Shown: positions 1 to 64,000 of the stretch, piece after piece | Layout: every line of letters begins with the position of its first letter | How positions within the stretch are numbered: the stretch's first letter is position 1 | Notes under the pieces: model-generated | What the model saw: the letters and a program-made list of their open reading frames with translations, nothing else | Told to the model about the DNA's origin: nothing | The model's database searches: none | Source: Chitinivibrionales bacterium | Lineage (GTDB): Bacteria; Fibrobacterota; Chitinivibrionia; Chitinivibrionales; JANQEN01 | Direction: 5' to 3' | DNA length: 64,000 nt | NCBI GenBank assembly: GCA_028278335.1 | Contig: JANQEN010000203.1 | Span: 107,950-171,949, forward strand | Position numbers and translations under genes: made by a program

Positions 1-1
1 T

Positions 2-202
2 TATGTCTTTACCATTGTCGCAGATCGCTTTCTGTACAAAATGGTTCGCTCTATTGTTGGTACCCTCATTGATATCAGCAGAGGAAATATTTCAATGACC
101 CTTGATGAAATAATACAGAGTAAAAAGAGAGCCCTTGTTGGGCAAACTGCTCCAGCCCATGGCTTGGTGCTTGATTACGTGACCTATGACGAGGTACTAT
201 GA
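2..202 (+). CDS. truA: tRNA pseudouridine(38-40) synthase TruA, C-terminal fragment (5' end lies outside the window)
   Basis: Frame 2 reads ...DRFLYKMVRSIVGTLIDISRGN...GQTAPAHGLVLDYVTYDEVL*, matching the conserved TruA C-terminal blocks (MVRxIVG, TAPAxGLxL). The TGA at 200-202 overlaps the next ATG (ATGA). Confidence 0.6.
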   Translation, partial: YVFTIVADRFLYKMVRSIVGTLIDISRGNISMTLDEIIQSKKRALVGQTAPAHGLVLDYVTYDEVL

Positions 203-1425
203 ATATGAACAGATCCGGTAAAATTGGCACCTATTTTCTTATACTCATCATTGGATTGATACTGGGTGGTATGCTTGGTGGAGAAGTAATCAGGCGAGTG
301 TTTCGTGAGGATCCTCAATCGGATGCATCACATACTGAAAGGCCAGATCCAGAGAATGTAAATTCTGAGAGCTCACTTCAGCAACTACAGGATGATATAC
401 TCAATACTCGTCGTAATGCCATAGTACTGGCTGCACAAAGGGTAGAGAAGAGTGTTGTCAGTATTATTGTGACCCAAGTACAGTACATCGGCTCGACGTA
501 TCACTATGAAGATTTTTTTGATATGTTTTTTATGCCGAAAATGGTTCCCAAGTATCGCGAAGTCCAGAACATGGGTTCCGGTTTTATTCTTGATAAGGAT
601 GGGCTTATCTTGACCAATAACCATGTAGTTGACGGTGCTAAAAAGCTCTATATCAATTTCCCCGATGGAAGGCAACTTGAAGGAGCTATTGTCGGCCAAG
701 ACCCCTATTCTGATCTTGCTGTTGTCTCGGTAAAGGATAAAAAGGGCTCTTTTTCTAATGTTGCCTTAGGAAACTCCGATGACCTGATGATTGGAGAATG
801 GGTCATAGCCATTGGTAATCCCTTTTTAAATTTTTATGATGCTAAACCAACTGTTACGGTTGGTGTTGTCAGTGCCTTAAATAGAAACTTTGCACCGGGA
901 GATAATGTCTATTATCAAAATATGATTCAGACCGATGCTGCAATCAACCCGGGTAATTCAGGCGGTCCGCTACTCAACGCCTTGGGTGAGGTTATAGGGA
1001 TAAACTCCTTTGTCTACATGGGCACCAAAAAAGCTAAACGAGATCCAGCAGGCATGGGCTTTGCCATTCCCATCAATAGGGCAAAACGGGTGGTGCATGA
1101 ACTGGTGACCTATGGAAAAAGACGGCAGGTTTGGACAGGAATATCCGTGCAGGACATTGATCGCTCTATGGCGTTAGCCTTGGGGCTTGGTGAAATGAGT
1201 GGTGTTATTGTTGCCGATCTTTCAAAAAATGATCCCGGCGATAAGGCAGGATTAAAAGTCAATGATGTGATCACCAGCATGGGGAATCGAATAATTCGAT
1301 CACATATGGATTTTGAGGGGCTCTTTGTTAACTATTTTCCTGGTGATATGGTGCCGGTAACTGTGGTTCGTGGAGGTGAAACCATCACGCTCTCATTAAC
1401 CTTGGAAGAATATCGTGGAAAGTAA
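199..1425 (+). CDS. htrA: HtrA/DegP-family serine endoprotease with an N-terminal membrane anchor and one PDZ domain
   Basis: Trypsin-like triad contexts LTNNHVV (His), DLAVVSV (Asp) and GNSGGPLLN (Ser). C-terminal PDZ-like segment GDKAGLKVNDVITSMGN. Confidence 0.85.
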   Translation: MNMNRSGKIGTYFLILIIGLILGGMLGGEVIRRVFREDPQSDASHTERPDPENVNSESSLQQLQDDILNTRRNAIVLAAQRVEKSVVSIIVTQVQYIGSTYHYEDFFDMFFMPKMVPKYREVQNMGSGFILDKDGLILTNNHVVDGAKKLYINFPDGRQLEGAIVGQDPYSDLAVVSVKDKKGSFSNVALGNSDDLMIGEWVIAIGNPFLNFYDAKPTVTVGVVSALNRNFAPGDNVYYQNMIQTDAAINPGNSGGPLLNALGEVIGINSFVYMGTKKAKRDPAGMGFAIPINRAKRVVHELVTYGKRRQVWTGISVQDIDRSMALALGLGEMSGVIVADLSKNDPGDKAGLKVNDVITSMGNRIIRSHMDFEGLFVNYFPGDMVPVTVVRGGETITLSLTLEEYRGK

Positions 1426-1506
1426 CAGCTTTATGTAATTGGTACCCATCGAATAATATATTTTCTTAAAAGCAAGAGATTATAATCGCTTGAAAAAGGA
1501 TATACT

Positions 1507-1863
1507 ATGAATGTTGGCTTAAAAGAGAAAAAATTGGGGACCTTGGTTCTAGTTGTTGTACTTGGTCTACTCATTGGTGGCTATTTAAACTCTTTGGCAA
1601 CAGCCATTATACCAGGTAAAAATAATGTAGTAAAAACATTCTTTACCACCAATATTAAATTTGGCATTGGAGATTTTGGCGATCGCGAAATCCTTTCCGT
1701 GGGCATTGATGAGGCAGGAAAAGCTGCACCCAAAAAGCAGATTAGACCCTTGGTAATCAATCTCTATGCAATAAAATTTCTTTTAGGTTTTCAATTGAAA
1801 ATAAGTTTCATGTCTATTATTGGACTGTTGATAAGTCTCTATATATTTAGATGGTATCGATAA
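1507..1863 (+). CDS. small membrane protein (DUF4321-like)
   Basis: 118 aa with an N-terminal TM helix (LVLVVVLGLLIGGYL) and a C-terminal TM helix ending IGLLISLYIFRWYR. The pattern resembles the DUF4321 family as I recall it. Confidence 0.4.
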   Translation: MNVGLKEKKLGTLVLVVVLGLLIGGYLNSLATAIIPGKNNVVKTFFTTNIKFGIGDFGDREILSVGIDEAGKAAPKKQIRPLVINLYAIKFLLGFQLKISFMSIIGLLISLYIFRWYR

Positions 1864-1977
1864 TAGCTTAATCCATCTCTCCTTGATCCATTTTGTTGTA
1901 ACAGTACCAACTCAGGAACAGAGATGGTTACAGTAGGTAACTTATGACCAGATATTTAACAGTAAGGATCACCGGCT

Positions 1978-3411
1978 ATGGCCTTTTTTAACAAACCAAT
2001 CTCCGATATTGTTGCAGAGATACAAAGCGGTCAAAAGAGTTGCACAGAAATTGTTGATTCTGCTCTTAACAAAATCTCAGAGAAAAATGGGGAGATTAAC
2101 GCCATTATCACTGTTGAAGAGACAAAAGCAAAAGAAAGAGCAGCAACCCTGGATGCGCTTACCAATGATGATAAAATGGCTAAGCCTCTTTTAGGGATCC
2201 CCATTGCACTAAAGGATAATATTTGTACTCAGGATTTACCAACGACCTGTGCCTCGAATATCTTGAAGGACTTTGAGCCACCCTATAATGCTTCGGTGGT
2301 TGACTTTTTAGAAAATGCTGGAGCAGTCATTGTTGGGAAAAGCAATCTTGATGAGTTTGCCATGGGCTCTTCAACTGAATCTTCAGCCTTTGGAGTGACA
2401 AAGAACCCAAAGGATTTTGATTATATTCCCGGTGGATCCAGTGGTGGTAGTGCTGCTGCTGTTGCCCATGATTTGGTTCCCCTTGCTTTGGGTTCTGATA
2501 CAGGTGGATCGATTCGGCAACCCTGTGCCCACTGCGGTGTTGCAGGATTGAAACCAACCTATGGTCGGGTATCACGCTATGGACTTGTCGCCTATGCCTC
2601 ATCGCTTGATCAGATTGGTCCCATTGGATCAGATATCCGTGACCTGGGAGTAATGCTAGAGGTTGTGTCTCAACCGGACGAGCGTGATTCAACCAAGAAT
2701 GCATCACCATTTGTAAATGATCCTTCACTCTACTCAGGTGAGGTTAGCGGTCTGACCATTGGAGTTCCTAAAGAATATTTTGCTGAGGGACTTTCCGATC
2801 CAGTTCGTAAATCAATCGAATTGGTTAAAGAACAACTTATCGAGGCTGGGGTAACACTGGTTGATGTCTCGCTTCCCAATATTCAATATGCAATTGCAAC
2901 CTACTATATTATTGCCACTGCTGAAGCTTCCTCAAATCTTGCCCGCTATGACGGAGTAAAATATGGCTATCGATCTGAGGAGCACGCATCATTGCTTGAT
3001 ATGTATAAAAACAGCCGTAATCAGGGATTTGGTGCAGAAGTAAAGCGACGTATTATATTGGGTACCTATGTGTTAAGTTCTGGGTACTATGATGCCTATT
3101 ATCAAAAAGCTGCCAAGGTAAGAACTCTTATTACGCAAGATTTTGCACAGGCCTTTGGCCAATGTGATGCGCTTATTGCCCCAGTGGCGCCATCACCGGC
3201 ATTTAAGCTCGGTGAAATATGTGATGATCCTTTACAAATGTATTTAACTGATATCTATACGGTATCAGCAAATCTTGCTGGTATTCCAGGTATATCGGTC
3301 CCCTGTGGCCAGGCTGGAGCATTACCCATAGGGGTACAATTTATGGCGCCCCATTGGCGCGAAGATACCCTACTTCAGCTAGGGTATGCTGTGCAAGCGC
3401 ACCAGTGTTAA
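1978..3411 (+). CDS. gatA: Asp-tRNA(Asn)/Glu-tRNA(Gln) amidotransferase subunit A
   Basis: Amidase signature [12 protein letters not shown] and [11 protein letters not shown]. Length (477 aa) and overall sequence are typical of GatA. Confidence 0.9.
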
Positions 3412-3423
3412 TGGAATTGGTAT

Positions 3424-3981
3424 GTGTGTATGAGTAAACACATTCCCGGCATTCGATCAGTCATTGGCATTGGTATTTTTGTGTTGCTTTTTATTGTAGG
3501 AAATGGATGTTCCCCAAACTCTTCGCATGTGCGTCCTTCCTATAGAAGTGCTGAACCTCAAAAGAAAGTGGCAACACCTTTTAAGGAGGATGATAAAAAA
3601 ACAAACCAGGATATAGAACAGGGTGAGTTGAAACGGGTTGTTGATTCATATAAAGGAGTACGGTATCGCCCGGGTGGCACCACTATTCGGGGAATGGACT
3701 GTTCCGGTTTTGTCTGGAAAGTGTTTTCGACCTTAGGGCGGATTGAGATTCCTCGCACCTCCTCTGCTGAACTTTACAAAATGGGACGCTCGGTTCCATT
3801 GAGTAAGGCACGGCTGGGTGATTTAGTTTTTTTTAAGAGAAGAGGTAGGATCTTTCATGTGGGGATTTATATGGGTAATAATATGTTCGCCCATGCCAGT
3901 TCTAAACAGGGCATAATCTATACATCATTGGATAGTGATTATTTTAAACGACGATTTGTTGGAGTCAGGAGGATATATTAA
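3424..3981 (+). CDS. NlpC/P60 (C40) cell-wall peptidase, probable lipoprotein
   Basis: Signal/lipobox-like N-terminus (...IVGNGCS). Catalytic Cys context DCSGFVWKVF and His context HVGIYMGNNMFAHAS. Confidence 0.8.
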   Translation: MCMSKHIPGIRSVIGIGIFVLLFIVGNGCSPNSSHVRPSYRSAEPQKKVATPFKEDDKKTNQDIEQGELKRVVDSYKGVRYRPGGTTIRGMDCSGFVWKVFSTLGRIEIPRTSSAELYKMGRSVPLSKARLGDLVFFKRRGRIFHVGIYMGNNMFAHASSKQGIIYTSLDSDYFKRRFVGVRRIY

Positions 3982-4833
3982 ATGAAAATTGTATTTCAGG
4001 GAGAACGAGGGGCATATAGTGAATTGGCGGCAAAGGAGTACTTTAGCAATTCCAATCGATTCGTTGCGGTGCCAGAGTTCTCTGATGTCTATGATGCGGT
4101 TCATGATGGTAAAGCAAAATATGGTATCTTGCCAATAGAGAATTCACTGGCTGGAAGTATACATCAAAACTACGACATTTTATTAAAGGGAGATGCGATT
4201 ATTGTTGGTGAGATATATCTAAAAGTATCTCACTATTTAATAGCCAATGAGGGTGTTACGTCAAAGAAGATACGTCGGGTGTATTCTCATCCACAGGCCA
4301 TTGCCCAATGTAAAAACTATTTAACACGCTTTAAAGATACGGAACATATACCGGTCTCCAATACTGCAAGTGCAGTAAAGAAGATTAAAAAAGAGAAGAT
4401 GATGGACGCTGCTGCCATTGCTTCAATGCAGGCTGCGATTGATTTTAATATGCGTGTTTTAGGCAGGCGTATTGAGGATTTAGACAATAATCAGACCCGT
4501 TTTATTATTTTAGGGAATAAGCCAAAGCGTCTTAGTGCCAAAGAGCAAGACATTAAAACATCCATTGTTTTTTCCCTAAAAAATATTCCCGGTGCCCTCT
4601 TTAAAGCGCTCAGCGTTTTTGCTCTTCGTGATATTGATCTTTACAAAATTGAGTCACGGCCGGTTTATGGAAAAAACTTTGAATATCTATTTTATTTGGA
4701 CTTTGCTGGAAATATTGACAATGATATTCCAGAAAAGGCAATCAACCATCTGCGGGAGATAACCACCTTTGATAGAATTCTTGGATCCTATCATGTGGGA
4801 AAGGTCGTTCACCCAATTTATCAAAAGCGATAA
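3982..4833 (+). CDS. pheA: prephenate dehydratase (PDT plus ACT domains)
   Basis: N-terminus KIVFQGERGAYSE. ACT-like TSIVFSLKNIPGALFKALSVFALRDIDLYKIESRP. Confidence 0.85.
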   Translation: MKIVFQGERGAYSELAAKEYFSNSNRFVAVPEFSDVYDAVHDGKAKYGILPIENSLAGSIHQNYDILLKGDAIIVGEIYLKVSHYLIANEGVTSKKIRRVYSHPQAIAQCKNYLTRFKDTEHIPVSNTASAVKKIKKEKMMDAAAIASMQAAIDFNMRVLGRRIEDLDNNQTRFIILGNKPKRLSAKEQDIKTSIVFSLKNIPGALFKALSVFALRDIDLYKIESRPVYGKNFEYLFYLDFAGNIDNDIPEKAINHLREITTFDRILGSYHVGKVVHPIYQKR

Positions 4834-4844
4834 GGGAAAATAGT

Positions 4845-5165
4845 ATGGCAGTTTATTCTATAAAAGAGTTACCTCCCAAGCCATTGATTGTGGGAACCCA
4901 ATCTCGGTTTATCCATACCAACAATATGACCTTAGGATATTGGGAGTTTGAACCAGGCGTTGCACTACCAGAGCATGCTCATCCCCATGAACAGGTATCC
5001 CATATTATTTCCGGTGCATTTGAGTTTACCATCGATAATGAGGTGACAAAATTGAACCCCGGTGATATTGCTGTCATTCCTCCAAACGCCGTTCATTCTG
5101 GAAGAGCACTTACACAGTGTACTATTATTGATGTCTTTCATCCTGTGCGTGAAGACTTTCGATAA
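4845..5165 (+). CDS. cupin domain protein
   Basis: 106 aa with cupin metal motifs HAHPHEQVSHIISG ... PPNAVHSGRA. Confidence 0.7.
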   Translation: MAVYSIKELPPKPLIVGTQSRFIHTNNMTLGYWEFEPGVALPEHAHPHEQVSHIISGAFEFTIDNEVTKLNPGDIAVIPPNAVHSGRALTQCTIIDVFHPVREDFR

Positions 5166-5447
5166 TTAGACAGGCTACTTTAAAAGAGATTGTGTCTAAG
5201 CAATTCATCGTTGTTTACGAGAATATGCAGAAGTTGGGTGAAATTGATTATCAATACTGTATGGCATGTCCATTTAGAGACTGCTTCAAAATTGTTAAGA
5301 GTTATTATATAGCCTCATTTTTGATAGGTCTTTTTTGTTTGTATTGAATTTATTGTAAGGACTCGACAGCAGCCATACTTTGGTGCCGCACAGCACTCTC
5401 AATGACAATGTAACTCATTCGATAAATGTATCACATTTATCTATAGA

Positions 5448-5912
5448 TTAGATATATTTATTTTCACCCTCAATTAGGTAGGTGAGGAAATCCTCAGGAG
5501 TCCCAGCGTTAAGGAGCTTTTCACGCATATCTTGGTAGGACATAATTTTTGAGAGAGAAGAGAGAATTGTCCTGTGGTCATCGGAATTATCCTCTGGAGA
5601 GGCGAGCATAAAAAGAAGATGGACCGGATTTTCATCTAAAGAATCAAATTCAATTCCTGGAACGCATCGTCCTGCAACCATACATACCTTGTCGACCAGT
5701 GTAGTCCGGGCATGGGGTATGGCAATGCCAAATCCAATTCCCGTTGAAACCTGTAATTCGCGTTCAAGGATCTTTTGTACTAAGAGTTCTGGGTCTTTTA
5801 ACGTATGGATAGAGGCAAGAAATTTTGCCATCTGTGTTAATAGATCATTTTTTGGCTGTTCCTTGAGATCTATCAAGATAGCATTTCTAGAGAGAATATC
5901 CTGAATTTTCAA
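5448..5912 (-). CDS. PTS EIIA type-2 domain protein (PtsN/fructose-type IIA)
   Basis: 154 aa with the phosphorylation-site context GIGFGIAIPHART. No other PTS components are in the window. Confidence 0.75.
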   Translation of the reverse strand: MKIQDILSRNAILIDLKEQPKNDLLTQMAKFLASIHTLKDPELLVQKILERELQVSTGIGFGIAIPHARTTLVDKVCMVAGRCVPGIEFDSLDENPVHLLFMLASPEDNSDDHRTILSSLSKIMSYQDMREKLLNAGTPEDFLTYLIEGENKYI

Positions 5913-5943
5913 AAAGCATCCTTTATAAGCTGGTTTTTAACAA

Positions 5944-6174
5944 TCATTCATCCCTAAGCATTTTTCGTTTTTCCCTTTTGCCTTTGAAGACAAAGGCAAT
6001 CCGTCCAAAAACATAAAGTGCAATTCCCACAATTCCAAAGGTTGTTGCCATTGGTTGAGAGATGCCTGTGTAATTTTTCTGCACCAGGATAAGGACTCCG
6101 ATAATGGCCAGAACCATGCCACCGGTCATGAAGAGGTAGGCGTAATCACAGATTATTTTCCAAATATTTTTCAT
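5944..6174 (-). CDS. small two-TM membrane protein, function unknown
   Basis: 76 aa with two hydrophobic helices and a basic C-terminal tail (KGKREKRK). The overlapping 61-aa ORF in another frame is disfavoured. Confidence 0.35.
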   Translation of the reverse strand: MKNIWKIICDYAYLFMTGGMVLAIIGVLILVQKNYTGISQPMATTFGIVGIALYVFGRIAFVFKGKREKRKMLRDE

Positions 6175-6261
6175 AGGTATACCCTAATGAACGTAAAAAG
6201 TGGTTTAAATATAATTATTTGCTTAAAAATATGCTAAAGTATTCATAATTATCTAGGGAAT

Positions 6262-7248
6262 CTATTTCGGATAGATAAGCTTGGTCCAATCCTCATTGGA
6301 TAGCGCTGCAAGCTGCTCAAATAGCTTCTTGGTTTTCTTTGCCTCTGTGGTTGCCACTGTTACTGTTAATCTGTTTTTTTCAAAGGTAGGGTGTGCTTCA
6401 AAGGTAATATGAGCTGGGTCAGGATTTAAGGTGTGAGCCCATTTCTTCCATTTGCTCTTTGCTTCTGAGAGGCGGGGAAATTTATGTAGGTATAAATAGG
6501 AGCGTATTTTATTAATTTTCTGAGGCCCATTGAGCACATCGCTATGTAATGGCTCTTGTATTTTTGGTTGCGAGAGAATGTGGGCAATTGTTTTTTGTTG
6601 AATATAGGCAATCTCAACAAGCCATTCAGTGAATTCCCGTTGATTTTGTAAAGAGAGTGGCAGGGATTTAAATTCTTGGAGGTATGCTTTCTGATCCTCG
6701 GTAGTAAAAGTTGCAAAGTTTTCAACCAAGGAGATGTCTAACACTTCGGACAGAAAAGCTTCAATGGTTTCTTTCTGTGCCTTGGCAAGTGTTGTAAAGC
6801 TCTGTACCTGCTTCTTTGAAATAGAAAGCATGTGTAGAAGGGTGCCACGGGTCTCCTTTTTAAAATTGTTGGTGATGTAATGCCAATAGAGATATTTTTC
6901 TCGAATTGTGTGGTTGCGATTTTTATTAAACAATATTCTTAAGATACACTGTGTTTCGGCTGATAATAGGGGAGTTACAATTTTACAGAGAATTGTTTCG
7001 TTATTTGTTAATGCCTTAAATCGTTTGTAACCATCAATAACACTAAAGGTTCCCTCTGGATTTGGATTTACTACTATTGGATTGACAAGGTCCAGCTCAC
7101 TCGCTGCCTCTGAAGGATGGGGTGTATAAAAACAATCCTCTAAAATGAGTTGCGCTGGTACAATTTTTTGGTATGAAATCGAGAGCGTTTGAGGTAGCTC
7201 TTTAGAGAGAGCTCGCACACTGTTCGATAAGGGTATGGTATCGTTCAT
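6262..7248 (-). CDS. ParB/Srx-fold N-terminal domain protein, function unknown
   Basis: The segment IVVNPNPEGTFSVIDGYKRFKAL resembles the ParB-N core (xDGxxRxxA). The remainder is helical. It overlaps the upstream GT2 gene by 47 nt. Confidence 0.45.
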   Translation of the reverse strand: MNDTIPLSNSVRALSKELPQTLSISYQKIVPAQLILEDCFYTPHPSEAASELDLVNPIVVNPNPEGTFSVIDGYKRFKALTNNETILCKIVTPLLSAETQCILRILFNKNRNHTIREKYLYWHYITNNFKKETRGTLLHMLSISKKQVQSFTTLAKAQKETIEAFLSEVLDISLVENFATFTTEDQKAYLQEFKSLPLSLQNQREFTEWLVEIAYIQQKTIAHILSQPKIQEPLHSDVLNGPQKINKIRSYLYLHKFPRLSEAKSKWKKWAHTLNPDPAHITFEAHPTFEKNRLTVTVATTEAKKTKKLFEQLAALSNEDWTKLIYPK

Positions 7249-8044
7249 AAAGATCTATCCTATTTCGTTTTTTAAATCCCTGCGCTACAATGGTGCATTT
7301 CTCTTTCAGCGTCGATAAAACCATGCCCCGTTGATCGTCACTGATTGACTCATGGGTAAGGAGGTTGAGCAGTGCTCGGATTCTATAGCGGTCAAGTATG
7401 GGCGTTGAAAAGGAGAGCTGGTCCTCATGGCCGCCGTAGCGTGTCATAAGATAATCGTCAACAAGCCCAACAGGATGACGATAGGTTAAGCGTAACCAAA
7501 GGTCATAATCTTCACAGGCAGGAAGTGATTCGTTGAATCCTCCTACAGTAAGAAAGAGCTTTTTTTTAATCATAACCGAGGAGGGTGTGATCATACAACG
7601 CTTGAGGCTCTCAGGAAAAATCCAGCCACCAACTTTGTCATGGGTTTTTGGCGGATTTACTCGACGTCCCTTTCGGATCCAGATTTCCCGAGTCTGTACA
7701 ATGGAGTAGGTTGAATTTTTTTTAATCCATGCAATCTGTCGCTCAAGTTTTTTTGGATGCCAGACATCATCGGAATCCAAAAAGGCAATCCAGCTTCCCC
7801 GTGCCTGAGATACAGCAAAGTTTCTAGCATAGGCAACACCGCAATTGCTCGGGAGAGCATGATAGATAATCCCTTGATTACCGTGAGCAACTATAGAGTC
7901 TTTGTCTGTGCCATCGGTTGAGCCGTCATTTATTACAATGCATTCATAATTGGTGTAGCTTTGATCACAAACCGATTGGATTGCTCGTTGACAGAGGGCT
8001 AATCTATTAAAGGTGGGAATAATAACAGAAACTAAAGGAGTCAT
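7202..8044 (-). CDS. family 2 glycosyltransferase
   Basis: N-terminal VSVIIPTFNR and the DxD context AFLDSDDVW. Confidence 0.85.
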   Translation of the reverse strand: MTPLVSVIIPTFNRLALCQRAIQSVCDQSYTNYECIVINDGSTDGTDKDSIVAHGNQGIIYHALPSNCGVAYARNFAVSQARGSWIAFLDSDDVWHPKKLERQIAWIKKNSTYSIVQTREIWIRKGRRVNPPKTHDKVGGWIFPESLKRCMITPSSVMIKKKLFLTVGGFNESLPACEDYDLWLRLTYRHPVGLVDDYLMTRYGGHEDQLSFSTPILDRYRIRALLNLLTHESISDDQRGMVLSTLKEKCTIVAQGFKKRNRIDLYERYHTLIEQCASSL

Positions 8045-8052
8045 AGAGTGCT

Positions 8053-9498
8053 CTACCGGGCCCCTTTACCGGTGAAAACGACCAAAATCGTTCGTAGGAT
8101 TATTTTGATATCAAGGAGAATTGACATGTTTTCAAAATAGTACAGGTCGTAGATGACCTTCTGTTTTACATCTTCGATAGTTGCATCGTATTTGTGTTTT
8201 ACCTGGGCCCAACCTGTAATACCTGGTTTCATTTTTATCCTGCGGATGTACCAGGGGATCTCCTTTTGCAATTTCTCTATAAAGAAGGCACGCTCTGGCC
8301 GAGGACCGACACAGCTCATCTCACCTTTCAAAACATTAAGGAATTGTGGTATTTCATCTAAACGTGTTTTACGCATAAACTTTCCAAAGGGAGTGATGCG
8401 AGGGTCGTCCTCTGTTGCCCATTTGGGCCCGCTTCTTTTTTCCGCATCCTCAAACATGGATCGAAACTTGACCATGGTAAAGGGCTTTCCATTTTGACCG
8501 ATTCGTTCTTGTCTAAAGAGAATTGGTCCAGGGCTGGTCAATTTTGTCAAGAGCGCAACCAAAAGCAATACTGGTGATCCTAACGTCAAAATACCAACAG
8601 AAACACCTATATCGAAAAGACGTTTGATCTGGGCCTGCCACCCCGGCATATGATGACGAAGCAAAACAATAAGAGGGACCCCAAAGACTTGATGTGTTTT
8701 TAAATGACCGGATATGACATCCATGAGAGAGGGGACCATATAAATGGTTACACTACTATTGGCACTGCAATTAAGAATTCGGAGAATCTCATTGGCTGAT
8801 GCTGACACATGAGAAATGATAAGGCCACTGATATTGTGTTTTTCAACTATGCTTTGCAACTCTGAATAGGTACCAAAGATGGGTAATCCCTCGCAGGTTG
8901 TTCCCCGCTTATTTCCATCATCATCAATAAAACCGGTTATAGTATAGCCAAGGTGAGGATAGTTTTCAATCTCGTGAAAGAGCTTCTTGCCCGAATCTGA
9001 AGCACCAATGATTAATACATTCTCCTTGAGAAGCCCCTTAAGAAAAATCCAAGCCAGAATCGTATGCATGGCAAATCGGTTTATTGTTGCAGCAGAAAGG
9101 ATACAAAGAGCGTAGGTAAAGAGGCTGGTAAATTGCGTTTTAGTCATGAGGATTGGCCGATGACCTGTAAGAACAAATTGAATAATCTCGTCAGCACTGA
9201 CAATAAGGAAGAGGAGAAAAATGCCAAAAAGGATTGTCCGACTTACAACAAAAAATTCATCAACCCGTGACTCTTTGTACCAATCACGATAGAGACCAGT
9301 AAGAAAGAAGAGTATAATCCAAATACAGGATATGGTGATACTGGGAAGCAGATAATCAGAGAAATTTACAGATGGATCAAAGGTCTCGGGGATTAAGTTA
9401 CTTTTATATCTAATCCAAAAAGTGGCAGCAAAGGCAGCATTCACTGCAATAACATCAAAGAAAAAGGTGATTATCTTTTCTAAAAAACGGGTTCCCAT
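8053..9498 (-). CDS. polyprenyl-phosphate sugar phosphotransferase (WbaP/EpsB-like, exopolysaccharide initiation)
   Basis: N-terminal TM helices, a central Rossmann-like segment (VLIIGASDSGKKL), and a C-terminal bacterial sugar-transferase domain (VGPRPER, KPGITGWAQV). Confidence 0.85.
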   Translation of the reverse strand: MGTRFLEKIITFFFDVIAVNAAFAATFWIRYKSNLIPETFDPSVNFSDYLLPSITISCIWIILFFLTGLYRDWYKESRVDEFFVVSRTILFGIFLLFLIVSADEIIQFVLTGHRPILMTKTQFTSLFTYALCILSAATINRFAMHTILAWIFLKGLLKENVLIIGASDSGKKLFHEIENYPHLGYTITGFIDDDGNKRGTTCEGLPIFGTYSELQSIVEKHNISGLIISHVSASANEILRILNCSANSSVTIYMVPSLMDVISGHLKTHQVFGVPLIVLLRHHMPGWQAQIKRLFDIGVSVGILTLGSPVLLLVALLTKLTSPGPILFRQERIGQNGKPFTMVKFRSMFEDAEKRSGPKWATEDDPRITPFGKFMRKTRLDEIPQFLNVLKGEMSCVGPRPERAFFIEKLQKEIPWYIRRIKMKPGITGWAQVKHKYDATIEDVKQKVIYDLYYFENMSILLDIKIILRTILVVFTGKGAR

Positions 9499-9836
9499 GA
9501 TCCTGTCTTTGTCTTTGAATGAATATAGTATAGTAACCTTTGAAAATTAATTTTCTACTGCGGCTGGCTGCAAAACACTTTGGATTTCGTTACGTTCAAA
9601 GGAGCTACGCTCAGCCTCAAAAGGAAACTAACATATTAGAGGTCACCTTAAAGCATAGTATTCTGTGCCAGCTTTGAGTAGCACTAAATATACCTTTTTC
9701 CCTTAAAAATTGAAATTGACACTGTCCATACCTGAGTTTTGTATAAAAAAGTTATTCTAATCTTAAAGAGGCACGCTATATATATTGTATAAGAGATTTC
9801 TAAATCAATGCTTTTTAAAAAATAAGGTCGTTAAAG

Positions 9837-11564
9837 ATGTCCAATCCATGTTTTTCATGTAAACGTTGGCGAGTTTTCCTTCCCCTGTTGTCTCTGTTAA
9901 TCTTCACCATGGCAGATGAACGAATTTATATAACCGAACTTTTAAGAGATCCCCTGGGTGGCGAGTCTTCGATTCCCGGTGGAAAAAGTCACGAGTTTGT
10001 TGAAATATATAATGCCGGCTCAGACACACTCTTTCTAAAAAATCTTTTTCTTTCAGATGGAAGAGCTGTGGATTCCTTAATTCCCTGGCTATCTCCCATT
10101 CGTTCCCACAGAAATTGCTGCTTCAATAGATCTTTTGTTACTCCTGCCCAGTATGCTGTAATCCTGGATCGAGATTATGTTTTAGCACCTGTGGAGAGTC
10201 ATTTTCAGATAAGTGATAGCACCGTGATCCTATCGGTTGACGCAGCAAGTCTATGTAATGGGTTAACCACTACAAAGGGACTCTTTATGTACCGGGGAGC
10301 AAGGCAGAGGATAGATACTGTTTTGGCTGCTGTACTTGATACTTCTCAGACCATTTCCTTGGGAAATGAAGAATATGTTACGTTACATGGGGCCCAAAAA
10401 GAGGGAGTTTCAATTATTCCAGAGGGAATCCTGTTTGATAATGTTGCCTATTGTCTCAACCCATCCAGCCTTAGTTTAGGAAGTTTTGAAAGCGAATTTA
10501 GTGGTTGGATTTGTTCATATACATTTGAGCACAGGAATCCCTCGATGTATGAAATTGCCTGCACCTTGGCTCTTTGTAAAGCAGGAAGCTCTCAAATAGA
10601 TGAGGTAACCTGGCAGATTGTAAAACAGGATCAGAAAACGCCTGTGCACAGTGGTGAACTGTCGGGAGGTGTTTATCCCGTTTTACTCCCTTTCTCGATT
10701 CCAAAAGAGGAAAGCAACTATCAATTTGTCATTAAAGATAACATGTCTCAGGATTCAGTTCCTTTGGATATCTCAAAGATTTGGCATCCTGAGGCGCCTC
10801 TTAAAATCAATGAATTGTTTGTAAGAGCAACCGGAGCTATTCCAGAATGGATTGAACTCAAAAACACCACCACCATGAACATTAATCTAGGCCATTGGCG
10901 ATTGATAATAGCTGAGGACACCTGTGTCTTGTCAGAAAATAACAATGTTATTGAACCTGGTGCCCATGCTATAATAACAAAAAAGGCAAGTCTGTGTAAA
11001 GCTCTCTGCCCTTCACAAACAGTAATTATCGAACCAGACCAATGGAATGCGCTCAATAATTATTCTGACACACTCTATCTAGTAAGCCCCGTGTCTCACA
11101 AAGCAAGTGACTCAGCCTGTTACACCAGCTCATGGTTTGATCATTGGTACAATCAATCTCTTGAGCGGATCTTTCTTGAAAAAAGCGGCTTTAGTCGTTC
11201 CTGTTGGGCGCTTTGTGAAAAACCATCCCCGGGTAAAACCAATTCCACTATCCAATTATATAATACCGAATCCCCGAAGGTTTCCATTGATCCCATTCCC
11301 TTCTCACCAAATGGCGATGGGCAAAAAGACCAGCTTGTTATTTCGATTATTCATCCTGCTGACTATGCTACGAAATTGGAAATATACGGCTTTAGCGGGC
11401 ACAAACTTTATACTTTTACCAAACCAGTTGCCGGAAAAAATTGTTGGAATGGTTTTACTAGTAATGGACAGTATGCTCCAGTAGGTCCCTTTTTTGTTAT
11501 TGCCACTTTTACTAATGGGAAAAGAGAGATTGTTGTCCGAAAAAAGGGGATTTTATGGCAATAG
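9837..11564 (+). CDS. secreted protein with two lamin-tail-like domains and a T9SS type-B C-terminal sorting domain
   Basis: Signal peptide. LTD-like starts ITELLRDPLGGES...HEFVEIYNAG and INELFVRATGAIPEWIELKNTT. The C-terminus FSPNGDGQKDQLVISI...PVGPFFVI is typical of gliding/T9SS type-B CTDs. Confidence 0.6.
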   Translation: MSNPCFSCKRWRVFLPLLSLLIFTMADERIYITELLRDPLGGESSIPGGKSHEFVEIYNAGSDTLFLKNLFLSDGRAVDSLIPWLSPIRSHRNCCFNRSFVTPAQYAVILDRDYVLAPVESHFQISDSTVILSVDAASLCNGLTTTKGLFMYRGARQRIDTVLAAVLDTSQTISLGNEEYVTLHGAQKEGVSIIPEGILFDNVAYCLNPSSLSLGSFESEFSGWICSYTFEHRNPSMYEIACTLALCKAGSSQIDEVTWQIVKQDQKTPVHSGELSGGVYPVLLPFSIPKEESNYQFVIKDNMSQDSVPLDISKIWHPEAPLKINELFVRATGAIPEWIELKNTTTMNINLGHWRLIIAEDTCVLSENNNVIEPGAHAIITKKASLCKALCPSQTVIIEPDQWNALNNYSDTLYLVSPVSHKASDSACYTSSWFDHWYNQSLERIFLEKSGFSRSCWALCEKPSPGKTNSTIQLYNTESPKVSIDPIPFSPNGDGQKDQLVISIIHPADYATKLEIYGFSGHKLYTFTKPVAGKNCWNGFTSNGQYAPVGPFFVIATFTNGKREIVVRKKGILWQ

Positions 11565-11569
11565 CACCA

Positions 11570-12451
11570 TTAGATGTTATTTACAATATACGCATTGATG
11601 TAGGCAAGGGATTTCATTTTATTCGCACTCCAAAGTGGTGCAATAAGACCAAACTCCGGTTTAGAATCAGCCATGAGGCGGTGAATATATTGACTCGGTG
11701 CAAGGTTTTTTAAGACATCACAGGCTCTTGTTGCATACTCTTTAAGTGATAATACTTTAAGAGAACCCTCTCTATAGAGTTTTTCCAAAGGGGTCCCACG
11801 GATTATCATTAGTTGGTGTATCTTTATTCCCTGTACCGGAAGTTTTGCCAAAAATTCTGCGGTATGATGCATTGATTCAATAGTATCACCGGGAAGTCCC
11901 AAGATAATATGGGCAGTTGTTTCTATCCCACGATCAGAAAGGCGAATTATCGCCTCTGTAAAGTCTGAAGCAGAGTGGCCACGATTATTTTGACGTAATG
12001 TTTTGTCCGATGCACTTTGAAGACCAACCTCAATATTAAGATAGGTTCTTTGAGAAAGATCCATTAAATAGTCGCACACCTCTTCTGAAAGGCAATCGGG
12101 CCGTGTTCCAATAGCCAGGCCAACCACCTTTGGGATTGATACCAATGGCTCATATATATCCTTTAAGGTTGATACTGCAGCATAGGTATTTGTAAAGGGC
12201 TGTAGATAGACCAGGAAGTGCTCAAATCTATTGGACATCTTATCAATAGCTGCCTTAGTTTGAGTAATAGCGGAATGTTTTGACTCTGCAACTGGGCTAA
12301 AGGAGGGGTTGTCACAAAAGCTGCATCCTAATGTGTCAATGGTGCCATCGCGATTTGGACAGGAGAAACCAGCGTTAACAGGTATTTTTAACACTGGTTT
12401 ACCAAATCTACTTTTCAAATAGGAACGGTATGTTTTATAGGGTAGTTTCAT
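11570..12451 (-). CDS. TIGR01212-family radical SAM protein
   Basis: Motif FSCPNRDGTIDTLGCSFCDN. I place the start at MKLPYKTYR (12451), because the longer ORF start (12484) lies inside the upstream terminator hairpin. Confidence 0.75.
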   Translation of the reverse strand: MKLPYKTYRSYLKSRFGKPVLKIPVNAGFSCPNRDGTIDTLGCSFCDNPSFSPVAESKHSAITQTKAAIDKMSNRFEHFLVYLQPFTNTYAAVSTLKDIYEPLVSIPKVVGLAIGTRPDCLSEEVCDYLMDLSQRTYLNIEVGLQSASDKTLRQNNRGHSASDFTEAIIRLSDRGIETTAHIILGLPGDTIESMHHTAEFLAKLPVQGIKIHQLMIIRGTPLEKLYREGSLKVLSLKEYATRACDVLKNLAPSQYIHRLMADSKPEFGLIAPLWSANKMKSLAYINAYIVNNI

Positions 12452-12460
12452 TGGGTAGTA

Positions 12461-12495
12461 AAAATAAAAAAAGGCAGTATTCACTGCCTTTTTTG
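12461..12495 (-). terminator. Rho-independent terminator downstream of the TPR gene
   Basis: Stem aaggcagt / actgcctt (12471-12478 / 12483-12490) with a 4-nt loop, flanked by an A-run and a T-run. Read on the minus strand it is followed by TTTTTATTTT. Confidence 0.6.
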
Positions 12496-12527
12496 TAAAC
12501 CGTATATGCGAAAATTATTAATTCTGC

Positions 12528-13634
12528 TTACTCTCCCTGTTCCTTCTCTTCACGCTTTTTCTCTATGGCCTTTTCCATATCAAAGTTAAAGGAGCTCTCC
12601 TCCTCCTCATCCAGACCACCAAGATCGTCACTAACATTATAGGATTCCACCTGTATTTGTTTGATGTCAGATTTTTGGTCTCGATCTAATTCATTCTCCA
12701 ACTCCTGGGTGCTACTCTCACTCAATGAGGTTGAGCCAAACAACTCTTCTGGGGTTGCCTTGCCGGTAGGAGATTCACCGCGCTCAAGCATGTCTAAACG
12801 ATCTTGAATCTTCTCTTTTTTCAAGGCGTCATTAATGTAAAAGAGAGATTTCTTCCAAACATCAATTGCCTCTTGTCTCTTTGTCTCATCCTTATTCTTT
12901 TTCCAGAGATCCTCTAAGAGAAGGCCATAATTTTCATAAAAGTTTTGAGCATTGGGATTTAAAGCCAAAGCCTTTTTGTAGTTTGAGATCGCCTCGTTGA
13001 CTGTCTCTGATCTTGATTTAAGGATGTTACCCAATTCCCAATACGCCTCGGCCTCATTAGGATTGATGGCTATGGCACCTTTTAGATAGTGCTTGGCATC
13101 CTTGGATTTACCCTGTGACAAAAGACATTTCGCCAGATTGACATGGGCATCTAAATTGGTCCCATCAATTTGTATGACCTGTTTATACTGAGCAATAGCT
13201 TGCCCCAGGCGATTTTTATTAGCATACATGGTAGCAAGATTTATACGAGCCTGGATGTTTCGGGGATTGTTTTCAACTGCCCGATAGAGAGCATTGAGTG
13301 CCTTGTCCGACTGTCCCAAGTTTTCATAGGCATAGGCCAAATTTGACCACACATCAGCACTTCGGGGATTTATGTTGAGTGCTTTTTTAAACTCCTTGAC
13401 AGCATTAGAGTTTCTTCCCCAGTTTAAATAGGCAAAGGCCAAATTAAACTGAGCTTCAAAGTTTCCTGGATCACGGGCAATTACTTTTCTAAATTTTGTT
13501 ACCGCTTGATCATAGGCACCATTACTTAAAAGCATAGATCCTTGGCTCATTATTTCTTCAGTAGATTGAGCATATGTTGATGTAACTACGAAACTTAGGA
13601 TAACAAGAGTTATGAACAGACTAAGACCTCTCAT
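12528..13634 (-). CDS. TPR-repeat protein with signal peptide and acidic C-terminal tail
   Basis: Repeated TPR consensus (…AxxxYxxALxxxPxxxxAxxNLGxxY…) about 6-7 times, and a Glu/Asp-rich C-terminus. Confidence 0.8.
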   Translation of the reverse strand: MRGLSLFITLVILSFVVTSTYAQSTEEIMSQGSMLLSNGAYDQAVTKFRKVIARDPGNFEAQFNLAFAYLNWGRNSNAVKEFKKALNINPRSADVWSNLAYAYENLGQSDKALNALYRAVENNPRNIQARINLATMYANKNRLGQAIAQYKQVIQIDGTNLDAHVNLAKCLLSQGKSKDAKHYLKGAIAINPNEAEAYWELGNILKSRSETVNEAISNYKKALALNPNAQNFYENYGLLLEDLWKKNKDETKRQEAIDVWKKSLFYINDALKKEKIQDRLDMLERGESPTGKATPEELFGSTSLSESSTQELENELDRDQKSDIKQIQVESYNVSDDLGGLDEEEESSFNFDMEKAIEKKREEKEQGE

Positions 13635-13857
13635 AATTCCCCCTCCTCATTAAGTGTGATGTCATTTACATTCTTAAAATAGTATATTCGTATGAGAATA
13701 CACCTGTTTTATTACACAATAATTCTTTCCTATAGAAATATAGAACCATATCACCACCATATTCAACAATTATTGTATTTTAATACTCTTTATTTTTTAC
13801 AAGAGAGATTCTCCGGTGGATAGTCTCTTTCTGTTTTTGAACAATAAGTGAGGTACT

Positions 13858-15303
13858 ATGAATGCTACAAAATATGATACCTATACAAACCCACTCATAG
13901 AACGCTATGCAAGTAAAGAGATGTCCCATGTTTTTTCCCACACCTTTAAATTTACCACCTGGCGTCGTCTTTGGATTGCCTTGGCTGAGGCAGAGAAAAG
14001 CTTGGGATTGGAGATCTCCTCTGAGCAGATTGAAGAGATGAAGGCAAACATCGCACCCATAGATTTTGACAAGGCACGGGAGATAGAAGCTAAGACACGA
14101 CACGATGTTATGGCCCATGTACATACCTTTGGTATTGCCTGTCCTAAGGCGATGCCCATTATTCATCTTGGAGCAACCAGCGCCTTTGTCACGGACAACA
14201 CTGATTTGATTCAGATACGAGAGGCATTAACCCTCTTGGTAAAGAGAATGACCCCACTTTTAAAGGCGCTTAGTGAGTTTGCACTTACCCATAAGAGCCT
14301 ACCCACTCTTGGGTTCACCCATTTTCAACCAGCCCAGTGCACCACTGTTGGAAAGCGGGCAACCCTATGGCTCTTAGAGCTCTCCTTGGATTTTCAGGAG
14401 CTTTGTCGGATTATCGACGCATTACCTTTTCGTGGGGTTAAGGGAACCACGGGAACACAGGCGAGTTTTTTAAATCTCTTTAGTGGCGATCATGAGAAGG
14501 TTAAAAAACTTGATACTTTAGTCTCAAAAAATATGGGGTTTGAAAAGGTACTTCCGGTAACTGGCCAAACCTATACACGAAAATTAGACGCCCAAGTTGC
14601 ATCTGCTTTATCAGGCATTGCTCAAACAACCCATAAACTGGCCAATGATATTAGATTGCTGCAAAATCTAAAAGAGATAGAAGAGCCCTTTGAAAAAAGT
14701 CAGATTGGATCCTCTGCCATGGCCTATAAACGAAATCCCATGCGTTCGGAGAGGCTCACTGCCCTTTCCCGCTATATGCTCTCGCTTTGCACATCTCCTG
14801 CTATGACCGCTGCAGAGCAGTGGTTTGAAAGAACCTTAGATGACTCAGCCAATAAACGCCTCTCAATTCCAGAGCTCTTTCTTGCTGCAGATGCAGCTTT
14901 GATACTTTCACTCAACATTTGTGATGGTTTGGTTGTGTACCCAAAGGTGATCAACCGACACATTCAAGATGAGCTTCCCTTTATGGCAACTGAAAACATT
15001 ATTATGGAGGCGGTGAAAAAAGGTGGGGATAGGCAGCAATTACATGAACAGATTCGTGTTCACTCAATGGAAGCGGGCAAGCAAGTTAAAATGCAGGGCC
15101 AAAAAAATGATCTTTTAGAGCGTATTACCACAGACAGTACCTTCAATCTTTCCGAACAAGAGCTTGCTACCATTTTGGACCTTTCCCGTTTTATTGGTCG
15201 TGCTCCAGAACAGACAGAAGAATTTATCCAAGAACATATTAAACCGCTTATCGAGCAGGGTATGCAATACGGTTCCATTGAAAAAATGGACCTTCAAGTA
15301 TAA
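13858..15303 (+). CDS. purB: adenylosuccinate lyase
   Basis: Fumarate-lyase signature GSSAMAYKRNPMRSE. Length 481 aa, and the N-terminus YTNPLIERYASKEM is typical of PurB. Confidence 0.9.
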   Translation: MNATKYDTYTNPLIERYASKEMSHVFSHTFKFTTWRRLWIALAEAEKSLGLEISSEQIEEMKANIAPIDFDKAREIEAKTRHDVMAHVHTFGIACPKAMPIIHLGATSAFVTDNTDLIQIREALTLLVKRMTPLLKALSEFALTHKSLPTLGFTHFQPAQCTTVGKRATLWLLELSLDFQELCRIIDALPFRGVKGTTGTQASFLNLFSGDHEKVKKLDTLVSKNMGFEKVLPVTGQTYTRKLDAQVASALSGIAQTTHKLANDIRLLQNLKEIEEPFEKSQIGSSAMAYKRNPMRSERLTALSRYMLSLCTSPAMTAAEQWFERTLDDSANKRLSIPELFLAADAALILSLNICDGLVVYPKVINRHIQDELPFMATENIIMEAVKKGGDRQQLHEQIRVHSMEAGKQVKMQGQKNDLLERITTDSTFNLSEQELATILDLSRFIGRAPEQTEEFIQEHIKPLIEQGMQYGSIEKMDLQV

Positions 15304-15306
15304 CGA

Positions 15307-16152
15307 ATGACCAAAAAGACTCCCATACGCGCTGATTACCATATACACACACCCTATTGTGGGCATGCCCATGGTAATATTATTGACTATGTGGAGGCTG
15401 CTATTACGAAAGGCCTTAAGGAGATCTGTTTTACTGATCACCTTGGCCGATATTATTTAGGTGCTTCTCAGAAGCGACGCTATCGCGATTGGGGTATGGA
15501 CCGTAATAAACTTGCCCGATATGTCAATGAATTGGAGCATGTAAAGGAGACCTATAAGGATGCTATCACCATTCGTATGGGTTTGGAGATTGACTACATT
15601 GCTGGAGCCGAGGATATGGTCGGCCCACTCATTGCTCCCTATTCCTTTGATTACCTTCTGGGATCGATTCACTGTATACCAACCATTGGCTGGAAACATC
15701 TTTCCCATTACTCTACAGATGATACGTGGGTGATTTTTGATGAGTACTTTAAAGCGGTAAAGTCTCTTTTTGCTTCCAAGCTCTTTGATGGCTTGGCGCA
15801 TATCGATTTTATTTGGCGTTATATTAAATGGCCCAAACGACGCTCAAAAAGGGTGCTTGCCTATATTGATGAGATTATTGCGGCAGCACAGGAGTTTGAC
15901 ATGACCATAGAGATTAATTCCAACGGCTATCTCTGGTCTCAGATCTATACCATTGAAGAGGGAGATCCCTTTACCACACTTCTTGCGAGTCTTAACAAAT
16001 ACAATGTCCCGGTAACCATTGGCTCAGATGCACATGGACCTGAATTTGTAAGCAAGGTTTTTGTTGAGCTTGCTGAGGTTTTAAAAGGTAACAGTATAAC
16101 CCATTATTGCACCTTTGACAACCATCAGCGATCGCTTCACAAAATTGGATAG
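15307..16152 (+). CDS. PHP-family histidinol-phosphatase (HisJ/HisK type)
   Basis: PHP metal motif DYHIHTPYCGHAHG and a later GSDAH. Length 281 aa. Confidence 0.7.
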   Translation: MTKKTPIRADYHIHTPYCGHAHGNIIDYVEAAITKGLKEICFTDHLGRYYLGASQKRRYRDWGMDRNKLARYVNELEHVKETYKDAITIRMGLEIDYIAGAEDMVGPLIAPYSFDYLLGSIHCIPTIGWKHLSHYSTDDTWVIFDEYFKAVKSLFASKLFDGLAHIDFIWRYIKWPKRRSKRVLAYIDEIIAAAQEFDMTIEINSNGYLWSQIYTIEEGDPFTTLLASLNKYNVPVTIGSDAHGPEFVSKVFVELAEVLKGNSITHYCTFDNHQRSLHKIG

Positions 16153-16159
16153 TCTTTTC

Positions 16160-16867
16160 CTACCCATTTCGAATGTGACAACTACCCACATAGGGAGTGA
16201 TGATTTCTTGGAAACGTTTTATCTCCTCAGAGGGTAGGGGAGAGAGATCCTTAAAGAAGTTAGGGTCTAAAAGCTCTTTTCTTAAATTAGCTGGTTGTAG
16301 GTATACCCGTTCAACCCCTTCAATCAAATGTGCACAGGATTCAATAATTGATGTAGTAATAACTTTTGGCGCAACGGTTATACGAATTTCCGCATTGGCA
16401 CCCATTTTTTTCACCAAAGCAATCGACTGTTCCAATCGCTCTTTAATCTCTTTATGTGAAGCTTTTAATAAAACAGGATACAAATCTGGTCGTGTTTTTA
16501 TATCAAGAGCAAGATAGTCCGGTGAAAAGCTCTGTATTATTTTAGGGCGCAATCCATTGGAATCAAGTTTAATGCGATAACCCAGAGAGCGAATCTCCTT
16601 AATGTTTTCTACAAGGTGAGGATGAAGGGTGGGTTCACCACCACTGAACACCGCACCCTCCATGGTTGTTTTTCGCTGTTCTAAAAAATCCCAAATAGTA
16701 TCTGACATATGGGAAAGGTCTTCGGGGCTTGTGATGAGCGAGCCATTATGACAATAGGGACAGCGAAGATTGCATCCAGAAAAAAAAAGGACGGTCGCAA
16801 CCGTCCCTGGATAATCGATAAAAGAGTTTTTAAGCCAGCTAGTTAAACCTCGGAAGTCAGTTCGCAT
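16160..16867 (-). CDS. nrdG: anaerobic ribonucleoside-triphosphate reductase activating protein (radical SAM)
   Basis: Motif GCNLRCPYCHN. It overlaps the 3' end of nrdD by 25 nt. Confidence 0.85.
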   Translation of the reverse strand: MRTDFRGLTSWLKNSFIDYPGTVATVLFFSGCNLRCPYCHNGSLITSPEDLSHMSDTIWDFLEQRKTTMEGAVFSGGEPTLHPHLVENIKEIRSLGYRIKLDSNGLRPKIIQSFSPDYLALDIKTRPDLYPVLLKASHKEIKERLEQSIALVKKMGANAEIRITVAPKVITTSIIESCAHLIEGVERVYLQPANLRKELLDPNFFKDLSPLPSEEIKRFQEIITPYVGSCHIRNG

Positions 16868-18993
16868 GTTCTGGTATCCTCGGTTTGAGCTGCTTCAATG
16901 GCTTCCTGTTTTTGAGGTGCTACAATGGTTTCATCGGTGCTGTTGTGGTACGTTTTACGATCGGTATACTCCGATTTTTTACCACGGTTCCAATTGTTGA
17001 CTGGACGATAGTATCCCACGATACGAGTATACACCTCTGTCTCTTCACCACAATTGGGACAGGCAAAATGCTCGCCCTGTAAATAGCCGTGCATATGACA
17101 AACAGAGAAGGTTGGTGTAATGGTAAAGTAGGGAATTTCGTAACTTTCAGCAATGGTTTTAACAAGCTTTTTGCAGGTCTCAACATCATCAATGGCTTCA
17201 CCAATAAAGGAGTGGAACACCGTACCACCGGTATACATTTTCTGTATATCGTTCTGCAGCTCCAGTGCGTTAAAGATATCGTCGGTCATATCCACAGGTA
17301 GCTGGGTTGAATTGGTGTAGTAGGGATTATCCTTACCAGGGATAATCATGCGAGAGAATTTTTTACGATCGCTTTTTGCTAACCGATAGGAGGTTCCCTC
17401 TCCCGGTGTTGCTTCGAGATTGTAAAGGTGTCCAGTCTCTTCCTGATAGGTGATAAGCTTTTCGCGCATATGGAGGAGCACTTCCTTAGCAAATTCGCGA
17501 GCCTCAGAGCTTGAAAGATCTTTGCCTAAGAAATTGAGGGTTGATTCATTCATACCAATAAGGCCGATGGTGGAGAAATGATTGTTCCAATGGCGCAGGT
17601 AGCGTTGAGTATAGGGGAAGAGTCCCTGATCCATTAGACGAGTGATGATCTTTCGTTTAATTTCTAAAGAGTCCCGGGCAATATTCATGAAGTGATCTAA
17701 TTGACTAAAGTAGTCTTCACGATTATTTGAAAGATAGCCAATTCTGGGAAGGTTGATGGTGACTACACCAATAGATCCGGTAAACTCATCAGCACCAAAG
17801 AGGCCACCACCCCGTTTTCGTAGTTCTCGCTTGTCGAGCTGCAGGCGACAGCACATGGAGCGAACATCGCCGGGATTGAGGTCGGAGTTGATAAAGTTTT
17901 GGAAATAGGGTGTTCCATATTTGCCGGTCATCTTAAAGAGTAACTGAGCGTTTTCGCTATCCCAGTTGAAATTTCTTGTAAGGTTGTAGGTGGGGATAGG
18001 ATAGGCAAAACCCCGTCCTTCAGAATCGCCCTCAATAAGGACTTCGATAAAGGCACGGTTAATCATGTCCATCTCTTTTTGGAAATCACCATAGGTGACA
18101 TCCAGTGGTTTACCACCGACAATAGCCCGTTCATCACGGAGATCTTCAGGAACGACCCAGTCAAAGGTTACATTGGTAAAAGGTGCCTGTGATCCCCAGC
18201 GTGAAGGTGTGTTAACACCAAAAATAAAGGATTGAATATTCTGCTTTACCTCTTTATAGGAGAGATTGTCTACCCGTACAAAGGGCGCAAGATAGGTGTC
18301 AACAGAGGAAAAGGCTTGGGCACCGGCCCATTCATTTTGTAATACTCCTAAAAAGTTGACCATCTGTTGAATTAAGGTGGAGAGGTGTTTGGGGGGGCGT
18401 GAGGAGATCTTATTTTTTACTCCTCCTAATCCTTCGGCAATAAGCTGACGAAGTGACCAACCAGCACAGTATCCAGAAAACATGGCAAGGTCATGAATAT
18501 GCATGTCGCCATTTCGGTGTGCCTCTGCAATATCATGGGTATAGATGTTTTCGAGCCAGTAGTTTGCTGTTATGGCACCACTGTTATGTAAAATGAGTCC
18601 ACCCAGGGAGTAATTGACATTGGAATTCTCATTAACCCGCCAGTCTTCCTGTTTTAGATAGCCATCCATAGTGGTCGCTATATCTAGTACCAAGTTTTCA
18701 GCGCTGCGGATTTTTCTGTGTTGTTCTCTATAGAGGATGAAGGACTTAGCTACCTTTGCATGACCGGTCTCAATAAGAACTTTTTCAACAACATCCTGAA
18801 TCTCTTCTACTGCGGGAATTGAATTGGGGTGAAATCGTCCATTAATGGCCTCTTCTACCTGTTTTGCCAATCCAAGCGCTAAACCAAAATCCTTACCACC
18901 TACCGCTTCAGCTGCCTTGAAAATGGCATTTGCAATTTTAAACCTATCATAGGGAACGAGTTTTGCGTCACGTTTTCTGATTGTGGATATCAT
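16843..18993 (-). CDS. nrdD: anaerobic ribonucleoside-triphosphate reductase (class III RNR)
   Basis: N-terminal ATP-cone, thiyl-Cys region RSMCCRLQLD, Zn-ribbon CHMHG...CPNCGEE, and glycyl-radical motif TRIVGYYRP. Confidence 0.92.
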   Translation of the reverse strand: MISTIRKRDAKLVPYDRFKIANAIFKAAEAVGGKDFGLALGLAKQVEEAINGRFHPNSIPAVEEIQDVVEKVLIETGHAKVAKSFILYREQHRKIRSAENLVLDIATTMDGYLKQEDWRVNENSNVNYSLGGLILHNSGAITANYWLENIYTHDIAEAHRNGDMHIHDLAMFSGYCAGWSLRQLIAEGLGGVKNKISSRPPKHLSTLIQQMVNFLGVLQNEWAGAQAFSSVDTYLAPFVRVDNLSYKEVKQNIQSFIFGVNTPSRWGSQAPFTNVTFDWVVPEDLRDERAIVGGKPLDVTYGDFQKEMDMINRAFIEVLIEGDSEGRGFAYPIPTYNLTRNFNWDSENAQLLFKMTGKYGTPYFQNFINSDLNPGDVRSMCCRLQLDKRELRKRGGGLFGADEFTGSIGVVTINLPRIGYLSNNREDYFSQLDHFMNIARDSLEIKRKIITRLMDQGLFPYTQRYLRHWNNHFSTIGLIGMNESTLNFLGKDLSSSEAREFAKEVLLHMREKLITYQEETGHLYNLEATPGEGTSYRLAKSDRKKFSRMIIPGKDNPYYTNSTQLPVDMTDDIFNALELQNDIQKMYTGGTVFHSFIGEAIDDVETCKKLVKTIAESYEIPYFTITPTFSVCHMHGYLQGEHFACPNCGEETEVYTRIVGYYRPVNNWNRGKKSEYTDRKTYHNSTDETIVAPQKQEAIEAAQTEDTRTCELTSEV

Positions 18994-19023
18994 TGTTCCT
19001 CTTCCTCCGGCCTTTTATATATA

Positions 19024-19073
19024 TAGATTATGTTGTTAATTTACATAATAAAACAACAACATATTGTATGTTG
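19024..19073 (-). promoter_or_regulatory. candidate NrdR-box-like palindromes just upstream of the nrdD start codon
   Basis: The sequences atagattatgttgt (19024-19037) and caacatattgtatgttg (19057-19073, inverted repeat CAACAT-ATTGT-ATGTTG) lie about 32 bp apart. They only loosely resemble the NrdR box consensus (acaCwAtATaTwgTgt). A third copy, caacatattgtgtg, is at 19394-19407. Confidence 0.25.
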
Positions 19074-19435
19074 CTGTTATGTTAAGAAATTAAACCTAAG
19101 ATTCATTAATAGCAAATACTTTATAATTTTTTTTTTTTTTTTACATTCTAAGGCAGTTGATGCCTCATTTTTTTTACAAAAACATCATACCCACTCGTTT
19201 TAATTCCATGGAAAATCCTGGAATTAAAGAACAGAGAGAGATAAAAAAATAAGTGTATTTCAGTTGATACAAAAGAGGTCGATGGCAATACCTATAAATG
19301 TCCCTATGTTATAGTTAATGTAATACTAAAATAAGAAAGAATCCTCTTTTTTATCATTTTTTTTGTTGTATTTATGTATAAAATGGTACACCGCAACATA
19401 TTGTGTGCAAATCTCTGAGAGTGACATTTCATAAT

Positions 19436-19599
19436 CCCAGATCATGCAGTAGGAGTAGATGCAGAAGTGCAAGATTATGATTTAGTAAGACTTGAAGGTT
19501 TTGAAGGGCATATCTACAAGGTGATATGGCCGAAAAGCCTGAGAGCCTTAATGGGCATAGGGTTGTGCTTCTGCGCTACTTCCTATTGCATAATCAGGG
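19436..19599 (+). repeat. 164-nt hairpin-forming dispersed element, copy A (candidate structured RNA or MITE)
   Basis: Near-identical to 45159-45322 in the same orientation. A 29-nt arm atgcagtaggagtagatgcagaagtgcaa pairs with ttgtgcttctgcgctacttcctattgcat, and the outer cccaga / tcaggg segments extend the stem. Confidence 0.7.
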
Positions 19600-19847
19600 T
19601 TAAATAAAAACAAAACTTTAACAATTGTATGAAATTTATTAACTATTTTAAAAATCTTAAACCTAAATTGAGCGATTGGATTGCGAAAAGGTTATATCAG
19701 CCGTGCTGCTAATGGATTTCTTAAAAACACAGGTTAACCCGAAAATTAAGTGAGTATTTGAAGAAATTCCAGGAGTAGTGCGGATGATGTCAAATTTTCC
19801 AAACAAAATTGCTTATTTTAGGCTAAAAACTTCCGAGGAGAAATGCA

Positions 19848-20456
19848 ATGACGAATTCTGTTACGTTACTATTATTTGACATTGGTGGTGTTCTTGTTGA
19901 ACTTACAGGTGTGCCACGTTTGATGGAGTGGACTCACAACACTATGACTACCGAAGAGATTTGGGAGAAATGGCTTCATTCAACTACAGCTCGCTCATTT
20001 GAAAGTGGCAAAATTTCTCCTAAGGAGTTTTCTGAAAGAATCGTGCAAGAGTTTTCCCTTTCAGTACCTCCAGAGCAGTATTTAGAGGAGTTTATTTACT
20101 GGCCTAAACATCTTTATACTGGAGCTATAAAACTTTTAGACCAGCTTACCTCCCGCTATACATTAGCCAGTTTATCAAACACTAACCATCTTCACTGGGA
20201 ACGATTTACTGAGGAGATGCATCTTATTCAGCATTTCGAATATAATTTTCCTTCCCATCTTACGGGTCTTCTCAAACCTGACAAAGAGGCATTTCTTAAT
20301 GTTCTCGATAAAGTTAAGCATCCCGCTGAAAAGATTCTTTTTCTTGACGACAACCGACTCAATGTGGAATCTGCCAAGGAGTGTGGTATGCAAGCTTATA
20401 TTACAGAAGGGGTTGAAAATACAGAGAAGCTTCTTAATAAACTCTCATTTTTATAG
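19848..20456 (+). CDS. HAD-superfamily hydrolase (subfamily IA-like)
   Basis: Motif I region LLLFDIGGVLVEL, and late motifs ILFLDDN...AKECGM. SD gaggag lies upstream of the ATG. Confidence 0.8.
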   Translation: MTNSVTLLLFDIGGVLVELTGVPRLMEWTHNTMTTEEIWEKWLHSTTARSFESGKISPKEFSERIVQEFSLSVPPEQYLEEFIYWPKHLYTGAIKLLDQLTSRYTLASLSNTNHLHWERFTEEMHLIQHFEYNFPSHLTGLLKPDKEAFLNVLDKVKHPAEKILFLDDNRLNVESAKECGMQAYITEGVENTEKLLNKLSFL

Positions 20457-20462
20457 TGTCTC

Positions 20463-22829
20463 TTAGTAAACTAAATGTTCCGTTCGACGGATAATTTCAT
20501 TCTGTAAATTGACACCCAAGTTAATAAAATAGTCACTATAGCCGGCTACCCGGACAATCAAATTACGATAATCTTCGGGTTTTTCTTGCGCCTTACGCAG
20601 TGTCTCTGCGGTAACAACGTTAAACTGGATATGGTGACCTTCCATCCTGAAATAGGCTCTAATCAGGGAGGCTACCTTTTCAATTCCAGCTGGATCGTGT
20701 AGAATCATAGGAGTAAATTTCTGGTTTAAAAGTGTCCCCCCAGTTCGCACATGGTCAATCTTGCTTGCTGATTTAATAACCGCTGTAGGTCCTTTTCGAT
20801 CGGATCCCTGAACAGGCGAAATCCCTTCTGAGAGAGGTTCGTATGCTTTATGACCATCGGGCATAGCACCAATCACACTGCCAAAATAGACGTGGACGGT
20901 TGTGGGAAGAAGGTTTATCCTATGACACCCGCCTCGAGCATTGGGGACACCATCAATGGCATTATAGTAACTTTCAAATATTCGAGCTAAAATTGCATCG
21001 GCATAATCGTCATCATTACCATACTTAGGAGTATCATAGAGAAACTTTTCCCGTAATACTTCATTGTTCTCATAATTGGAACCTAAAATGGTTAACAGTT
21101 CATCTAAGGTAAGCAACTTTTTATCAAACACATTATAGCATACTGAGGTCAAAGCATCAGTTATGCTGCCTATACCAACTCCCTGAATGTAGGACGTGTT
21201 GTACCGTGCTCCTCCCCCATTATAATCTTTGCCATTGGCAATGCAATCTTTAGTGATTATTGACATAAAGGGGGCTGGAAGGTGTTTTGCCCAAAGTTTT
21301 TCAATTATCTTATTTCCCTTGATTTTAATATCGGTAAAATAATTGAGTTGTTTTTCAAAAGCATTATATAGTTCGCCAAAGGAACTTATTGTGCGCAGAT
21401 CACCTGATTGAATTCCTATTGTTTTACCAGTCCGTGGATCGGTCCCGTTATAAAGTGTCAACTCCAATATCTTCATAAGGTTAAAATAGCCCGTAAGAAT
21501 ATAGGCCTCTTTGCCGAAGGCTCCCGCCTCTACACAGCCGCTCGCACCTCCATTTCTTGCGTCAACAAGTGATTTACCTTGACGGGTTAACTCCTTGACA
21601 ATAGCGTCAGTATTAAAAATTGATGGCTGCCCAAAACCAGTTTTAATAATTTCCAGCACTCGCTGTAAAAATTCCTTAGGAGTGTTCTTGCTTATCTGCA
21701 CCATTGAACTGGGTTGTAAAATTCTCATCTCTTCAATAACATCTAAGATTAGGTAGGAAAGCTCATTGACCGCATCAGTACCATTCTCTTTTACTCCTCC
21801 CACATTTATCAAACAAAAATCAGTATAGGTATTGCTTTCTTCAGCGGTCACTCCAACTTTAGGTGGTGCTGGTTGGTTATTGAACTTTACCCAAAAAGAT
21901 TGTAACAGTTCCTTGGCAAAATCCTTAGAAATAGTACCCTTGTTTAGATCTTCTTGAAAGTAGGGGAAGAGATTTTGATCCAGCCTTCCTGGATTAAAAG
22001 AATCCCAGGTGTTTAACTCTGTAATCACTCCTAAATGTATAAACCAGTAATGTTGTAGGGCTTCCCACATAGTTCCCGGTGCATTGGCTGGAACACGCTG
22101 ACAATTTTTAGCTATTGTCAAGAGTTCATCTTTCCTCGCTGGATGAGATTCTTCTGCAGCCATTTTTTCTGCTAAGGTAGCATACCGATGGGCATAGTGA
22201 ATTATCGCATCTGCAGCGAATGACATAGCCAACAACTCTTCTCTCTTTTCAAACGCTTCTGGATCATTCTTAAAGTCAAGAGATTCAAGACTTTCTTGAA
22301 TCTCATCTTTGAAATCATTAAATCCCTTAAAGAAAATATGCTTACCACCTACAGTATGTCCAGGCGCCCGTTGTTCCATAAACTCAGTAAAGACACCCGC
22401 TTCATAGGCCTCTTTCCATTCAGGATCGACAGCTTCAAAAATTTTATCTCGAATCGTTTTACCTTCCCAGAAAGGATTAATATCATTTTGGACAATTCCT
22501 TGGGTCTCTTTTGAAACAGAAAAGGATATTTTTTCTCTGGAGTCAAGTATTTTTAAATCCTCTGTTGTGTGGACACAGATTTCAGGATAGGTTGGTGTGG
22601 CAGCTGGTTTTGGTCCGCGCTCGCCAACGATCAATTCGTAATCATCGATATAAAGCGTCTTGTTTTTTAGAATATATTCAAAAGCCTTTGCCCGCGCTAC
22701 AGGAATCGAGAGCCCCTTTGCACCATCCTGTTTATAAAACTCCGTTAATAGTTGAGCTCTTTCAATAGAAAGAGCGGGTTTTGCTGAAATACTCTGATCA
22801 CGTAATCTCTGTATTCGTGCACTCTTCAT
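20463..22829 (-). CDS. glycyl radical enzyme, dehydratase (PFL2) class; candidate trans-4-hydroxy-L-proline dehydratase (HypD-like)
   Basis: Glycyl-radical motif LIVRVAGYSDYF and Cys/Glu loop GASGCVEAG. Numbered from MKSAR (start 22829, 1 nt after the activase stop), F150/H158/D276/S332/F338/C432/E434/Y448/T643/G763 sit at a constant -2 offset from the HypD residues I recall (F152/H160/D278/S334/F340/C434/E436/Y450/T645/G765). The longer ORF start at 22868 would overlap the activase gene by 38 nt. Confidence 0.8.
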   Translation of the reverse strand: MKSARIQRLRDQSISAKPALSIERAQLLTEFYKQDGAKGLSIPVARAKAFEYILKNKTLYIDDYELIVGERGPKPAATPTYPEICVHTTEDLKILDSREKISFSVSKETQGIVQNDINPFWEGKTIRDKIFEAVDPEWKEAYEAGVFTEFMEQRAPGHTVGGKHIFFKGFNDFKDEIQESLESLDFKNDPEAFEKREELLAMSFAADAIIHYAHRYATLAEKMAAEESHPARKDELLTIAKNCQRVPANAPGTMWEALQHYWFIHLGVITELNTWDSFNPGRLDQNLFPYFQEDLNKGTISKDFAKELLQSFWVKFNNQPAPPKVGVTAEESNTYTDFCLINVGGVKENGTDAVNELSYLILDVIEEMRILQPSSMVQISKNTPKEFLQRVLEIIKTGFGQPSIFNTDAIVKELTRQGKSLVDARNGGASGCVEAGAFGKEAYILTGYFNLMKILELTLYNGTDPRTGKTIGIQSGDLRTISSFGELYNAFEKQLNYFTDIKIKGNKIIEKLWAKHLPAPFMSIITKDCIANGKDYNGGGARYNTSYIQGVGIGSITDALTSVCYNVFDKKLLTLDELLTILGSNYENNEVLREKFLYDTPKYGNDDDYADAILARIFESYYNAIDGVPNARGGCHRINLLPTTVHVYFGSVIGAMPDGHKAYEPLSEGISPVQGSDRKGPTAVIKSASKIDHVRTGGTLLNQKFTPMILHDPAGIEKVASLIRAYFRMEGHHIQFNVVTAETLRKAQEKPEDYRNLIVRVAGYSDYFINLGVNLQNEIIRRTEHLVY

Positions 22830-22830
22830 A

Positions 22831-23646
22831 TCATCCCCCAATCTGAATGGTATATCCAGCAGCTTCAAATTGCTCTTTCAGAGCATCAAGTTGGTTTTGT
22901 GTCGGTTCCAAAGGTTCTTTGTATTGGTACTCTCTATTGAGTCTTTGATATTTATCCTCACCCATACGAATATAGGGTAATAGATCAACCCGTTTAACAT
23001 GCTCAATCGTTTTTAAGAAAGAAATAGTCGACATCACATTATCATTGCTGTCTGTGATCCCTGGAACAACGGGTATGCGAATTATTATCTCTTTTGCTTT
23101 ATGGGAAATGGCTTTTAAGTTTTGTTGAATAACTTCATTTAAAACAAGTGTAAAACGTTTGTGGTCTTTCTGGTTAAAAAGTTTTATATCATAAAGAAAA
23201 AGATCTATCACATCGCACAAAGACTCGATCTGCTCTTTTGAACAATACCCAGATGTATCTAAGGCTGTATGAATTGCATCCTTCTTGCATTGCTTTGCAA
23301 GAGCATACAGGAATTCATACTGCATACACGGTTCTCCGCCAGAAAAGGTCACTCCCCCATCAGATTCTGCATAGAATATTCTATCCTTTTCAATCTCCAC
23401 CATAGCTTCATCAACAGAGTAGCTAATACCGACTTTTTCTTGCTGGGTAGACAGAGTCTGTTTATGCCCCCCTCTATTTACTTTGTCAATATACTCAATT
23501 TCTTGATTTTGACTTTCTGGGTTATGACACCACCAACAGCGCAAAGGGCACCCCTTAAAAAAAAGGGTCGTTCTAATTCCGGGTCCATCGTGAATAGCAA
23601 ATTTTTTTATATCAAAAAGGATTCCAGTTTTTTCCATGCCAATCAA
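22831..23646 (-). CDS. glycyl-radical enzyme activating protein (radical SAM), lacking the Cys-rich ferredoxin-like insert
   Basis: Motif GCPLRCWWCHNPE, then GGVTFSGGEP. The roughly 35 aa after the CX3CX2C motif contain no cysteine. Confidence 0.85.
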   Translation of the reverse strand: MIGMEKTGILFDIKKFAIHDGPGIRTTLFFKGCPLRCWWCHNPESQNQEIEYIDKVNRGGHKQTLSTQQEKVGISYSVDEAMVEIEKDRIFYAESDGGVTFSGGEPCMQYEFLYALAKQCKKDAIHTALDTSGYCSKEQIESLCDVIDLFLYDIKLFNQKDHKRFTLVLNEVIQQNLKAISHKAKEIIIRIPVVPGITDSNDNVMSTISFLKTIEHVKRVDLLPYIRMGEDKYQRLNREYQYKEPLEPTQNQLDALKEQFEAAGYTIQIGG

Positions 23647-23670
23647 TTTCTTTAAAATAATGTGCCAGAG

Positions 23671-23871
23671 CTATCCACCATGGGCTAAATGAAAAATGGT
23701 GATTGCAGCCTTATCAGGTACTGTATAGGTATCATAGTCATCTTGTGGCACCAATGTTTCATTGACCGTTACGGTGATTAGGGCATATTCGTAACGCATT
23801 GCTTTAAGCACATCTCGTACAGTCATACCTAAAAACCACTCCAGTGTATCTCTATTATTAATTGTCAACAT
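23671..23871 (-). CDS. ThiS/MoaD-family ubiquitin-like sulfur-carrier protein
   Basis: 66 aa from MLTINNRD... (ATG 1 nt after the ThiF-like stop), ending in the diagnostic C-terminal Gly-Gly (...FHLAHGG*). An alternative upstream start at 23895 would give 74 aa. Confidence 0.7.
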   Translation of the reverse strand: MLTINNRDTLEWFLGMTVRDVLKAMRYEYALITVTVNETLVPQDDYDTYTVPDKAAITIFHLAHGG

Positions 23872-23872
23872 A

Positions 23873-24484
23873 CTACGTTCCTTTACCGGTGACAATAAGC
23901 TCGATAGCTAAATTTGCTTGCATGGCAGCTGCCAAAGCCACTCGAGCAGAGCAGAGTCCAATTTCCATTGATGATTTCTCATCGCCGATAATATAGATCG
24001 CGCCTGATTTTCTAATCCCAATCGCCCCACTTCGTCCAAGACCGGCAATACCACTGGCACAAATTATTGGTTTTCCAGGAAAAGCTAGACACCATGATTC
24101 TATGAGCCATGATTTAGCTTCAGCTCGATCAAAGGCCTCAATGCAGAGTTGAGCAACCTTAAAATGGCTTGGCACGTTTTGTGGTGTAAGTTCCTCACAG
24201 TAGGACTCAATAATCACATTAGGATTTATATTATGAAGTTGATTTGATAAGGCATCGACTTTTTTTTTGCCAATATCAGCCTGAAAATAATGTTGCCTAT
24301 TTAAATTCGAGACCTCAACTTGATCAAAATCAATAATAATCAATTTTCCAACGCCAGCACGTACCAAAGCTACGGCAACATTTGATCCAAGTCCACCGCA
24401 ACCTGCAATAGCTATCGTTGCCTTCTGCAATTTTTCAAAAGAGCCAGGGACATTTCTTGTATAAATTGCTTCAATGTTGCTCAT
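23873..24484 (-). CDS. ThiF/MoeB/HesA-family E1-like adenylyltransferase (short, about 200-aa form)
   Basis: Nucleotide-binding IAGCGGLGSNVAVALVRAGVGKLIIIDFDQVEVSNLNRQ. Confidence 0.8.
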   Translation of the reverse strand: MSNIEAIYTRNVPGSFEKLQKATIAIAGCGGLGSNVAVALVRAGVGKLIIIDFDQVEVSNLNRQHYFQADIGKKKVDALSNQLHNINPNVIIESYCEELTPQNVPSHFKVAQLCIEAFDRAEAKSWLIESWCLAFPGKPIICASGIAGLGRSGAIGIRKSGAIYIIGDEKSSMEIGLCSARVALAAAMQANLAIELIVTGKGT

Positions 24485-24830
24485 GTTAAAACCTAGCCTA
24501 GTATTTGGTAGAAAATTTGTTGATTTGAAGAGATTACTCTCTTTATGCTACTTTCTCAAATTAAGAATAAAAAATGTTTATATATATAAATATATAATAA
24601 AACTCAAAAAAAAGATGTGTAATATATCACAACAACAAAAAAGCCCCAATGTCATTTACGATCATCCAATATATTATTCACTTACTTGTTTTATAATAAG
24701 GACTTATGGAACAGTTTACTGCACAAAATATCAACCTAATTAAATAAGAATGGGTTATTTCTCTAAAAAACCATTTCTTAAAAAGCTTATTAAGAGATTA
24801 TTATTACGTTTGGTAGTTAAAATTACGACA

Positions 24831-26828
24831 CTAATCCTGCGCATCTTTTGCAATGGCAACAAGCTCCGGTAGATCAATGCACAACTCTTTTAGCCGTTCT
24901 ATTTTTGGCACACCATTCTTTGTCCAACCGCGCCGAAGATAGGCTGCATCGGTCACTTTATGATACTGCTCATAGCGATAATCACGTAACAGAGCTAACT
25001 TCTCCTCAGTATTTTTATCTGTAATATCAACACCGACAATTTCCTTAAGCTGGGTATCATAGCGCTCCTGTCGTGATTCATATTCCTCGACAGTTACCGG
25101 TCCTACTGCACGAGCTGGTGGAATATCATCTTTTCGTGTTCCATAGCCAAGCATCAAGTTGATGATTCGTTGAAAATTATGTACCCGCGCTGATTGATCA
25201 AGCATTTTCTTTTCGTCAAGAGCAACACCGGTCATTCCTTCAAAGAATTTCCAATAATTCTCAACGTGCTCGGGAATCTTTGCTGCTTGTTGCGGCGGAT
25301 ATTTGCTGTTATCAGCAGGAGATATATCATTCCAGACAATTTTACATAATCCCATCAAACCAAACCAGGTTCTAAAAAGGGGAAAGTAGTATAGTGCCTC
25401 AGCTTTATCTTCAAAAGAGGGAATTTGATTGTTTACCATATCCATAAATATGAGCCAGGCTTCGTCATGTTGTGGCCCCTTGACAGCAAGGGTATATCCT
25501 GCTTGTTGAGCCAAAGACTCTTTACATACATATTCGGAATACTCCAATCCCTTAACTTCCATGCCAATATCTTGGAGAAAAGCTGGATCTGCACCAAGCT
25601 CATCAGCCCATTTGTTCTTGAGCCATCGCACACCCTGACCAACATCAACACCAAATCCTTTGCCTCGAGCCATTTCATGCAAGCACTCCAATGCCTCGGA
25701 TGTGGCACCAAAATTCAACGCTTTACCTCCGGTATCCTCCTTGGTGATCACGCCATTTTCATAGCACTCCATAACAAAAGCCATACAGGTTGAAAAGGAG
25801 ATCGTGTCAATTCCATAGGTGTCGCAATAAAAATTGAACTCCACAATAAAGTCCATATCAAAGCAGCCCATATTGGAGCCACCAGCCGCAGTTTCATATT
25901 CCGGTCCGTCAACACATACTTTGTGTCCCTTATAGGGGCCTGTTTTAAGCTCAAAGCCGTCGACTGCTTTGGCGCATGCCATGGAGCATCCAAACCAACA
26001 GGCATCAGAAGAACCTTGGGTGAAGTACTCTTTTTTAAGCACTTTCGAATCGATCTTCCAGGTCTCTTCATGCTTGCCAAATTTATGGTTACAAACTGGC
26101 AGAAGGTCGTAGGCATCCATAACCTCAACAATATTGGCAGTGCCAACTTCACGCATTCGACATTGCTGTTTATCTAAGGTGGCCATCTCCGCATTTACCT
26201 TCATACCACGGTTGCGAATCAGCTCGGGATCCTTGGGATTATTTAAATCGTCGATTATCTGTATTGCACCAGTAGGGCAAACATAGGCACAGGAGGTACA
26301 TCCCACACAGTGAGGATCGACATCATTGTAGGGCATGGTCATATGTCTTTTCATTCCCCGCCCGGAAAATTCCAAAATTCCCTGTTGAACAAACTCTTTG
26401 CAGGCCCGCACACAACGGCCACAAAGAATGCAAGCTTTGGAATTTTCATCGGTTATGTCACTGGCAAATTTCTTTGGATCCTCTGCACCACAGAGTTTTG
26501 CCACCTTTTGAATTGCCGGCACCTGAGGAAAGCGCCCCAGAAGCATCTCTGCAAGAATCTTACGATGGGACTTGACTGGTGCTGATTCGGTTGACACCTC
26601 GATCTCTTTACGAACCGGATAGTTGCACGCGGTCACCATCTCTTTGGTACCATCCACTTCAATTTCACACATACAGAGACGACAGCTGCCATTGGGTGTT
26701 AAATCCTTATGATTGCATAGTGTCGGCACGGCAAAGCCCGCATCACGGACAGCTTTGAGCAAAAAGGTGTCCTTAACAACAGTCACTTTTTTATCATTAA
26801 TAACAATGTCAATTTTTTTAGTAGTCAT
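24831..26828 (-). CDS. fusion protein: HydA/NuoG-like N-terminal FeS domain plus aldehyde:ferredoxin oxidoreductase domains 2-3 (AOR C-terminal half)
   Basis: The N-terminus has a [2Fe-2S] pattern (C38, C49, C52, C68), then CILCGRCVRAC and CVGCTSCAYVCPTGA. The C-terminal ~410 aa carry AOR motifs DACWFGCSMAC, GPEYET, YCDTYGIDTIS and FGLMGLCK. Confidence 0.8.
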   Translation of the reverse strand: MTTKKIDIVINDKKVTVVKDTFLLKAVRDAGFAVPTLCNHKDLTPNGSCRLCMCEIEVDGTKEMVTACNYPVRKEIEVSTESAPVKSHRKILAEMLLGRFPQVPAIQKVAKLCGAEDPKKFASDITDENSKACILCGRCVRACKEFVQQGILEFSGRGMKRHMTMPYNDVDPHCVGCTSCAYVCPTGAIQIIDDLNNPKDPELIRNRGMKVNAEMATLDKQQCRMREVGTANIVEVMDAYDLLPVCNHKFGKHEETWKIDSKVLKKEYFTQGSSDACWFGCSMACAKAVDGFELKTGPYKGHKVCVDGPEYETAAGGSNMGCFDMDFIVEFNFYCDTYGIDTISFSTCMAFVMECYENGVITKEDTGGKALNFGATSEALECLHEMARGKGFGVDVGQGVRWLKNKWADELGADPAFLQDIGMEVKGLEYSEYVCKESLAQQAGYTLAVKGPQHDEAWLIFMDMVNNQIPSFEDKAEALYYFPLFRTWFGLMGLCKIVWNDISPADNSKYPPQQAAKIPEHVENYWKFFEGMTGVALDEKKMLDQSARVHNFQRIINLMLGYGTRKDDIPPARAVGPVTVEEYESRQERYDTQLKEIVGVDITDKNTEEKLALLRDYRYEQYHKVTDAAYLRRGWTKNGVPKIERLKELCIDLPELVAIAKDAQD

Positions 26829-29509
26829 TAGTGCACCTCCACCGCATCAAAGTTGCAGGAATCAAGGCAGATACCGCATTGAATACAAATGTTTGAATCT
26901 AGGGTATGCTTTGTTTTTCGTTCTCCAGAAATGGCATTGACTGGACAGTTTTTTGCACAAACCGTACAACCGGTACAGTTATCATTTATTGTAAAAGAGA
27001 TTAACTCTTTACACACACCAGCAGGACAGGTTTTGTCAACAACATGTGCCTCACACTCCTTTTCAAAATGAGTAAGGACACTTAGAATAGGATTAGCTGC
27101 AGTTTTACCAAATTGGCAGAAACTTGTCTTTGCCATAGTTTGAGCAACTTCTTTTAACTGACCGATCATTTCTTTTCCGCCATGACCAGCAACAATCCTT
27201 GAAAAAATTCTATCAGCTGCAGCAAGCCCTTCTCTACAGGAGGTGCACTTACCACAGGATTCCTCTAAAAGAAACTGTACCTGCTTATGTGCCGCATCTA
27301 CCATACAGGTACGGTTATCCTTAACAGCAATAGCGCTTGCTCCCATGATCATACCAGCCTCCTTTAATGAATTGTAGTCGACCGGTGTGTCCAATTGTGA
27401 TGGTGGAACAAAACTACCAGAGGGCCCACCAATATGAAGTGCTTTGATTGTTCGCTTCTTGCTATTAATTCCTTGGCCCAGTTCCTCAATAATGTGACGA
27501 AGTGTTGTATCCTGTGAAACCTCAACAAGTCCAGAATATGTTACTGCCCCGGAAAGAGAGAGCACCTTCGTTACTTGAGCCTCATCTTTGTCAAAAAGCA
27601 AGGGGATTGATGCCCAGGTTTCAATATTGTTGACCAGTGTTGGTCGACCTTGCAGCCCCGATTCTGTGGCATGAATAAATTTTGCCTGTGGCTCACCAAC
27701 GCTCCCGGAAAGGGTTTGGAGTAATGCCGAAGACTCCCCTATAACAAAACCGCCAGCGCCTCTATGCAGGGAAAGGTCAAAGGAGAATGCCGAACCTAAG
27801 ATGTTCTTTCCTAAAAGTCCTTGATCATATAATGTATCAACAACCGCAGTAAACCGTTCTAACACGGGAAGGTGTTCATGTCTAAAGCTGACGATCCCCT
27901 CAGTGGCACCTACAGCATATGCCCCAATAAGCATGCCTTCAATCACCGAATAGGGAGAGGGCTCAATGATTGCCGAATTGCACACAACAATAGCAGGTTG
28001 CCCCTTCTCTTTGACAGCATCCAAACAGGCCTGCCATTTTTTTCCCGTGGCTACCCCACCACCACCGCGTCCGCGCAATCCTGACTGTTTTACTATGTCG
28101 ACGACCTCCTCTTTTTTATCCTGATTTAAGAGCTTTTTAAAGGTTGATAACTCAGCATCACCTTCGCGCATAACCTGGGGTTTGTCTATCCCGGCAACTT
28201 TTATCGAAATATCAGAAGCTTTTTTTGAGGTAGCCTTAGATTCAGAAAGAAGCTTTTCAACATTTTGTGCTTTAACAGATCCAATAAGCTCGTCATTAAT
28301 TTTTACTACCGGTGCGATTTCGCAAGCACCAAGGCAGGATGCTGCCTCCAGTGTATATTTTTTATCATCGGTGGTCTCGCCTGCTTTAATTCCCAAGACC
28401 CGTTCAAAGGAGTCTAAAATCCTACTTGCTCCCTTAGCTTGACAAGCAGCACCGGTGCAGACTTCAATTACCGTTTCGCCCTTTGGTTCTAAACTAAAAC
28501 AAGTGTAAAAAGTTGCAATACTATAAATTTTCGCTGTTGCAACACCGGTGTGTTTGCAAAGTAATTCTATGGCTGTTTTAGAGATATGGCGAAACTGTTT
28601 TTGAATATCGAGCATCATCTCCATAAGATTTGCTGCTTTTTCACCACGTTTTTTTATGATCGATTCAATCTTCTCTTTATCATTCACACAGGGTTGTACG
28701 GCAATAGTCTTGGGTGTAACTAGACGAGCCACCTTACTCTCTTCAATTCGCCAGGCTGGTGTAATGCCTCTATTTTTAAGTACAATTGCCTTGACCTTTT
28801 TATTCCGAAAGACCGTACCAATACCACCTCGTCCAGCCTGCTTCAAGCGGGCAACACCACGGCGCCAGTCCCAAAAGGAGAAGTTTAAAATGCCCATTCT
28901 CGCATGTTCTGCACCATGTCCGGCAGAGACGACCGCAATATTGCGCATATCAAGTTCATCGTCAGCATACATCTCTGTGAGCTCCTCAGCAACCACATGA
29001 GAATCAACACTCTCTTTGGGAGCTTTCTCAATGGTTACCTTTTTTGTTACTGCATCAATAAAGATGATAACATCTTCATTCGCTTTCCCAACTATCGTTA
29101 AAGCATCAAATCCAGTAAACTTTAAAAAGGGGCCAAAGTAGCCACCAACATTAGAGTCAATCACCAAGTTGGTTAAGGGTGAGATAGAGGTGACCAAGGT
29201 TTTTCCTGAACCAGGAAATGATGTAGTACCGCCCAAGGGACCAGAGGAGAAACAAATAGGGTTTTCTGGGCTTTCCCAGGTTGTTTTCTTTGAAATCTCT
29301 TGAAACATGAGCCAGAGATCAAATCCCTTGCCACCGACCCAGAGATCTTTCATCTGTTGTGTGACCGGCTGGATTGAAAAATCATTAGTCCCAAGATCAA
29401 TTCGCAACGTTCTGTTTGCATATCCCCCGTTAAGGGAAACAGTATCAAAGTCGAAGGAGCCGACTATCTGATGCGCTTTGTGCATCTCTAAAACAGACTG
29501 ACTTGGCAT
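26828..29509 (-). CDS. fusion protein: AOR N-terminal (pterin-base) domain plus NuoE/HydC-like [2Fe-2S] plus NuoF/HydB-like domain plus 2x[4Fe-4S] ferredoxin
   Basis: aa ~24-246: GGYANRTLRIDL, GPLGGTTSFPGSGKTLVTSISPLTN, AGRGGIGTVFRNKKVKAIVLKN (AFOR_N-like). aa ~345-400: CTGAACQAKG...CLGACEIAP. aa ~470-815: GLRGRGGGGVATGKKW, GAGGFVIGESSALL, ESCGKCTSCREG, CQFGKTAANP. C-terminus: CTGCTVCAKNCP and CIQCGICLDSC. The stop overlaps the next ATG (TAATG at 26828), with GGAGG 7 nt upstream. Confidence 0.8.
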   Translation of the reverse strand: MPSQSVLEMHKAHQIVGSFDFDTVSLNGGYANRTLRIDLGTNDFSIQPVTQQMKDLWVGGKGFDLWLMFQEISKKTTWESPENPICFSSGPLGGTTSFPGSGKTLVTSISPLTNLVIDSNVGGYFGPFLKFTGFDALTIVGKANEDVIIFIDAVTKKVTIEKAPKESVDSHVVAEELTEMYADDELDMRNIAVVSAGHGAEHARMGILNFSFWDWRRGVARLKQAGRGGIGTVFRNKKVKAIVLKNRGITPAWRIEESKVARLVTPKTIAVQPCVNDKEKIESIIKKRGEKAANLMEMMLDIQKQFRHISKTAIELLCKHTGVATAKIYSIATFYTCFSLEPKGETVIEVCTGAACQAKGASRILDSFERVLGIKAGETTDDKKYTLEAASCLGACEIAPVVKINDELIGSVKAQNVEKLLSESKATSKKASDISIKVAGIDKPQVMREGDAELSTFKKLLNQDKKEEVVDIVKQSGLRGRGGGGVATGKKWQACLDAVKEKGQPAIVVCNSAIIEPSPYSVIEGMLIGAYAVGATEGIVSFRHEHLPVLERFTAVVDTLYDQGLLGKNILGSAFSFDLSLHRGAGGFVIGESSALLQTLSGSVGEPQAKFIHATESGLQGRPTLVNNIETWASIPLLFDKDEAQVTKVLSLSGAVTYSGLVEVSQDTTLRHIIEELGQGINSKKRTIKALHIGGPSGSFVPPSQLDTPVDYNSLKEAGMIMGASAIAVKDNRTCMVDAAHKQVQFLLEESCGKCTSCREGLAAADRIFSRIVAGHGGKEMIGQLKEVAQTMAKTSFCQFGKTAANPILSVLTHFEKECEAHVVDKTCPAGVCKELISFTINDNCTGCTVCAKNCPVNAISGERKTKHTLDSNICIQCGICLDSCNFDAVEVH

Positions 29510-29853
29510 TATCTCAAACCTCCTTAAAGCAGGTGACCAACTTTGTTCGCTGATTTTTTAAAAAGCTTCTTTGTAAGCTTAAAAAAATAGTTAATTGGTC
29601 TAACCATTTCAACAACTACAAAAACATTACATTTTATAAGCTAAGTTTATTCATCCCCTTGGTTGGATTCCCCTACACCATAAATAAACAACGCAGGAAA
29701 AATACGATCTGAATGCCAAAAAACGATGAAAAAAAATTACTTACCGAATCAGAGGTAGCTATTATATAATAATAATGAATTACTCTTTAAGATATTTTGG
29801 CACATTCCGATAGATTATAATGTATACCTTACTCTTCTTTAATAAGAATAATC

Positions 29854-31074
29854 ATGAAGTTACTGGATAAATTCAATTTAAGTGAGGATGAACAGAAGCT
29901 GATCAAATTGGTCTTCTTGATATCCTGTGGTGCCAGTCTGTTGATTGTACTTACAACCATTGTGATCCAAGTGGCGCTTCTCAAAAAAGATTCCTCAGAT
30001 CTTGCTTTACAGAACAGTAGTGATCATGAACTCCTATCCCTCTACGAAGAACATAGTAAAACCCTATTACCTATTGATTTAGAAGCGCATAAGACCGCTG
30101 CATCTATATACAGCAAAGATAAAAAGCTGGCAAAATCCATTAAACACCTATTACGAGTTCTTTCTGCTGACACTGATAATCGCGAGATTAAATTAGAACT
30201 TGCCACAATCTACCTTAAGGCTGGTCTTTTTCAAAAAGCTGAAGCTCTTTTTGCCGAGCTCCTTAATGAGGATATATCCGATACCCTTGACGAGCCAATT
30301 CTCTGTCGCTATGGACTTGCACTTTTCTATACAGGCCATCCAGAACAGAGCGTGATCCAATTAGACCGCGCTGTAACGCAATTTCCCAAATCCGCAGAAG
30401 CATGGTGTTATCGAGGACAGGTCGAAGCGTCACTAAACATGGCCTCTGAAAAGAGTAAAGAATTTTTTCTTAAAGCACTTTCACTGGATTCACTCTCCAC
30501 TGAGGCACTCTATCAATTTGCTCGCTATTACATGAACAAGCCTAACGCTGAACAGAAAGACTATATTGAAGCTCGCCGCCTCCTCTTACGGCTCGTAAAC
30601 AATGAACCGCTTAATGCAAAGGCTCATTCTCGATTAGGTATGATCTACTATTATCTTAATCAGCGCAACCTTTCTGAAAAATCTTATAAAACTGCTTTGG
30701 CTATCAATCCGACTGATTTCAACACCCATTATAATTTAGGCGAGCTCTACTATTCTCAGTTTAACGACAGAACCAAGGCATTAAAACAATTTAAAAAGAG
30801 CGTTTCTCTTAAGCATGACCATGTGGAGGGCAATTACAAAATTGGCCTTATCTCCTTGGAAAACGAGATGAATAAAGAGGCGGTACAATACCTCAAGCGC
30901 GCTCATCATAACGCACCAGACAACACTCGGATTCTCCTTCAGCTGGGTGTTGCTTATGAAAAACTGAGTCTTCTATCAGAAGCCAAGGAGGCCTATTCAT
31001 CGATTCTTCGTGTTGACGAGCTTAATCTCGTTGCTCGACACAAGCTAAAACTCTTGACGAAATCGGATAAGTGA
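29854..31074 (+). CDS. TPR-repeat membrane-anchored protein
   Basis: N-terminal TM helix (LIKLVFLISCGASLLIVLTTIVIQVALL) followed by about 8 TPR-like repeats. Confidence 0.75.
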   Translation: MKLLDKFNLSEDEQKLIKLVFLISCGASLLIVLTTIVIQVALLKKDSSDLALQNSSDHELLSLYEEHSKTLLPIDLEAHKTAASIYSKDKKLAKSIKHLLRVLSADTDNREIKLELATIYLKAGLFQKAEALFAELLNEDISDTLDEPILCRYGLALFYTGHPEQSVIQLDRAVTQFPKSAEAWCYRGQVEASLNMASEKSKEFFLKALSLDSLSTEALYQFARYYMNKPNAEQKDYIEARRLLLRLVNNEPLNAKAHSRLGMIYYYLNQRNLSEKSYKTALAINPTDFNTHYNLGELYYSQFNDRTKALKQFKKSVSLKHDHVEGNYKIGLISLENEMNKEAVQYLKRAHHNAPDNTRILLQLGVAYEKLSLLSEAKEAYSSILRVDELNLVARHKLKLLTKSDK

Positions 31075-31147
31075 TCGAAGACTTGATAGAGGGAACAACA
31101 AGGAAGTATAAGTAATTGATTTTTTTTTGAAAAAGTAAAAAAAACAA

Positions 31148-31175
31148 TTGATTTTTTTTGAAAAAGGGTTATAAT
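31148..31175 (+). promoter_or_regulatory. sigma70-like promoter candidate for the HU-family gene
   Basis: TTGATT (31148-31153), a 16-nt spacer, then TATAAT (31170-31175), about 113 nt upstream of the ATG at 31289. It lies inside the second of two 21-22-nt direct repeats. Confidence 0.35.
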
Positions 31176-31288
31176 TTAAAAAGTAGCACTAGCAATTACG
31201 TAAGTAAATGAAATAGTATAAGTTAAACAAAACCTACCCTTACCGATTATTTACAAGAGGGTAGATACTCAGTAATAGGGGATTTGAT

Positions 31289-31594
31289 ATGAGTAACGTT
31301 ACAAAAAAAGATCTTGTCGAAAAAATTTCTGACAAAACGGGACTTACTCAGGTTGATACCAAAATCGTTATTGAAAGCTTTCTTGACTCAATTTCTAAAG
31401 CGCTACAAACAGGAAGCAATATTGAAATCCGTGGATTTGGACGTTTCAAAATTAAAGAGAAGAAGGCGCGCATGGCCAGAAATCCCCGCACCAATGAAAG
31501 TGTTCAGGTTGAAGCTGGTTTTAAACCAATTTTTGAGGCATCCAAGGAGTTACGAAACAGAGTTAATGATGCTTTTATAACTCAAGGTGGCTAA
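31289..31594 (+). CDS. HU/IHF-family DNA-binding protein
   Basis: KKDLVEKISDKTGLTQVD... and the beta-arm GFGRFKIKEKKARMARNPRTNE. The overlapping 88-aa ORF in another frame is rejected. Confidence 0.85.
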   Translation: MSNVTKKDLVEKISDKTGLTQVDTKIVIESFLDSISKALQTGSNIEIRGFGRFKIKEKKARMARNPRTNESVQVEAGFKPIFEASKELRNRVNDAFITQGG

Positions 31595-31766
31595 TCAATC
31601 TTTTAAAGGGGTTATTGAGTCTAGACAGTCCAACTTTTTAAAAATTATGCATATATAGAGTTTGTTAATTTAGTATGATTTTACTTAAAAGCAATTACTG
31701 AGATTTAATTTTAGAAATAAAATCTTTATAATTTAGAAAAGTAACTGTATCAATAGTTTAAGAATC

Positions 31767-31975
31767 CGCCACACCTTTAAAATGATTTTCATCCCCTTCA
31801 ATCGCACCACATAGATATTTGGGAAAAGCAAAGATCTGTTCGAGCCCGAAGGGCGAGTTATCGAAGCGCCAAATATCTATGTGATAAGTGCGATTGCGGG
31901 GTGGCGTCTTTTGCTTACTTTTCTTCGCTATAGAAGAAAAGTAAGGCTGCTGTAGGGCAGCATCCCGACGATCTT
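31767..31975. repeat. cluster of long GC-enriched hairpins (REP/MITE-like structured element)
   Basis: A roughly 140-nt hairpin (31767-31906) has arms cgccacacc...ccccttcaatcgcaccacatagatatttgg pairing with ccaaatatctatgtgataagtgcgattgcggggtggcg, and apex gccc-gaa-gggc. Next comes a perfect 13-bp stem cttacttttcttc/gaagaaaagtaag (31914-31945), then gctgc/gcagc (31946-31961). Confidence 0.6.
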
Positions 31976-32053
31976 ACTCTTACAACAAATGGCATGAAAA
32001 AATTGTACATAACTATCAGCAAATATAACAAATTAAAAATCTTTTTAAAGTAT

Positions 32054-32086
32054 AAAAAAAATGGGAGACATGAATCCATATCTCCC
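32054..32086 (-). terminator. Rho-independent terminator downstream of rho
   Basis: On the minus strand: GGGAGA-tatggattcatg-TCTCCC followed by ATTTTTTTT (stem at 32063-32068 / 32081-32086). Confidence 0.55.
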
Positions 32087-32166
32087 ACTCAATGTATTAA
32101 TAATGTCTTTTTTTAAGGCATGATCACGACACAAATAGCCAATAAAAGTCCTTCCTAATTCATCTT

Positions 32167-33417
32167 TTATTGGTTCATTGAATCTAAGAAATCAGCATTG
32201 GTCTTGGTGTTACCAATTTTCTCGATCATGAATTCAGCCATCTCAATAGGACCGCGTGCAGTTGAGGTGAGGAACTTTCGTAATACCCACATTCGGTTAA
32301 GCTCCTCTTTTGTCAAAAGCAACTCCTCTTTCCGTGTACCGGAACGCATAAGATCCATAGCAGGAAAGAGACGACGATCAGCGATTTTTCTATCAAGAAC
32401 AAGCTCCATATTACCGGTACCCTTAAACTCCTCAAAGATAACTTCGTCCATTCTACTTCCTGTTTCGATGAGGGCAGTGGCGATAATGGTCAAGCTGCCA
32501 CCATTTTCGATATTACGGGCAGCACCAAAAAAGCGCTTTGGTTTGTAAAGAGCTTGTGAATCAACACCACCGGAAAGGATTCTACCAGAATGGGGTGCAA
32601 CAGTATTATGGGCACGAGCCAAACGAGTAATACTATCAAGTAAAATGACTACATCTTTATTGTGTTCAACCAATCTCTTTGCCCGCTCAATAGCCATTTC
32701 TGCAACAACCACATGACGCTCTGCTGGTTCATCAAAGGTCGAGCTAATCACCTCGGCCTTAACTGAATATTTCATATCAGTTACTTCCTCTGGACGCTCA
32801 TCAATAAGAAGAACAATTAGAAATGCCTCTGGATGATTTTTAGTAATAGCATTTGCAATGTTTTTAAGGAGGACGGTTTTACCGGTTCGGGGAGGTGCTA
32901 CAATAAGACCACGCTGTCCCTTACCGATTGGTGTAAAGAGATTCATTATGCGACAGGAAACATCTTTTGCTGAGTGCTCCATGTTGAATCGTTGATCAGG
33001 AAAAAGAGGAATCAGGTCATCAAAATTGATCTTCTTCTTACACTCTTCGGGATCTTCGAAATTGACCATTTCCACACGAAGCAGTGCAAAGTATCGCTCT
33101 GATTCCTTCGGTGGGCGGACCTGACCGGAAACAGTGTCACCAGTACGTAAATGAAATCGTTTAATCTGCGAAGGAGACACATAGATATCATCGGGACCAC
33201 TGAGATAACTATTTGATGGAGAACGAAGGAAACCGAAACCATCAGGCATTATTTCCAACACGCCTTCAGCAAACATCTGCCCGCTCTCCGCAGCCTCGGC
33301 TTTTAGAATCTCGAAGATCAGTTCCTGTTTTCCAAGAGCACGCCCTTCGACATTTAGTTTTTCAGCAACAACGTTAAGCTCTTGCATTGATTTTGATTTT
33401 AGTTCTGCAACATTCAT
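32167..33417 (-). CDS. rho: transcription termination factor Rho
   Basis: Rho_N ([23 protein letters not shown]), the RNA-binding domain (DGFGFLRS), Walker [12 protein letters not shown], and C-terminus ...RKEELLL. Confidence 0.95.
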
Positions 33418-33941
33418 TAATACACCTCTATACTATTAAAGGAAGGAATTTGAATAGTAGGTACTACACATATATATAGTATTTACCATTTAATATCATG
33501 ATTTAATTACTTAAAACTTTCTAAACACGTTTACAAATGTTAATATGATTGTGAATTTTGTAATGAAATGGGGTGAATTTCAGTTACGTAGTTAGCAAAG
33601 GCAGGGGGTGCTCGTTAGAATTGATAAAAATGTTGGCCTGTTCTATAAATCCCCTATCCTGATTCAAACCCAGTTAATACAAATCTCTTTTAACAGTTCA
33701 AACTTAACCATCCATTGAATGGATATTCTATGATTTAATGTTGGATTGATTTAACGCCCAATAATGAACCAAAAAAGTTCGAGGTTTAAAAGAGTAAGTT
33801 TTGAATTCTCGTTGGAATTGCTTTAATTACGGTCTATAAAATGGTGTACCGCGATTAGTACTGTCAAGTTATTTTGCGATAATATATAAAATATTTGGTC
33901 CACTCCTCCTCTCTCTCTTTATTCCATATGAAGTCCTTCAA

Positions 33942-36900
33942 TTACTCATTTTTCTGTAGCTTTTGTCGATTTCTCATTATGTGTAACTCTTCCTGTATCT
34001 CCTTAATTTTCTTATCAAGGACATCATTCTTTATAAGCAATTTTTGGACATGCAAGCGTTCGTTTCTAATATCATTCTCCATAGCTTTAACAACTGATGT
34101 AAATTGGGTAATCGAATCAGTAACCATGGCCTCTGTTAACAATGGCTTCTTAGATGGAATAGAATCTCCTACTTGGACAGCTGTTTCCAGGGAAGTTGAA
34201 TCTATTGCACTTGAATCAACAGTTGTTTTTTGACTACTGCGAGCCGCTTTTGGCAAAGTCACCGCAGTGATAAAGCTTTGCGCAGTGTCAAGTAATGCAT
34301 AGAGTGCACAGGCGACCCCATGACGAGTTGAATGACTATCCACAATCTCTATGGCCAATGAATTATCGCCTCCAGTAAGAAGGGTTGCAATAGCAGAGAC
34401 ACTATCGATTCTCTTAGATTTACTCTTTTGTGTCGTATCGCTCAAGAGCAGTTTCTCATTCACGTATACCCTATACTTTCCTGTGCAGGCAATATAAAAG
34501 GAGGCTTCCCGTGGTACTCCATCTAAAAAGATATTAGTCCACATATAGAGTTTTGACGCATTGGGATCGCCCCAAATGACCATGGGCTTTCCAATAGTAA
34601 ATTCAGGAGATGTCCTTTTTGCCACAACCTGCACTGACTTCCACCCCGCGGTGTCAGGTTCCTGAGCATTCCAGGTAGGGATACTATCAGTACGATAAAT
34701 CCATTTATCATCGGATACTGAAACATGACCAAGATAGTAATCCTTGCCATAGGTTTCCGGGCTAAGTCTGGCCAGTCGCTCCATTATCGACTGATGCCAC
34801 TTGGTCTGAGTAAGTCCCTCTTTTTTGACAAGTTCCAGGGCATCCTCATACCCAAAAAGTGATTTGTCTTGTAGCTCAAAGGTCAAATCCTCAAATTGAA
34901 ATACATACTCCTCTCGTTCATCCTCATCCATATCTTCGGGTAAGTTTTCCGAAGCAATCAGAATCTCCTCGGCAAGTTTGTCAAAACCATTGGGAATAAG
35001 AAAATTAATTCTTCCAAAAAAGTTTAAACACTCCTCTTCTGTTTCGGGAAAAAGGGTAAGTTTTTTTAACTCCTTGGCAGAGGTAAGATAATAATCACGG
35101 GCAACCGTCATCAAAGGTTCTAAGGTCTCTAAAAGCTGCTTTTTATACTGTATTAAAAAGAGCGGTTGCTCCCTTATTTTATCCGGTATGGGTGCCTTTT
35201 TCATTATCGAGACAGCCTGTGTCATAAAGGTTCCAGCTTGTAAATAGTTATCCATAAGGTGGACCTTTGCAGAATCTATCCACTCTTGCTGTTCAGATGA
35301 TAAGGAGTCAAGCCCCTTTGCCAAGGTGATCACCTTTGTAAAGGGAGAAAAGGATTTCTTCATTAATTGTGCGCAGGTCAAATTGATGTCCCTTTGAGCA
35401 ACCGCAGCTTTAACCGGATCTAACCCTTTTAATCGCTGTTTTTCCCAGGAGAGGGCAAACTCTTCGTACATTTCACCAATTCTATAGGCCGCCTCAAACA
35501 TACGGGTACTTTTGTACTCTATGGTCCGCTTAAAAACCTTAACCGCTTGCAAAAGAAGTTCTGTTTTCTCCTTCTGGATGCTCTTTGCCTCCTCTGGTGT
35601 AACATTAAAACTTAAGGCAGAAAAGGCCTGTTGCTTCAACAGACCAGCCTTAAAAGCGGCCTCACCAGCGTAGTAATTATTTGCAGTACGTTTAGAGACT
35701 AACAACCGTTTATTGTGCGCTTCAGCTTGGTCAAAGCTCATCAGAGCATTAACTGTATCTTCCTCCTTTAAATAACAGACACCGATCTGAAAATAGGCTT
35801 CAACTGAATTTTCTGAGTTTGGATAGCGAGAGATATAGTTTTTATAGACCCGAATGGCCTTTTCGCAAAGCGAAGCTTTAGAATAGTAGTGTGCAGAGCG
35901 AAGAATCATCATCTCCACATCCTTTTCCCCTGGGTAAAGCTGTGTATACCGTTCATTAGCCTCGGCCATTTTTTCCGGCTTTCCCATCTTTTCATAGGAG
36001 AGACCCACATTAAAAAGAGCATCCTTGGCCTTATCCGAAGAGGGATAATTGGACACAATCAATTCGTACATACGAGCAGCTTCATCAAATTTTTTGATCT
36101 TCTCAAAATTTGTAGCAGCATTAAAGAGAGCGTCGGGAGCCAGTTTTGATTGTGGATATTTATCATACAGCTCATAGTACGTTTTACAAGCTTTTTTCCA
36201 GGCCTCAATCTTTTCAAAGGCCTCGGCACTATTAAAAAGTGTGATATCACCATACTCACTGCCAGGATACCTTCTGTCAATCTCTCGATATTCAAGCGCA
36301 GCTTCTTCATATGCCTTGGATGAAGCAAGTTGTTTAGCATAGAGAAAACGCGACTGAAGCAGCAGTTTAAAGGCTTCACTCTTTTGGAGCTCATCGGTCG
36401 CCTCCTTCCATACAACCTCAAATCCAGCGGAAGCCTTGGTCCAATTTTCCATGCCAAAATGACATTTTGCAATCAGCAGTCCTGCGTCTTGGTAACGCGG
36501 TGTTGTGGGTCCTCGCTTTCGAATATGTTCGTAGGCTTTAATGGCATTAGCAAACATCTTTCTATTATAATACACAGAACCCATGTTCAGCACTACATCA
36601 TCAAAGGACTCACCTTTAGGAAATAGGGTCAGGTAATTTTTCGCTGCTTCAATAACCTTAGTTGAAGCAACATCAAGCTTTTTAGTGAGGGTTGTTGAAT
36701 CTAGGGGCATCATCTTTTGTGCAATGGCAATAGCATTCAATGCGGCCTGTTCACATCGTTGAGATTCAACAGACTTAAGGGTACTAAACTGCATAAATTT
36801 TGCATAGGCAACCTTCTTCTTATACAACTTGGTATCAAGGATCACCGCCAAGTTCCAAAGCGCCTCTGCAGTGATTGGATGATCAGGATAGGCCTTTACT

Positions 36901-39764
36901 AAAAGGTCATAATGTTTTGCTGCCTTTCGATAGAGCTCTTGATTACCATCTTTTTCTGCATCGCGGAAATAGGCGTCACCAACAAATAACCCTGTTGCAA
37001 TGGCCAAGGAATCAATCTCAGCGACAGATTTGGGGTCGCTCTTTTGCAAAGATGTATGCCATTTACTGCCACGGGCATAACGCTTGAAAAAATCTATCCG
37101 TTCCTGCATTGCCTGGTTGTGATTCCCATTGGTCTCAAATATCTTAATCAAATTTTCCGAAGCATGGGGAGCAATTCGCGACTGACCATATTTTTCAACA
37201 ATACGCCGATATATCTTAATTGCTGCAGTATAATCGAGATCTTCTTCGCGCAGCTTTCCCATTCTTTTGAGTACTAATGCAGCATAATCCCTATTGCCAA
37301 CAAGGGATAGAAATTTCATTGCCTCATCAATTTTTCCTCCCTGCTCATCAAAGCTAATGGCAATGTAATCTACTGCTTCTTCGCGCATAAGTGGGTTGGT
37401 GATCTCCTCTTCTTCAGCGCGTAATACATCAAAGTCAAGATCAACCTTCTCCACGAGATATTTAAAAACAGCCAGCGCATCATCGTACAAATCCTGCATA
37501 TAGTAGCACCAACCCAAATGGTAAATGGCAAACACATACTGGGGATGATCGGGGTACTGCATCACCCGCCGATAAGCTTCTTCTGCAAGGGTATAGCCCT
37601 TGCCTTCCTGAATTTGGGGGTTGCTAAAATAGTATTGACCGACATTCATATTCGCTTCAACAAAGTATTCACTCTCTGGATAGTTAGTAATAAGTAAAGA
37701 GAACTCCTTAAGCGCCTTCTCCTCCAACCCTAACTTTTTAAGAGCCAAGCCCTTGTAAAAAAGGGCATCATCGGCAAGCCAATGATCTCCATAGTTTTCC
37801 GTGATGACAGAATACATTCGAATCGATTCGTCTAATTCATATTCTGGAAACTCCATAAAGGTGGTATCACCCTCTTCAATACTCTTTTCATACACCTCCA
37901 AGCGGCGATTGAAATCATCACTGGATTCATCATAATGCAACTCGGCAAGCCGGTAGAGTACCTGGGGTATATAATTGCTCCCTGGGTTGACATCAATAAA
38001 TATCTCCATATGGTCAATGATACGTGCCCGCTCCTCTTCAATGGCACTGACAAGTGACCGTCGGTCAATCTCATTAAAAAGGGGCACCACATCTATTGTC
38101 GTATCTGCTTTCACTGTTGAATCGGTAGCACTGGTATCACGTTTTTGTCGAGAGTATCGCGCCATCTCTTTGTTCATATTGTCAAGATCTTCCTTTCGTT
38201 CTAAATACCGAATAAAGGCAAGATCTAAATATTTAGCCTGGATCTCTTGATTAAACCGATCAGCTTGATTACCCCGTTGATTATAGTAGCTCATAATCTC
38301 AGTGTACTCTTCTTTCTTGCTCACTAGATTGTCTTGAATCGACTGGAGTTGTTCCTGTTGTGCCGAATAAGCAAGATATGCCAGAGAATCCTCTTTTCTC
38401 TTTCCCGGATGTAAGGTGTCAACAACAGATATGAGTGTATCTGGAGCTGGTAATGTATCAATTGCCAAGAGGGAATCTTCTAAACGGGCAATACCCTTGC
38501 GAAGCATTATAATATAGCGCTGTTCAGCAAGTCCACGGATGCCCGTTTGATAATCTTTTTGAGAAATGGCGCCAATATCATAGAGCACAGAACGACACTT
38601 TTTTTTAAGACTTTCCAGATCCTTGATATTTTTCTGAGCCTCCTTAAGAAGCTTTTTTGGCCCAATCTCTAAAACCCGATATTCTAAAAGACGCCATTGA
38701 CGAATCATCTCATAAATTCGAATAAGCTCTTCATTCACCTCAAAGGAGAGTCGAGCATTAATGTTCTGTTCCTTGATCATTCCCCGAAGTTGCGATGCCT
38801 TGGTCTTATTTCCCATCTCTTGATAGGTCTTTTCTAATATGGAGGCCATCTCAAAAAAGCGATCAGCACTATTTCCCTTGTTTACAAAGGGTCGTGTTAT
38901 ATCCCGAGCCTTTTCATATTCCTTTAATTCCAAATGGATACGAGCAAGCTTTACCTGTGCATAACTATAGCGAATACTGTTTTTACTGACACCTCTATAA
39001 AAAGTTACTGCTGTGGGGTATTGTTTCTTCACGAAATAGATATCTCCCATTATGGTATACACTTCCTGTTTCATCATCTCATCGGTTGCATTGAGACGGA
39101 TTTCATCGAGTATTAACAGGGCTTTGTCTGCTTTGCCCAGTTGAAGGAAGGAGAGTGCAGCAAGATACTGTCCTTGATAATATCGAGCTGAGGAGCGTGG
39201 GATTTTAAGAAGTAATACTCCGCCCTCACCATAACGTTCAAGCTTAAAGTACAGTTTACCAATGACATATAACACTGATGGATAGAGTGGGTGGGCGCGA
39301 TATACATTTTCGTATAATGTGTGGATGGTATCAGCAAGAGCGCCATTTCGTGTATTATAGGCATGCTGGAGCACCCGAAAATAGGCTGCAGGGATTTTAT
39401 CACTCCTTGGGAATCGATCAATGACATACCGATAAGCATTGACCGCCCGTTCAGTTAAATTGAGCTTTCGATAACACTCCCCTGCCATAAAGGTGATGAA
39501 ATCCATGCGCCCATCAGGCAAATTAAGCTTGAGCATATTTTCCAAAATAGCCAAAGCCTTATTATAATTTCCCTTTTTGTAAAAAGTAAGAGCATCTTTA
39601 TAATCATCGGCTGTGGTAATTTCAAAGAGATTAAGGGTGATCAGTTCCTCCTCCAAGGCATCCTCTAATACCCAATCCACCTCCTGATTCTGGGTAGAAC
39701 TATTTGCCCATAACACAATCAGCATCATGATGAGTACTAATGATGTTTTTACTATTTGCAACAT
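33942..39764 (-). CDS. giant (1940 aa) secreted TPR-repeat protein with a C-terminal jelly-roll-like domain and coiled-coil tail
   Basis: N-terminal hydrophobic signal, then dozens of TPR/YbgF-like repeats (…A.F..G..Y....Y..A...F..L...YP.S…). Near the C-terminus is a beta-rich segment (WKSVQVV...LYMWTNIFLDG...FYIACTGKYRVYVNEKLL), followed by a coiled coil (KKIKEIQEELHIMRNRQKLQKNE). Confidence 0.7.
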   Translation of the reverse strand: MLQIVKTSLVLIMMLIVLWANSSTQNQEVDWVLEDALEEELITLNLFEITTADDYKDALTFYKKGNYNKALAILENMLKLNLPDGRMDFITFMAGECYRKLNLTERAVNAYRYVIDRFPRSDKIPAAYFRVLQHAYNTRNGALADTIHTLYENVYRAHPLYPSVLYVIGKLYFKLERYGEGGVLLLKIPRSSARYYQGQYLAALSFLQLGKADKALLILDEIRLNATDEMMKQEVYTIMGDIYFVKKQYPTAVTFYRGVSKNSIRYSYAQVKLARIHLELKEYEKARDITRPFVNKGNSADRFFEMASILEKTYQEMGNKTKASQLRGMIKEQNINARLSFEVNEELIRIYEMIRQWRLLEYRVLEIGPKKLLKEAQKNIKDLESLKKKCRSVLYDIGAISQKDYQTGIRGLAEQRYIIMLRKGIARLEDSLLAIDTLPAPDTLISVVDTLHPGKRKEDSLAYLAYSAQQEQLQSIQDNLVSKKEEYTEIMSYYNQRGNQADRFNQEIQAKYLDLAFIRYLERKEDLDNMNKEMARYSRQKRDTSATDSTVKADTTIDVVPLFNEIDRRSLVSAIEEERARIIDHMEIFIDVNPGSNYIPQVLYRLAELHYDESSDDFNRRLEVYEKSIEEGDTTFMEFPEYELDESIRMYSVITENYGDHWLADDALFYKGLALKKLGLEEKALKEFSLLITNYPESEYFVEANMNVGQYYFSNPQIQEGKGYTLAEEAYRRVMQYPDHPQYVFAIYHLGWCYYMQDLYDDALAVFKYLVEKVDLDFDVLRAEEEEITNPLMREEAVDYIAISFDEQGGKIDEAMKFLSLVGNRDYAALVLKRMGKLREEDLDYTAAIKIYRRIVEKYGQSRIAPHASENLIKIFETNGNHNQAMQERIDFFKRYARGSKWHTSLQKSDPKSVAEIDSLAIATGLFVGDAYFRDAEKDGNQELYRKAAKHYDLLVKAYPDHPITAEALWNLAVILDTKLYKKKVAYAKFMQFSTLKSVESQRCEQAALNAIAIAQKMMPLDSTTLTKKLDVASTKVIEAAKNYLTLFPKGESFDDVVLNMGSVYYNRKMFANAIKAYEHIRKRGPTTPRYQDAGLLIAKCHFGMENWTKASAGFEVVWKEATDELQKSEAFKLLLQSRFLYAKQLASSKAYEEAALEYREIDRRYPGSEYGDITLFNSAEAFEKIEAWKKACKTYYELYDKYPQSKLAPDALFNAATNFEKIKKFDEAARMYELIVSNYPSSDKAKDALFNVGLSYEKMGKPEKMAEANERYTQLYPGEKDVEMMILRSAHYYSKASLCEKAIRVYKNYISRYPNSENSVEAYFQIGVCYLKEEDTVNALMSFDQAEAHNKRLLVSKRTANNYYAGEAAFKAGLLKQQAFSALSFNVTPEEAKSIQKEKTELLLQAVKVFKRTIEYKSTRMFEAAYRIGEMYEEFALSWEKQRLKGLDPVKAAVAQRDINLTCAQLMKKSFSPFTKVITLAKGLDSLSSEQQEWIDSAKVHLMDNYLQAGTFMTQAVSIMKKAPIPDKIREQPLFLIQYKKQLLETLEPLMTVARDYYLTSAKELKKLTLFPETEEECLNFFGRINFLIPNGFDKLAEEILIASENLPEDMDEDEREEYVFQFEDLTFELQDKSLFGYEDALELVKKEGLTQTKWHQSIMERLARLSPETYGKDYYLGHVSVSDDKWIYRTDSIPTWNAQEPDTAGWKSVQVVAKRTSPEFTIGKPMVIWGDPNASKLYMWTNIFLDGVPREASFYIACTGKYRVYVNEKLLLSDTTQKSKSKRIDSVSAIATLLTGGDNSLAIEIVDSHSTRHGVACALYALLDTAQSFITAVTLPKAARSSQKTTVDSSAIDSTSLETAVQVGDSIPSKKPLLTEAMVTDSITQFTSVVKAMENDIRNERLHVQKLLIKNDVLDKKIKEIQEELHIMRNRQKLQKNE

Positions 39765-42700
39765 CTAAATCCCACATCCTCCGAAGAGATCATCATACTA
39801 CTGGTAAAGAAAAAGCCACAGCGCGCTTTCTCCCCATATTTATAAGAACCGCCAATGATTTTTGGCTTTCCATTCTTTGGATCTATAACCCACTCCCATA
39901 CATTACCAATCATGTCATGAGTACCATAGGGTTCTTTACACTCGCTAAAGTTTCCTGAGCGAAACATTTTATCACCCTCGGTTGGACAACGCTCTTTATC
40001 ATACTGGCTTCCATAGGGATATTGCTCGGCCTGATATTTCTTACGGTCTTTTAGACTCTTGCCGCTACAGGCATATTGCCATTCCTCAACAGAGCAGAGA
40101 TGCTTGCCTTGATCGTAACAGTACATTTTGGCCCGAACCCAAGAAACAGCAATCCGGGGAGTCTCCTTTATCTTATTGGGCCATTCATAGGTGTCAATAC
40201 AGAAGGAGCTGTCACCCATCCGTGGGACAAAAACCATATTCTGGGGACAAGCCCCATACACAGCCACCTCTTTTTCAAACTGAGATGACTGTTTTTTTGG
40301 ATCCAAGACAGTTAATCGCGCAATATATTTACCAGCTTTGTGAAATGAATGATGTACTGTTGGAGTTCCCTTTTTCTTTGCATCAACCTTCCCATCGCCA
40401 TTAAAATCCCAATGATATTCAAGACTAGAGAGAGGACTCTCTTGATCTAATGTTGCCGAGGCATCAAATTGAATCGATTGCCCCACAGAGCCACCCTTTG
40501 GCGATAGGGTAAACTGTGGTGACGGTGGCAAGTCTATGAAATAGACAAAGGTGTCAATTTCTCCCCGATAGCCCGATGCGTCAACAACAAAGGCCATGAT
40601 AGTATCCGATGTAAGTAGGGTAATCGGTGTTGTGTAAATGTTCGACTTGAGTGATGGTTTTTTACCATTATGTTCATAATAAATTTGTGACTTCTCATCG
40701 TAAGTGCTAAAGGAGAGTGACAATATGCGGTTGTATATCTTTTTTTTGCTAGATGGGATCGTTGGCACTGCCCGGGGCTTGAATACGTCAAGTACTGATA
40801 TAGCACCTTGATTACCGGCAGCATCCTCTGCATAGAAGGCCAATTTCGCTTCACCACTGCGCAAAATACTTATCCGATCACGGGACCGTGTAAATTTGTT
40901 ACCGGCAATCTGGGTGGTATTGCTAAAGAAAGGACTTGTACCGTCCAGTGTATAATAGATCGACGCATTTTCACTACACTCAAAAAAGATTGAAACCGAA
41001 TCACCGACACCTTTTTTTACCGAGATTGTTGCTCGCGGTGCAGTCCAGTCAATCAGATACTGCAATCGCCGCAGAGGACTCTTAAAGCCGGTTGGTGACA
41101 GCGAGTAATACTCAAGTACATGGAGCCCCTCTTCATTCAGGAGGATTGTATCATGATAGCGTAAAAAGGTACTATCCGAGGCAAATCGCCAATAGATCTC
41201 ACCGGCCATATTGGTTGTAAACATTACCGGTACTGCGGCATTATACACTCCGCCCTCGGGCTGTACAAGAACCATGGGCTTTTGCAGATCATCCATAGTG
41301 ACAATATCACTGGCATTTCCCGCTCTGTCTACAGCAAAATAGCGCAGCTCCTGGTTCATACGGAGGGTTATTTCCTTTGTAAACTGAGGAGAGGATCGAG
41401 TCGGTTCAAGCTCTCCCACTTCATAGTAGATTCGGGCCTCTTCATTGGAAACCAACAACACGCTAAATTCATTTTCCTTAGTTTTACTCCGCTCAATGAT
41501 CGCCTTAACCTTGGGAGGATCAATATCAACAAAAAATTCCAATATCTTTTCCTCACTTCGATTATCAGCCTCATCAATGGCAACATAGCGAATCGTGGTC
41601 ACACCAATTTTTGAAATTATAACACCCTTCCGATAGACGATTGCTCGCTCATCGGGTTTGGTACCATCCTGGGTATAGAGTATGGTCACCGGTTCCGATG
41701 CAGAAAAGGTCAGCTTAAATCGCCTGTTGTACGTTCCTGACAAATGCGAGGAGGATACCGTTGGTGGTGTTCGATCGTACTTGCGCTCCCACACAAGAAG
41801 AGGTGATCGATTTTTTGCCTTATCCTCGGCCACCGCCCTTATCAACGCTTTACCTTTGTGTGGCACAACAATGGGTTCAGAATAGGTGTTCCATTCCTCA
41901 ACTTTAGCACGACGATCAAAGGTGTATAGAATGGTCGCATTCTCTTTAGTAAACAATGTGAGTGTATCGGCCTTTATTCCCTCTCTATGATTGTACCGTA
42001 CCCGTGGTGGTACTGTATCAATGATATAGGTTGCTTGATTGATCACTGATTCACTATTGTAATCATTGCGCGCAAAAAATCTAACCAGCACTAAACCATG
42101 AGGACAGGGCACTGGTCTAATATAGGGAGTAAACATGCGTGTCGGCATGGAAGGGTCAAAGGAGTAGTAAACCTTGGCTTTTTGTGAAGGCTTAAGGGAG
42201 ATTTTGACTGGGTAGTTGTATATACCAGGTTTTGGCCGAATTGCAATCTTGATCGAGGTAGTATCTACCATGTAAAACAGGGAGTCACTTCTGGTTCTAT
42301 TACCAGCTCGATCAACCGCACTTATATACCCAACAAAGCGCTGTGTGATGATGGTTGAATCGGTTATCTTCACCCGCTCTTTACCCACAGGATCTCGATG
42401 TCGAAACAATCGACAGGGTTCATTTGTATTTATGCGTAACACTACCGGCTTTCGATAAACTCCAGAGGGTGGATCAATAGAAAGGGTGGGAGGCTGCAAA
42501 TCCAACACATAAGCAACGGAATCAATTTTGGAACGGTTTCCGTAGATATCTTCTCCATAGTAATAGAGTATGGTTTTCCCTGGGTTTGAAATATTAATTC
42601 CCTGTTTAAAGGCCTTCATAGATTTGGATGAGTTAATACCAACCCAAAGTTGAGCATTCTCATTTGCGCTAAAAGAGACGTAAAAAGGTTTGCTGTGGAA

Positions 42701-42826
42701 TCGTTTTTTTGGTGAAATTTCAATTTTGGGTGGTATAGTATCCAACCAGGAGGGGACTGTGTCTTTTTGTGCGAAAGCTGCTACAACACACAGTAGCAAA
42801 CCAAGGATAGGGTAAAGTTTTTTCAC
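39752..42826 (-). CDS. secreted multi-repeat protein: about 9 chitobiase/hexosaminidase-C-like (FN3/Ig-like) repeats plus a PKD domain plus a C-terminal FGE-sulfatase (SUMF1/DUF323) domain
   Basis: Signal peptide. Repeats carry the signature (A/V)xI(Y/L)YTxDGxxP...AxDxAGNxS (e.g. ASIYYTLDGTSP, VTILYTQDGTKP, VAIDEADNRS). PKD: HWDFNGDGKVD...GKYIARLTVLD. FGE-like: HDMIGNVWEWV...GGSYKYG...VGFRCCK. Confidence 0.65.
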   Translation of the reverse strand: MKKLYPILGLLLCVVAAFAQKDTVPSWLDTIPPKIEISPKKRFHSKPFYVSFSANENAQLWVGINSSKSMKAFKQGINISNPGKTILYYYGEDIYGNRSKIDSVAYVLDLQPPTLSIDPPSGVYRKPVVLRINTNEPCRLFRHRDPVGKERVKITDSTIITQRFVGYISAVDRAGNRTRSDSLFYMVDTTSIKIAIRPKPGIYNYPVKISLKPSQKAKVYYSFDPSMPTRMFTPYIRPVPCPHGLVLVRFFARNDYNSESVINQATYIIDTVPPRVRYNHREGIKADTLTLFTKENATILYTFDRRAKVEEWNTYSEPIVVPHKGKALIRAVAEDKAKNRSPLLVWERKYDRTPPTVSSSHLSGTYNRRFKLTFSASEPVTILYTQDGTKPDERAIVYRKGVIISKIGVTTIRYVAIDEADNRSEEKILEFFVDIDPPKVKAIIERSKTKENEFSVLLVSNEEARIYYEVGELEPTRSSPQFTKEITLRMNQELRYFAVDRAGNASDIVTMDDLQKPMVLVQPEGGVYNAAVPVMFTTNMAGEIYWRFASDSTFLRYHDTILLNEEGLHVLEYYSLSPTGFKSPLRRLQYLIDWTAPRATISVKKGVGDSVSIFFECSENASIYYTLDGTSPFFSNTTQIAGNKFTRSRDRISILRSGEAKLAFYAEDAAGNQGAISVLDVFKPRAVPTIPSSKKKIYNRILSLSFSTYDEKSQIYYEHNGKKPSLKSNIYTTPITLLTSDTIMAFVVDASGYRGEIDTFVYFIDLPPSPQFTLSPKGGSVGQSIQFDASATLDQESPLSSLEYHWDFNGDGKVDAKKKGTPTVHHSFHKAGKYIARLTVLDPKKQSSQFEKEVAVYGACPQNMVFVPRMGDSSFCIDTYEWPNKIKETPRIAVSWVRAKMYCYDQGKHLCSVEEWQYACSGKSLKDRKKYQAEQYPYGSQYDKERCPTEGDKMFRSGNFSECKEPYGTHDMIGNVWEWVIDPKNGKPKIIGGSYKYGEKARCGFFFTSSMMISSEDVGFRCCK

Positions 42827-44934
42827 TTGTTCGTTCCCTTGAGTAAAGAATTGATCAATTCTCGCACCTTTGAGTCTTTCGATTTTTGAAAAGCCTTTTG
42901 CAGATGCTCCACAGCCAATTCTCTGTATTGTTTATACTCTTTATAAATCCATCCCATATACAGATCTGGCTCAGGACTGAAGGGATCCATCTTTTGTGCA
43001 TTTTTTAGTACATAGATTGTTTTGTCATAATTCCTTCCACCCTTAAACCGAATAATATCGAACATACTCTTTCCCAAACCCAAATGCACATCAAAATCAT
43101 CTTTATAATCTTTGTCCTTCATGAGCGTCTGATACTGCTCAATGGCTACCTCATACCATCCCATTTTTCGGTAAATATCAGGGAGTTTTAATCGGTACTC
43201 ACGATCTTGGGGAAAGTCATTGAGGTAGCTGTCTACAATCTCCATGGCCTCCTTAAAGCGCTCATTTTTTTCAAATAACGAGATGAGTAAAGCCAACACC
43301 TCTCGGTTACCCGGTGATAACTCCAGTATTTTGCGATAATAGAGCATTGCCTTATCATCATTCTCTAAGAGGATCATCAGCTCAGCCTGTTTCTTAAGAA
43401 TCTCTATTCGATTGGGTGCTAAAAAGAGCACCTCATCCAAACAAGCTGCAGCCTCTTTCTCTTTTCCCAAGGCAAGATAGGCAAGAGCCATGTTGTAGAG
43501 AATCGTTTCGCTCTTTTTTCCCTGTTTGTCAGCCTTCTTATAAATTTTAATAGCCTTTTTGATATCCCCCGATAGAAAGAGGATATTACCCTGATTATTT
43601 AAAGCAGATTGTCCGATCAGTTGATCATCAGCAGCTTTTTCAAACATCCTCTTAGCCCTATCCCACTGTTTAGCGTACCAATAGAGCACTCCCAGGTTGA
43701 GATAAATCTCTCCTAATTGGGGATGTATCTTTTGCGCTTTTAGCAAAACCCTCTCTGCTTTCTTATACCAACCTAATTTGAAATAGGTATTAGAAAGACT
43801 AATGAGATGGGGAACATTGTTCGGTTCAAAGACAAGAGCATTCTCTAAAACCCGGCAGGATTCCATCAAATTTCCCGCCTCCCGATAGGCTTCTCCTAAA
43901 AAGGAATAGTATCGAATATAACGGGGACGATATTTAATGAGTCGCCGAAATATCTCCGCAGAGGTGGTAAATTGTCCCACCAGTAAATAGGCGCGTCCCA
44001 ACAAAAAATCGGTTTCCAAATTAGAGGGACCTGCAGCAACAGCACGCATTAAAACCGATACGGCTCGCTGGTACTGCCCAGCCTGTAAATAACCCAATCC
44101 AATAGAGCGCATCCCGGCAACACTCTTTTCTAAAATCTCCATTTTCGAATCAATAAAGGAGGTGGCTCGATTGGTACTCCCGGACTTAAGAAGCATCTCC
44201 GCTTGCTGTGCTGTGATCAAAGAGGAGTTAGTTGACTTTGACAGAGCACGATCAAGATAGTTCTGAGCCTCTTTGATGTTTCTCCCTCTATTGTAAAGCA
44301 TACCAATACGATAGAATACGGGTGCAAAATCCTCAGTCATTTCAATGACCCGTTTGTAGGCAGATATGGCACTGGTCAAATCGTCCTTCATTTCATAGCC
44401 ATACCCTGTTGCAAAGGTCGCATAGTGGCTAATGACACTTGGAAAAGAAATACGATCTCTACGCTTGCGTGTCTTTTTGGAAGAGAGCTTTATATGGGCC
44501 TTTACTTGATCTAACAACGCTATACACTGGTCATTATAAGAACGGTAGGTCCAACGGGCTCTTTTCTTTTTAACAATCATCTTATTGGACTGCTTATGTA
44601 TCAACTTTAAGGTCAGATAGACACTATCATCATTGGCCTTATAGAAACCACCTATTGCATAATCCCATCCCCATCGCTCTTGATGTATCAGAAGTAAACT
44701 ATCGTTGCTGAGTCGCCACCCAGAGGAATCTACAGAAAAGACAAAAACCGGGTCCCACACCTGTACATCGGTCCTCTCGGAAAGAGACCGAAAGAACATC
44801 TCCGGAATCGAATATCCCACCCAGTCAACCAGGGGATCATTGGTTTTATTTTCCAAAGGGAAAATAACCAGACTCACCTTAGCATACATATTTACAGAGA
44901 CAAGTAATAACAGGATACAGATAAGCTTTTTCAT
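42823..44934 (-). CDS. secreted TPR-repeat protein with a TolB-N/LpoB-like N-terminal domain
   Basis: Signal peptide MKKLICILLLLVSVNMYA, then an N-terminal VSLVIFPLENKTNDP... module and about 12 TPR repeats. Its stop overlaps the start of the next gene (42823-42826). Confidence 0.7.
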   Translation of the reverse strand: MKKLICILLLLVSVNMYAKVSLVIFPLENKTNDPLVDWVGYSIPEMFFRSLSERTDVQVWDPVFVFSVDSSGWRLSNDSLLLIHQERWGWDYAIGGFYKANDDSVYLTLKLIHKQSNKMIVKKKRARWTYRSYNDQCIALLDQVKAHIKLSSKKTRKRRDRISFPSVISHYATFATGYGYEMKDDLTSAISAYKRVIEMTEDFAPVFYRIGMLYNRGRNIKEAQNYLDRALSKSTNSSLITAQQAEMLLKSGSTNRATSFIDSKMEILEKSVAGMRSIGLGYLQAGQYQRAVSVLMRAVAAGPSNLETDFLLGRAYLLVGQFTTSAEIFRRLIKYRPRYIRYYSFLGEAYREAGNLMESCRVLENALVFEPNNVPHLISLSNTYFKLGWYKKAERVLLKAQKIHPQLGEIYLNLGVLYWYAKQWDRAKRMFEKAADDQLIGQSALNNQGNILFLSGDIKKAIKIYKKADKQGKKSETILYNMALAYLALGKEKEAAACLDEVLFLAPNRIEILKKQAELMILLENDDKAMLYYRKILELSPGNREVLALLISLFEKNERFKEAMEIVDSYLNDFPQDREYRLKLPDIYRKMGWYEVAIEQYQTLMKDKDYKDDFDVHLGLGKSMFDIIRFKGGRNYDKTIYVLKNAQKMDPFSPEPDLYMGWIYKEYKQYRELAVEHLQKAFQKSKDSKVRELINSLLKGTNK

Positions 44935-45158
44935 AGCATTTACTGTGTGCGGAGATCCACTCCCAATTCCAAACAGGCATTATCAATCACGAGGCGCAAA
45001 ATATCCAAAGAGTAATTTCGAGTTATGATGACATAGGGAGTTTAGAAATTAAACTGTGCGTCATATTCTTTAATTATATAATTATGGAATACTATATTAA
45101 ATAGCAATTCTTTATATCACAATTAATTATGGTCCTTTAATTGACATCATCTCTTTAA

Positions 45159-45322
45159 CCCAGACTATGCAGTAGGAGTAGATGCAGAAGTGCAAGATTA
45201 TGAATTAGTAAGGCTTGAAGGTTTTGAAGGGCATATCTATAAGGTGATATGGCCGAAAAGCCTGAAAGCCTTTATAGGCATAGGATTGTGCTTCTGCGCT
45301 ACTTCCTTTTGCATAATCTGGG
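45159..45322 (+). repeat. 164-nt hairpin-forming dispersed element, copy B
   Basis: Aligns end to end with 19436-19599 with about 10 substitutions. The 5' arm is identical and the outer stem is cccaga/tctggg. Confidence 0.7.
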
Positions 45323-45327
45323 TTTAA

Positions 45328-45436
45328 ATTTGGGCGATTCTCGCTTCGCTCGACCGGGCCTGCTCCAGGCTGCGCGTTCGCTTCGGTATTTTTGCTACGC
45401 AAAAACACTGCTTCGCACCTTCCACGTCCCTATCGC
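45328..45436 (-). repeat. GC-rich dispersed repeat module (inverted copy of the module at 59907-60020)
   Basis: The reverse complement gcgatagggacgtggaaggtgcgaagcagtgtttttgcgtagcaaaaataccgaagcgaacgcgcagcctggagcaggcccggtcgagcgaagcgagaatcgcccaaattt aligns with gcgagggatatggagggcggcgaagccggtgatttttgcatagcaaaaattactgaagcgaacgcggaacccggagcagcccgacccgagc...gcgcccaatttt. Confidence 0.65.
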
Positions 45437-45493
45437 AATAAAAATGATGGTAAATTTGATTACAAATCGAACATTTTTAAAATGTTCCTTTAG

Positions 45494-46672
45494 CTAAAAC
45501 ACAGTACTAACCGAAGTAAGATGGTTCCTTGTTCCACTATTAACTGAAATAAAATATGCACCTTGAGCCAAAGATGTTGTAGAAATAGTATAGCCATTAG
45601 CCATATCTTTAGCAGAACATCTATATTGCAAAAGCATTATTCCTTTGCAATTACACACATGTATTATTACACACTTATCATTATTAGGAAAGATAGTACC
45701 ATACAATTTTAAAACACTCTGTTTTTTAAAATATCGAACATAAATTTGTTGAGATGATTGATTGTGTAAGTATCTTCTGGGAATAATGGCTACGCCCGTA
45801 TCAGCGCAACCGATTCGTTTTGTTGACACAACGATATTGTCAAAATAGCGTCGTTGTTCTTTGATAGAGCCGCTGTTCCAATAGTTCTCAAAGAATATTG
45901 CATTGATAGCATATTCAGTATAGGTACCAGTAAAATTAAGGTTCTCTCGACGAGCTTCAAGGGAGTCGTCTATCCAGAACTCCTGTATTCCATTTGACTC
46001 ACCGGGATCATTCAACTTTACATGATGCTCAATACAAAACCAAGTATCATCGTACTCTGAATTGAAAATTGGTGTTTTCCCGCTCTTATTTCCCAACCAC
46101 GACAGATGATCAAAATCATTGTACCCAACACACTCGACTTCTCCAATGCTATTCACACAGGAAGCCGGATCTATAAGAAGGTGGTCCTTACCGTCACTCC
46201 AGAGGTGGGCAATCATAGCCTGTCGCCAATCAGCAGCAGAGGTAAAGACCGTTGCCCGGGAAAGCTTGGCCGGGTTCCCCTGCCATCCCTTTTCCATTTT
46301 TAGGTACATCCGATAATAGATCTCTCGAAAGTCCCTATCTGGACTTATCTGCTGTTTGTTCATGTAACTGTTGGGGTTCCTCCCAAAGGCAAGCTTCATA
46401 CCACCAGCTCCAACCTCGCCCTGCTGAAACACCACTTGCATACCCCGTGAATTATTGAATCCCACACCCTCCTGCACAACAAAATCCCCATTGTTATCAC
46501 CATATTCAAAGTATCTTCCCCTTTTAACCATGGGATCATCAGACTCAAAATCATCACAAAAGATCCAATCAGGGTGCTCAATTTGCCAATTATCGCATTC
46601 TCCCTTTGGAAAGATATCAAAAGGAATAAGCAAGAGAATAGTAATTGAAAGAAGAGTAAGTTTCGTATGCAT
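45494..46672 (-). CDS. secreted protein with a ConA-like/polysaccharide-lyase-like core and a probable T9SS type-A C-terminal domain
   Basis: Signal peptide. The core FCDDFESDDP...WxxN...EFWIDD...YFDNIVVS is reminiscent of PF14099-type lyase folds (weak). The C-terminal ~80 aa, ending LAQGAYFISVNSGTRNHLTSVSTVF, resemble Por_Secre_tail. Confidence 0.4.
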   Translation of the reverse strand: MHTKLTLLSITILLLIPFDIFPKGECDNWQIEHPDWIFCDDFESDDPMVKRGRYFEYGDNNGDFVVQEGVGFNNSRGMQVVFQQGEVGAGGMKLAFGRNPNSYMNKQQISPDRDFREIYYRMYLKMEKGWQGNPAKLSRATVFTSAADWRQAMIAHLWSDGKDHLLIDPASCVNSIGEVECVGYNDFDHLSWLGNKSGKTPIFNSEYDDTWFCIEHHVKLNDPGESNGIQEFWIDDSLEARRENLNFTGTYTEYAINAIFFENYWNSGSIKEQRRYFDNIVVSTKRIGCADTGVAIIPRRYLHNQSSQQIYVRYFKKQSVLKLYGTIFPNNDKCVIIHVCNCKGIMLLQYRCSAKDMANGYTISTTSLAQGAYFISVNSGTRNHLTSVSTVF

Positions 46673-46811
46673 AGAAAATCAATCAGAATTGAAGTGCTTC
46701 AGTTATTAGCTTAGTTCATATACTCCTAAATTTAGTATACAATCCTTCTCTTGAAAACGCAGGAAAATGTAAACTATGCTCTATAAACTTATCATCAGTC
46801 GTTTTGTAATT

Positions 46812-47081
46812 TTACATCCACTTCATTTGTAGCTTACGATGATTATAAGCACAGTCACTTAAATATGAATCAATTAAGTTCTGATAGGGAATTCCTGTTT
46901 CTTCTGATAGGTCTTTAAAATATCCAAGAGTATCAACACCAATGCGAATGGTGATCTGCTTTTTTAATTTTTTTGCAAACTGATGTTTATATCCTGGGAA
47001 TGAAATGATGATAGGTAAAATTAATATAGGTATAATAATACTAAACACATCATTGATCATACCTCTTTTTCCATTTTCCAT
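46812..47081 (-). CDS. BrnA/CopG-like ribbon-helix-helix domain protein with a hydrophobic N-terminal segment
   Basis: The C-terminus KKQITIRIGVDTLGYFKDLSEETGIPYQNLIDSYLSD matches the BrnA-antitoxin pattern. The N-terminus VFSIIIPILILPIIISF looks like a TM helix. No BrnT-like partner was seen. Confidence 0.45.
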   Translation of the reverse strand: MENGKRGMINDVFSIIIPILILPIIISFPGYKHQFAKKLKKQITIRIGVDTLGYFKDLSEETGIPYQNLIDSYLSDCAYNHRKLQMKWM

Positions 47082-47964
47082 ATCTAACCTGTTTTTTAAT
47101 ACCTATACTGAGTAAACAGACGCCCCCTGCAAGCATGGAGGCCCCAACAAATGGTCGCATTGATGAAAAATCATCCTCTATAACACCAGACAAGCTTAAA
47201 AGTCCTATTCCACCTAAGGTTAGGAAAGAACCACCAATTATTTTCCCCCAATGCTGGTCATGAGGTGAGTTGACAAATGAATTTTCTTTAGAATTACCGC
47301 TTATGCTGGATCTTAACAAATTATCAATTGTTTCCGAAACACACTCTTCAACAGGCCCGTTGCATGTTTCCGAACTTGAAAATATCTCAAGATTTCTAAT
47401 AGAAATTTCTTTTTGTAATTCAAGTAAGGACACTTTACACCAAATAGAATCATAGGATTGTTGGATTGAACCGGAAATTATGCCTCGTATAAAACTATGA
47501 GCAGTGCTATTCACACTTGTATTTATTGTTACAATTGGCATTTTTGAAAATTTTTTTCTCCAGTCTGAATATTGTTTTTGCCCTGTCACATCGTAAACTA
47601 AAAGAAGCCTTTCCATTAATAAATTAGCCTCTTCTGCTAACTTTTTTATTTCTTCTTCTATAACAAACCCTAAAGAATCTCGTCCCAGTTTTCCACTACC
47701 TATGTTTTCTTGAAACAGCACGCTCTTTTCACCGGCAATTTTTATGAAATTATCAAATCCTATATCTTCAGTTAATTCGTATAAAGCATCTTCAACGACC
47801 AGACAAACGATTTTACCAGATGAGTCACCCTCCAAATACATTGGTTTGAGATAGGATGTTTTATCTATTCCCTTAGAATAGGTCAGTGAGATTATTATTA
47901 AGAGAAACGAAATCAATTGGTTTAATTTCACAGATATTTCCTTTTTGTTAATAGAAGCGTCCAT
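47050..47964 (-). CDS. hypothetical membrane-anchored protein
   Basis: 304 aa with an N-terminal signal/anchor (LISFLLIIISLTYS) and two C-terminal TM helices (GGSFLTLGGIGLLSLSG; VGASMLAGGVCLLSIGI). I recognise no family. Confidence 0.4.
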   Translation of the reverse strand: MDASINKKEISVKLNQLISFLLIIISLTYSKGIDKTSYLKPMYLEGDSSGKIVCLVVEDALYELTEDIGFDNFIKIAGEKSVLFQENIGSGKLGRDSLGFVIEEEIKKLAEEANLLMERLLLVYDVTGQKQYSDWRKKFSKMPIVTINTSVNSTAHSFIRGIISGSIQQSYDSIWCKVSLLELQKEISIRNLEIFSSSETCNGPVEECVSETIDNLLRSSISGNSKENSFVNSPHDQHWGKIIGGSFLTLGGIGLLSLSGVIEDDFSSMRPFVGASMLAGGVCLLSIGIKKQVRYGKWKKRYDQ

Positions 47965-48090
47965 ATATATAGCACAAATTCAAATGTTTATCTGCTGTAT
48001 TAACTTGCTACGTTTTTAGGTAAACTTATAAATGTAGACCAAGACTACATAATTCATTTTATCATTTTTAAGCTGCTATTATTTACTAAA

Positions 48091-48804
48091 TTATTGCTTT
48101 TTGCGTTTACGAATACATGTCTTCCAAAATAATTTAACATAGTAAAAACCAGATTCCTCATATAAACACTCCGTGCCAAACTCTCCGATAGAGGTACAAA
48201 GAGCGCTCCCGAAACCAAATACAATATCATATTTCAGAAAGACATCACTAATTGTTTGGCTATATGAGTGTTCCTTTCTATCAGGTATATTCTGACCCCA
48301 AAGCATAAACTCATTTTTAATTTCCTTATATTGTCGAACATAGACAAAGTGTAATCCTGCGGTACCATAAATCCTCACCATTTTTGCAAATCCCGCAATA
48401 GATCCTTTTATGTCAAAAGCTGGAATAACTCTTTCATTGTATAAAATCTCCTGTCTGTGATAGATTTTGTTATTAAAATCAATATCTACAAAGGCCTCAT
48501 TATCAGTTACCTTATAATTTTTCGGGATAGGGTACACACTTGTGTGAAGGGCTATTTCAATTCTTCTTTTCGGTGTAAAAATTCCATAATCTACTTCAAG
48601 TCCAAATTCATATCCAGACTTATTCTTATTACTTTTTATTTGGGAACTATTATATAAGGGAATAAATGAAACTCCTAATTTGAAATCTTGACTAAATTCC
48701 TTATCTCTGTAATTGATGAACAGGTCATTTGCAGATGATAAACTAACCAACAAAATTCCCTTAATAAGAAATATTAAAATCCATTTTTTCCTAATATTAG
48801 TCAT
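48091..48804 (-). CDS. hypothetical secreted protein, possible outer-membrane beta-barrel
   Basis: Signal peptide (WILIFLIKGILLVSLSSA), an alternating-hydrophobicity beta pattern, and an aromatic-rich C-terminal region. Confidence 0.35.
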   Translation of the reverse strand: MTNIRKKWILIFLIKGILLVSLSSANDLFINYRDKEFSQDFKLGVSFIPLYNSSQIKSNKNKSGYEFGLEVDYGIFTPKRRIEIALHTSVYPIPKNYKVTDNEAFVDIDFNNKIYHRQEILYNERVIPAFDIKGSIAGFAKMVRIYGTAGLHFVYVRQYKEIKNEFMLWGQNIPDRKEHSYSQTISDVFLKYDIVFGFGSALCTSIGEFGTECLYEESGFYYVKLFWKTCIRKRKKQ

Positions 48805-48987
48805 AATTTTCTCTCCGAATGATGATGAGTCTCACTTATCATATTCTGCGATTTATAGTGGCCGCAGAAGAGGGTGAACTTTATCGTAAATATCTCTCAC
48901 AACAGACAATATTTTTTAATCATTTGAATTTATCAATAAACGACTCATTTTTGTGACGCTCATCCTCATTTTTAATATAAACTATGC

Positions 48988-49614
48988 TCACTTTTGTTTT
49001 GCATAAATAAGAGGTGAAAATTTAATCAATGTAAATCCAATTAAAAGACCCCAGATACATCCATGCAAAACTGATAGATGCCAGTTGCCATAAGCAATCC
49101 ACCACCATAGCGAACCTATTATGCCCGAAATAATTGTTGATAAAAGTACCTTAGTTGAATCAGATGAAATAAACTTATCTTTACACGAATCTAAAAGAGC
49201 AAAAGCTATTAAAACTAAACCAAAGGAGATAAAAGGTATTGAGAATAATTCCGTACTCATTTCAAATGAGAATGATAAATTCACATCCCCATTTACACCA
49301 CAAATGATTACATTAAAACATAAATATCCAACAAACCATGCTAAAAATAGCGTACATAGAATTTTTAGTATAAATTTTAAATTCTTAAGAAAAAGTAAAT
49401 ACACGCCGATTGATAAAGAAACAATGGAACCATGAACAAACCCAGCAGGAACAATGTACCATTCAAACAAACTTTCTATTTCATTGGAAATAAGAATATC
49501 GTAATAACACCATAAAGAATTTATGGTTCCAGCTACACCTCCTACCAAAAGCAATATTAGCAAAAATTGGTATTTCATTTTCACCTGATCGTTTCTTTTA
49601 TGATGCCACTTCAA
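48988..49614 (-). CDS. hypothetical multi-pass membrane protein
   Basis: About 6 predicted TM helices. The start is possibly at MKYQF (49578). I recognise no family. Confidence 0.4.
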   Translation of the reverse strand: MKWHHKRNDQVKMKYQFLLILLLVGGVAGTINSLWCYYDILISNEIESLFEWYIVPAGFVHGSIVSLSIGVYLLFLKNLKFILKILCTLFLAWFVGYLCFNVIICGVNGDVNLSFSFEMSTELFSIPFISFGLVLIAFALLDSCKDKFISSDSTKVLLSTIISGIIGSLWWWIAYGNWHLSVLHGCIWGLLIGFTLIKFSPLIYAKQK

Positions 49615-49729
49615 CTATTTCTTGATTCAATTCCATTTTTCTCCAACATGTTTATGTTCAGACTTGTCAAACTTTGCCATGCATCTATATATAATAATAA
49701 TATGCTTTTTTAATATTCTCTTTTACTCA

Positions 49730-50269
49730 CTATTTAACAAAACTATAAAGAAATTGATCCAACAGGTTCCCATCTTTAAACACATTAGATTTCATAATAC
49801 CTTCCAATGTATACCCTGCTTTTTCAAGAACTTTTTTTGATGCTAAATTTGTACAGTATGGCTCAGCAAACACGCGATTCATCTTTAAATCGTTTATGGC
49901 ATACTCGGTAATACTTTTCACTGCCTTTGTCATTATACCTCTTCCCCAAAAGGGCTCAGCAAGCCAATATCCCAATTCTGCAGAATATCGATGGACATCG
50001 TTGCCAAATGTAAATCCTATACAGCCAATTGCTTCAGATCTATTTGCAATAGCAAAGACTGTTATTGGGTCAGAATTTAACGCATTAGATATAAATGTTT
50101 GTGCATCCTCTAAACTATAGGGACTGGGAAAACCGTCACGCAAATATTGCCATATTTTCCTATTATTTGCGTATTTCGATACTGATTTTGCATCCTTAAT
50201 CGTCCAATTACGAATGGCATATTCTCCAATTTCTCTATGCATATGGTTCAAACTCCTTAATTGACTCAA
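49730..50269 (-). CDS. GNAT-family N-acetyltransferase (RimJ/RimL-like)
   Basis: Acetyl-CoA-binding region FWGRGIMTKAVKSITEYA and the NxxSxxVLEKAGY motif. Confidence 0.8.
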   Translation of the reverse strand: MSQLRSLNHMHREIGEYAIRNWTIKDAKSVSKYANNRKIWQYLRDGFPSPYSLEDAQTFISNALNSDPITVFAIANRSEAIGCIGFTFGNDVHRYSAELGYWLAEPFWGRGIMTKAVKSITEYAINDLKMNRVFAEPYCTNLASKKVLEKAGYTLEGIMKSNVFKDGNLLDQFLYSFVK

Positions 50270-50731
50270 TTTTAATTTTGCATATTCAACCTATTTAGTT
50301 TTCTTAATAAACATAATTCTCTAAGTCTAAATAATAGGTATAGTTTTTATAAAAAAAACCTATTCCAACAAATTTCAACGATTTTAATTTAGTTTTAAAG
50401 AAAATTTTATAGTATATTAAAATTATAAACAAAGTTGTAACTATCATCAAAAAAAGGAATTAGCTGAAAATTCATGTATTAAAGATATGATCGGTCGATT
50501 ATACTTGAAGTGCAAAGAACTAAATTTAAACTATTATGTTACCAATTCTTTCTTGTTGTACCTCTCCTTCACCCCTACATAATTTTCCCATTCTTTCTTT
50601 ACTTTTCATACAAAATTCCTTTTTAAAACCTCTGTTTAATAATCAATCAAATACAAAGATTGTATCTGCCCTCTTTGCTCATTTGTCTTTGAATTTTGGA
50701 TACTTTAATAAATTTCTTAAAGGAGTTATGT

Positions 50732-52399
50732 ATGCAATCAAAACTTTTACACTTTTTCCAGAAAAATCATTCATCAAATCACTCCTGTTTTAATGATACA
50801 TCACAACCACTTCCCAGATTACATCTTCCTGTGGCATTGAAATGTAACATAAAATGTAAATACTGTGAAAGGGTGATTTCAAATTCTAATGAGATATGTC
50901 CTGGTCATACTAAAGAGGTCATAACTCCTGATGCTGCATTCCAAAAAGCCAAAGATTTCATAGACAAATATGGAGAAGATGTAATCATTGGCATTGCAGG
51001 GCCTGGTGATCCTTGCGAGAATAAAGAGACATTTACCACATTTCAAAAGATTAGAGATACGTTTAAACAGGTAAAATTATGCCTCTGTACAAATGGATTA
51101 AAGCTGATTGAATACATACCGCTATTAAAAAATCTCTCAATCAATCATCTCTCAATTACCCTAAATACACTTAATCCTGAGACGGCAAAGAGAATATATG
51201 CACGTATAAATATTGATGAGAATGAACAAAGTAAAGGTAATCCATTTGACTATTTCATTCAACAGCAAATCGCTGGAATTGAAGAGGCTGTTAAACAAAA
51301 TATCGTTGTGAAAGTAAACACCGTTTATATACCTGGTATAAATAATAATGAAATTATTGATCTATCAAAATATCTTTCAAAAATACCAGTATCAGTGCAT
51401 AACATTATACCCTTAGTCCCAAAGGGTGAATTTAAGCATATTAAAAGACCTGATAATGATGAATTAAATACCCTTAGAAAAAAGTGCAATCAATATATAA
51501 ATACCTTCTCTAAATGCAAGCAATGTCGTGCAGATTGTATTGACATACCGGAAAAAAAGGTATCCGTTGACAGACGGTTTTGGTTAAAGGCTTCCGGCTT
51601 TGCTCTTGCTAGTGGTCTATTGTCTCATGCAACACCTAATACTGGTGCATCATTTAATGGTAAGTCTTTAGCAGTCTGGTCCTGTGGTGGATTGGCAGAG
51701 GCCTTTATACCAGCAAATAAAGAATATGAGGAGATGACTGGATGCAAAATAAATTACACTGGAGCCTTCGCAGCAGCATTGGGTAAATCACTTTTAGGAA
51801 ATGCAGAAACTGAAGTTTTTGCACCCCGGGTTTTAGAGCTTGCGAAAAAACTTAAAAAAGCAGAGAAGATGGTCTCCTATTCTCCGTTGTGTTTTACCCA
51901 ATATCTTATTGTTGTTCCTGTAGATAATCCTGCCAATATAAAAGGTATCCATGATTTGAAGAGAGAAGGGGTACGAGTTCTGCTTTCAGTAAACGCTTCT
52001 CCACCAGGGGGAAAAGCTGTTCTTGGTATTTTAAAAAAGGCTGGAATAATTAAAATGGTATTGAAAAATACAGTCTTTAAAGGTGATTGTGTACAAACTG
52101 ATATTCCACTGTTAATAAAAGGAAAAGCTGATGTGGCTATTGTTGAAAAAAGAGTGACAATGCTTCCTCAATTTAAGGACAAATTAAAAACCATATCAAT
52201 TCCGGAAAAAATAATTCCTGCTATGCCTATACCATTTACCATAGGTATGATGAAATATGCACAAAATAGGGAAATGGCAAACCACTATATAGAATTTATC
52301 TGTTCTGAAAAAGGGCAGCAGCACTTTCATAATGCCGGTTTTATTACAGCTATGAGTAATGAAGGTAAACGATTAATCTCTAAATATGGAGTTGCATAA
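50732..52399 (+). CDS. fusion protein: NifB-like radical SAM domain plus internal twin-arginine-like hydrophobic segment plus ModA/TupA-like (type II periplasmic binding protein) domain
   Basis: RLHLPVALKCNIKCKYCER...IGIAGPGDPCEN...LCLCTNGL...HLSITLNTLNPETAKRIYARI...CKQCRADCIDI matches the NifB SAM-domain blocks. It is followed by DRRFWLKASGFALASGLLSHA, then an SBP-like KSLAVWSCGGLAEAFIPANKEYEEMTGCKINYTGAFAAALGKSLLGNAETEVFAP. I place the start at 50732 (SD AAGGAG 7 nt upstream); the ORF is open from 50696. Confidence 0.7.
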   Translation: MQSKLLHFFQKNHSSNHSCFNDTSQPLPRLHLPVALKCNIKCKYCERVISNSNEICPGHTKEVITPDAAFQKAKDFIDKYGEDVIIGIAGPGDPCENKETFTTFQKIRDTFKQVKLCLCTNGLKLIEYIPLLKNLSINHLSITLNTLNPETAKRIYARINIDENEQSKGNPFDYFIQQQIAGIEEAVKQNIVVKVNTVYIPGINNNEIIDLSKYLSKIPVSVHNIIPLVPKGEFKHIKRPDNDELNTLRKKCNQYINTFSKCKQCRADCIDIPEKKVSVDRRFWLKASGFALASGLLSHATPNTGASFNGKSLAVWSCGGLAEAFIPANKEYEEMTGCKINYTGAFAAALGKSLLGNAETEVFAPRVLELAKKLKKAEKMVSYSPLCFTQYLIVVPVDNPANIKGIHDLKREGVRVLLSVNASPPGGKAVLGILKKAGIIKMVLKNTVFKGDCVQTDIPLLIKGKADVAIVEKRVTMLPQFKDKLKTISIPEKIIPAMPIPFTIGMMKYAQNREMANHYIEFICSEKGQQHFHNAGFITAMSNEGKRLISKYGVA

Positions 52400-53145
52400 T
52401 GACTAAGGCACTAGTAAAAATTAGATATACGATCCAAGCAATCTCATTTATATTTCTGGCCAATTTCGCACTATATGGATTGTTCCGGTGTCCCTTTGCA
52501 GTACCCTTTGTCGGGTGTGGTAATTGTCCGGTGTTACAATGTCCTGGAAGAAAATATTATCTTCCTCTTTGGATAGCTTTTTTTATGTCATCCATAGTTT
52601 TATTCAGATCATTTTGCGGTTGGATTTGTCCTGTTGGTACATTCTCTACAGTTTTGAATAAGATAGCCTCAAAATTGAATTTGATTAAAATTACTATTTC
52701 AAAAAAATCAGGTACCATACTGCAATATCTTAGTTACCTGTTTTTGGCTGCTGCAGTGCTATTAGTTTTTGTTTATAGTAATCCACGCTGGGCGATACCA
52801 ATTAGAACAGGAGAATTATTTAACTCAATTAAACTAACCTTCGCACATGCCAATAACCCATGGATCATAAGGACTCTTGTAATAGCAGCTCTTATTGGAA
52901 TTGGGCTCTTTAGCAAAAAAATTTGGTGTCGATTTATATGTCCCGCAGGACTTATTTCAAAATTGATTGGTACGTTGTCAATATTTAAGATTAAAAAGGA
53001 TGCACAATGTCAGGGAACGTGTAATCAGTGCGATAAATACTGTGATATGGATGCGATGCATGACAATGGGAATTGTATTTCCTGTGCAACATGTTTTGCG
53101 AAATGTCCTCAGAATAAGGTTACTTTTTCAAAAATTAAGTTTTAA
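52399..53145 (+). CDS. NapH/MauN-like integral-membrane polyferredoxin (4Fe-4S binding protein)
   Basis: TM helices carry the CxxxCP motifs FCGWICPVG and WCRFICPAG. The C-terminus has CQGTCNQCDKYC and CISCATCFAKCP. Its ATG overlaps the upstream stop (ataATGa at 52397-52402). Confidence 0.7.
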   Translation: MTKALVKIRYTIQAISFIFLANFALYGLFRCPFAVPFVGCGNCPVLQCPGRKYYLPLWIAFFMSSIVLFRSFCGWICPVGTFSTVLNKIASKLNLIKITISKKSGTILQYLSYLFLAAAVLLVFVYSNPRWAIPIRTGELFNSIKLTFAHANNPWIIRTLVIAALIGIGLFSKKIWCRFICPAGLISKLIGTLSIFKIKKDAQCQGTCNQCDKYCDMDAMHDNGNCISCATCFAKCPQNKVTFSKIKF

Positions 53146-53444
53146 TTTCATTTTGTGAAAGGTGAGGATTCGTAAAGGAAGGACTGATTCGAGGAACTGT
53201 TGAAACAGCTACGGGATTTACAGGTTGGTATTACATGTCAATTTAAAAAACAATCATCACAAGAATTGATAATTTTTTCTTACCTGATTGCTTGTTGACA
53301 ACGTAACCTTAAAAATTCCAATATGAGTTGTATCTTTATTGGTAAATCTTGGTCACAGACCAAGGCCAAACAATTTTTCTTCGATACAACATGTTCAACA
53401 TATGTATTCGAAGAATCATAATTTAAACCATAAAAAACTTTAAT

Positions 53445-55970
53445 TTATTTTAAAATCATCATTTTTTTACTGGATGTCACTTTGCCATCCAAGCATAATC
53501 TATATATAAACATTCCGTTTGTCAGCTTCTTTGCATTGAATCTTGCCTGGTAAAATCCTTTGCTTTGTTTTTTATTTAATATGCTTTGAACTTCAGTTCC
53601 AGTGATATCAAAAACCGAAAGTTTAACATGACCATCATTTTCAAGTAAATATTCTATTGTGGTTCTCCCATTGAAGGGGTTTGGGTAATTTTGGAATAAG
53701 AAAATTGAAGTAGGTAGGTTTCTACTTGTATATAAACCCATAGAATCTTGCCACCTAAAATATGGATATCCATTGTTTTTCCTAGAATCAATATCCCAAA
53801 TATTTTTAAAATCCCAATCAACTGTACCATAAGTAGAAAGAGACTTCATTTCATTTGTAGTTTTTCCTATACCTTCAGCACTAACAGATTGTCCTGATGC
53901 TTCAATATCCCAAAAACAAGAAATTACCCGACCATTTTCTGAACTTCCTACTAGTCCACCAGCAACATTAGTTAAACCTTGAACTTTAGCATAACTATAG
54001 GAATTTATAACCGGTACCATGGCATCATTATCCCCAACGTGACCCGCTAATCCTCCAATTGAGTTAGTCCCAGACACTTTACCTTTGCTGTAACAATTCC
54101 TTATGTCGGTCTTTGCATGACCACAAAGGCCACCGATCCAGTCCCAGCCCGAAATCTCAACATCACTAAAACATTCTTCGATTTCACCTTTGTTGTACCC
54201 GCAAATACCACCAACAGAAAAAAGTCCTGTAACAGTTCCGGTCACAAAACATTTCTTAACTGATGATGAATTACGAGCAACTAGACCTGCTACATCTATC
54301 CCTCCAGTAACATCTACATTTATGAGCCCTAAATTCTTTATCTCTTGTCCAGTCGCCCCAAACAAAGCAACCAAATTGCCATTTGGACGATTAATATATA
54401 GATTATTTATTGTATGAAATTGACCATCATAGTTGGCAATTCTAATAGGTTCATCTCCCCATCCATAATATCCACCTGAGCCATTTGAAAACATTGTTCG
54501 AGTAATAGATGCATCTATATGCTTTGTTTGAACATAATAATAATCCCACCTCTGTTTTAACAAACTTAACCAGTACAGGTTTTCAAATGAAGCGATCTTG
54601 TAAGGATTCTCTTTTGTACCAGATCCCTCTGGCTGAACAGCATTAATTTCTAAAGTCTTAAAACTTATCTCCTTACTGTATTGAGTACCTTTTGAGTTTG
54701 TCACATAACCTCTTATGTGATATTCCGTAGAAGGCATTAACCCAGTGATTTTTATACTGAATACCCCGGTATCAATAGCTGATCCCAGCTTAATAACATC
54801 ATCTTCAATAGTGGGAAACCTTGTCGTGTCCCAGCAGAATCCATATTGTAAGATGTCATAATCTCCAACGCAAACGATATCAGACTGGCAGGACACACTA
54901 TTTAATCCTATGTCGAGGATCTCAATATTATCAAGAACTAGACCATGAAATAATGTTTGCCAGGATAGATAAGGATATCCTTCATTTTTTCCCTCCTCAA
55001 TTTTCCAGATATCCCCTTGTTCATTATAATTTGTGACTTCAAAATTCCATCCTGCATCAGTATATGTGCTAACAGTTTTCATTTCTGAAGTTGACAAGCC
55101 TAATCCGCCATTGCTAAAAGTCTGTTTAGATGTTTCTATATTCCAAAAACTCTTAATCACATTTCCAGGTATACTACTATAACCTATCAGGCCTCCAATT
55201 CTATTTGCCCCATGTCCAGTCCTGAGACCTACCAAGCCAACTGAATAACAATTTTCTACGATTGACCCATTTGTAAGCCATCCCAATAATCCACCGACCT
55301 CTGTAGCTCCCGTCACAATACATAAATTATAACAGTTTCTTATATTTGTATTTTCTGAATACCCAGCAACACCACCTAATAAACGGATCGTATAGACGTA
55401 TTGTTTACCGATTACTTTTCCCGCGGAATAGCTGGATATTATTTTGCTGTTCGATGTTTTTCCAACAATCCCACCTGTATGGGATTCCCCATAAATGATA
55501 CCGTGGCACCAACATTGATCTATTATAGAGTTGTTGCACACTCCTGATAGCATCCCAATAAATTCTAATCCTTCAATGTAAGTATTATTTAATCCCAATT
55601 TCTGAACAGTTGCATTTTCGATTATACCAAACAAACCCAATTGTTTTTGAGAGGAACGATTGATATACAATTCATCAATCATGTAATTCTGTCCATTATA
55701 TGACCCTGTAAAATGAATCGATGTATCACCTATTGGCAGCCACCCATGGCCATCAAACCAGTCATATGTTTCTGATGCATTTATATCAGCAATTTGAATA
55801 AACTCTTTATCCCAGTTAGCTGTATCTGTTGCAATCCAGTAAAGATTTTGCAGATTTGCAATCTGATATGGATTCTCACTTGAACCAGTACCAAATTCAG
55901 GAGCAATTGCCTTTTGTGGATAACCCTTTGTACATAAAAGAAAAAATAAATAAAACAATAATCTCTTCAT
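53445..55970 (-). CDS. T9SS-sorted secreted protein with two blocks of GLUG-motif repeats and an FN3-like domain
   Basis: Signal peptide. Repeated GGLxG motifs (TGGIVGK, LGGVAGY, VGGLLGW, IGGLIGY, VGGICGY, IGGLCGH, IGGLAGH, AGGLVGS). C-terminal type-A CTD: FQNYPNPFNGRTTIEY...GMFIYRL. Confidence 0.7.
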   Translation of the reverse strand: MKRLLFYLFFLLCTKGYPQKAIAPEFGTGSSENPYQIANLQNLYWIATDTANWDKEFIQIADINASETYDWFDGHGWLPIGDTSIHFTGSYNGQNYMIDELYINRSSQKQLGLFGIIENATVQKLGLNNTYIEGLEFIGMLSGVCNNSIIDQCWCHGIIYGESHTGGIVGKTSNSKIISSYSAGKVIGKQYVYTIRLLGGVAGYSENTNIRNCYNLCIVTGATEVGGLLGWLTNGSIVENCYSVGLVGLRTGHGANRIGGLIGYSSIPGNVIKSFWNIETSKQTFSNGGLGLSTSEMKTVSTYTDAGWNFEVTNYNEQGDIWKIEEGKNEGYPYLSWQTLFHGLVLDNIEILDIGLNSVSCQSDIVCVGDYDILQYGFCWDTTRFPTIEDDVIKLGSAIDTGVFSIKITGLMPSTEYHIRGYVTNSKGTQYSKEISFKTLEINAVQPEGSGTKENPYKIASFENLYWLSLLKQRWDYYYVQTKHIDASITRTMFSNGSGGYYGWGDEPIRIANYDGQFHTINNLYINRPNGNLVALFGATGQEIKNLGLINVDVTGGIDVAGLVARNSSSVKKCFVTGTVTGLFSVGGICGYNKGEIEECFSDVEISGWDWIGGLCGHAKTDIRNCYSKGKVSGTNSIGGLAGHVGDNDAMVPVINSYSYAKVQGLTNVAGGLVGSSENGRVISCFWDIEASGQSVSAEGIGKTTNEMKSLSTYGTVDWDFKNIWDIDSRKNNGYPYFRWQDSMGLYTSRNLPTSIFLFQNYPNPFNGRTTIEYLLENDGHVKLSVFDITGTEVQSILNKKQSKGFYQARFNAKKLTNGMFIYRLCLDGKVTSSKKMMILK

Positions 55971-56347
55971 GCTGAATCTCCGACAGAATTGATGATAAGC
56001 AAATTTATATTGACGATCTGAGTGGAAAATTTTGATGAGAGAGCCGTAGAAACCTTGCTGAAATTCATATCATCGTTTTTGGGGACAAAAATAAAATCTA
56101 TATGACAATCATTTTAAATTGAAAAACAATTATTATCAAATTGACTCACACTTACTAATATAAATACCACTACCACACAAAGCCAATCAATTCCAGAGCA
56201 CTATTTATCAATATCGATTTATTAACAATTCCACGTTATTGAGATAATTTGCATTCTACTACTAATACACACAATTGCCTTACCTTCTGTTTTTTCATAT
56301 ATTTTACCTGTTAAATGTAGTCTATTAAAAATTGTAGAAAGCAACAT

Positions 56348-57055
56348 ATGACCAAACCAAAAATCCTCATTGTAGAAGATCAAAAAACAATAGCCGATGC
56401 CTTGGGAGTTACCTGTGAATTTGAAGCTATGAAGTCCATAGTTGTGTACAATGGAACCGACGGTCTTAAAGCTTTTAATGAACACGATGATATTGATCTG
56501 GTTGTCCTTGATATTAATCTGCCTGATATCAATGGTTTTGAACTATGCCGAAACATGAGGAGCAAGAGGGAAATCCCTATTGTGTTTTTAACATCCCGGG
56601 TTAGTGATATTGATGAGATCTGTGGCCTTGAAATGGGTGCTGATGCGTACCTTAAAAAACCAGTAAAACCGCGGACCGTGATTGCCCACGTCCGGGCCAT
56701 GCTGCGGCGGTCAAAGGAGTATTCAAACCAAACCAAGGATTCCACTAAGTTAGGAGAGGAAAAGCAAAAGTCATATCCTGAATTCACTATTGATGAAGCA
56801 TCAAAAACTATTACCTACAAAAAACAGGAGCTTGATCTAACAGCCTCTGAGTTTATTATTCTTTCAACATTTATACAAAATCGAGGTCGCATTTTTTCCC
56901 ATAACCAAATCATGTCAATGGTAGATGATGAAACCTTAGTGTTACCAAAGAGCGTATCCATGCGAATTGGTCGCATTCGTCAAAAACTCAATGCCATATC
57001 ACCAGAGTGTGAGGTAATTGTTACCTGTCATGGTACTGGATATAAGATTGTATAA
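56348..57055 (+). CDS. OmpR/PhoB-family response regulator (receiver plus winged-helix); no cognate kinase in the window
   Basis: Receiver KILIVEDQ...DLVVLDINLPDINGFEL...FLTSR...GADAYLKKP. C-terminal wHTH: LTASEFIILSTFIQNRGRIFSHNQIM...HGTGYKI. Confidence 0.85.
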   Translation: MTKPKILIVEDQKTIADALGVTCEFEAMKSIVVYNGTDGLKAFNEHDDIDLVVLDINLPDINGFELCRNMRSKREIPIVFLTSRVSDIDEICGLEMGADAYLKKPVKPRTVIAHVRAMLRRSKEYSNQTKDSTKLGEEKQKSYPEFTIDEASKTITYKKQELDLTASEFIILSTFIQNRGRIFSHNQIMSMVDDETLVLPKSVSMRIGRIRQKLNAISPECEVIVTCHGTGYKIV

Positions 57056-57067
57056 AGAAATTATGTT

Positions 57068-57853
57068 ATGAACAAAAGTTCAATAAAAGGATATAATATG
57101 AGAAAGTCTGTCTCAATTTTATTAATTGCCGTTATTCTAATCTCCTGTTCACCACACTTGAAATATTTCCATTTTGAATATAACCATGAAAAGTGTCATC
57201 AGATTAAATCTGTGGTTGTAACTCCAATTGACATGGTCTGGGATAAACCCAAAGGTGCTACCGACCAATGCATTGCAAAAGTTGAAACGACTATTGAGGA
57301 ATATCTTAAGGACAATGGTTTTTCAGTTCTTTCGAATAAAATCTTAGAAAAGCATTGGGAAGAAGAATCTCAAAAAGCCGGTGGTTTTTTTGATCCCAGA
57401 ACCGGGAAAGTGAATGGGTCAAAAGTCAGTAAACATCTAATGAATACTATAAAAATTGCCGGTGAGATACAAAATTTTGATGCAATCATTTTTTTACGAA
57501 TAATGAAGAGACCGGCAAAACTTGTTGGAGATAGAGTATACTGGGATGGTAGCTCAAGGAAGATATATGATGACAATGGTGATGTCATAACTGATGTGAC
57601 TTGGCAAGGAGAAATTGGTGCTTTATCACTAAGTATTCAAATTTTTAATCGAAACCAAAAACTCCTTTTCCGCAGCGTTGGCGCATTAGAGTTTCCCTAT
57701 GAGTTTTCTAAAACGTATACAAAAAAAGAGTTTGTTTGGAAACAACAGTTTAATTTCAACACAGATGAGGTTATGGAAGGGATAAGTGTTGCCTTACACC
57801 CATTTATTGCTTATAAGAACTATCCAAAGAATCCTCAATTTTATCAAGAATAA
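57068..57853 (+). CDS. hypothetical lipoprotein
   Basis: Lipobox LLIAVILISC (start possibly at MRKSV, 57098). I recognise no family. Confidence 0.45.
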   Translation: MNKSSIKGYNMRKSVSILLIAVILISCSPHLKYFHFEYNHEKCHQIKSVVVTPIDMVWDKPKGATDQCIAKVETTIEEYLKDNGFSVLSNKILEKHWEEESQKAGGFFDPRTGKVNGSKVSKHLMNTIKIAGEIQNFDAIIFLRIMKRPAKLVGDRVYWDGSSRKIYDDNGDVITDVTWQGEIGALSLSIQIFNRNQKLLFRSVGALEFPYEFSKTYTKKEFVWKQQFNFNTDEVMEGISVALHPFIAYKNYPKNPQFYQE

Positions 57854-57901
57854 CCAATCAGGACTTTGATATGTGGGTTGAGAAAAGGCGATTCTGTTCT
57901 C

Positions 57902-58373
57902 AACATCTCCTTAGTCGAGGTAGAGAATCTACTCTCTGACTCATAACATCTCCTTGGTCGAGGTGGAGAATCAACTTTTTGACTCTTAACATCTCCTTGG
58001 TCGAGGTGGAGAATCAACTTTTTGATTCATAACATCTCCTTGGTCGAAGTAGTGAATCAACTTTTTGACTCTTAACATCTCCTTGGTCAAGGTAGTAAAT
58101 CAACTTTTTGACTCATAACATCTCCTTGGTCGAAGTAGTGAATCAACTTTTTGACTCATAACATCTCCTTGGTCGAAGTAGTGAATCAACTTTTTGACTC
58201 TTAACATCTCCTTGGTCGAGGTAGCAAATCAACTATTTGATTCAAAACATCTTCTTGGTCGAGGTAGTAAATCAACTTTTTGACTCATAACATCTCCTTG
58301 GTCGAGGTAGAGAATCAACTATTTGACTTAGTACCTCGACCTTGGTCGAAGTAGGGAATGAAAGTTGTAAAAG
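57902..58373. repeat. 43-bp tandem repeat array, 10 full units plus a degenerate, partly inverted 11th unit
   Basis: Units start at 57902, 57945, 57988, 58031, 58074, 58117, 58160, 58203, 58246 and 58289. Consensus: aacatctccttggtcgaRgtRgWRaatcaactttttgactcWt. There are no unique spacers, and variation is concentrated in positions 16-25. Confidence 0.9.
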
Positions 58374-58420
58374 AAGTCTTTTCTATTCAGTACCTATGCA
58401 AAAATAGAGCGATTCTACAA

Positions 58421-58489
58421 ATGTCACTAAAATGTCGCCAAATTGTGGCATTTCTGTGGAGATTTTGTGGATTATCACAGCCATATTAA
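58421..58489 (+). promoter_or_regulatory. five 11-bp-phased NTGT(C/G) direct repeats (Pho-box-like) plus a -10-like TATTAA, upstream of the 58603 gene
   Basis: ATGTC (58421), ATGTC (58432), TTGTG (58443), CTGTG (58454) and TTGTG (58465) are spaced exactly 11 bp apart. TATTAA is at 58484-58489. The first two repeats, ATGTCACTAAAATGTCGC, resemble the E. coli Pho box CTGTCATA(A/T)A(A/T)CTGTCA(C/T). Confidence 0.35.
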
Positions 58490-58602
58490 GAGTAGACAAA
58501 AGAAAGGAGGTTAGCGTGAAGATTTTAAAACTACCCTACGATGCCCAACCAAGAAGGAAAAGGCAATGTAATTCTAAAATTTATCAATGAAAGGAAGATA
58601 TT

Positions 58603-59370
58603 ATGTTTATTAAAACTGGAAAATTGCTGGTTACCAATTTAGAAAACCATGTGCTTTATGAATTTGGCGTTAGCTTGTATTCGTTAACCAATGAAATAGG
58701 AGCAACGGTGGGAGTTTTAGTTGAGCATACTCCAGCGATTTTAGAAGCGTTAAATGATTTTGAAAAGGCGTTTACAAAAATGAGTAAGCATCCGCTTACC
58801 GCTAAAATTAAAGAGAAACATGAACAAAGAATAATGTTGTATAGGGCTCTCAAACAGCAGATTTCTTTTTCTCAGTTGCTCTTTACCAATCCTGTAGCAC
58901 AAGGTTCAGCCATAGCCTGTAAGGATGCAATGTACTCCAGTGGTTTATGGGTGAAGTGTAACTTCTCCTATCGTTTGGCAACGCAGATCATTCGCCAATT
59001 AATTCAAGAGTGTGCAAAGGAGCCCTTTGCACAGTGGATGGTTGATCTCTCTTTGGCATCGCTTATTGAGAGTTTGCAGGATGTACAAACTGAGTATGAA
59101 ACTCTCAAACATGAGCGTATTGAGGACAAAGGGAATGATTTGACACTTGTCCAAAAAGCTGCAAGAAGAAACCTTATTGAAGCAGTGATGTCTACGCTTA
59201 GTACAATCGACTTTGCTGCACAGCGCGGTAATGAAAATGTTGAAACCTTGGTCAATGAAGTTTCAGAGATGATTGTTGAGACAAATTCTCTTACCAGAGC
59301 TGCAAAAACCCGCATGGAAAAAGGTGAGGTTGAACCAATTGCAGAAGAGGAGGCTCCTGTGTATGAGTAA
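58603..59370 (+). CDS. hypothetical all-helical cytoplasmic protein with an acidic C-terminus
   Basis: 255 aa with no TM helix or signal peptide. It has heptad-like helical segments and the tail EVEPIAEEEAPVYE, and is followed by a clean terminator. I cannot place it confidently in a family. Confidence 0.5.
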   Translation: MFIKTGKLLVTNLENHVLYEFGVSLYSLTNEIGATVGVLVEHTPAILEALNDFEKAFTKMSKHPLTAKIKEKHEQRIMLYRALKQQISFSQLLFTNPVAQGSAIACKDAMYSSGLWVKCNFSYRLATQIIRQLIQECAKEPFAQWMVDLSLASLIESLQDVQTEYETLKHERIEDKGNDLTLVQKAARRNLIEAVMSTLSTIDFAAQRGNENVETLVNEVSEMIVETNSLTRAAKTRMEKGEVEPIAEEEAPVYE

Positions 59371-59397
59371 AGAAACATTCTCAGAGATAGGAGGATA

Positions 59398-59433
59398 GCG
59401 GGAACTGTCAGGAAAGATGGTTCCCGCTTTTTT
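59398..59433 (+). terminator. Rho-independent terminator
   Basis: Stem gcgggaac (59398-59405) / gttcccgc (59420-59427) followed by TTTTTT (59428-59433). Confidence 0.75.
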
Positions 59434-59587
59434 GTCTAAACCACAGATTGCCTCAGATAATAGGATGACACAGATTAAAAATACATTTTATAAACAATTT
59501 ATTGAGTTCCATAACAGCCTCCCTTGCGGTTGGAGGGCGCCAAACCATAATAACATTTATTATTCCTCATTTACCATGATTCTTTGA

Positions 59588-60020
59588 GTGGTGAGATCGC
59601 CACGCTTTGCTCGCGATGACAAAATTTTGACATTCGACAATCTTTTTATCTTTTGCGTTAGCCAGGTGGAAGGTGGCCGAAGGCCAGTCCGAGCAGAGCG
59701 AGGACCGACCGGAGGAGAGCCTGGTTGGTACTATTAACCATAAAATTAAAATCCCGATTTATCGGGAAACCACGGCGACCCTGCAAAGCAGGGTAATGCC
59801 CAAACACCAAATACTGTTTACTTAAATGGATTAAAAAGTGAGATCGCCATGCTTTGCTCGCAATGACCAATGTCGTTTGGCTTCCATCAATCTTTTAATT
59901 TTTTGCGCGAGGGATATGGAGGGCGGCGAAGCCGGTGATTTTTGCATAGCAAAAATTACTGAAGCGAACGCGGAACCCGGAGCAGCCCGACCCGAGCCTG
60001 CGAGGGACGCGCCCAATTTT
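59588..60020 (+). repeat. two tandemly arranged composite GC-rich repeat modules
   Basis: gtgagatcgccaYgctttgctcgcRatgac occurs at 59588 and 59837. Each copy is followed by caatcttttWaW(Y)ttttgcg and a GC-rich tail (ggtggaaggtggccgaaggcc... / atggagggcggcgaagcc...). The second tail is homologous to 45328-45436 in inverted orientation. Confidence 0.65.
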
Positions 60021-60145
60021 AAAAACTAAACATTTAATCGCCTTAAAAGTAATAAATCACTAAATCTATCGGAATTTTCTAAGCTAAGAAATTATATTTA
60101 GACGAAAATCATTTGGTGTTATTTTGACAAAACAGGAGAAAGTGC

Positions 60146-61879
60146 ATGACCGATTCGCAGGGAAGACCCATCCGCAGTGGGCCCTATCCAGAACTTACCC
60201 TTTCTGCAGTCATTGTTGGATATGTTATTGGTGCTGTGGTTACCTTAAGCTTTGGCTATGCAGCCTTAGTCTTAGGTTTCGGTAAAAATGCCTCTGAACT
60301 TGCAGCGATCCTTGGATTTGGTGTTCTCCGAGGAGTTTTAAGACGGACCAGTATTGTAGAGAATAACATTAACCAAACCATTGCCAGTGCGGTTAATAGT
60401 GCCTCTGGGGGTATGATGTTTTCTATCCCCGCACTATTTATCATGGGTCGAACAGAATTCAATCCCTACCTCATCACCATTGCCTGTATTGCCGGTGGCA
60501 TTTTAGGGATTGCCTTTATTATCCCCTTAAGAAAACAGATGATTGATTATAACCGTCTAGCCTATCCCGGTGGAATTGCCGTTGCCACAATTCTTAAAAC
60601 ACCCGGTGCTGGTGTACGGAAGGCCATGTTAATGATTGGCGGCTTTGCCATTAGTGCAGTCTTTGCAATCATCTTTAAATCTATTGGTCTTAAATATTGG
60701 AATTGCGGTGCAGCCCTGGGGTTGCCACCTTATTTAAACTTAACCTTTTTTGTCTCTCTCATGACCATTGCCGTGGGGTATCTTGCTGGACGGGGAGGCA
60801 TATTTTTCTTTGTTGGTGGCTTTGTATGTTATTTTATTTTGGCGCCAATTTTAAACGGCCTTGGTGTGCTACCAGGACAAGAAACTCTTGTTACCCTCAA
60901 TAAAGATATGCCCGACTATCTTCGTCTCTTTCTCTTTAGGCCGGTTGGTATTGGTATGTTGATTGGCGGCGCTCTGACTGGAATTGTTTTAGCCTTTCCC
61001 ATGATAAAAGGAGCCATTGCTGGAATGCAGCGCGCCTCAAAACTAAAAAAATCGATTTCAAAAGATGAATTACCAATTAAGCTACTTTACTTTGCCATAG
61101 CCCTAGCCTGTGTGGTGCTCTTTATTGTGGCAACCCTTTCTACAAAGGAGATGGGGATCGGACGTGGCCTTCTCATGGGACTTTTAGGGACGCTTTGGGT
61201 CTGGATTGCCGGCGTAATTGTATCGGAGTGCCTTGGCAGAACAAATTGGTCTCCCCTTTCAGGGATGACCCTGATTGCAGTGACTATACTTATCCTTATT
61301 TCAAGTGGTTTGGGAGATGTAGCCTCTACCATTTCATCAATCTTAGTTGGTGCAGCAGTATGTGTTGCTCTTGCTCAAGCCGGTGATATGATGCAGGATT
61401 TAAAGACAGGCTTTTTAGTTGGATCAACCCCGTCAAAACAGCAGATTGGCCAGCTCTTATCGGTTTGGCTTGGCCCTATTCTAATTATGGCATTGATCTA
61501 TCTTTTACATAACGAATATGGTTTAGGCTCAAAAGAGCTTCCTGCTCCCCAGGGTAAAGCCTTGGCAAGCGTGATCGAAGGTATTCAGGGTGGCAACGTG
61601 CCAGTACTAAAGTACATTGCCGGTGCAGCCTTGGGCGCACTGCTCAGCACTGCCGGGATCGGTGGGCTGGGTGTATTAACCGGCTTAGGATTTTATATGC
61701 CCTTTGCCATTGTGTTAACCTATTCCCTAGGTTGCTTTATACGAATATTTGTAGATTGGAAAAAGGGTACGCAGTTTAGTCATAATATTGGGATACCAAT
61801 TGCTGCAGGATTAATTGTTGGTGAGGCACTCATTGGGATCGGCTTTGCCCTGTTCAAAGTTGCAAAAGGCTTTTTTTAA
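60146..61879 (+). CDS. OPT-family oligopeptide transporter
   Basis: 577 aa and about 16 TM helices. The blocks ELTLSAVIVGYVIGAVV..., LAYPGGIAVATILK and GDMMQDLKTGFLVGSTP are typical of bacterial OPT proteins. Confidence 0.8.
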   Translation: MTDSQGRPIRSGPYPELTLSAVIVGYVIGAVVTLSFGYAALVLGFGKNASELAAILGFGVLRGVLRRTSIVENNINQTIASAVNSASGGMMFSIPALFIMGRTEFNPYLITIACIAGGILGIAFIIPLRKQMIDYNRLAYPGGIAVATILKTPGAGVRKAMLMIGGFAISAVFAIIFKSIGLKYWNCGAALGLPPYLNLTFFVSLMTIAVGYLAGRGGIFFFVGGFVCYFILAPILNGLGVLPGQETLVTLNKDMPDYLRLFLFRPVGIGMLIGGALTGIVLAFPMIKGAIAGMQRASKLKKSISKDELPIKLLYFAIALACVVLFIVATLSTKEMGIGRGLLMGLLGTLWVWIAGVIVSECLGRTNWSPLSGMTLIAVTILILISSGLGDVASTISSILVGAAVCVALAQAGDMMQDLKTGFLVGSTPSKQQIGQLLSVWLGPILIMALIYLLHNEYGLGSKELPAPQGKALASVIEGIQGGNVPVLKYIAGAALGALLSTAGIGGLGVLTGLGFYMPFAIVLTYSLGCFIRIFVDWKKGTQFSHNIGIPIAAGLIVGEALIGIGFALFKVAKGFF

Positions 61880-61895
61880 AAAAGGAAATAATTAC

Positions 61896-62420
61896 ATGAG
61901 AATACTTGGATTTATACTATTGGGTCTTGGATTCATCCTGAGTGCCCTTTCAGCTACTATCAATAAGGAGATGGTAAACTGGAATTACTTTGTTCCCTGT
62001 ATGGTGGTTGGTGTGGTTGGTGTTGTATTATTGCGAATCTCAATAAAAAAGCAACAAAAAGGTGAAAGCAAAGTTGAGGCGGACATTGCTGTGATAACTG
62101 AGAGCCTTAAAAACATTGCCCAAAACATAACTACCTTTAATGGGCAAAAGGGTGAAAGCAATGTCTATGACATTCATTCTAAGATTGACGAACTGTTTAT
62201 TGACGATATAGAGAATTTTTTAAAAGCACGGGAGAGTATCATCCACCATCACAGCATGGAGGTCTATGCTGATTTAATGAACCATTTTGCTGCAGGTGAA
62301 CGCTACCTAAACCGCGCCTGGTCAGCCTCGGCAGATGGCTATGTGGATGAGGTCAATGCCTCAATCGAAAAAGCCTGTGAGCAGTTTGTTTTAGCAAAGA
62401 AACAATTTGAGGGTTTATAG
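61896..62420 (+). CDS. hypothetical membrane protein (two N-terminal TM helices plus a helical cytoplasmic domain)
   Basis: I place the start at MRILGFILLG (61896), with aaaggaaa upstream. The longer ORF from 61815 would overlap the OPT gene by 65 nt. Confidence 0.45.
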   Translation: MRILGFILLGLGFILSALSATINKEMVNWNYFVPCMVVGVVGVVLLRISIKKQQKGESKVEADIAVITESLKNIAQNITTFNGQKGESNVYDIHSKIDELFIDDIENFLKARESIIHHHSMEVYADLMNHFAAGERYLNRAWSASADGYVDEVNASIEKACEQFVLAKKQFEGL

Positions 62421-62433
62421 CATTTAATTGGTA

Positions 62434-63642
62434 TCATTTCTGATACCATTTACATTTCTTTAAATTTAGGAAATAGACACCAGAATGGATACCAGCTTTA
62501 TTCCCTAAGGCTGCAAAAAGGGTATCACCAATATGTGTCATGCCATATACGGTTCCGGGAAGGGCATTTATATACACTGGATCAATATGATTAAAAAACG
62601 GTGTCATATTAAGCCATAAATTTGCTGAATCATTAAAGTAGTAGGTTCCTTTTATTATGTATTCATTATGAGAAAAAAGATTCATTACAGGACCTACAGT
62701 AAATGTTGTATCCATTGCATTATAATCTTTAAAATTCATATATCTTTTGTCCCAAACTCCATCTGAGACATATTTATGCACTAGGCCTCCAAGATTTCCA
62801 ACAAAAATCGTATCATTATATTTTGCCATACTTCTTGGTCGAAAGCCAGGAATTGATTTTGTGTCTCCTCCATTATCAGCAATCTCTCGGAGATCTTTAG
62901 GGGTTGTTCCTTTCATAACCTTCCATGAAACACCATTATATCGCCATAATCCTTCATCAAAAGAGCTAGCGTATAAATAATCATCTATTGAGAAAAAAGA
63001 TGTTATTGTTACAGCTTTATTAATTATATCTGCACCCCACCCAGAATCAGCACATAACCATAATGTGTCTTGATTTGAAAACCAAATTTTAGGCTCATAA
63101 TACCTTTTAATACCTTGAGTCCATCCTTGAGCGGTCATTATAAATATTTTGCTTTTATGTAATCCTATACTGTACATCATTGTGTATAATTCACCATTAT
63201 ATAGCTTTGTTGAATCAAACCAAGGATTGTTTTTGGGAGAAAGGCAGTGCCATTTATTATTTAAAATTTCATATTTATAGACATTGCATGTTTGTTCGCG
63301 TGTAGCACAATAGAGGATTCCACCAAGGGTATCACAAACAAAGTCATAAATTTGATCATTTGATGGAACTGTAATTTGCGTCCAAATGAGTTCAGGATAA
63401 GTACAATGAAATAACTCTCCTTTATAATTAAAGCTAAATAGATTACCTTGATAGTGACATATATCTACATAATGACTACTATCTCCCTGTGTATTTAAGC
63501 CAGCAATCTCCCACCCGTGAAGAGTATCATTTCCACTATTATTTTGATTCTCCTGCACCGGATAGTTGCAGGAAATTACAAAATAGAAAAGTGCCAATAA
63601 ATAGAATAGTGCAAAAAATCGGAGTCTTTTCATAGCAGGCAC
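62434..63642 (-). CDS. hypothetical lipoprotein, probable beta-propeller-like fold
   Basis: Signal peptide plus lipobox (LFYFVISC). It has repeated aromatic/Gly-rich beta-strand segments. I recognise no family. Confidence 0.4.
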   Translation of the reverse strand: MPAMKRLRFFALFYLLALFYFVISCNYPVQENQNNSGNDTLHGWEIAGLNTQGDSSHYVDICHYQGNLFSFNYKGELFHCTYPELIWTQITVPSNDQIYDFVCDTLGGILYCATREQTCNVYKYEILNNKWHCLSPKNNPWFDSTKLYNGELYTMMYSIGLHKSKIFIMTAQGWTQGIKRYYEPKIWFSNQDTLWLCADSGWGADIINKAVTITSFFSIDDYLYASSFDEGLWRYNGVSWKVMKGTTPKDLREIADNGGDTKSIPGFRPRSMAKYNDTIFVGNLGGLVHKYVSDGVWDKRYMNFKDYNAMDTTFTVGPVMNLFSHNEYIIKGTYYFNDSANLWLNMTPFFNHIDPVYINALPGTVYGMTHIGDTLFAALGNKAGIHSGVYFLNLKKCKWYQK

Positions 63643-63852
63643 AATAATTAAATGGTTCTAATAATCATCTATGAAAATATGTTGCGGGCATTTGCTCAAT
63701 TAAATATCACTGATATTTTTTTAATGTGAAACACAGAGAGACGGCCTATTATGGTGGATTATCGAGTCCAAAGAATACCAAGTTTCCTCCAGAAAGTATG
63801 AATTTATCGTACTTTCTGGAGTAAATTGACCATTTTAATTTATGCAAAAACT

Positions 63853-63895
63853 AAAAAAGCCCTATTACTCTGAAATTATCAAAAGTAATAAGGCC
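63853..63895 (-). terminator. hairpin terminator downstream of tRNA-Arg
   Basis: On the minus strand: ggccttattact-tttgataatttcag-agtaatagggc followed by TTTTTT. The stem pairs 10 of 11 positions (63859-63869 / 63884-63894). Confidence 0.5.
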
Positions 63896-63904
63896 TTTTT
63901 AGTA

Positions 63905-63978
63905 CACGGCTGTAGGGAGTCGAACCCCAAACCTCCTGATCCGTAGTCAGGTGCTCTATCCAATTGAGCTACAGCCGC
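63905..63978 (-). tRNA. tRNA-Arg (anticodon ACG)
   Basis: Reverse complement: GCGGCTG-TA-GCTC-AATTGGATA-GAGC-A-CCTGA-CTACGGA-TCAGG-AGGTT-TGGGG-TTCGACT-CCCTA-CAGCCGT-G. This is a full cloverleaf with anticodon loop CU-ACG-GA and a G1:U72 wobble. CCA is not encoded. Confidence 0.85.
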
Positions 63979-64000
63979 AAAATGAATGCACAAAAATATA

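Follow-up and report, generated by a model that had tools for sequence, protein, structure and literature searches.

A conserved gene pair dividing a tungsten-type aldehyde oxidoreductase fold between two Bfu-fused chains, an apparent variant of Wor-Bfu

Introduction

Work on tungsten aldehyde oxidoreductases is active, as is work on bifurcating enzymes of the Bfu type, and to our knowledge WorABCSL remains the one enzyme linking the two whose structure has been solved. In WorABCSL of Acetomicrobium mobile (Wor-Bfu, 'Class IV WOR'; PDB 9MQX), as described in PMC12318220 and PMC9304861, a WOR pterin module is combined with BfuA/B/C-type FeS and flavin modules, clusters A1, A2 and A4 are present without A3, B3/B4 are C-terminal, and thiF and worX-like genes lie nearby, all of which it shares with the gene pair described below. 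WorL is one intact polypeptide, wired to WorA via the polyferredoxin WorS at a 1:3 stoichiometry. In Type 1 Bfu enzymes (FeFe-HydABC), the catalytic domain follows the N-terminal FeS domain of BfuA on the same chain and is partnered by BfuB and BfuC; the 2022 classification (PMC9304861) lists no Type 1 Wor-Bfu.

A multi-subunit, NAD-linked tungsten enzyme of another kind is AorABC of Aromatoleum aromaticum (Class III/N-type WOR; PDB 8C0Z), in which an intact AorB is combined with the polyferredoxin AorA and with AorC, an FAD subunit unrelated to NuoF. Like the pair studied here it is accompanied by ThiS- and ThiF-like accessory genes; unlike it, AorABC has no Bfu modules and no split. An intact catalytic subunit in the known NAD-linked WORs, as stated in the original prediction for this locus, agrees with PMC13328260 and PMC12318220. 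Intact WORs of clade 7 (Fervidicella metallireducens A0A017RRV1, Alkaliphilus transvaalensis, Anaerosolibacter carboniphilus) share with the split form the motifs CWxGCSMAC, GPEYE, CDTYGxD and KGPQHDE, an N-terminal extension and a downstream thiS-like gene, but are single polypeptides of ~720 aa without Bfu-type domains.

Results

Gene pair and operon

The window comprised 64,000 nucleotides of a Chitinivibrionales bacterium (contig JANQEN010000203.1, positions 107,950 to 171,949); its T9SS-type sorting domains and nearest homologues are indicative of the FCB group, possibly of a Chitinispirillia-like host. Two open reading frames, each with an ATG start, were located on its minus strand: gene A (26828..29509, (-); 893 aa), encoding AFOR_N, a NuoE/BfuC-like domain, a NuoF/BfuB-like domain and a C-terminal 2x[4Fe-4S] domain, and gene B (24831..26828, (-); 665 aa), encoding a BfuA/WorA-like N-terminal FeS domain followed by AOR domains 2-3. 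The ATG of gene A is preceded by AAGGAGG, 9 nt upstream. At the junction (26826..26840, (-)), which reads ...GGAGGTGCACTAATG, the stop of gene A and the start of gene B share one base (TAATG); 7 nt ahead of the gene B ATG is a GGAGG, within the conserved C-terminal codons of gene A (..AVEV). Both reading frames, the TAATG overlap at 26828 and the spacing of the GGAGG were exactly as originally predicted. When the GGAGG..TAATG junction was compared among related loci, the stop/start overlap was found to be kept in 21 of 45.

The operon order is geneA-geneB-thiF-thiS. A ThiF-family adenylyltransferase (23873..24484, (-)) was recognized by NF006395 (225 bits, cutoff 159) and a small ThiS/MoaD-like, WorX-like protein with a Gly-Gly end (23671..23895, (-)) by TIGR01683 (39.8 bits, cutoff 37.45); the true start of the latter is probably an internal ATG. 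thiF, a partner typical of WOR gene clusters, was also found downstream in most related loci. No polyferredoxin gene (WorS) was found in this operon or in the related loci examined, and an Rfam scan returned no Moco riboswitch or other RNA near the operon. At locus L001, Moco-biosynthesis genes and genes for a molybdate/tungstate-type ABC transporter lie upstream.

Catalytic halves

Pfam was run on both reading frames. AFOR_N (AOR domain 1; PF02730 / IPR013983) was found in gene A (residues 33-245; 28775..29413, (-); E 1.9e-47) and AFOR_C (AOR domains 2-3; PF01314 / IPR001203) in gene B (residues 210-649; 24882..26201, (-); E 9.2e-86), while AFOR_C was absent from gene A and AFOR_N from gene B. 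The E-values of both genes are far beyond chance. The resulting map agrees with what had been proposed for each chain, AOR domain 1 only, fused to NuoE, NuoF and 2x[4Fe-4S], in the first reading frame and a [2Fe-2S] plus 2x[4Fe-4S] N-terminus with AOR domains 2-3 in the second. The motifs quoted in that proposal (GGYANRTLRIDL, AGRGGIGTVFRNKKVKAIVLKN, CWFGCSMAC, GPEYET, YCDTYGIDTIS and GLMGLCK) were all recovered.

Gene A residues 1-257 and gene B residues 200-665 were joined and aligned with intact enzymes. The joined halves matched intact ~720-aa WORs (Fervidicella, Alkaliphilus, Anaerosolibacter) at 57-60% identity over ~717 residues with no gap at the junction, and matched residues 6-460 of 1aor (E 3.7e-44); AorB (8C0Z) also aligned with them. 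Domain map, alignment to 1aor and gap-free join together place the split at the boundary of AOR domains 1 and 2, where it had been predicted. An AF2 model of the joined sequence gave one AOR fold (pLDDT 92.7, pTM 0.94), from an alignment made of intact AORs that biases it toward the intact fold, with target-normalised TM scores of 0.88-0.90 to 1b25, 9g7j, 1aor and 9mqx_D; single-sequence AF2 of the joined halves gave pLDDT 33. As modelled, the halves are compatible with one AOR fold, and the model speaks to fold compatibility and is no proof of a heteromer.

Clade motifs are identical between the split and intact forms. The Fervidicella enzyme A0A017RRV1, listed as WOR clade 7, is encoded on the same contig as locus L064, and a neighbor-joining tree of AFOR_C (a distance method, midpoint-rooted without an outgroup) suggests that split and intact forms do not fall into two clean clades. 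The AOR part of the window pair derives from clade 7, that of WorABCSL from clade 87.

Residues of the active site were compared with Pyrococcus furiosus AOR (PfAOR) by alignment to 1aor. In AFOR_N of gene A, the equivalent of Asn93 and the AGRGG motif are kept, and Arg76 and Arg182 are replaced by Lys. For the [4Fe-4S] cluster, CWFGCSMAC matches C288/C291/C295 in the alignment once a one-residue insertion is allowed, and the fourth ligand (PfAOR Cys494) corresponds to the Cys of GLMGLC, as judged by alignment to 8c0z. The first pterin motif, DTYGID, is present (D338xxGxD343 kept); the second reads GLMGLC, with Gly at the position of Asp489, as is common to the intact clade-7 relatives. Lys450 is replaced by Glu in gene B and likewise in the intact relatives. 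Both departures from PfAOR weigh against the reading of the pair as an aldehyde oxidoreductase of this type. GPEYE and KGPQHDE are invariant across 120 homologues.

The equivalents of Thr243, Glu313, Tyr427 and His448, hallmarks of aldehyde-oxidising WORs (PMC13328260), are all conserved in gene B. Conservation of all four makes it unlikely that the substrate is something other than a simple aldehyde, with a different reaction catalyzed in the way that BamB reduces an aromatic ring. Such a reading would draw on the AOR module being ~120 residues longer than PfAOR, on its unusual C-x3-C-x3-C motif and the QHDE after the catalytic His, and on the WOR review (PMC13328260), in which no characterised clade-7 member was found and only 5 of 92 WOR clades hold an enzyme with a defined role.

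Distribution of the split

Related loci were collected through gene-A homologues (3 loci) and from a scan of species-representative genomes (54 loci). The split layout was found in all 57, spread over about 20 phyla plus Thermoplasmatales, with AFOR_N and AFOR_C on two reading frames as in the window, where ~835 residues of Bfu-type domains lie between them. AFOR_N was always on a separate upstream gene, BfuA-N was always fused to AFOR_C, and the whole array was found in one reading frame in 0 of 57 loci. Identities among related loci were 60-78% for AFOR_N and 55-79% for AFOR_C, with invariant catalytic motifs. Hosts include Krumholzibacteriota, Cloacimonadota, Fibrobacterota/Chitinispirillia, Aminicenantes, Eisenbacteria, Myxococcota, Bdellovibrionota, Ignavibacteriota, Elusimicrobia and Thermoplasmatales, many of them uncultured, poorly known anaerobes. 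Judged by these comparisons, the window's pair is no oddity of a single genome but belongs to a large, conserved family whose genes are laid out in several ways.

The unusual architecture, and the fragmentation of one related locus (L056) by frameshifts, might have pointed to an assembly chimera or to an AOR gene recently broken up on its way to a pseudogene. Misassembly is excluded because the same arrangement recurs in 57 loci of independent assemblies across about 20 phyla, a recurrence for which the original prediction had proposed to search. Disruption is countered by two intact reading frames with undecayed motifs, by the AFOR_N and AFOR_C identities, by the conserved coupling junction and by the conservation of the split itself. 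On this comparative evidence, either origin is extremely improbable and was rejected.

Bfu-type module

The Bfu-type part of gene A begins with a NuoE/BfuC-like, thioredoxin-like [2Fe-2S] domain (2Fe-2S_thioredx, C1; residues 281-423; 28241..28669, (-); E 1.5e-44), which is full-length NuoE-type with four Cys in the pattern CxxxxC...CxxxC. There follow a NuoF/BfuB-like FMN-binding domain (Complex1_51K; residues 473-636; 27602..28093, (-); E 1.8e-20), the NADH_4Fe-4S domain of the B1 cluster (SCGKCTSC...FCQFG; residues 738-822; 27044..27298, (-); E 1.9e-25) with the His/Cys ligands of the B2/Zn site (H-x5-C-x4-C) just downstream, and a C-terminal 2x[4Fe-4S] ferredoxin domain found with Pfam (Fer4 dicluster, B3/B4; residues 842-891; 26837..26986, (-)), which is the proposed ferredoxin-binding domain of BfuB (PMC12318220). 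In gene B, a Fer2_4 [2Fe-2S] domain (A1; residues 4-82; 26583..26819, (-); E 4.6e-13), aligned to WorA (9mqx_A), is followed by 2x[4Fe-4S] found with Pfam (A2, A4; Fer4 dicluster; residues 129-190; 26259..26444, (-)). PF10588, the domain of the His-ligated A3 cluster, had no match in gene B, and WorA is likewise without it.

The best solved match of the Bfu part of gene A was WorB (9mqx_B; E 1.7e-117), with which its B1 and B2/Zn ligands align, and that of gene B residues 5-194 was WorA residues 4-188 (9mqx_A; E 5.5e-36). Taken as a whole, the inserted module comes nearest to WorC/WorB/WorA of the bifurcating WorABCSL. A HydABC/Bfu-like nature, as originally predicted, is borne out by these matches; the further suggestion that the two chains rebuild the whole subunit set went too far, as two elements are missing. 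The N-terminal B5 [2Fe-2S] domain of BfuB is absent, with one 2Fe-2S_thioredx stretch found where long forms have two, and the linker that occupies its place (gene A residues 424-472) is free of Cys. The NAD/FMN loop carries an 11-residue deletion (27971..27982, (-); VVCN-SA-IIEPSP), the canonical relatives having the full loop, which is kept in 89 of 120 fused homologues. The deletion presumably also covers the acidic NuoF residues that contact FMN and NADH in complex I structures. Among the deleted residues are the equivalents of A202 and M204 (A. mobile HydB numbering), described as Bfu-specific in PMC9304861. The Complex1_51K match is weak in the window, at 73.8 bits vs 152 in long-form relatives.

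Short and canonical classes were compared at equal divergence of AFOR_N (mean pairwise identity 0.74 vs 0.72). Mean pairwise identity of the Bfu domains was 0.51-0.57 in the short class vs 0.70-0.81 in the canonical class. The short class retains GRGGGG, GESSAL, NIETWA, all B1/B2/B3/B4/C1 cysteines and the His. Further loss was seen in relatives as a reductive series: L024 is without the FMN domain, L041 keeps a B1 remnant only, and L043 is without any BfuBC. By these comparisons, the window's copy is a member of the short subclass, a derived short form in which conservation of the Bfu part is relaxed.

A working flavin/NAD site in the window's copy appears doubtful because B5 is absent and 11 loop residues are deleted; in long-form relatives the site is complete. 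With the relaxed constraint on the Bfu part added to these two losses, the balance tips slightly toward the window's copy no longer coupling to NAD+, and the enzyme is probably ferredoxin-linked rather than NAD-bifurcating. The short class may still bind FMN, and some altered form of NAD coupling may persist in it. A fully functional bifurcating Wor-Bfu, reducing NAD+ and ferredoxin together and working despite the deleted loop and the missing B5, is a less probable reading, with several points in its favor: the closest solved relatives are bifurcating enzymes; the FMN-phosphate/ribityl motifs and the B1, B2/Zn, B3/B4 and C1 sites are conserved; and B5 sits on a separate N-terminal domain that is given no defined bifurcation step in the available parts of PMC12318220 and PMC9304861. 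It has to accommodate the removal of the A202 and M204 equivalents, held to be Bfu-specific (PMC9304861), as well as the halved Complex1_51K score, Bfu domains evolving markedly faster than those of canonical relatives, and outright deletion of the FMN domain in sister lineages.

Discussion

The gene pair likely encodes a heteromeric pterin-dependent, tungsten-type aldehyde oxidoreductase whose catalytic fold is assembled in trans, and which represents a short form of a Wor-Bfu-like family. The WorL fold would be built from domain 1 of chain A and domains 2-3 of chain B. The gene order could be read as a WorC-WorB-WorA-like (Bfu) cassette inserted into a clade-7 WOR at the linker joining domains 1 and 2, the cassette keeping the stop/start that separates its B and A parts. 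Chain B would then resemble a Type-1 BfuA with AOR domains 2-3 as its catalytic domain, and in chain A, AOR domain 1 would be joined to BfuC and BfuB. Compared with Type 1 Bfu, the catalytic domain of gene B amounts to two thirds of an AOR fold, the last third being carried on the BfuC-BfuB chain. The window pair differs from WorABCSL in having neither WorS nor B5 nor the NAD/FMN loop, in the direct fusion of the BfuA N-domain to AOR domains 2-3, and in carrying AOR domain 1 on the BfuC-BfuB chain.

Electrons from the aldehyde would be expected to pass via the W-bispterin and the AOR [4Fe-4S] cluster to A4, A2 and A1, then through B1 to the BfuBC core, and to leave to ferredoxin at the C-terminal B3/B4 domain. 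In canonical long-form relatives, electrons would also leave at FMN to NAD+, a bifurcation like that of WorABCSL. The path would need no WorS 'nanowire' subunit, and a 1:1 stoichiometry would be fixed by translational coupling. If NAD+ coupling has been lost, what is left of the Bfu part would act as an FeS wire within the enzyme and as a docking module for ferredoxin.

The complex might instead run in reverse, as a carboxylic acid reductase producing aldehydes with reduced ferredoxin (with or without NADH), as proposed for acetogen AOR. AOR reactions are reversible, reverse use in C. autoethanogenum is documented (PMC12727526), and nothing in the sequence fixes the direction; set against an operon and neighborhood with no alcohol dehydrogenase or other aldehyde sink, and hosts that are apparently fermentative anaerobes degrading amino acids or polymers, we give this direction only a small chance of being the physiological one.

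The division of the pterin site could itself be a functional device, an idea that extends the proposed trans-assembled oxidoreductase and that we rate as a long shot. AOR domain 1 would be anchored to BfuC, which has to swing its [2Fe-2S] domain in the Bfu cycle, and domains 2-3 to BfuA; movements of the Bfu core might then open and close the site, coupling catalysis mechanically to bifurcation. Such gating would be redox- or nucleotide-driven and could act in cofactor insertion or on substrate entry. If this were true, the graded series from complete Bfu through loop-deleted and FMN-less forms to none would be a natural dissection of the Bfu elements required.

The original prediction was aware of no described enzyme with AOR domain 1 detached and fused to HydC/HydB-like modules, and in the literature searched we likewise found neither a description nor a test of the split design, which is apparently a widespread, undescribed variant of Wor-Bfu with its catalytic subunit assembled in trans. 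A census of WorL has taken as its criterion both domains on one polypeptide (PMC13328260). The split family is invisible to censuses of this kind, and WOR and Bfu diversity are thus under-counted. The family would be a second, architecturally different link between tungsten aldehyde oxidoreductases and Bfu-type enzymes, in which the nanowire subunit would be dispensed with, the stoichiometry fixed at 1:1 and the pterin site formed at a subunit interface, and its decaying-Bfu series would offer natural variants for asking whether bifurcation needs B5, the NAD loop or the FMN domain.

Gene pair and domain structure

Gene A (26828–29509, minus strand; 893 aa) carries its own AAGGAGG 9 nt before the ATG and is followed by gene B (24831–26828, minus strand; 665 aa). 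The junction between them was read as GGAGGTGCACTAATG, with one base common to the gene A TAA stop and the gene B ATG and with GGAGG 7 nt upstream, and the coupled ORFs and TAATG overlap of the original prediction were recovered as claimed. Pfam placed AFOR_N (AOR domain 1) at gene A residues 33–245 (1.9e-47), followed by 2Fe-2S_thioredx/NuoE (281–423; 1.5e-44), Complex1_51K (473–636; 1.8e-20), NADH_4Fe-4S (738–822; 1.9e-25) and a C-terminal dicluster ferredoxin (842–891). Gene B was mapped as Fer2_4 (residues 4–82), a dicluster ferredoxin (129–190) and AFOR_C (AOR domains 2–3; 210–649, 9.2e-86). NCBIfam was consistent with Pfam (gene A: NuoF, NuoE and HoxE models; gene B: FeFe-hydrogenase A6, HoxU and NuoG N-terminal models), and both databases agree with the predicted map of AFOR_N with NuoE, NuoF and ferredoxin in gene A and AFOR_C behind a HydA/NuoG-like N-terminus in gene B.

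Reconstruction of the AOR fold

Gene A residues 1–257 were joined to gene B residues 200–665. The joined sequence aligned end to end, gap-free at the junction and including an unusual N-terminal extension, with intact ~720-aa AOR-family proteins of the cultured Firmicutes Fervidicella metallireducens, Alkaliphilus transvaalensis and Anaerosolibacter carboniphilus (57–60% identity over ~717 positions). The Fervidicella protein A0A017RRV1, on the same contig as locus L064, is assigned to WOR (tungsten-type aldehyde oxidoreductase) 'clade 7' in a 2026 classification (PMC13328260), a review in which no characterised clade-7 member was found. The joined sequence was collinear with residues 6–460 of P. 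furiosus AOR (1aor; E 3.7e-44), from which it retained Cys288/291/295 (with a one-residue insertion), Thr243, Glu313, Tyr427, His448, Asn93 and D338xxGxD343. Lys stands at the positions of Arg76 and Arg182, Glu at that of Lys450 and, in the second pterin motif, Gly at that of Asp489. CWxGCSMAC, KGPQHDE and GLxGLC are common to split and intact relatives; the peculiarities of the AOR part are therefore characters of the clade rather than marks of decay, since intact relatives have them too. The joined sequence gave a confident AF2 model (pLDDT 92.7, pTM 0.94) that matched every solved WOR large subunit (1b25, 9g7j, 1aor, 9mqx_D) at TM 0.88–0.90, normalised to target length; because AF2 was supplied with an alignment of intact AORs, the model shows that the pieces are compatible with a single fold and is not proof of heteromer formation. 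Judged by alignment and model, the two AOR pieces are parts of one enzyme.

Comparison of the Bfu module with known systems

The closest solved structure to the NuoF-like part of gene A was WorB of the electron-bifurcating A. mobile WorABCSL (9mqx_B, 1.7e-117), with bifurcating HydB and NfnB just behind, and that to the N-terminal 194 residues of gene B was WorA (9mqx_A, 5.5e-36). The N-terminal domain of gene B has FeS clusters A1, A2 and A4 of the BfuABC flavin/FeS (Bfu) module and lacks the His-ligated A3, as is also described for WorA (PMC12318220). The order on the DNA (AOR domain 1 – [BfuC – BfuB | BfuA N-domain] – AOR domains 2–3) looks like a worCBA cassette set within the interdomain linker of a clade-7 worL (catalytic subunit gene), with the B/A gene boundary kept. 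The prediction that the two chains rebuild a HydABC-like subunit set thus stood as regards the closest solved relatives, WorB and WorA, but not in full, as the window copy lacks B5 (the BfuB N-terminal [2Fe-2S] cluster) and the NAD/FMN loop.

Wor-Bfu (Class IV WOR) is a known system with one solved structure, and PMC12318220 and PMC13328260 describe it with an intact WorL, as anticipated for known NAD-linked WORs, and a WorS nanowire; here, in contrast, the catalytic subunit is split and no WorS polyferredoxin was found at the window operon. The Bfu classification (PMC9304861) gives Wor-Bfu only as Type 2 with extra SL subunits. WOR censuses took WorL by IPR013983 and IPR001203 within one protein (PMC13328260), and split members were excluded by design because both domains were required together. 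No description of a split AOR, or of an enzyme with a detached AOR domain 1, was found in the literature searched, in keeping with the original prediction. Public databases label these proteins generically ('NAD(P)H-dependent oxidoreductase subunit E', 'AFOR N-terminal domain-containing protein', '(2Fe-2S)-binding protein'). The enzyme was classified as a Wor-Bfu of Type-1-like design, its catalytic subunit presumably assembled in trans.

Survey of split loci

All of the best 120 gene A homologues combined AFOR_N, NuoE and NuoF, and all of the best 120 gene B homologues (70–77% identical to gene B) were without AFOR_N. When gene B was searched against one genome per GTDB species, at least 596 relatives were returned, from which 80 loci were kept (54 split, 26 intact and clade-7-like); three further loci fetched via gene A homologues brought the split loci to 57. 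Their hosts are Fibrobacteraceae/Chitinispirillaceae, Krumholzibacteriota, Cloacimonadota, Aminicenantes, Eisenbacteria, Sumerlaeota, Myxococcota, Bdellovibrionales, Melioribacteraceae, Elusimicrobia, Coatesbacteria, Armatimonadota, Bacteroidota, Synergistia, Bacillota and Thermoplasmatales archaea, so that the proposed check for the same split in related genomes was answered across a wide range of phyla. The BfuA_N-AFOR_C fusion and a separate upstream AFOR_N gene were invariant, and the whole array was not found as a single ORF among the loci. Layouts comprised four genes (AFOR_N / NuoE / NuoF-Fer4 / BfuA_N-AFOR_C; 3 loci), three genes (AFOR_N-NuoE / NuoF-Fer4 / BfuA_N-AFOR_C; 18 loci), or two genes with a long (~1065 aa; 11 loci), intermediate (~990 aa; L023 only) or short (~900 aa; 5 loci and the window) gene A. 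Four loci lacked the C-terminal ferredoxin, two had AFOR_N by itself (L043) or with a B1 remnant only (L041), 12 had the upstream gene truncated by a contig end and one (L056) was fragmented by frameshifts.

The junction GTGGAGGTGxxxTAATG/TGATG was found in 21 of 45 loci from several phyla, its Shine-Dalgarno sequence lying within conserved C-terminal ..AVEV codons, and this recurrence argues for obligatory co-translation of genes A and B. Misassembly or pseudogenisation of the window pair was excluded by the 57 split loci together with the recurring junction.

The operon of L056 (a Krumholzibacteria MAG) is fragmented into numerous short ORFs, the sole such case among the 57; either the assembly is poor (long-read?) or the operon is truly a pseudogene. 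Two Thermoplasmatales archaeon MAGs (L054:1763–7088 and L055) carry the three-gene split form followed by thiF and thiS (~52% identity); this implies transfer between the domains, provided that the binning is correct.

The short form and loss of Bfu features

In long forms the thioredoxin-like [2Fe-2S] stretch occurs twice (C1 and B5) and the FMN-domain match is strong (152 bits); window gene A has a single such stretch, a Cys-free linker at the B5 position and an FMN-domain match of 73.8 bits. An 11-residue deletion, common to the window copy and 13 close relatives, reduces a canonical 24-residue stretch to VVCNSAIIEPSP. In complex I this loop also provides acidic residues in contact with FMN and NADH. 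On A. mobile HydB (7t2r_B), A202 and M204 fall within the deleted stretch; PMC9304861 describes both as conserved in bifurcating BfuB and missing from non-bifurcating homologues. Deletions at this site occurred in 31 of the 120 best fused homologues and 16 of 43 evaluable loci, other lineages losing 4, 7 or 8 residues, and such differing deletions at one place suggest repeated loss of the NAD/FMN loop. Mean pairwise identity of AFOR_N was about equal in the short and canonical classes (0.74 vs 0.72), whereas that of the NuoE, FMN, SLBB and B1 domains was 0.51–0.57 in the short and 0.70–0.81 in the canonical class. The short class retains GRGGGG, GESSAL, NIETWA, all cluster ligands and the B2/Zn His; its Bfu module is not decaying freely. 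With two Bfu membership features absent (B5 and the NAD/FMN loop), the window copy is, on these sequence comparisons, a derived form.

Graded loss of the Bfu module with the split AOR kept was seen among relatives L024, L031, L041 and L043. L024:2686–4965 encodes AFOR_N-NuoE-SLBB-B1 without the FMN domain, and L041:3261–4820 AFOR_N and the B1 remnant. In L043:4177–4983 (Coatesbacteria) a stand-alone 269-aa AFOR_N adjoins BfuA_N-AFOR_C, and no NuoE- or NuoF-like sequence was detected in the 12-kb locus.

Neighbouring genes

Downstream of gene B lie a ThiF-family gene (23873–24484) and a ThiS/MoaD-like gene with a Gly-Gly end (23671–23895), neighbours typical of WOR clusters (PMC13328260). The gene B–thiF spacer (24485–24830; 346 nt) is very AT-rich, with a GGGGCTTTTTTG stretch and promoter-like hexamers, compared with ~20–150 nt in most related loci; thiF-thiS(-hypD) may therefore form its own transcription unit in the window. 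Directly 3' of thiS are a trans-4-hydroxy-L-proline dehydratase (HypD, glycyl-radical; 1264.6 bits, cutoff 1100) and its activase (20463–23646, minus strand). HypD yields pyrroline-5-carboxylate, which is in equilibrium with glutamate semialdehyde; as the latter is an aldehyde, a metabolic link from HypD to AOR is conceivable. Among the neighbouring genes inspected in L001–L003 (loci fetched via gene A homologues), this adjacency was absent.

The surrounding genes are anaerobe housekeeping (anaerobic RNR activase NrdG, Rho, purine and histidine metabolism, large TPR proteins), and T9SS-type C-terminal sorting domains (CHU_C, Por_Secre_tail), which point to a bacterium of the FCB group, were found at 9837–11564 and 53445–55970. 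Three very large consecutive genes (33942–44934, minus strand) encode 1940, 1024 and 703 aa; the last is TPR-rich by Pfam, and from reading the translations the first looks TPR-like and the second has a Cys-rich end resembling a sulfatase-modifying-factor/FGE-type domain. At 50696–53145 (plus strand) an unusual 567-aa fusion of NifB/MoaA-like radical-SAM and ModA-type molybdate/tungstate-binding (SBP_bac_11) domains, followed by a NapH/NosR-like Fer4_5 membrane ferredoxin, might be related to metal-cofactor handling. GC falls to 0.31–0.37 at 45494–49614 and 46000–54000 (~0.40–0.44 elsewhere), and four consecutive minus-strand ORFs there (392, 304, 237 and 208 aa) had no Pfam match; the stretch may be a foreign or fast-evolving island. 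In L002:1–3154 (Krumholzibacteria), on the strand opposite to the split AOR operon and immediately upstream of it, a NuoE/NuoF-type gene accompanies a putative formate-dehydrogenase-like molybdopterin subunit in two genes (353 aa, FeS and Molybdop_Fe4S4; 540 aa, Molybdopterin and Molydop_binding), which would add another split pterin enzyme to this neighbourhood.

Proposed mechanism

We conclude that genes A and B encode a heteromeric pterin-dependent aldehyde oxidoreductase whose chains would assemble with the active site at their interface; its metal, substrate and reaction direction are likewise inferred. Electrons would pass from the AOR [4Fe-4S] cluster through A4-A2-A1 and B1 to the BfuBC core. 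With their complete Bfu feature set, long-form canonical members are predicted to bifurcate electrons to NAD+ and ferredoxin in the manner of WorABCSL. In the window short form, loss or alteration of NAD coupling seems slightly the likelier outcome; in that case, the Bfu remnant would provide an internal FeS wire and a docking module for ferredoxin.

Follow-up and report, generated by a model that had tools for sequence, protein, structure and literature searches.

The locus considered here raises the question of what purpose is served by a NifB-like radical SAM domain that is joined, in one polypeptide, to an internal twin-arginine (Tat) signal and a periplasmic domain of the ModA fold, and that is followed by a gene for a NapH-like membrane polyferredoxin (Table 1). 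The whole stretch of DNA that was analysed, 64 kb in length, is referred to below as the window. A preliminary description of the locus had called it an undescribed two-gene module and had proposed that it couples the sensing or uptake of periplasmic molybdate or tungstate to metallocofactor chemistry.

Table 1. Features of the fusion gene and of the gene that follows it (nucleotide positions in the window; residues are those of the respective protein).
Feature	Positions	Strand	Basis
Fusion gene, 555 aa + stop: NifB-like radical SAM / internal Tat signal / Cys-lined ModA-fold domain	50732..52399	+	ORF, Pfam, AF2, Foldseek
NifB-family radical SAM domain, residues 1-273	50732..51550	+	TIGR01290, PDB matches, Foldseek, motif table
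Radical SAM motif C38-x3-C42-x2-C45	50843-50866	+	motif table
Predicted internal twin-arginine signal peptide DRRFWLKASGFALASGLLSHA, residues 280-300	51569..51631	+	conservation, comparison with free homologues
ModA-fold (SBP_bac_11) periplasmic domain, residues 305-555	51644..52396	+	Pfam, Foldseek, conserved columns
Cleft C318	51683-51685	+	invariant
Cleft C387	51890-51892	+	nearly invariant
Cleft C453	52088-52090	+	invariant
NapH-like 4-TM polyferredoxin, 248 aa, putatively coupled by TAATG overlap	52399..53145	+	Pfam, NCBIfam, motifs, topology
Periplasmic 4-Cys loop, residues 31-48	52489-52542	+	motif; CPFxVPYVxCxxCPxxxC
CGWICP	52615-52632	+	CxxxCP motif
Periplasmic invariant loop NPRWAIPIRTG..LTFxH, residues 128-150		+	conservation
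CRFICP	52927-52944	+	CxxxCP motif
Cytoplasmic 8-Cys two-cluster ferredoxin tail, C204...C236	53008-53109	+	motif

The fusion gene is one uninterrupted open frame that runs from the ATG at 50732 to the TAA at 52397-52399, with a TTG at 50696 as a possible alternative start, and its product is identical to a protein in public assemblies (P0001). The three domain assignments made earlier are all matched by Pfam, which finds Radical_SAM at residues 36-214 (1.7e-15), SBP_bac_11 at residues 313-537 (2e-42) and Fer4_5 twice in the downstream product (1.8e-12). An AF2 model of the fusion protein contains two confident domains separated by a disordered linker (residues 274-304, pLDDT <50). The twin-arginine codons (AGA CGG) lie exactly where they had been placed, at 51572-51577, and the 16 in-frame codons that precede them include no ATG, GTG or TTG, in agreement with the earlier remark that no start is present just before this motif. 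The next gene does overlap the stop codon as described, by 1 nt in TAATG rather than in the ATGA first given, and this overlap probably couples its translation to that of the fusion gene.

A sequencing or assembly error that deleted the stop codon between two ordinary neighbouring genes could produce such a frame. Split versions in the same gene order do exist (L008, L009, L010 and L013), and all copies of the exact window protein may derive from one data set. There is nevertheless very little chance that the fusion is an artefact of this kind. The preliminary description had suggested a search of related genomes for the same fusion, and PF04055 and PF13531 indeed occur together in 33 protein clusters at 90% identity; these were obtained from independent samples, two complete Phycisphaerales chromosomes among them, are 39-52% identical to each other, and have the linker between the halves conserved in frame. 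The joint in the window, CRADCIDIPE-KKVSVD-RRFWLK, has its counterpart in two separate genes of the closest relative (L010), where the first gene ends ...CRADAAGIPGLEE* and is followed by a 26 nt spacer and then MKKSDRRNFLK. Compared with this arrangement, the window joint has lost the stop, the spacer and the start cleanly and in frame, with no frameshift. The gene fusion is real, and the match to the split relative indicates that loss of these elements between adjacent genes placed the radical SAM gene, as it appears, before the intact Tat signal of the binding-protein gene.

The N-terminal half had been described as a close match to the SAM domain of NifB, a description that holds for family and fold. 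The top NCBIfam match is the NifB model TIGR01290 (2e-66, 224.4 bits, below the cutoff of 343.65), and the MoaA model scores only 65 bits. Sequence searches of the PDB return NifB structures 6y1x, 7bi7 and 7jmb at 1e-54 to 1e-58, and Foldseek matches the AF2 domain to NifB 7bi7, 7jmb, 6y1x and 7jma with E values of 1e-20 to 1e-26 (target TM 0.85-0.92, rmsd 2.0-2.8 Å, identity 32-36%). As a calibration, TIGR01290 gives 354.3 bits for a short NifB linked to nif genes, 345.8 for the module enzyme of Campylobacter concisus, 335.8 for that of Veillonella, 312.6 for Methanobrevibacter and 275.9 for L010.

The closeness of the motif match, on the other hand, calls for some qualification. Six fingerprint motifs characterize NifB: HPC, Cx3Cx2C, ExRP, AGPG, TxTxN and Cx2CRxDAxG (Arragain et al., 2017; PMC5715403). 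Only two of the six are complete in the window protein, Cx3Cx2C (as CNIKCKYC) and AGPG, and the other four are altered, with HSC for HPC, EICP for ExRP, SITLN for TxTxN and CRADCID for CRxDAxG (within CKQCRADCID). All six are present in the clade II module enzymes of Veillonella and C. concisus. The window domain carries HSC19, His31, AGPG, LC117LC119TNG and C252-x9-C262-x2-C265-RAD. In NifB, the K1 cluster is held by Cys30, Cys63 and Cys129 and the K2 cluster by Cys264, Cys274 and Cys277 (PMC6053413). The window protein keeps the radical SAM triad, C19 (Cys30), C117 (Cys129), the K2 ligands (C252, C262 and C265) and the equivalent of His43; Asn51 occupies the position of Cys63, for which C56 or the clade-invariant C119, the extra cysteine in LCLCTNG, could possibly substitute.

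Nitrogenase genes had been reported as absent nearby, and a NifH motif was indeed found neither within the 64-kb window nor in the 51 module loci scanned, whereas the same scan detected it at 11 non-module NifB loci. Many hosts of the module are anaerobes that do not fix nitrogen, Veillonella and C. concisus among them. Moreover, bacterial NifB carries a NifX domain where the window protein has its Tat signal and ModA-fold domain.

Conservation bears out the earlier reading of the mid-protein segment as a true Tat signal. The window reads D-R-R-F-W-L-K-ASGFALASGLL against a family consensus of N-R-R-x-F-L-K, and R281, R282, K286, A287 and G289 are almost invariant among fusions. An RR motif is present in every binding-protein homologue, fused or free, and is N-terminal in all free-standing ones, so that the internal segment very probably functions as these do. 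The earlier reading of the linker as a dedicated transmembrane helix fares less well. Fused and free signals are alike in RR-to-W distance (34.5 versus 34.3 aa) and in modest hydrophobicity (KD 1.59 versus 1.54); since the linker equals the cleavable signals of free homologues, the C-terminal domain may be released after export. The radical SAM domain would stay in the cytoplasm, either tethered by an uncleaved signal or set free by cleavage. That the whole family uses Tat and not Sec suggests export of the periplasmic protein in a folded state, perhaps with a cofactor already bound, which would fit a redox enzyme better than a simple binding protein. Internal Tat signals also occur in actinobacterial Rieske proteins, which are inserted by dual Sec/Tat action. 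There, too, an RR signal acts mid-polypeptide while the N-terminal part remains cytoplasmic, but it follows transmembrane helices rather than a 280-aa soluble Fe-S enzyme domain. The radical SAM maturases anSME and QhpD act on exported proteins and resemble the module in the genetic link between a radical SAM enzyme and a partner that is exported.

The exported domain scores 145.9 bits on SBP_bac_11 (PF13531; gathering threshold 25) and superimposes on ModA 4kd5 with TM 0.82-0.87 (Foldseek, AF2 model). It thus shares the type II periplasmic-binding-protein fold of ModA, TupA and WtpA, as well as of sulfate-binding proteins. The ModA model TIGR01256, however, gives only 45.4 bits (cutoff 62.5). 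The oxyanion ligands of E. coli ModA, Ser12, Ser39 and Tyr170 (structure 1wod), align to Gly320, Ala347 and Glu472, C318 aligns to ModA A10, and C453 is inserted at D151/V152. In place of the Ser/Ser/Tyr set, the cleft has acquired Cys318, Cys453, Lys352, Arg366, Glu472 and Arg474, and these columns are invariant in an alignment that includes members of only 33-35% identity. Identification of this domain as a molybdate or tungstate binder is therefore unsupported. A Foldseek match (PDB 3axf) is a ModA with an engineered inter-lobe disulfide (A11C/R153C). A search for selenocysteine (TGA) in place of the conserved cysteines returned no such variant. The clade is small and tight: a set of 1.8 billion proteins yields 18 representatives at E<=1e-30. 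ModA, TupA and WtpA have ABC permease and ATPase partners; the module domain is Tat-exported and is partnered by the NapH-like protein.

This partner contains the two CxxxCP motifs and two [4Fe-4S] motifs that had been noted, the latter forming the 8-Cys tail, and has transmembrane segments at residues 11-29, 55-73, 107-125 and 154-172. As its Fe-S tail must lie in the cytoplasm, the NPRWAIPIR and 4-Cys loops should be on the periplasmic side and the two CxxxCP motifs at the cytoplasmic face. The 4-Cys loop, a feature absent from the preliminary description, occurs in every NapH-like partner of the module. NapH/NapG, NosR/NosH, MauN and CcoG share with the protein four transmembrane segments, two CxxxCP motifs and a C-terminal two-[4Fe-4S] domain, and in Nap and Nos a membrane polyferredoxin is likewise paired with a Tat-exported periplasmic protein. 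The module protein differs from them in its two invariant loops, in scores far below the cutoffs (61 bits against 213 for NapH TIGR02163; 64 bits for the C-terminal half of NosR) and in a partner of binding-protein fold instead of a ferredoxin or reductase. Its subfamily is coherent, comprising about 110 clusters at 38-50% identity, beyond which identity falls sharply to <=30%. No solved structure matched the model of the protein, and no napAB, napG or mau genes were found among the module neighbours.

Pairing with the NapH-like gene is conserved across lineages. In all we found 131 loci, which belong to 55 lineages and differ in gene order, with cultured carriers that include Veillonella parvula, V. 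denticariosi, C. concisus and Desulforhabdus. When the count is confined to loci flanked on each side by 1.3 kb of sequence or more, the order radical SAM, binding protein, NapH was seen in nine lineages, binding protein, NapH, radical SAM in nine, binding protein and NapH in eight, and the fusion followed by NapH in four. In most lineages the radical SAM enzyme has a gene of its own, and in at least eight this gene is absent in cis, so that its tie to the other two is not obligatory; the core of the module is the Tat-exported binding protein together with the NapH-like protein. Neither NCBIfam release 20 nor the literature searched yielded a description of the module. The earlier view of an undescribed system therefore stands, although the module has three parts and not two. 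On these comparisons it appears to be a previously undescribed, conserved, envelope-spanning module of anaerobes that is, in all probability, neither a nitrogenase nor a molybdate system.

The neighbouring genes provide information about its possible function. Among 34 lineages with enough flanking sequence, genes for selenium or sulphur trafficking adjoin the module in ten and double-cubane [8Fe-9S] reductases or their activase in nine, with one or the other in 15; roughly half have no informative neighbour. Recurrent families are YedE (506 bits on TIGR04112, cutoff 200), YedF (194 bits on TIGR03527), SelD (366 bits), SelB (369 bits), LysR_Se (328 bits on NF040786), Se_S_carrier (PF11823), an SclA-like protein (TIGR01977) and an AlgE-type outer-membrane channel. 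One locus (L122) is a single same-strand cluster of DCCP, activase, porin, binding protein, (NapH), radical SAM, YedE, TusA, SclA, YedF, Se_S_carrier and SelD. In the closest relative (L010) the order is YedE, TusA, SclA, Se_S_carrier, radical SAM, binding protein, NapH and then SelB, and three fusion loci (L003, L089 and L088) adjoin YedE/TusA/SclA/Se_S_carrier or YedF. The module thus has neighbourhoods in common with the YedE/YedF/DUF3343/SclA candidate selenium-trafficking genes. No selenium genes are present in the 64 kb of the window itself.

Double-cubane proteins are nearly confined to SelD-positive genomes, according to a preprint (10.1101/2022.07.06.499078). The SAO system of Haft and Gwadz resembles the module in having a binding protein with cysteines clustered in the cleft, in its occurrence in anaerobes and in its frequent location beside double-cubane reductases and activase. 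It differs in that SaoB and SaoX belong to other binding-protein classes and work with an ABC transporter, and in its selenocysteine, MerB-like lyase and efflux pump, all three of which the module lacks. In the passages retrieved by term search from PMC5322559 and from this preprint, the three families of the module are not named.

We therefore favour, with a probability of roughly 45%, a new system for the acquisition and processing of selenium, inferring what its ligand is, which way electrons and selenium flow and what chemistry the radical SAM domain performs. An anionic selenium species, for which selenite is the best guess, would enter the periplasm, in many lineages through the adjacent AlgE-type channel. 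There the basic residues and inter-lobe cysteines of the cleft would capture it, perhaps in the form of an S-Se-S adduct. The NapH-like protein would carry electrons from its cytoplasmic Fe-S tail through the cysteine motifs to the periplasmic face, where selenium would be reduced or handed over. Reduced selenium might then reach the cytoplasm via YedE/YedF or the NapH-like protein itself and pass to Se/S carriers, the SclA-like protein and SelD. The weakest step is the role given to the NifB-like enzyme, which would put the chalcogen into Fe-S cluster chemistry, a use for which true NifB is the precedent: its 'ninth sulphur' comes from sulfite, and selenite is accepted in vitro (PMC10701300). 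Several observations count against the selenium proposal: proteins of the YedE, TusA and rhodanese types also work in sulphur metabolism, the window has no selenium gene of its own, about half of the well-flanked lineages show no informative neighbour, Tat is used, selenocysteine variants were not found, and the radical SAM gene is missing from the lineages noted above.

A different and rather unlikely arrangement is that the NifB-like enzyme builds an 8Fe K/L-type cluster and loads it into the ModA-fold cleft in the cytoplasm, yielding a Tat-exported periplasmic redox enzyme wired by the NapH-like protein as NapG is to NapH, whose substrate could still be a selenium or sulphur species. The universal use of Tat, the route of folded cofactor-bearing proteins, is what such an enzyme would require, and NapH-type proteins usually partner Tat-exported Fe-S proteins. 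The inter-domain cleft offers three conserved cysteines, a glutamate and basic residues, the ligands of the K1, K2 and radical SAM clusters are largely kept, and the ModA-fold domain sits exactly where bacterial NifB has its NifX carrier domain. Yet the pair without a nearby radical SAM gene in at least eight lineages is difficult to reconcile with cluster loading, a cleft of ModA size is small for an 8Fe cluster, and the selenium and double-cubane neighbours are not explained by this model alone. We also know of no precedent for a periplasmic cluster derived from NifB. Somewhat less probable again is the capture and reduction of sulfite, thiosulfate or polysulfide, with persulfide or sulfide passing to TusA/rhodanese/YeeE-type carriers and Fe-S assembly. 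The TusA, rhodanese, cysteine-desulfurase-family and Sulf_transp neighbours have sulphur-handling relatives, sulfite is the physiological ninth-sulphur donor of NifB (PMC10701300), and the fold is common to sulfate-binding proteins; but the equivalog models for YedE, YedF and LysR_Se, which are specific to selenium, give these neighbours scores far in excess of the cutoff, and SelD and SelB lie inside the same clusters.

The coupling to molybdate or tungstate first proposed, in which the C-terminal domain would sense or import the oxyanion, possibly for an AOR-like enzyme encoded in the window, now seems improbable. In its favour, ModA is the closest fold, the gene after the pair in L003 and L004 is of the TOBE (molbindin) type, L001 has a molybdopterin oxidoreductase and a MobA-like gene in its vicinity, and FdhA-like neighbours occur in three lineages. 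Formate dehydrogenases are often selenoproteins, however, and the FdhA-like neighbours therefore fit selenium equally well. The ModA ligand residues are replaced, and ModB and ModC were found neither in the window nor in the set of genes that recur beside the module across the 55 lineages, a set from which TupBC and Moco-biosynthesis genes are also absent; the ECF/CbiO-type ATPases near the module in seven lineages are not ModC. There is no Moco riboswitch, and the AOR-like gene, which lies at a distance of 24 kb, is not conserved beside the module. Should the selenium proposal be correct, a bacterial enzyme of the NifB family would have a role outside nitrogenase, to whose maturation all current evidence confines bacterial NifB (preprint 10.1101/2023.10.20.563283).

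The radical SAM and binding-protein domains lie in a single open frame of 555 codons, and the preliminary description of the locus proved right overall in its anatomy. In the fusion protein Pfam places Radical_SAM at residues 36-214 (1.7e-15) and SBP_bac_11 at residues 313-537 (2e-42), and the NapH-like protein carries two copies of Fer4_5. For the N-terminal half, the NifB model TIGR01290 is the best radical SAM family in NCBIfam (2e-66; MoaA scores 65 bits), and the only strong matches in a PDB sequence search are the three solved NifB proteins (1e-54 to 1e-58). An AlphaFold2 model built on a 68-sequence alignment has two domains with pLDDT >90 and a disordered linker (residues 274-304); in Foldseek, domain 1 superposes on NifB (TM 0.85-0.92, rmsd 2.0-2.8 Å) and domain 2 on ModA (TM 0.82-0.87). 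The proposed NifB-like and ModA-like identities are thus confirmed far beyond chance. Each part resembles a known family, yet the window proteins fall below the curated cutoffs of all three (224 versus 343.65 bits for TIGR01290, 45 versus 62.5 for ModA and 61 versus 213 for NapH), and an NCBIfam search with the three parts returned no model at or above its cutoff.

Loss of a stop codon by error, which would make the fusion an artefact, is essentially excluded. The search for the same fusion in relatives found both domains in one protein in 33 database clusters (90% identity), which are 39-52% identical to the window protein. The clusters derive from independent samples, with two complete Phycisphaerales chromosomes among the sources; when 16 of them are aligned, the linker is in frame and N-R-R-x-F-L-K-A-x-G is nearly invariant. 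In the closest relative overall, a Bacteroidales MAG (locus L010, 58% identity), the two domains are encoded by separate genes in the same order. The first gene ends in ...CKQCRADAAGIPGLEE and a stop codon, 26 nt follow, and the second begins MKKSDRRNFLK; removal of stop, spacer and start leaves the sequence of the window joint, ...CKQCRADCIDIPE KKVSVD RRFWLK. In the Phycisphaerales fusions an in-frame Met remains two residues ahead of the RR pair, and from it the second half might be made alone as well. None of the 16 in-frame codons preceding RR in the window gene is ATG, GTG or TTG, as the preliminary description had held, and a separate second half cannot be made from it. The next gene does overlap the stop codon, by 1 nt in GCA TAATG ACT and not as the ATGA first reported.

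The module genes have 35% G+C and the whole window 39.6%, a mild hint of horizontal acquisition that would fit the patchy spread over five phyla. A weak hairpin with a T-run coincides exactly with the RR codons of the fusion joint; its frequency in a scan of 50200-53500 is that of chance, and it may be a relic of a former intergenic region, or nothing. Promoter and terminator matches in the same scan were also at chance level, and Rfam gave nothing in 50150-50850 and only one tRNA across the window. NCBI and UniRef list one fused homologue (protein P0031) as belonging to the ostracod Cyprideis torosa, almost certainly through bacterial contamination of a eukaryotic assembly.

A twin-arginine signal is present in every member of the binding-protein clade, so that the Tat signal noticed in the middle of the window protein, nearly invariant among the fusions, is upheld. 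The single transmembrane helix once proposed between the domains is not: the linker is a signal peptide, with the same distance from RR to a conserved Trp as in free binding proteins (34.5 residues fused versus 34.3 free) and a comparable top 12-residue hydrophobicity (KD 1.59 versus 1.54), under the threshold for a transmembrane helix. On the simplest reading, the linker would insert as a loop-type Tat signal, with the C-terminal domain exported folded and the radical SAM domain held in the cytoplasm; signal peptidase may then cut, here at SHA/T, and free the periplasmic domain. A complete Tat signal behind a 280-residue cytoplasmic Fe-S enzyme domain is unusual. The known internal Tat signals, in actinobacterial Rieske proteins, follow transmembrane helices, whereas that of the window protein follows a soluble enzyme domain. 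At one fusion locus only, tat genes stand directly after the NapH-like gene, an arrangement that fits Tat-dependent export.

Coordinates of features in the window and in related loci
Locus	Coordinates (strand)	Feature
Window	50732-52399 (+)	fusion ORF, ATG 50732, TAA 52397-52399
Window	50696 (+)	TTG, alternative start of fusion ORF
Window	51572-51577 (+)	RR codons, AGA CGG, as first described
Window	51564-51587 (+)	weak hairpin and T-run, CCGTTGACAGACGG TTTTGGTT
Window	52399-53145 (+)	NapH-like gene
Window	24831-26828 (-)	AOR-like gene
Window	26828-29509 (-)	893-aa ORF abutting AOR-like gene
Window	33942-44934 (-)	run of very large ORFs (1940 aa, 1024 aa, 703-aa TPR protein)
Window	53445-55970 (-)	type IX secretion cargo protein (Glug/Por_Secre_tail)
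Window	9837-11564 (+)	type IX secretion cargo protein (LTD+CHU_C)
Window	16843-18993 (-)	anaerobic ribonucleotide reductase NrdD
L002, fusion locus	12515-14368	tatA, tatA, tatC
L005, Desulfatiglandales MAG	7624-9530	Tat-signal flavocytochrome c (TIGR01813, 460 bits) and small multihaem cytochrome
L006, module locus	1547-2932	P0059, joined SBP and NapH-like parts
L033, Campylobacter concisus	11632-12504	NifB-like enzyme, 345.8 bits
L046, Veillonella parvula	11546-12376	NifB-like enzyme, 335.8 bits
L122, module locus	10237-11181	SelD ORF, begins at model position 34

Across 170 loci, gathered from species-representative genomes, metagenomes and exact-protein look-ups, genes were called with a simple script and compared with the three window domains by BLASTP. 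A binding-protein homologue of at least 40% identity is present in 131 loci, and at 80% identity these group into 55 lineages. Where a locus extends 1.3 kb or more to each side of the module, the radical SAM gene precedes the binding-protein and NapH-like genes in nine lineages and follows them in nine; the latter two stand without it in eight, and a fusion precedes the NapH-like gene in four. In a few further cases the NapH-like gene was missed by the gene caller. These counts make the binding protein and the NapH-like protein the invariant core and the NifB-like enzyme a frequent third member, and the pairing with the NapH-like gene is conserved. Cultured hosts include Veillonella parvula, V. 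denticariosi, V. fallax, Campylobacter concisus, Desulforhabdus, Desulfatiferula and Ca. Electrothrix. The protein P0059 was considered as a natural fusion of the two core proteins and rejected; its binding-protein part ends about 85 residues early, joined straight to the NapH-like N-terminus, and it is probably a deletion or misassembly.

A neighbour-joining tree, crude and used for this grouping only, unites all enzymes encoded ahead of the binding protein, fusions and window protein included (clade I), and mixes those encoded after the NapH-like protein (clade II) with nif-linked NifB. In clade II enzymes, such as those of Veillonella and C. concisus, all six published NifB fingerprint motifs (PMC5715403) are present, and their TIGR01290 scores of 336-346 bits do not set them apart from a nif-linked NifB control at 354 bits. 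The C. concisus enzyme lies above the NifB equivalog cutoff and that of V. parvula just under it; automated annotation will therefore name the former NifB, although nitrogen fixation is not known in that organism. Clade I enzymes are without the ExRP motif and the 'YDC' Cys, which as Cys63 of M. acetivorans NifB is a K1-cluster ligand (PMC6053413), and have gained an invariant second Cys in LCLCTNG. They retain the radical SAM triad, counterparts of Cys30, His43 and Cys129, and the C-x9-C-x2-C K2 triad; the most divergent is the window protein. None of the 51 module loci scanned has a NifH gene, which is present in 11 ordinary NifB loci of the same scan. A search of the 170 loci for selenocysteine TGA codons replacing conserved Cys gave noise only, plus one decayed NifB-like C-terminus upstream of the binding-protein gene (loci L121 and L123) with TGA where the Cys262 equivalent is expected.

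The binding proteins form a small, tight clade, with 18 representatives at E<=1e-30 among 1.8 billion clustered proteins; beyond it lie generic ModA-like proteins at 24-31% identity. Even at 33-35% identity Cys318, Gly319, Gly320, Lys352, Arg366, Cys453, Glu472 and Arg474 (numbered as in the window protein) are invariant, and Cys387 nearly so. At the positions of the ModA oxyanion ligands Ser12, Ser39 and Tyr170 these proteins have Gly320, Ala347 and Glu472, Cys318 falls two residues ahead of Ser12, and Cys453 forms an insertion at Asp151/Val152, in a mapping that rests on hhalign against E. coli ModA for the N-terminal 55 residues and on a phmmer alignment to 4kd5 for the rest. Cys318 and Cys453 occupy opposite lobes, within one or two residues of the engineered A11C/R153C pair of E. 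coli ModA (PDB 3axf), and may be able to approach each other across the cleft.

About 110 clusters, 38-50% identical, make up the NapH-like subfamily; beyond them identity falls sharply to <=30%. A Foldseek search of PDB with the model of the NapH-like protein gave no match. Four hydrophobic helices are predicted, in agreement with the AlphaFold2 secondary structure. Since the eight-Cys ferredoxin tail must lie in the cytoplasm, the N-terminus is inside too, and two invariant loops are turned towards the periplasm: C-P-F-x-V-P-Y-V-x-C-x-x-C-P-x-x-x-C (residues 31-48) and N-P-R-W-A-I-P-I-R-T-G...L-T-F-x-H (residues 128-150). The two CxxxCP motifs lie on the cytoplasmic face. Conservation within the protein is highest on the periplasmic face, as would be expected of a docking surface for the exported partner. 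Flavocytochrome c and small multihaem cytochrome genes flank the module in L005 and, downstream, in four loci of uncultured Campylobacter (L032, L037, L041, L042), and could provide an alternative periplasmic electron route.

To examine genomic context, the six genes on each side of every module were clustered and recurrent clusters were named with NCBIfam and Pfam. Recurrent neighbours are the putative selenium transporter YedE (TIGR04112, 506 bits, cutoff 200), YedF (TIGR03527, 194 bits, cutoff 110), TusA-like YedF N-domains, a Se/S carrier (DUF3343, PF11823), an SclA-like class V aminotransferase (TIGR01977, 475 bits), SelD (TIGR00476, 366 bits), SelB (TIGR00475, 369 bits), the selenium-metabolism LysR (NF040786, 328 bits, cutoff 250), rhodanese, a double-cubane-cluster reductase (NF040772, 469 bits, cutoff 350) and its ATP-dependent activase (TIGR00241), and an AlgE-type outer-membrane channel (PF13372). 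In the 34 lineages with at least eight of 12 neighbour slots available, Se/S-trafficking genes adjoin the module in 10, a double-cubane reductase or activase in nine, either of these in 15, and the channel in seven. With about 2,500 genes per genome, a single-copy gene would by rough expectation fall within six genes of the module in ~0.5% of lineages, and YedE, found in five of 55, is by this rough estimate some twenty-fold over expectation. At locus L122 a double-cubane reductase, activase, channel, binding protein, frameshifted NapH-like protein, NifB-like enzyme, YedE, TusA, SclA-like protein, YedF, Se/S carrier and SelD are encoded on one strand; the late start of the SelD ORF there probably reflects a selenocysteine TGA ahead of it. 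The relative L010 has YedE, TusA, SclA-like, Se/S carrier, NifB-like, binding-protein, NapH-like and SelB genes, and in L157 two double-cubane reductases bracket the module, followed by rhodanese, TusA and a formate-dehydrogenase-like gene. YedE-TusA-SclA-carrier genes or YedF adjoin four fusion-type loci (L003, L004, L088, L089).

The context of the window module is itself uninformative, with an acetyltransferase gene upstream and a type IX secretion cargo gene downstream, and the 64 kb hold no selenium, double-cubane or channel/porin genes. From the secretion cargo and NrdD, the host is probably an anaerobe of the FCB group (Bacteroidota and relatives). What had been called a tungsten-type AOR does have AFOR_C, in an unusual architecture: a 2Fe-2S domain (Fer2_4) stands at the N-terminus, two 4Fe-4S motifs are present, and AFOR_N has no match. 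The gene is separated from the module by 24 kb and is not conserved beside it.

In general, these contexts point to selenium, and we put at about 0.45 the probability that the module serves selenium acquisition and processing. Drawn from the data are the cellular compartment of each part, the cleft re-tooled with Cys, Lys and Arg, the Cys loop on the periplasmic side of the membrane partner, and the gene neighbourhood; the chemical steps are drawn by analogy. Selenite and thiol pairs form S-Se-S adducts, and selenite would react in this way with the thiol pairs of the binding protein. Proteins of the NapH/NosR/CcoG type supply periplasmic partners or metal ions with electrons that travel across or along the membrane, and the NapH-like protein may likewise pass electrons toward its periplasmic partner. 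The NifB-like enzyme would then take up the chalcogen as NifB does. In nitrogenase biosynthesis two [4Fe-4S] clusters are fused by NifB, which draws a ninth chalcogen from sulfite; in vitro it also accepts selenite and tellurite (Tanifuji et al. 2018, 2021, as reviewed in PMC10701300). A sulfur version of the module is doubtful and fits the neighbour data less well, as does the role in molybdenum or tungsten put forward in the preliminary description, which is probably wrong and which we regard as the least likely of the functional readings. The main rival to the selenium reading is export of a cofactor, in which the NifB-like enzyme loads a cluster into the binding protein in the cytoplasm and the NapH-like protein serves the exported periplasmic redox protein. 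It is unlikely, but somewhat less so than the sulfur version; it takes the universal Tat signal at face value, and the binding protein sits where bacterial NifB has its NifX carrier domain. It and the selenium reading are not mutually exclusive.

The neighbouring double-cubane reductases allow a more speculative extension, which we consider improbable: the binding protein, NapH-like protein and YedE would import selenite-derived selenium, with which the NifB-family enzyme would join two cubanes into a Se-bridged 8Fe cluster for those reductases. If true, this would be a new biological use of selenium, in an inorganic Se-containing metallocluster; it would give bacterial NifB its first function outside nitrogenase, and would explain the near-perfect co-occurrence of double-cubane proteins with SelD. 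An obligatory role for the NifB-like enzyme in maturing ordinary double-cubane proteins was set aside, since such proteins, as reported by Jeoung and Dobbek in 2018, acquire their S-bridged cluster in E. coli without NifB.

The module is real and not ordinary, and the combination of NifB-like, ModA-like and NapH-like parts is not a described system. The preliminary description did not recognise the two-gene module either; no NCBIfam model reaches its cutoff on any of the three parts, and a description was not found in the literature on NifB, YedE, selenium, NapH, radical SAM, SBP or Veillonella/C. concisus. In the comparative-genomics paper that defined YedE, YedF, DUF3343 and LysR_Se, the terms radical, ferredoxin and 4Fe-4S are absent (PMC5322559). 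According to a 2024 study in which Methanococcus was starved of selenium, no transporter specific for selenium is known; the study also found a 'molybdate-binding protein' induced together with YedE (PMC11097638). Conceptually, the nearest relative is SAO, the selenium-linked system of Haft and Gwadz, which has Cys/Sec-lined binding proteins in anaerobes, often adjacent to double-cubane reductases, but whose proteins belong to different families. Their text describes a striking co-occurrence of SelD with double-cubane proteins and names a selenium-bridged 8Fe cluster as a 'formal possibility' (10.1101/2022.07.06.499078).

A preprint shows that NifB is essential in methanogens for a reason other than nitrogenase, and states that the evidence on bacterial NifB is so far confined to nitrogenase maturation (10.1101/2023.10.20.563283). 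Here, non-diazotrophs carry NifB-family enzymes, some indistinguishable by HMM from true NifB, partnered with two envelope proteins, and the module is a candidate bacterial counter-example to the use of NifB for nitrogenase only. It is likewise a candidate front end of bacterial selenium acquisition. One gene set makes three questions testable, namely the function of NifB outside nitrogenase, the acquisition of selenium and the tracking of double-cubane proteins with SelD, and it exists in culturable and partly genetically tractable bacteria, V. parvula and C. concisus.
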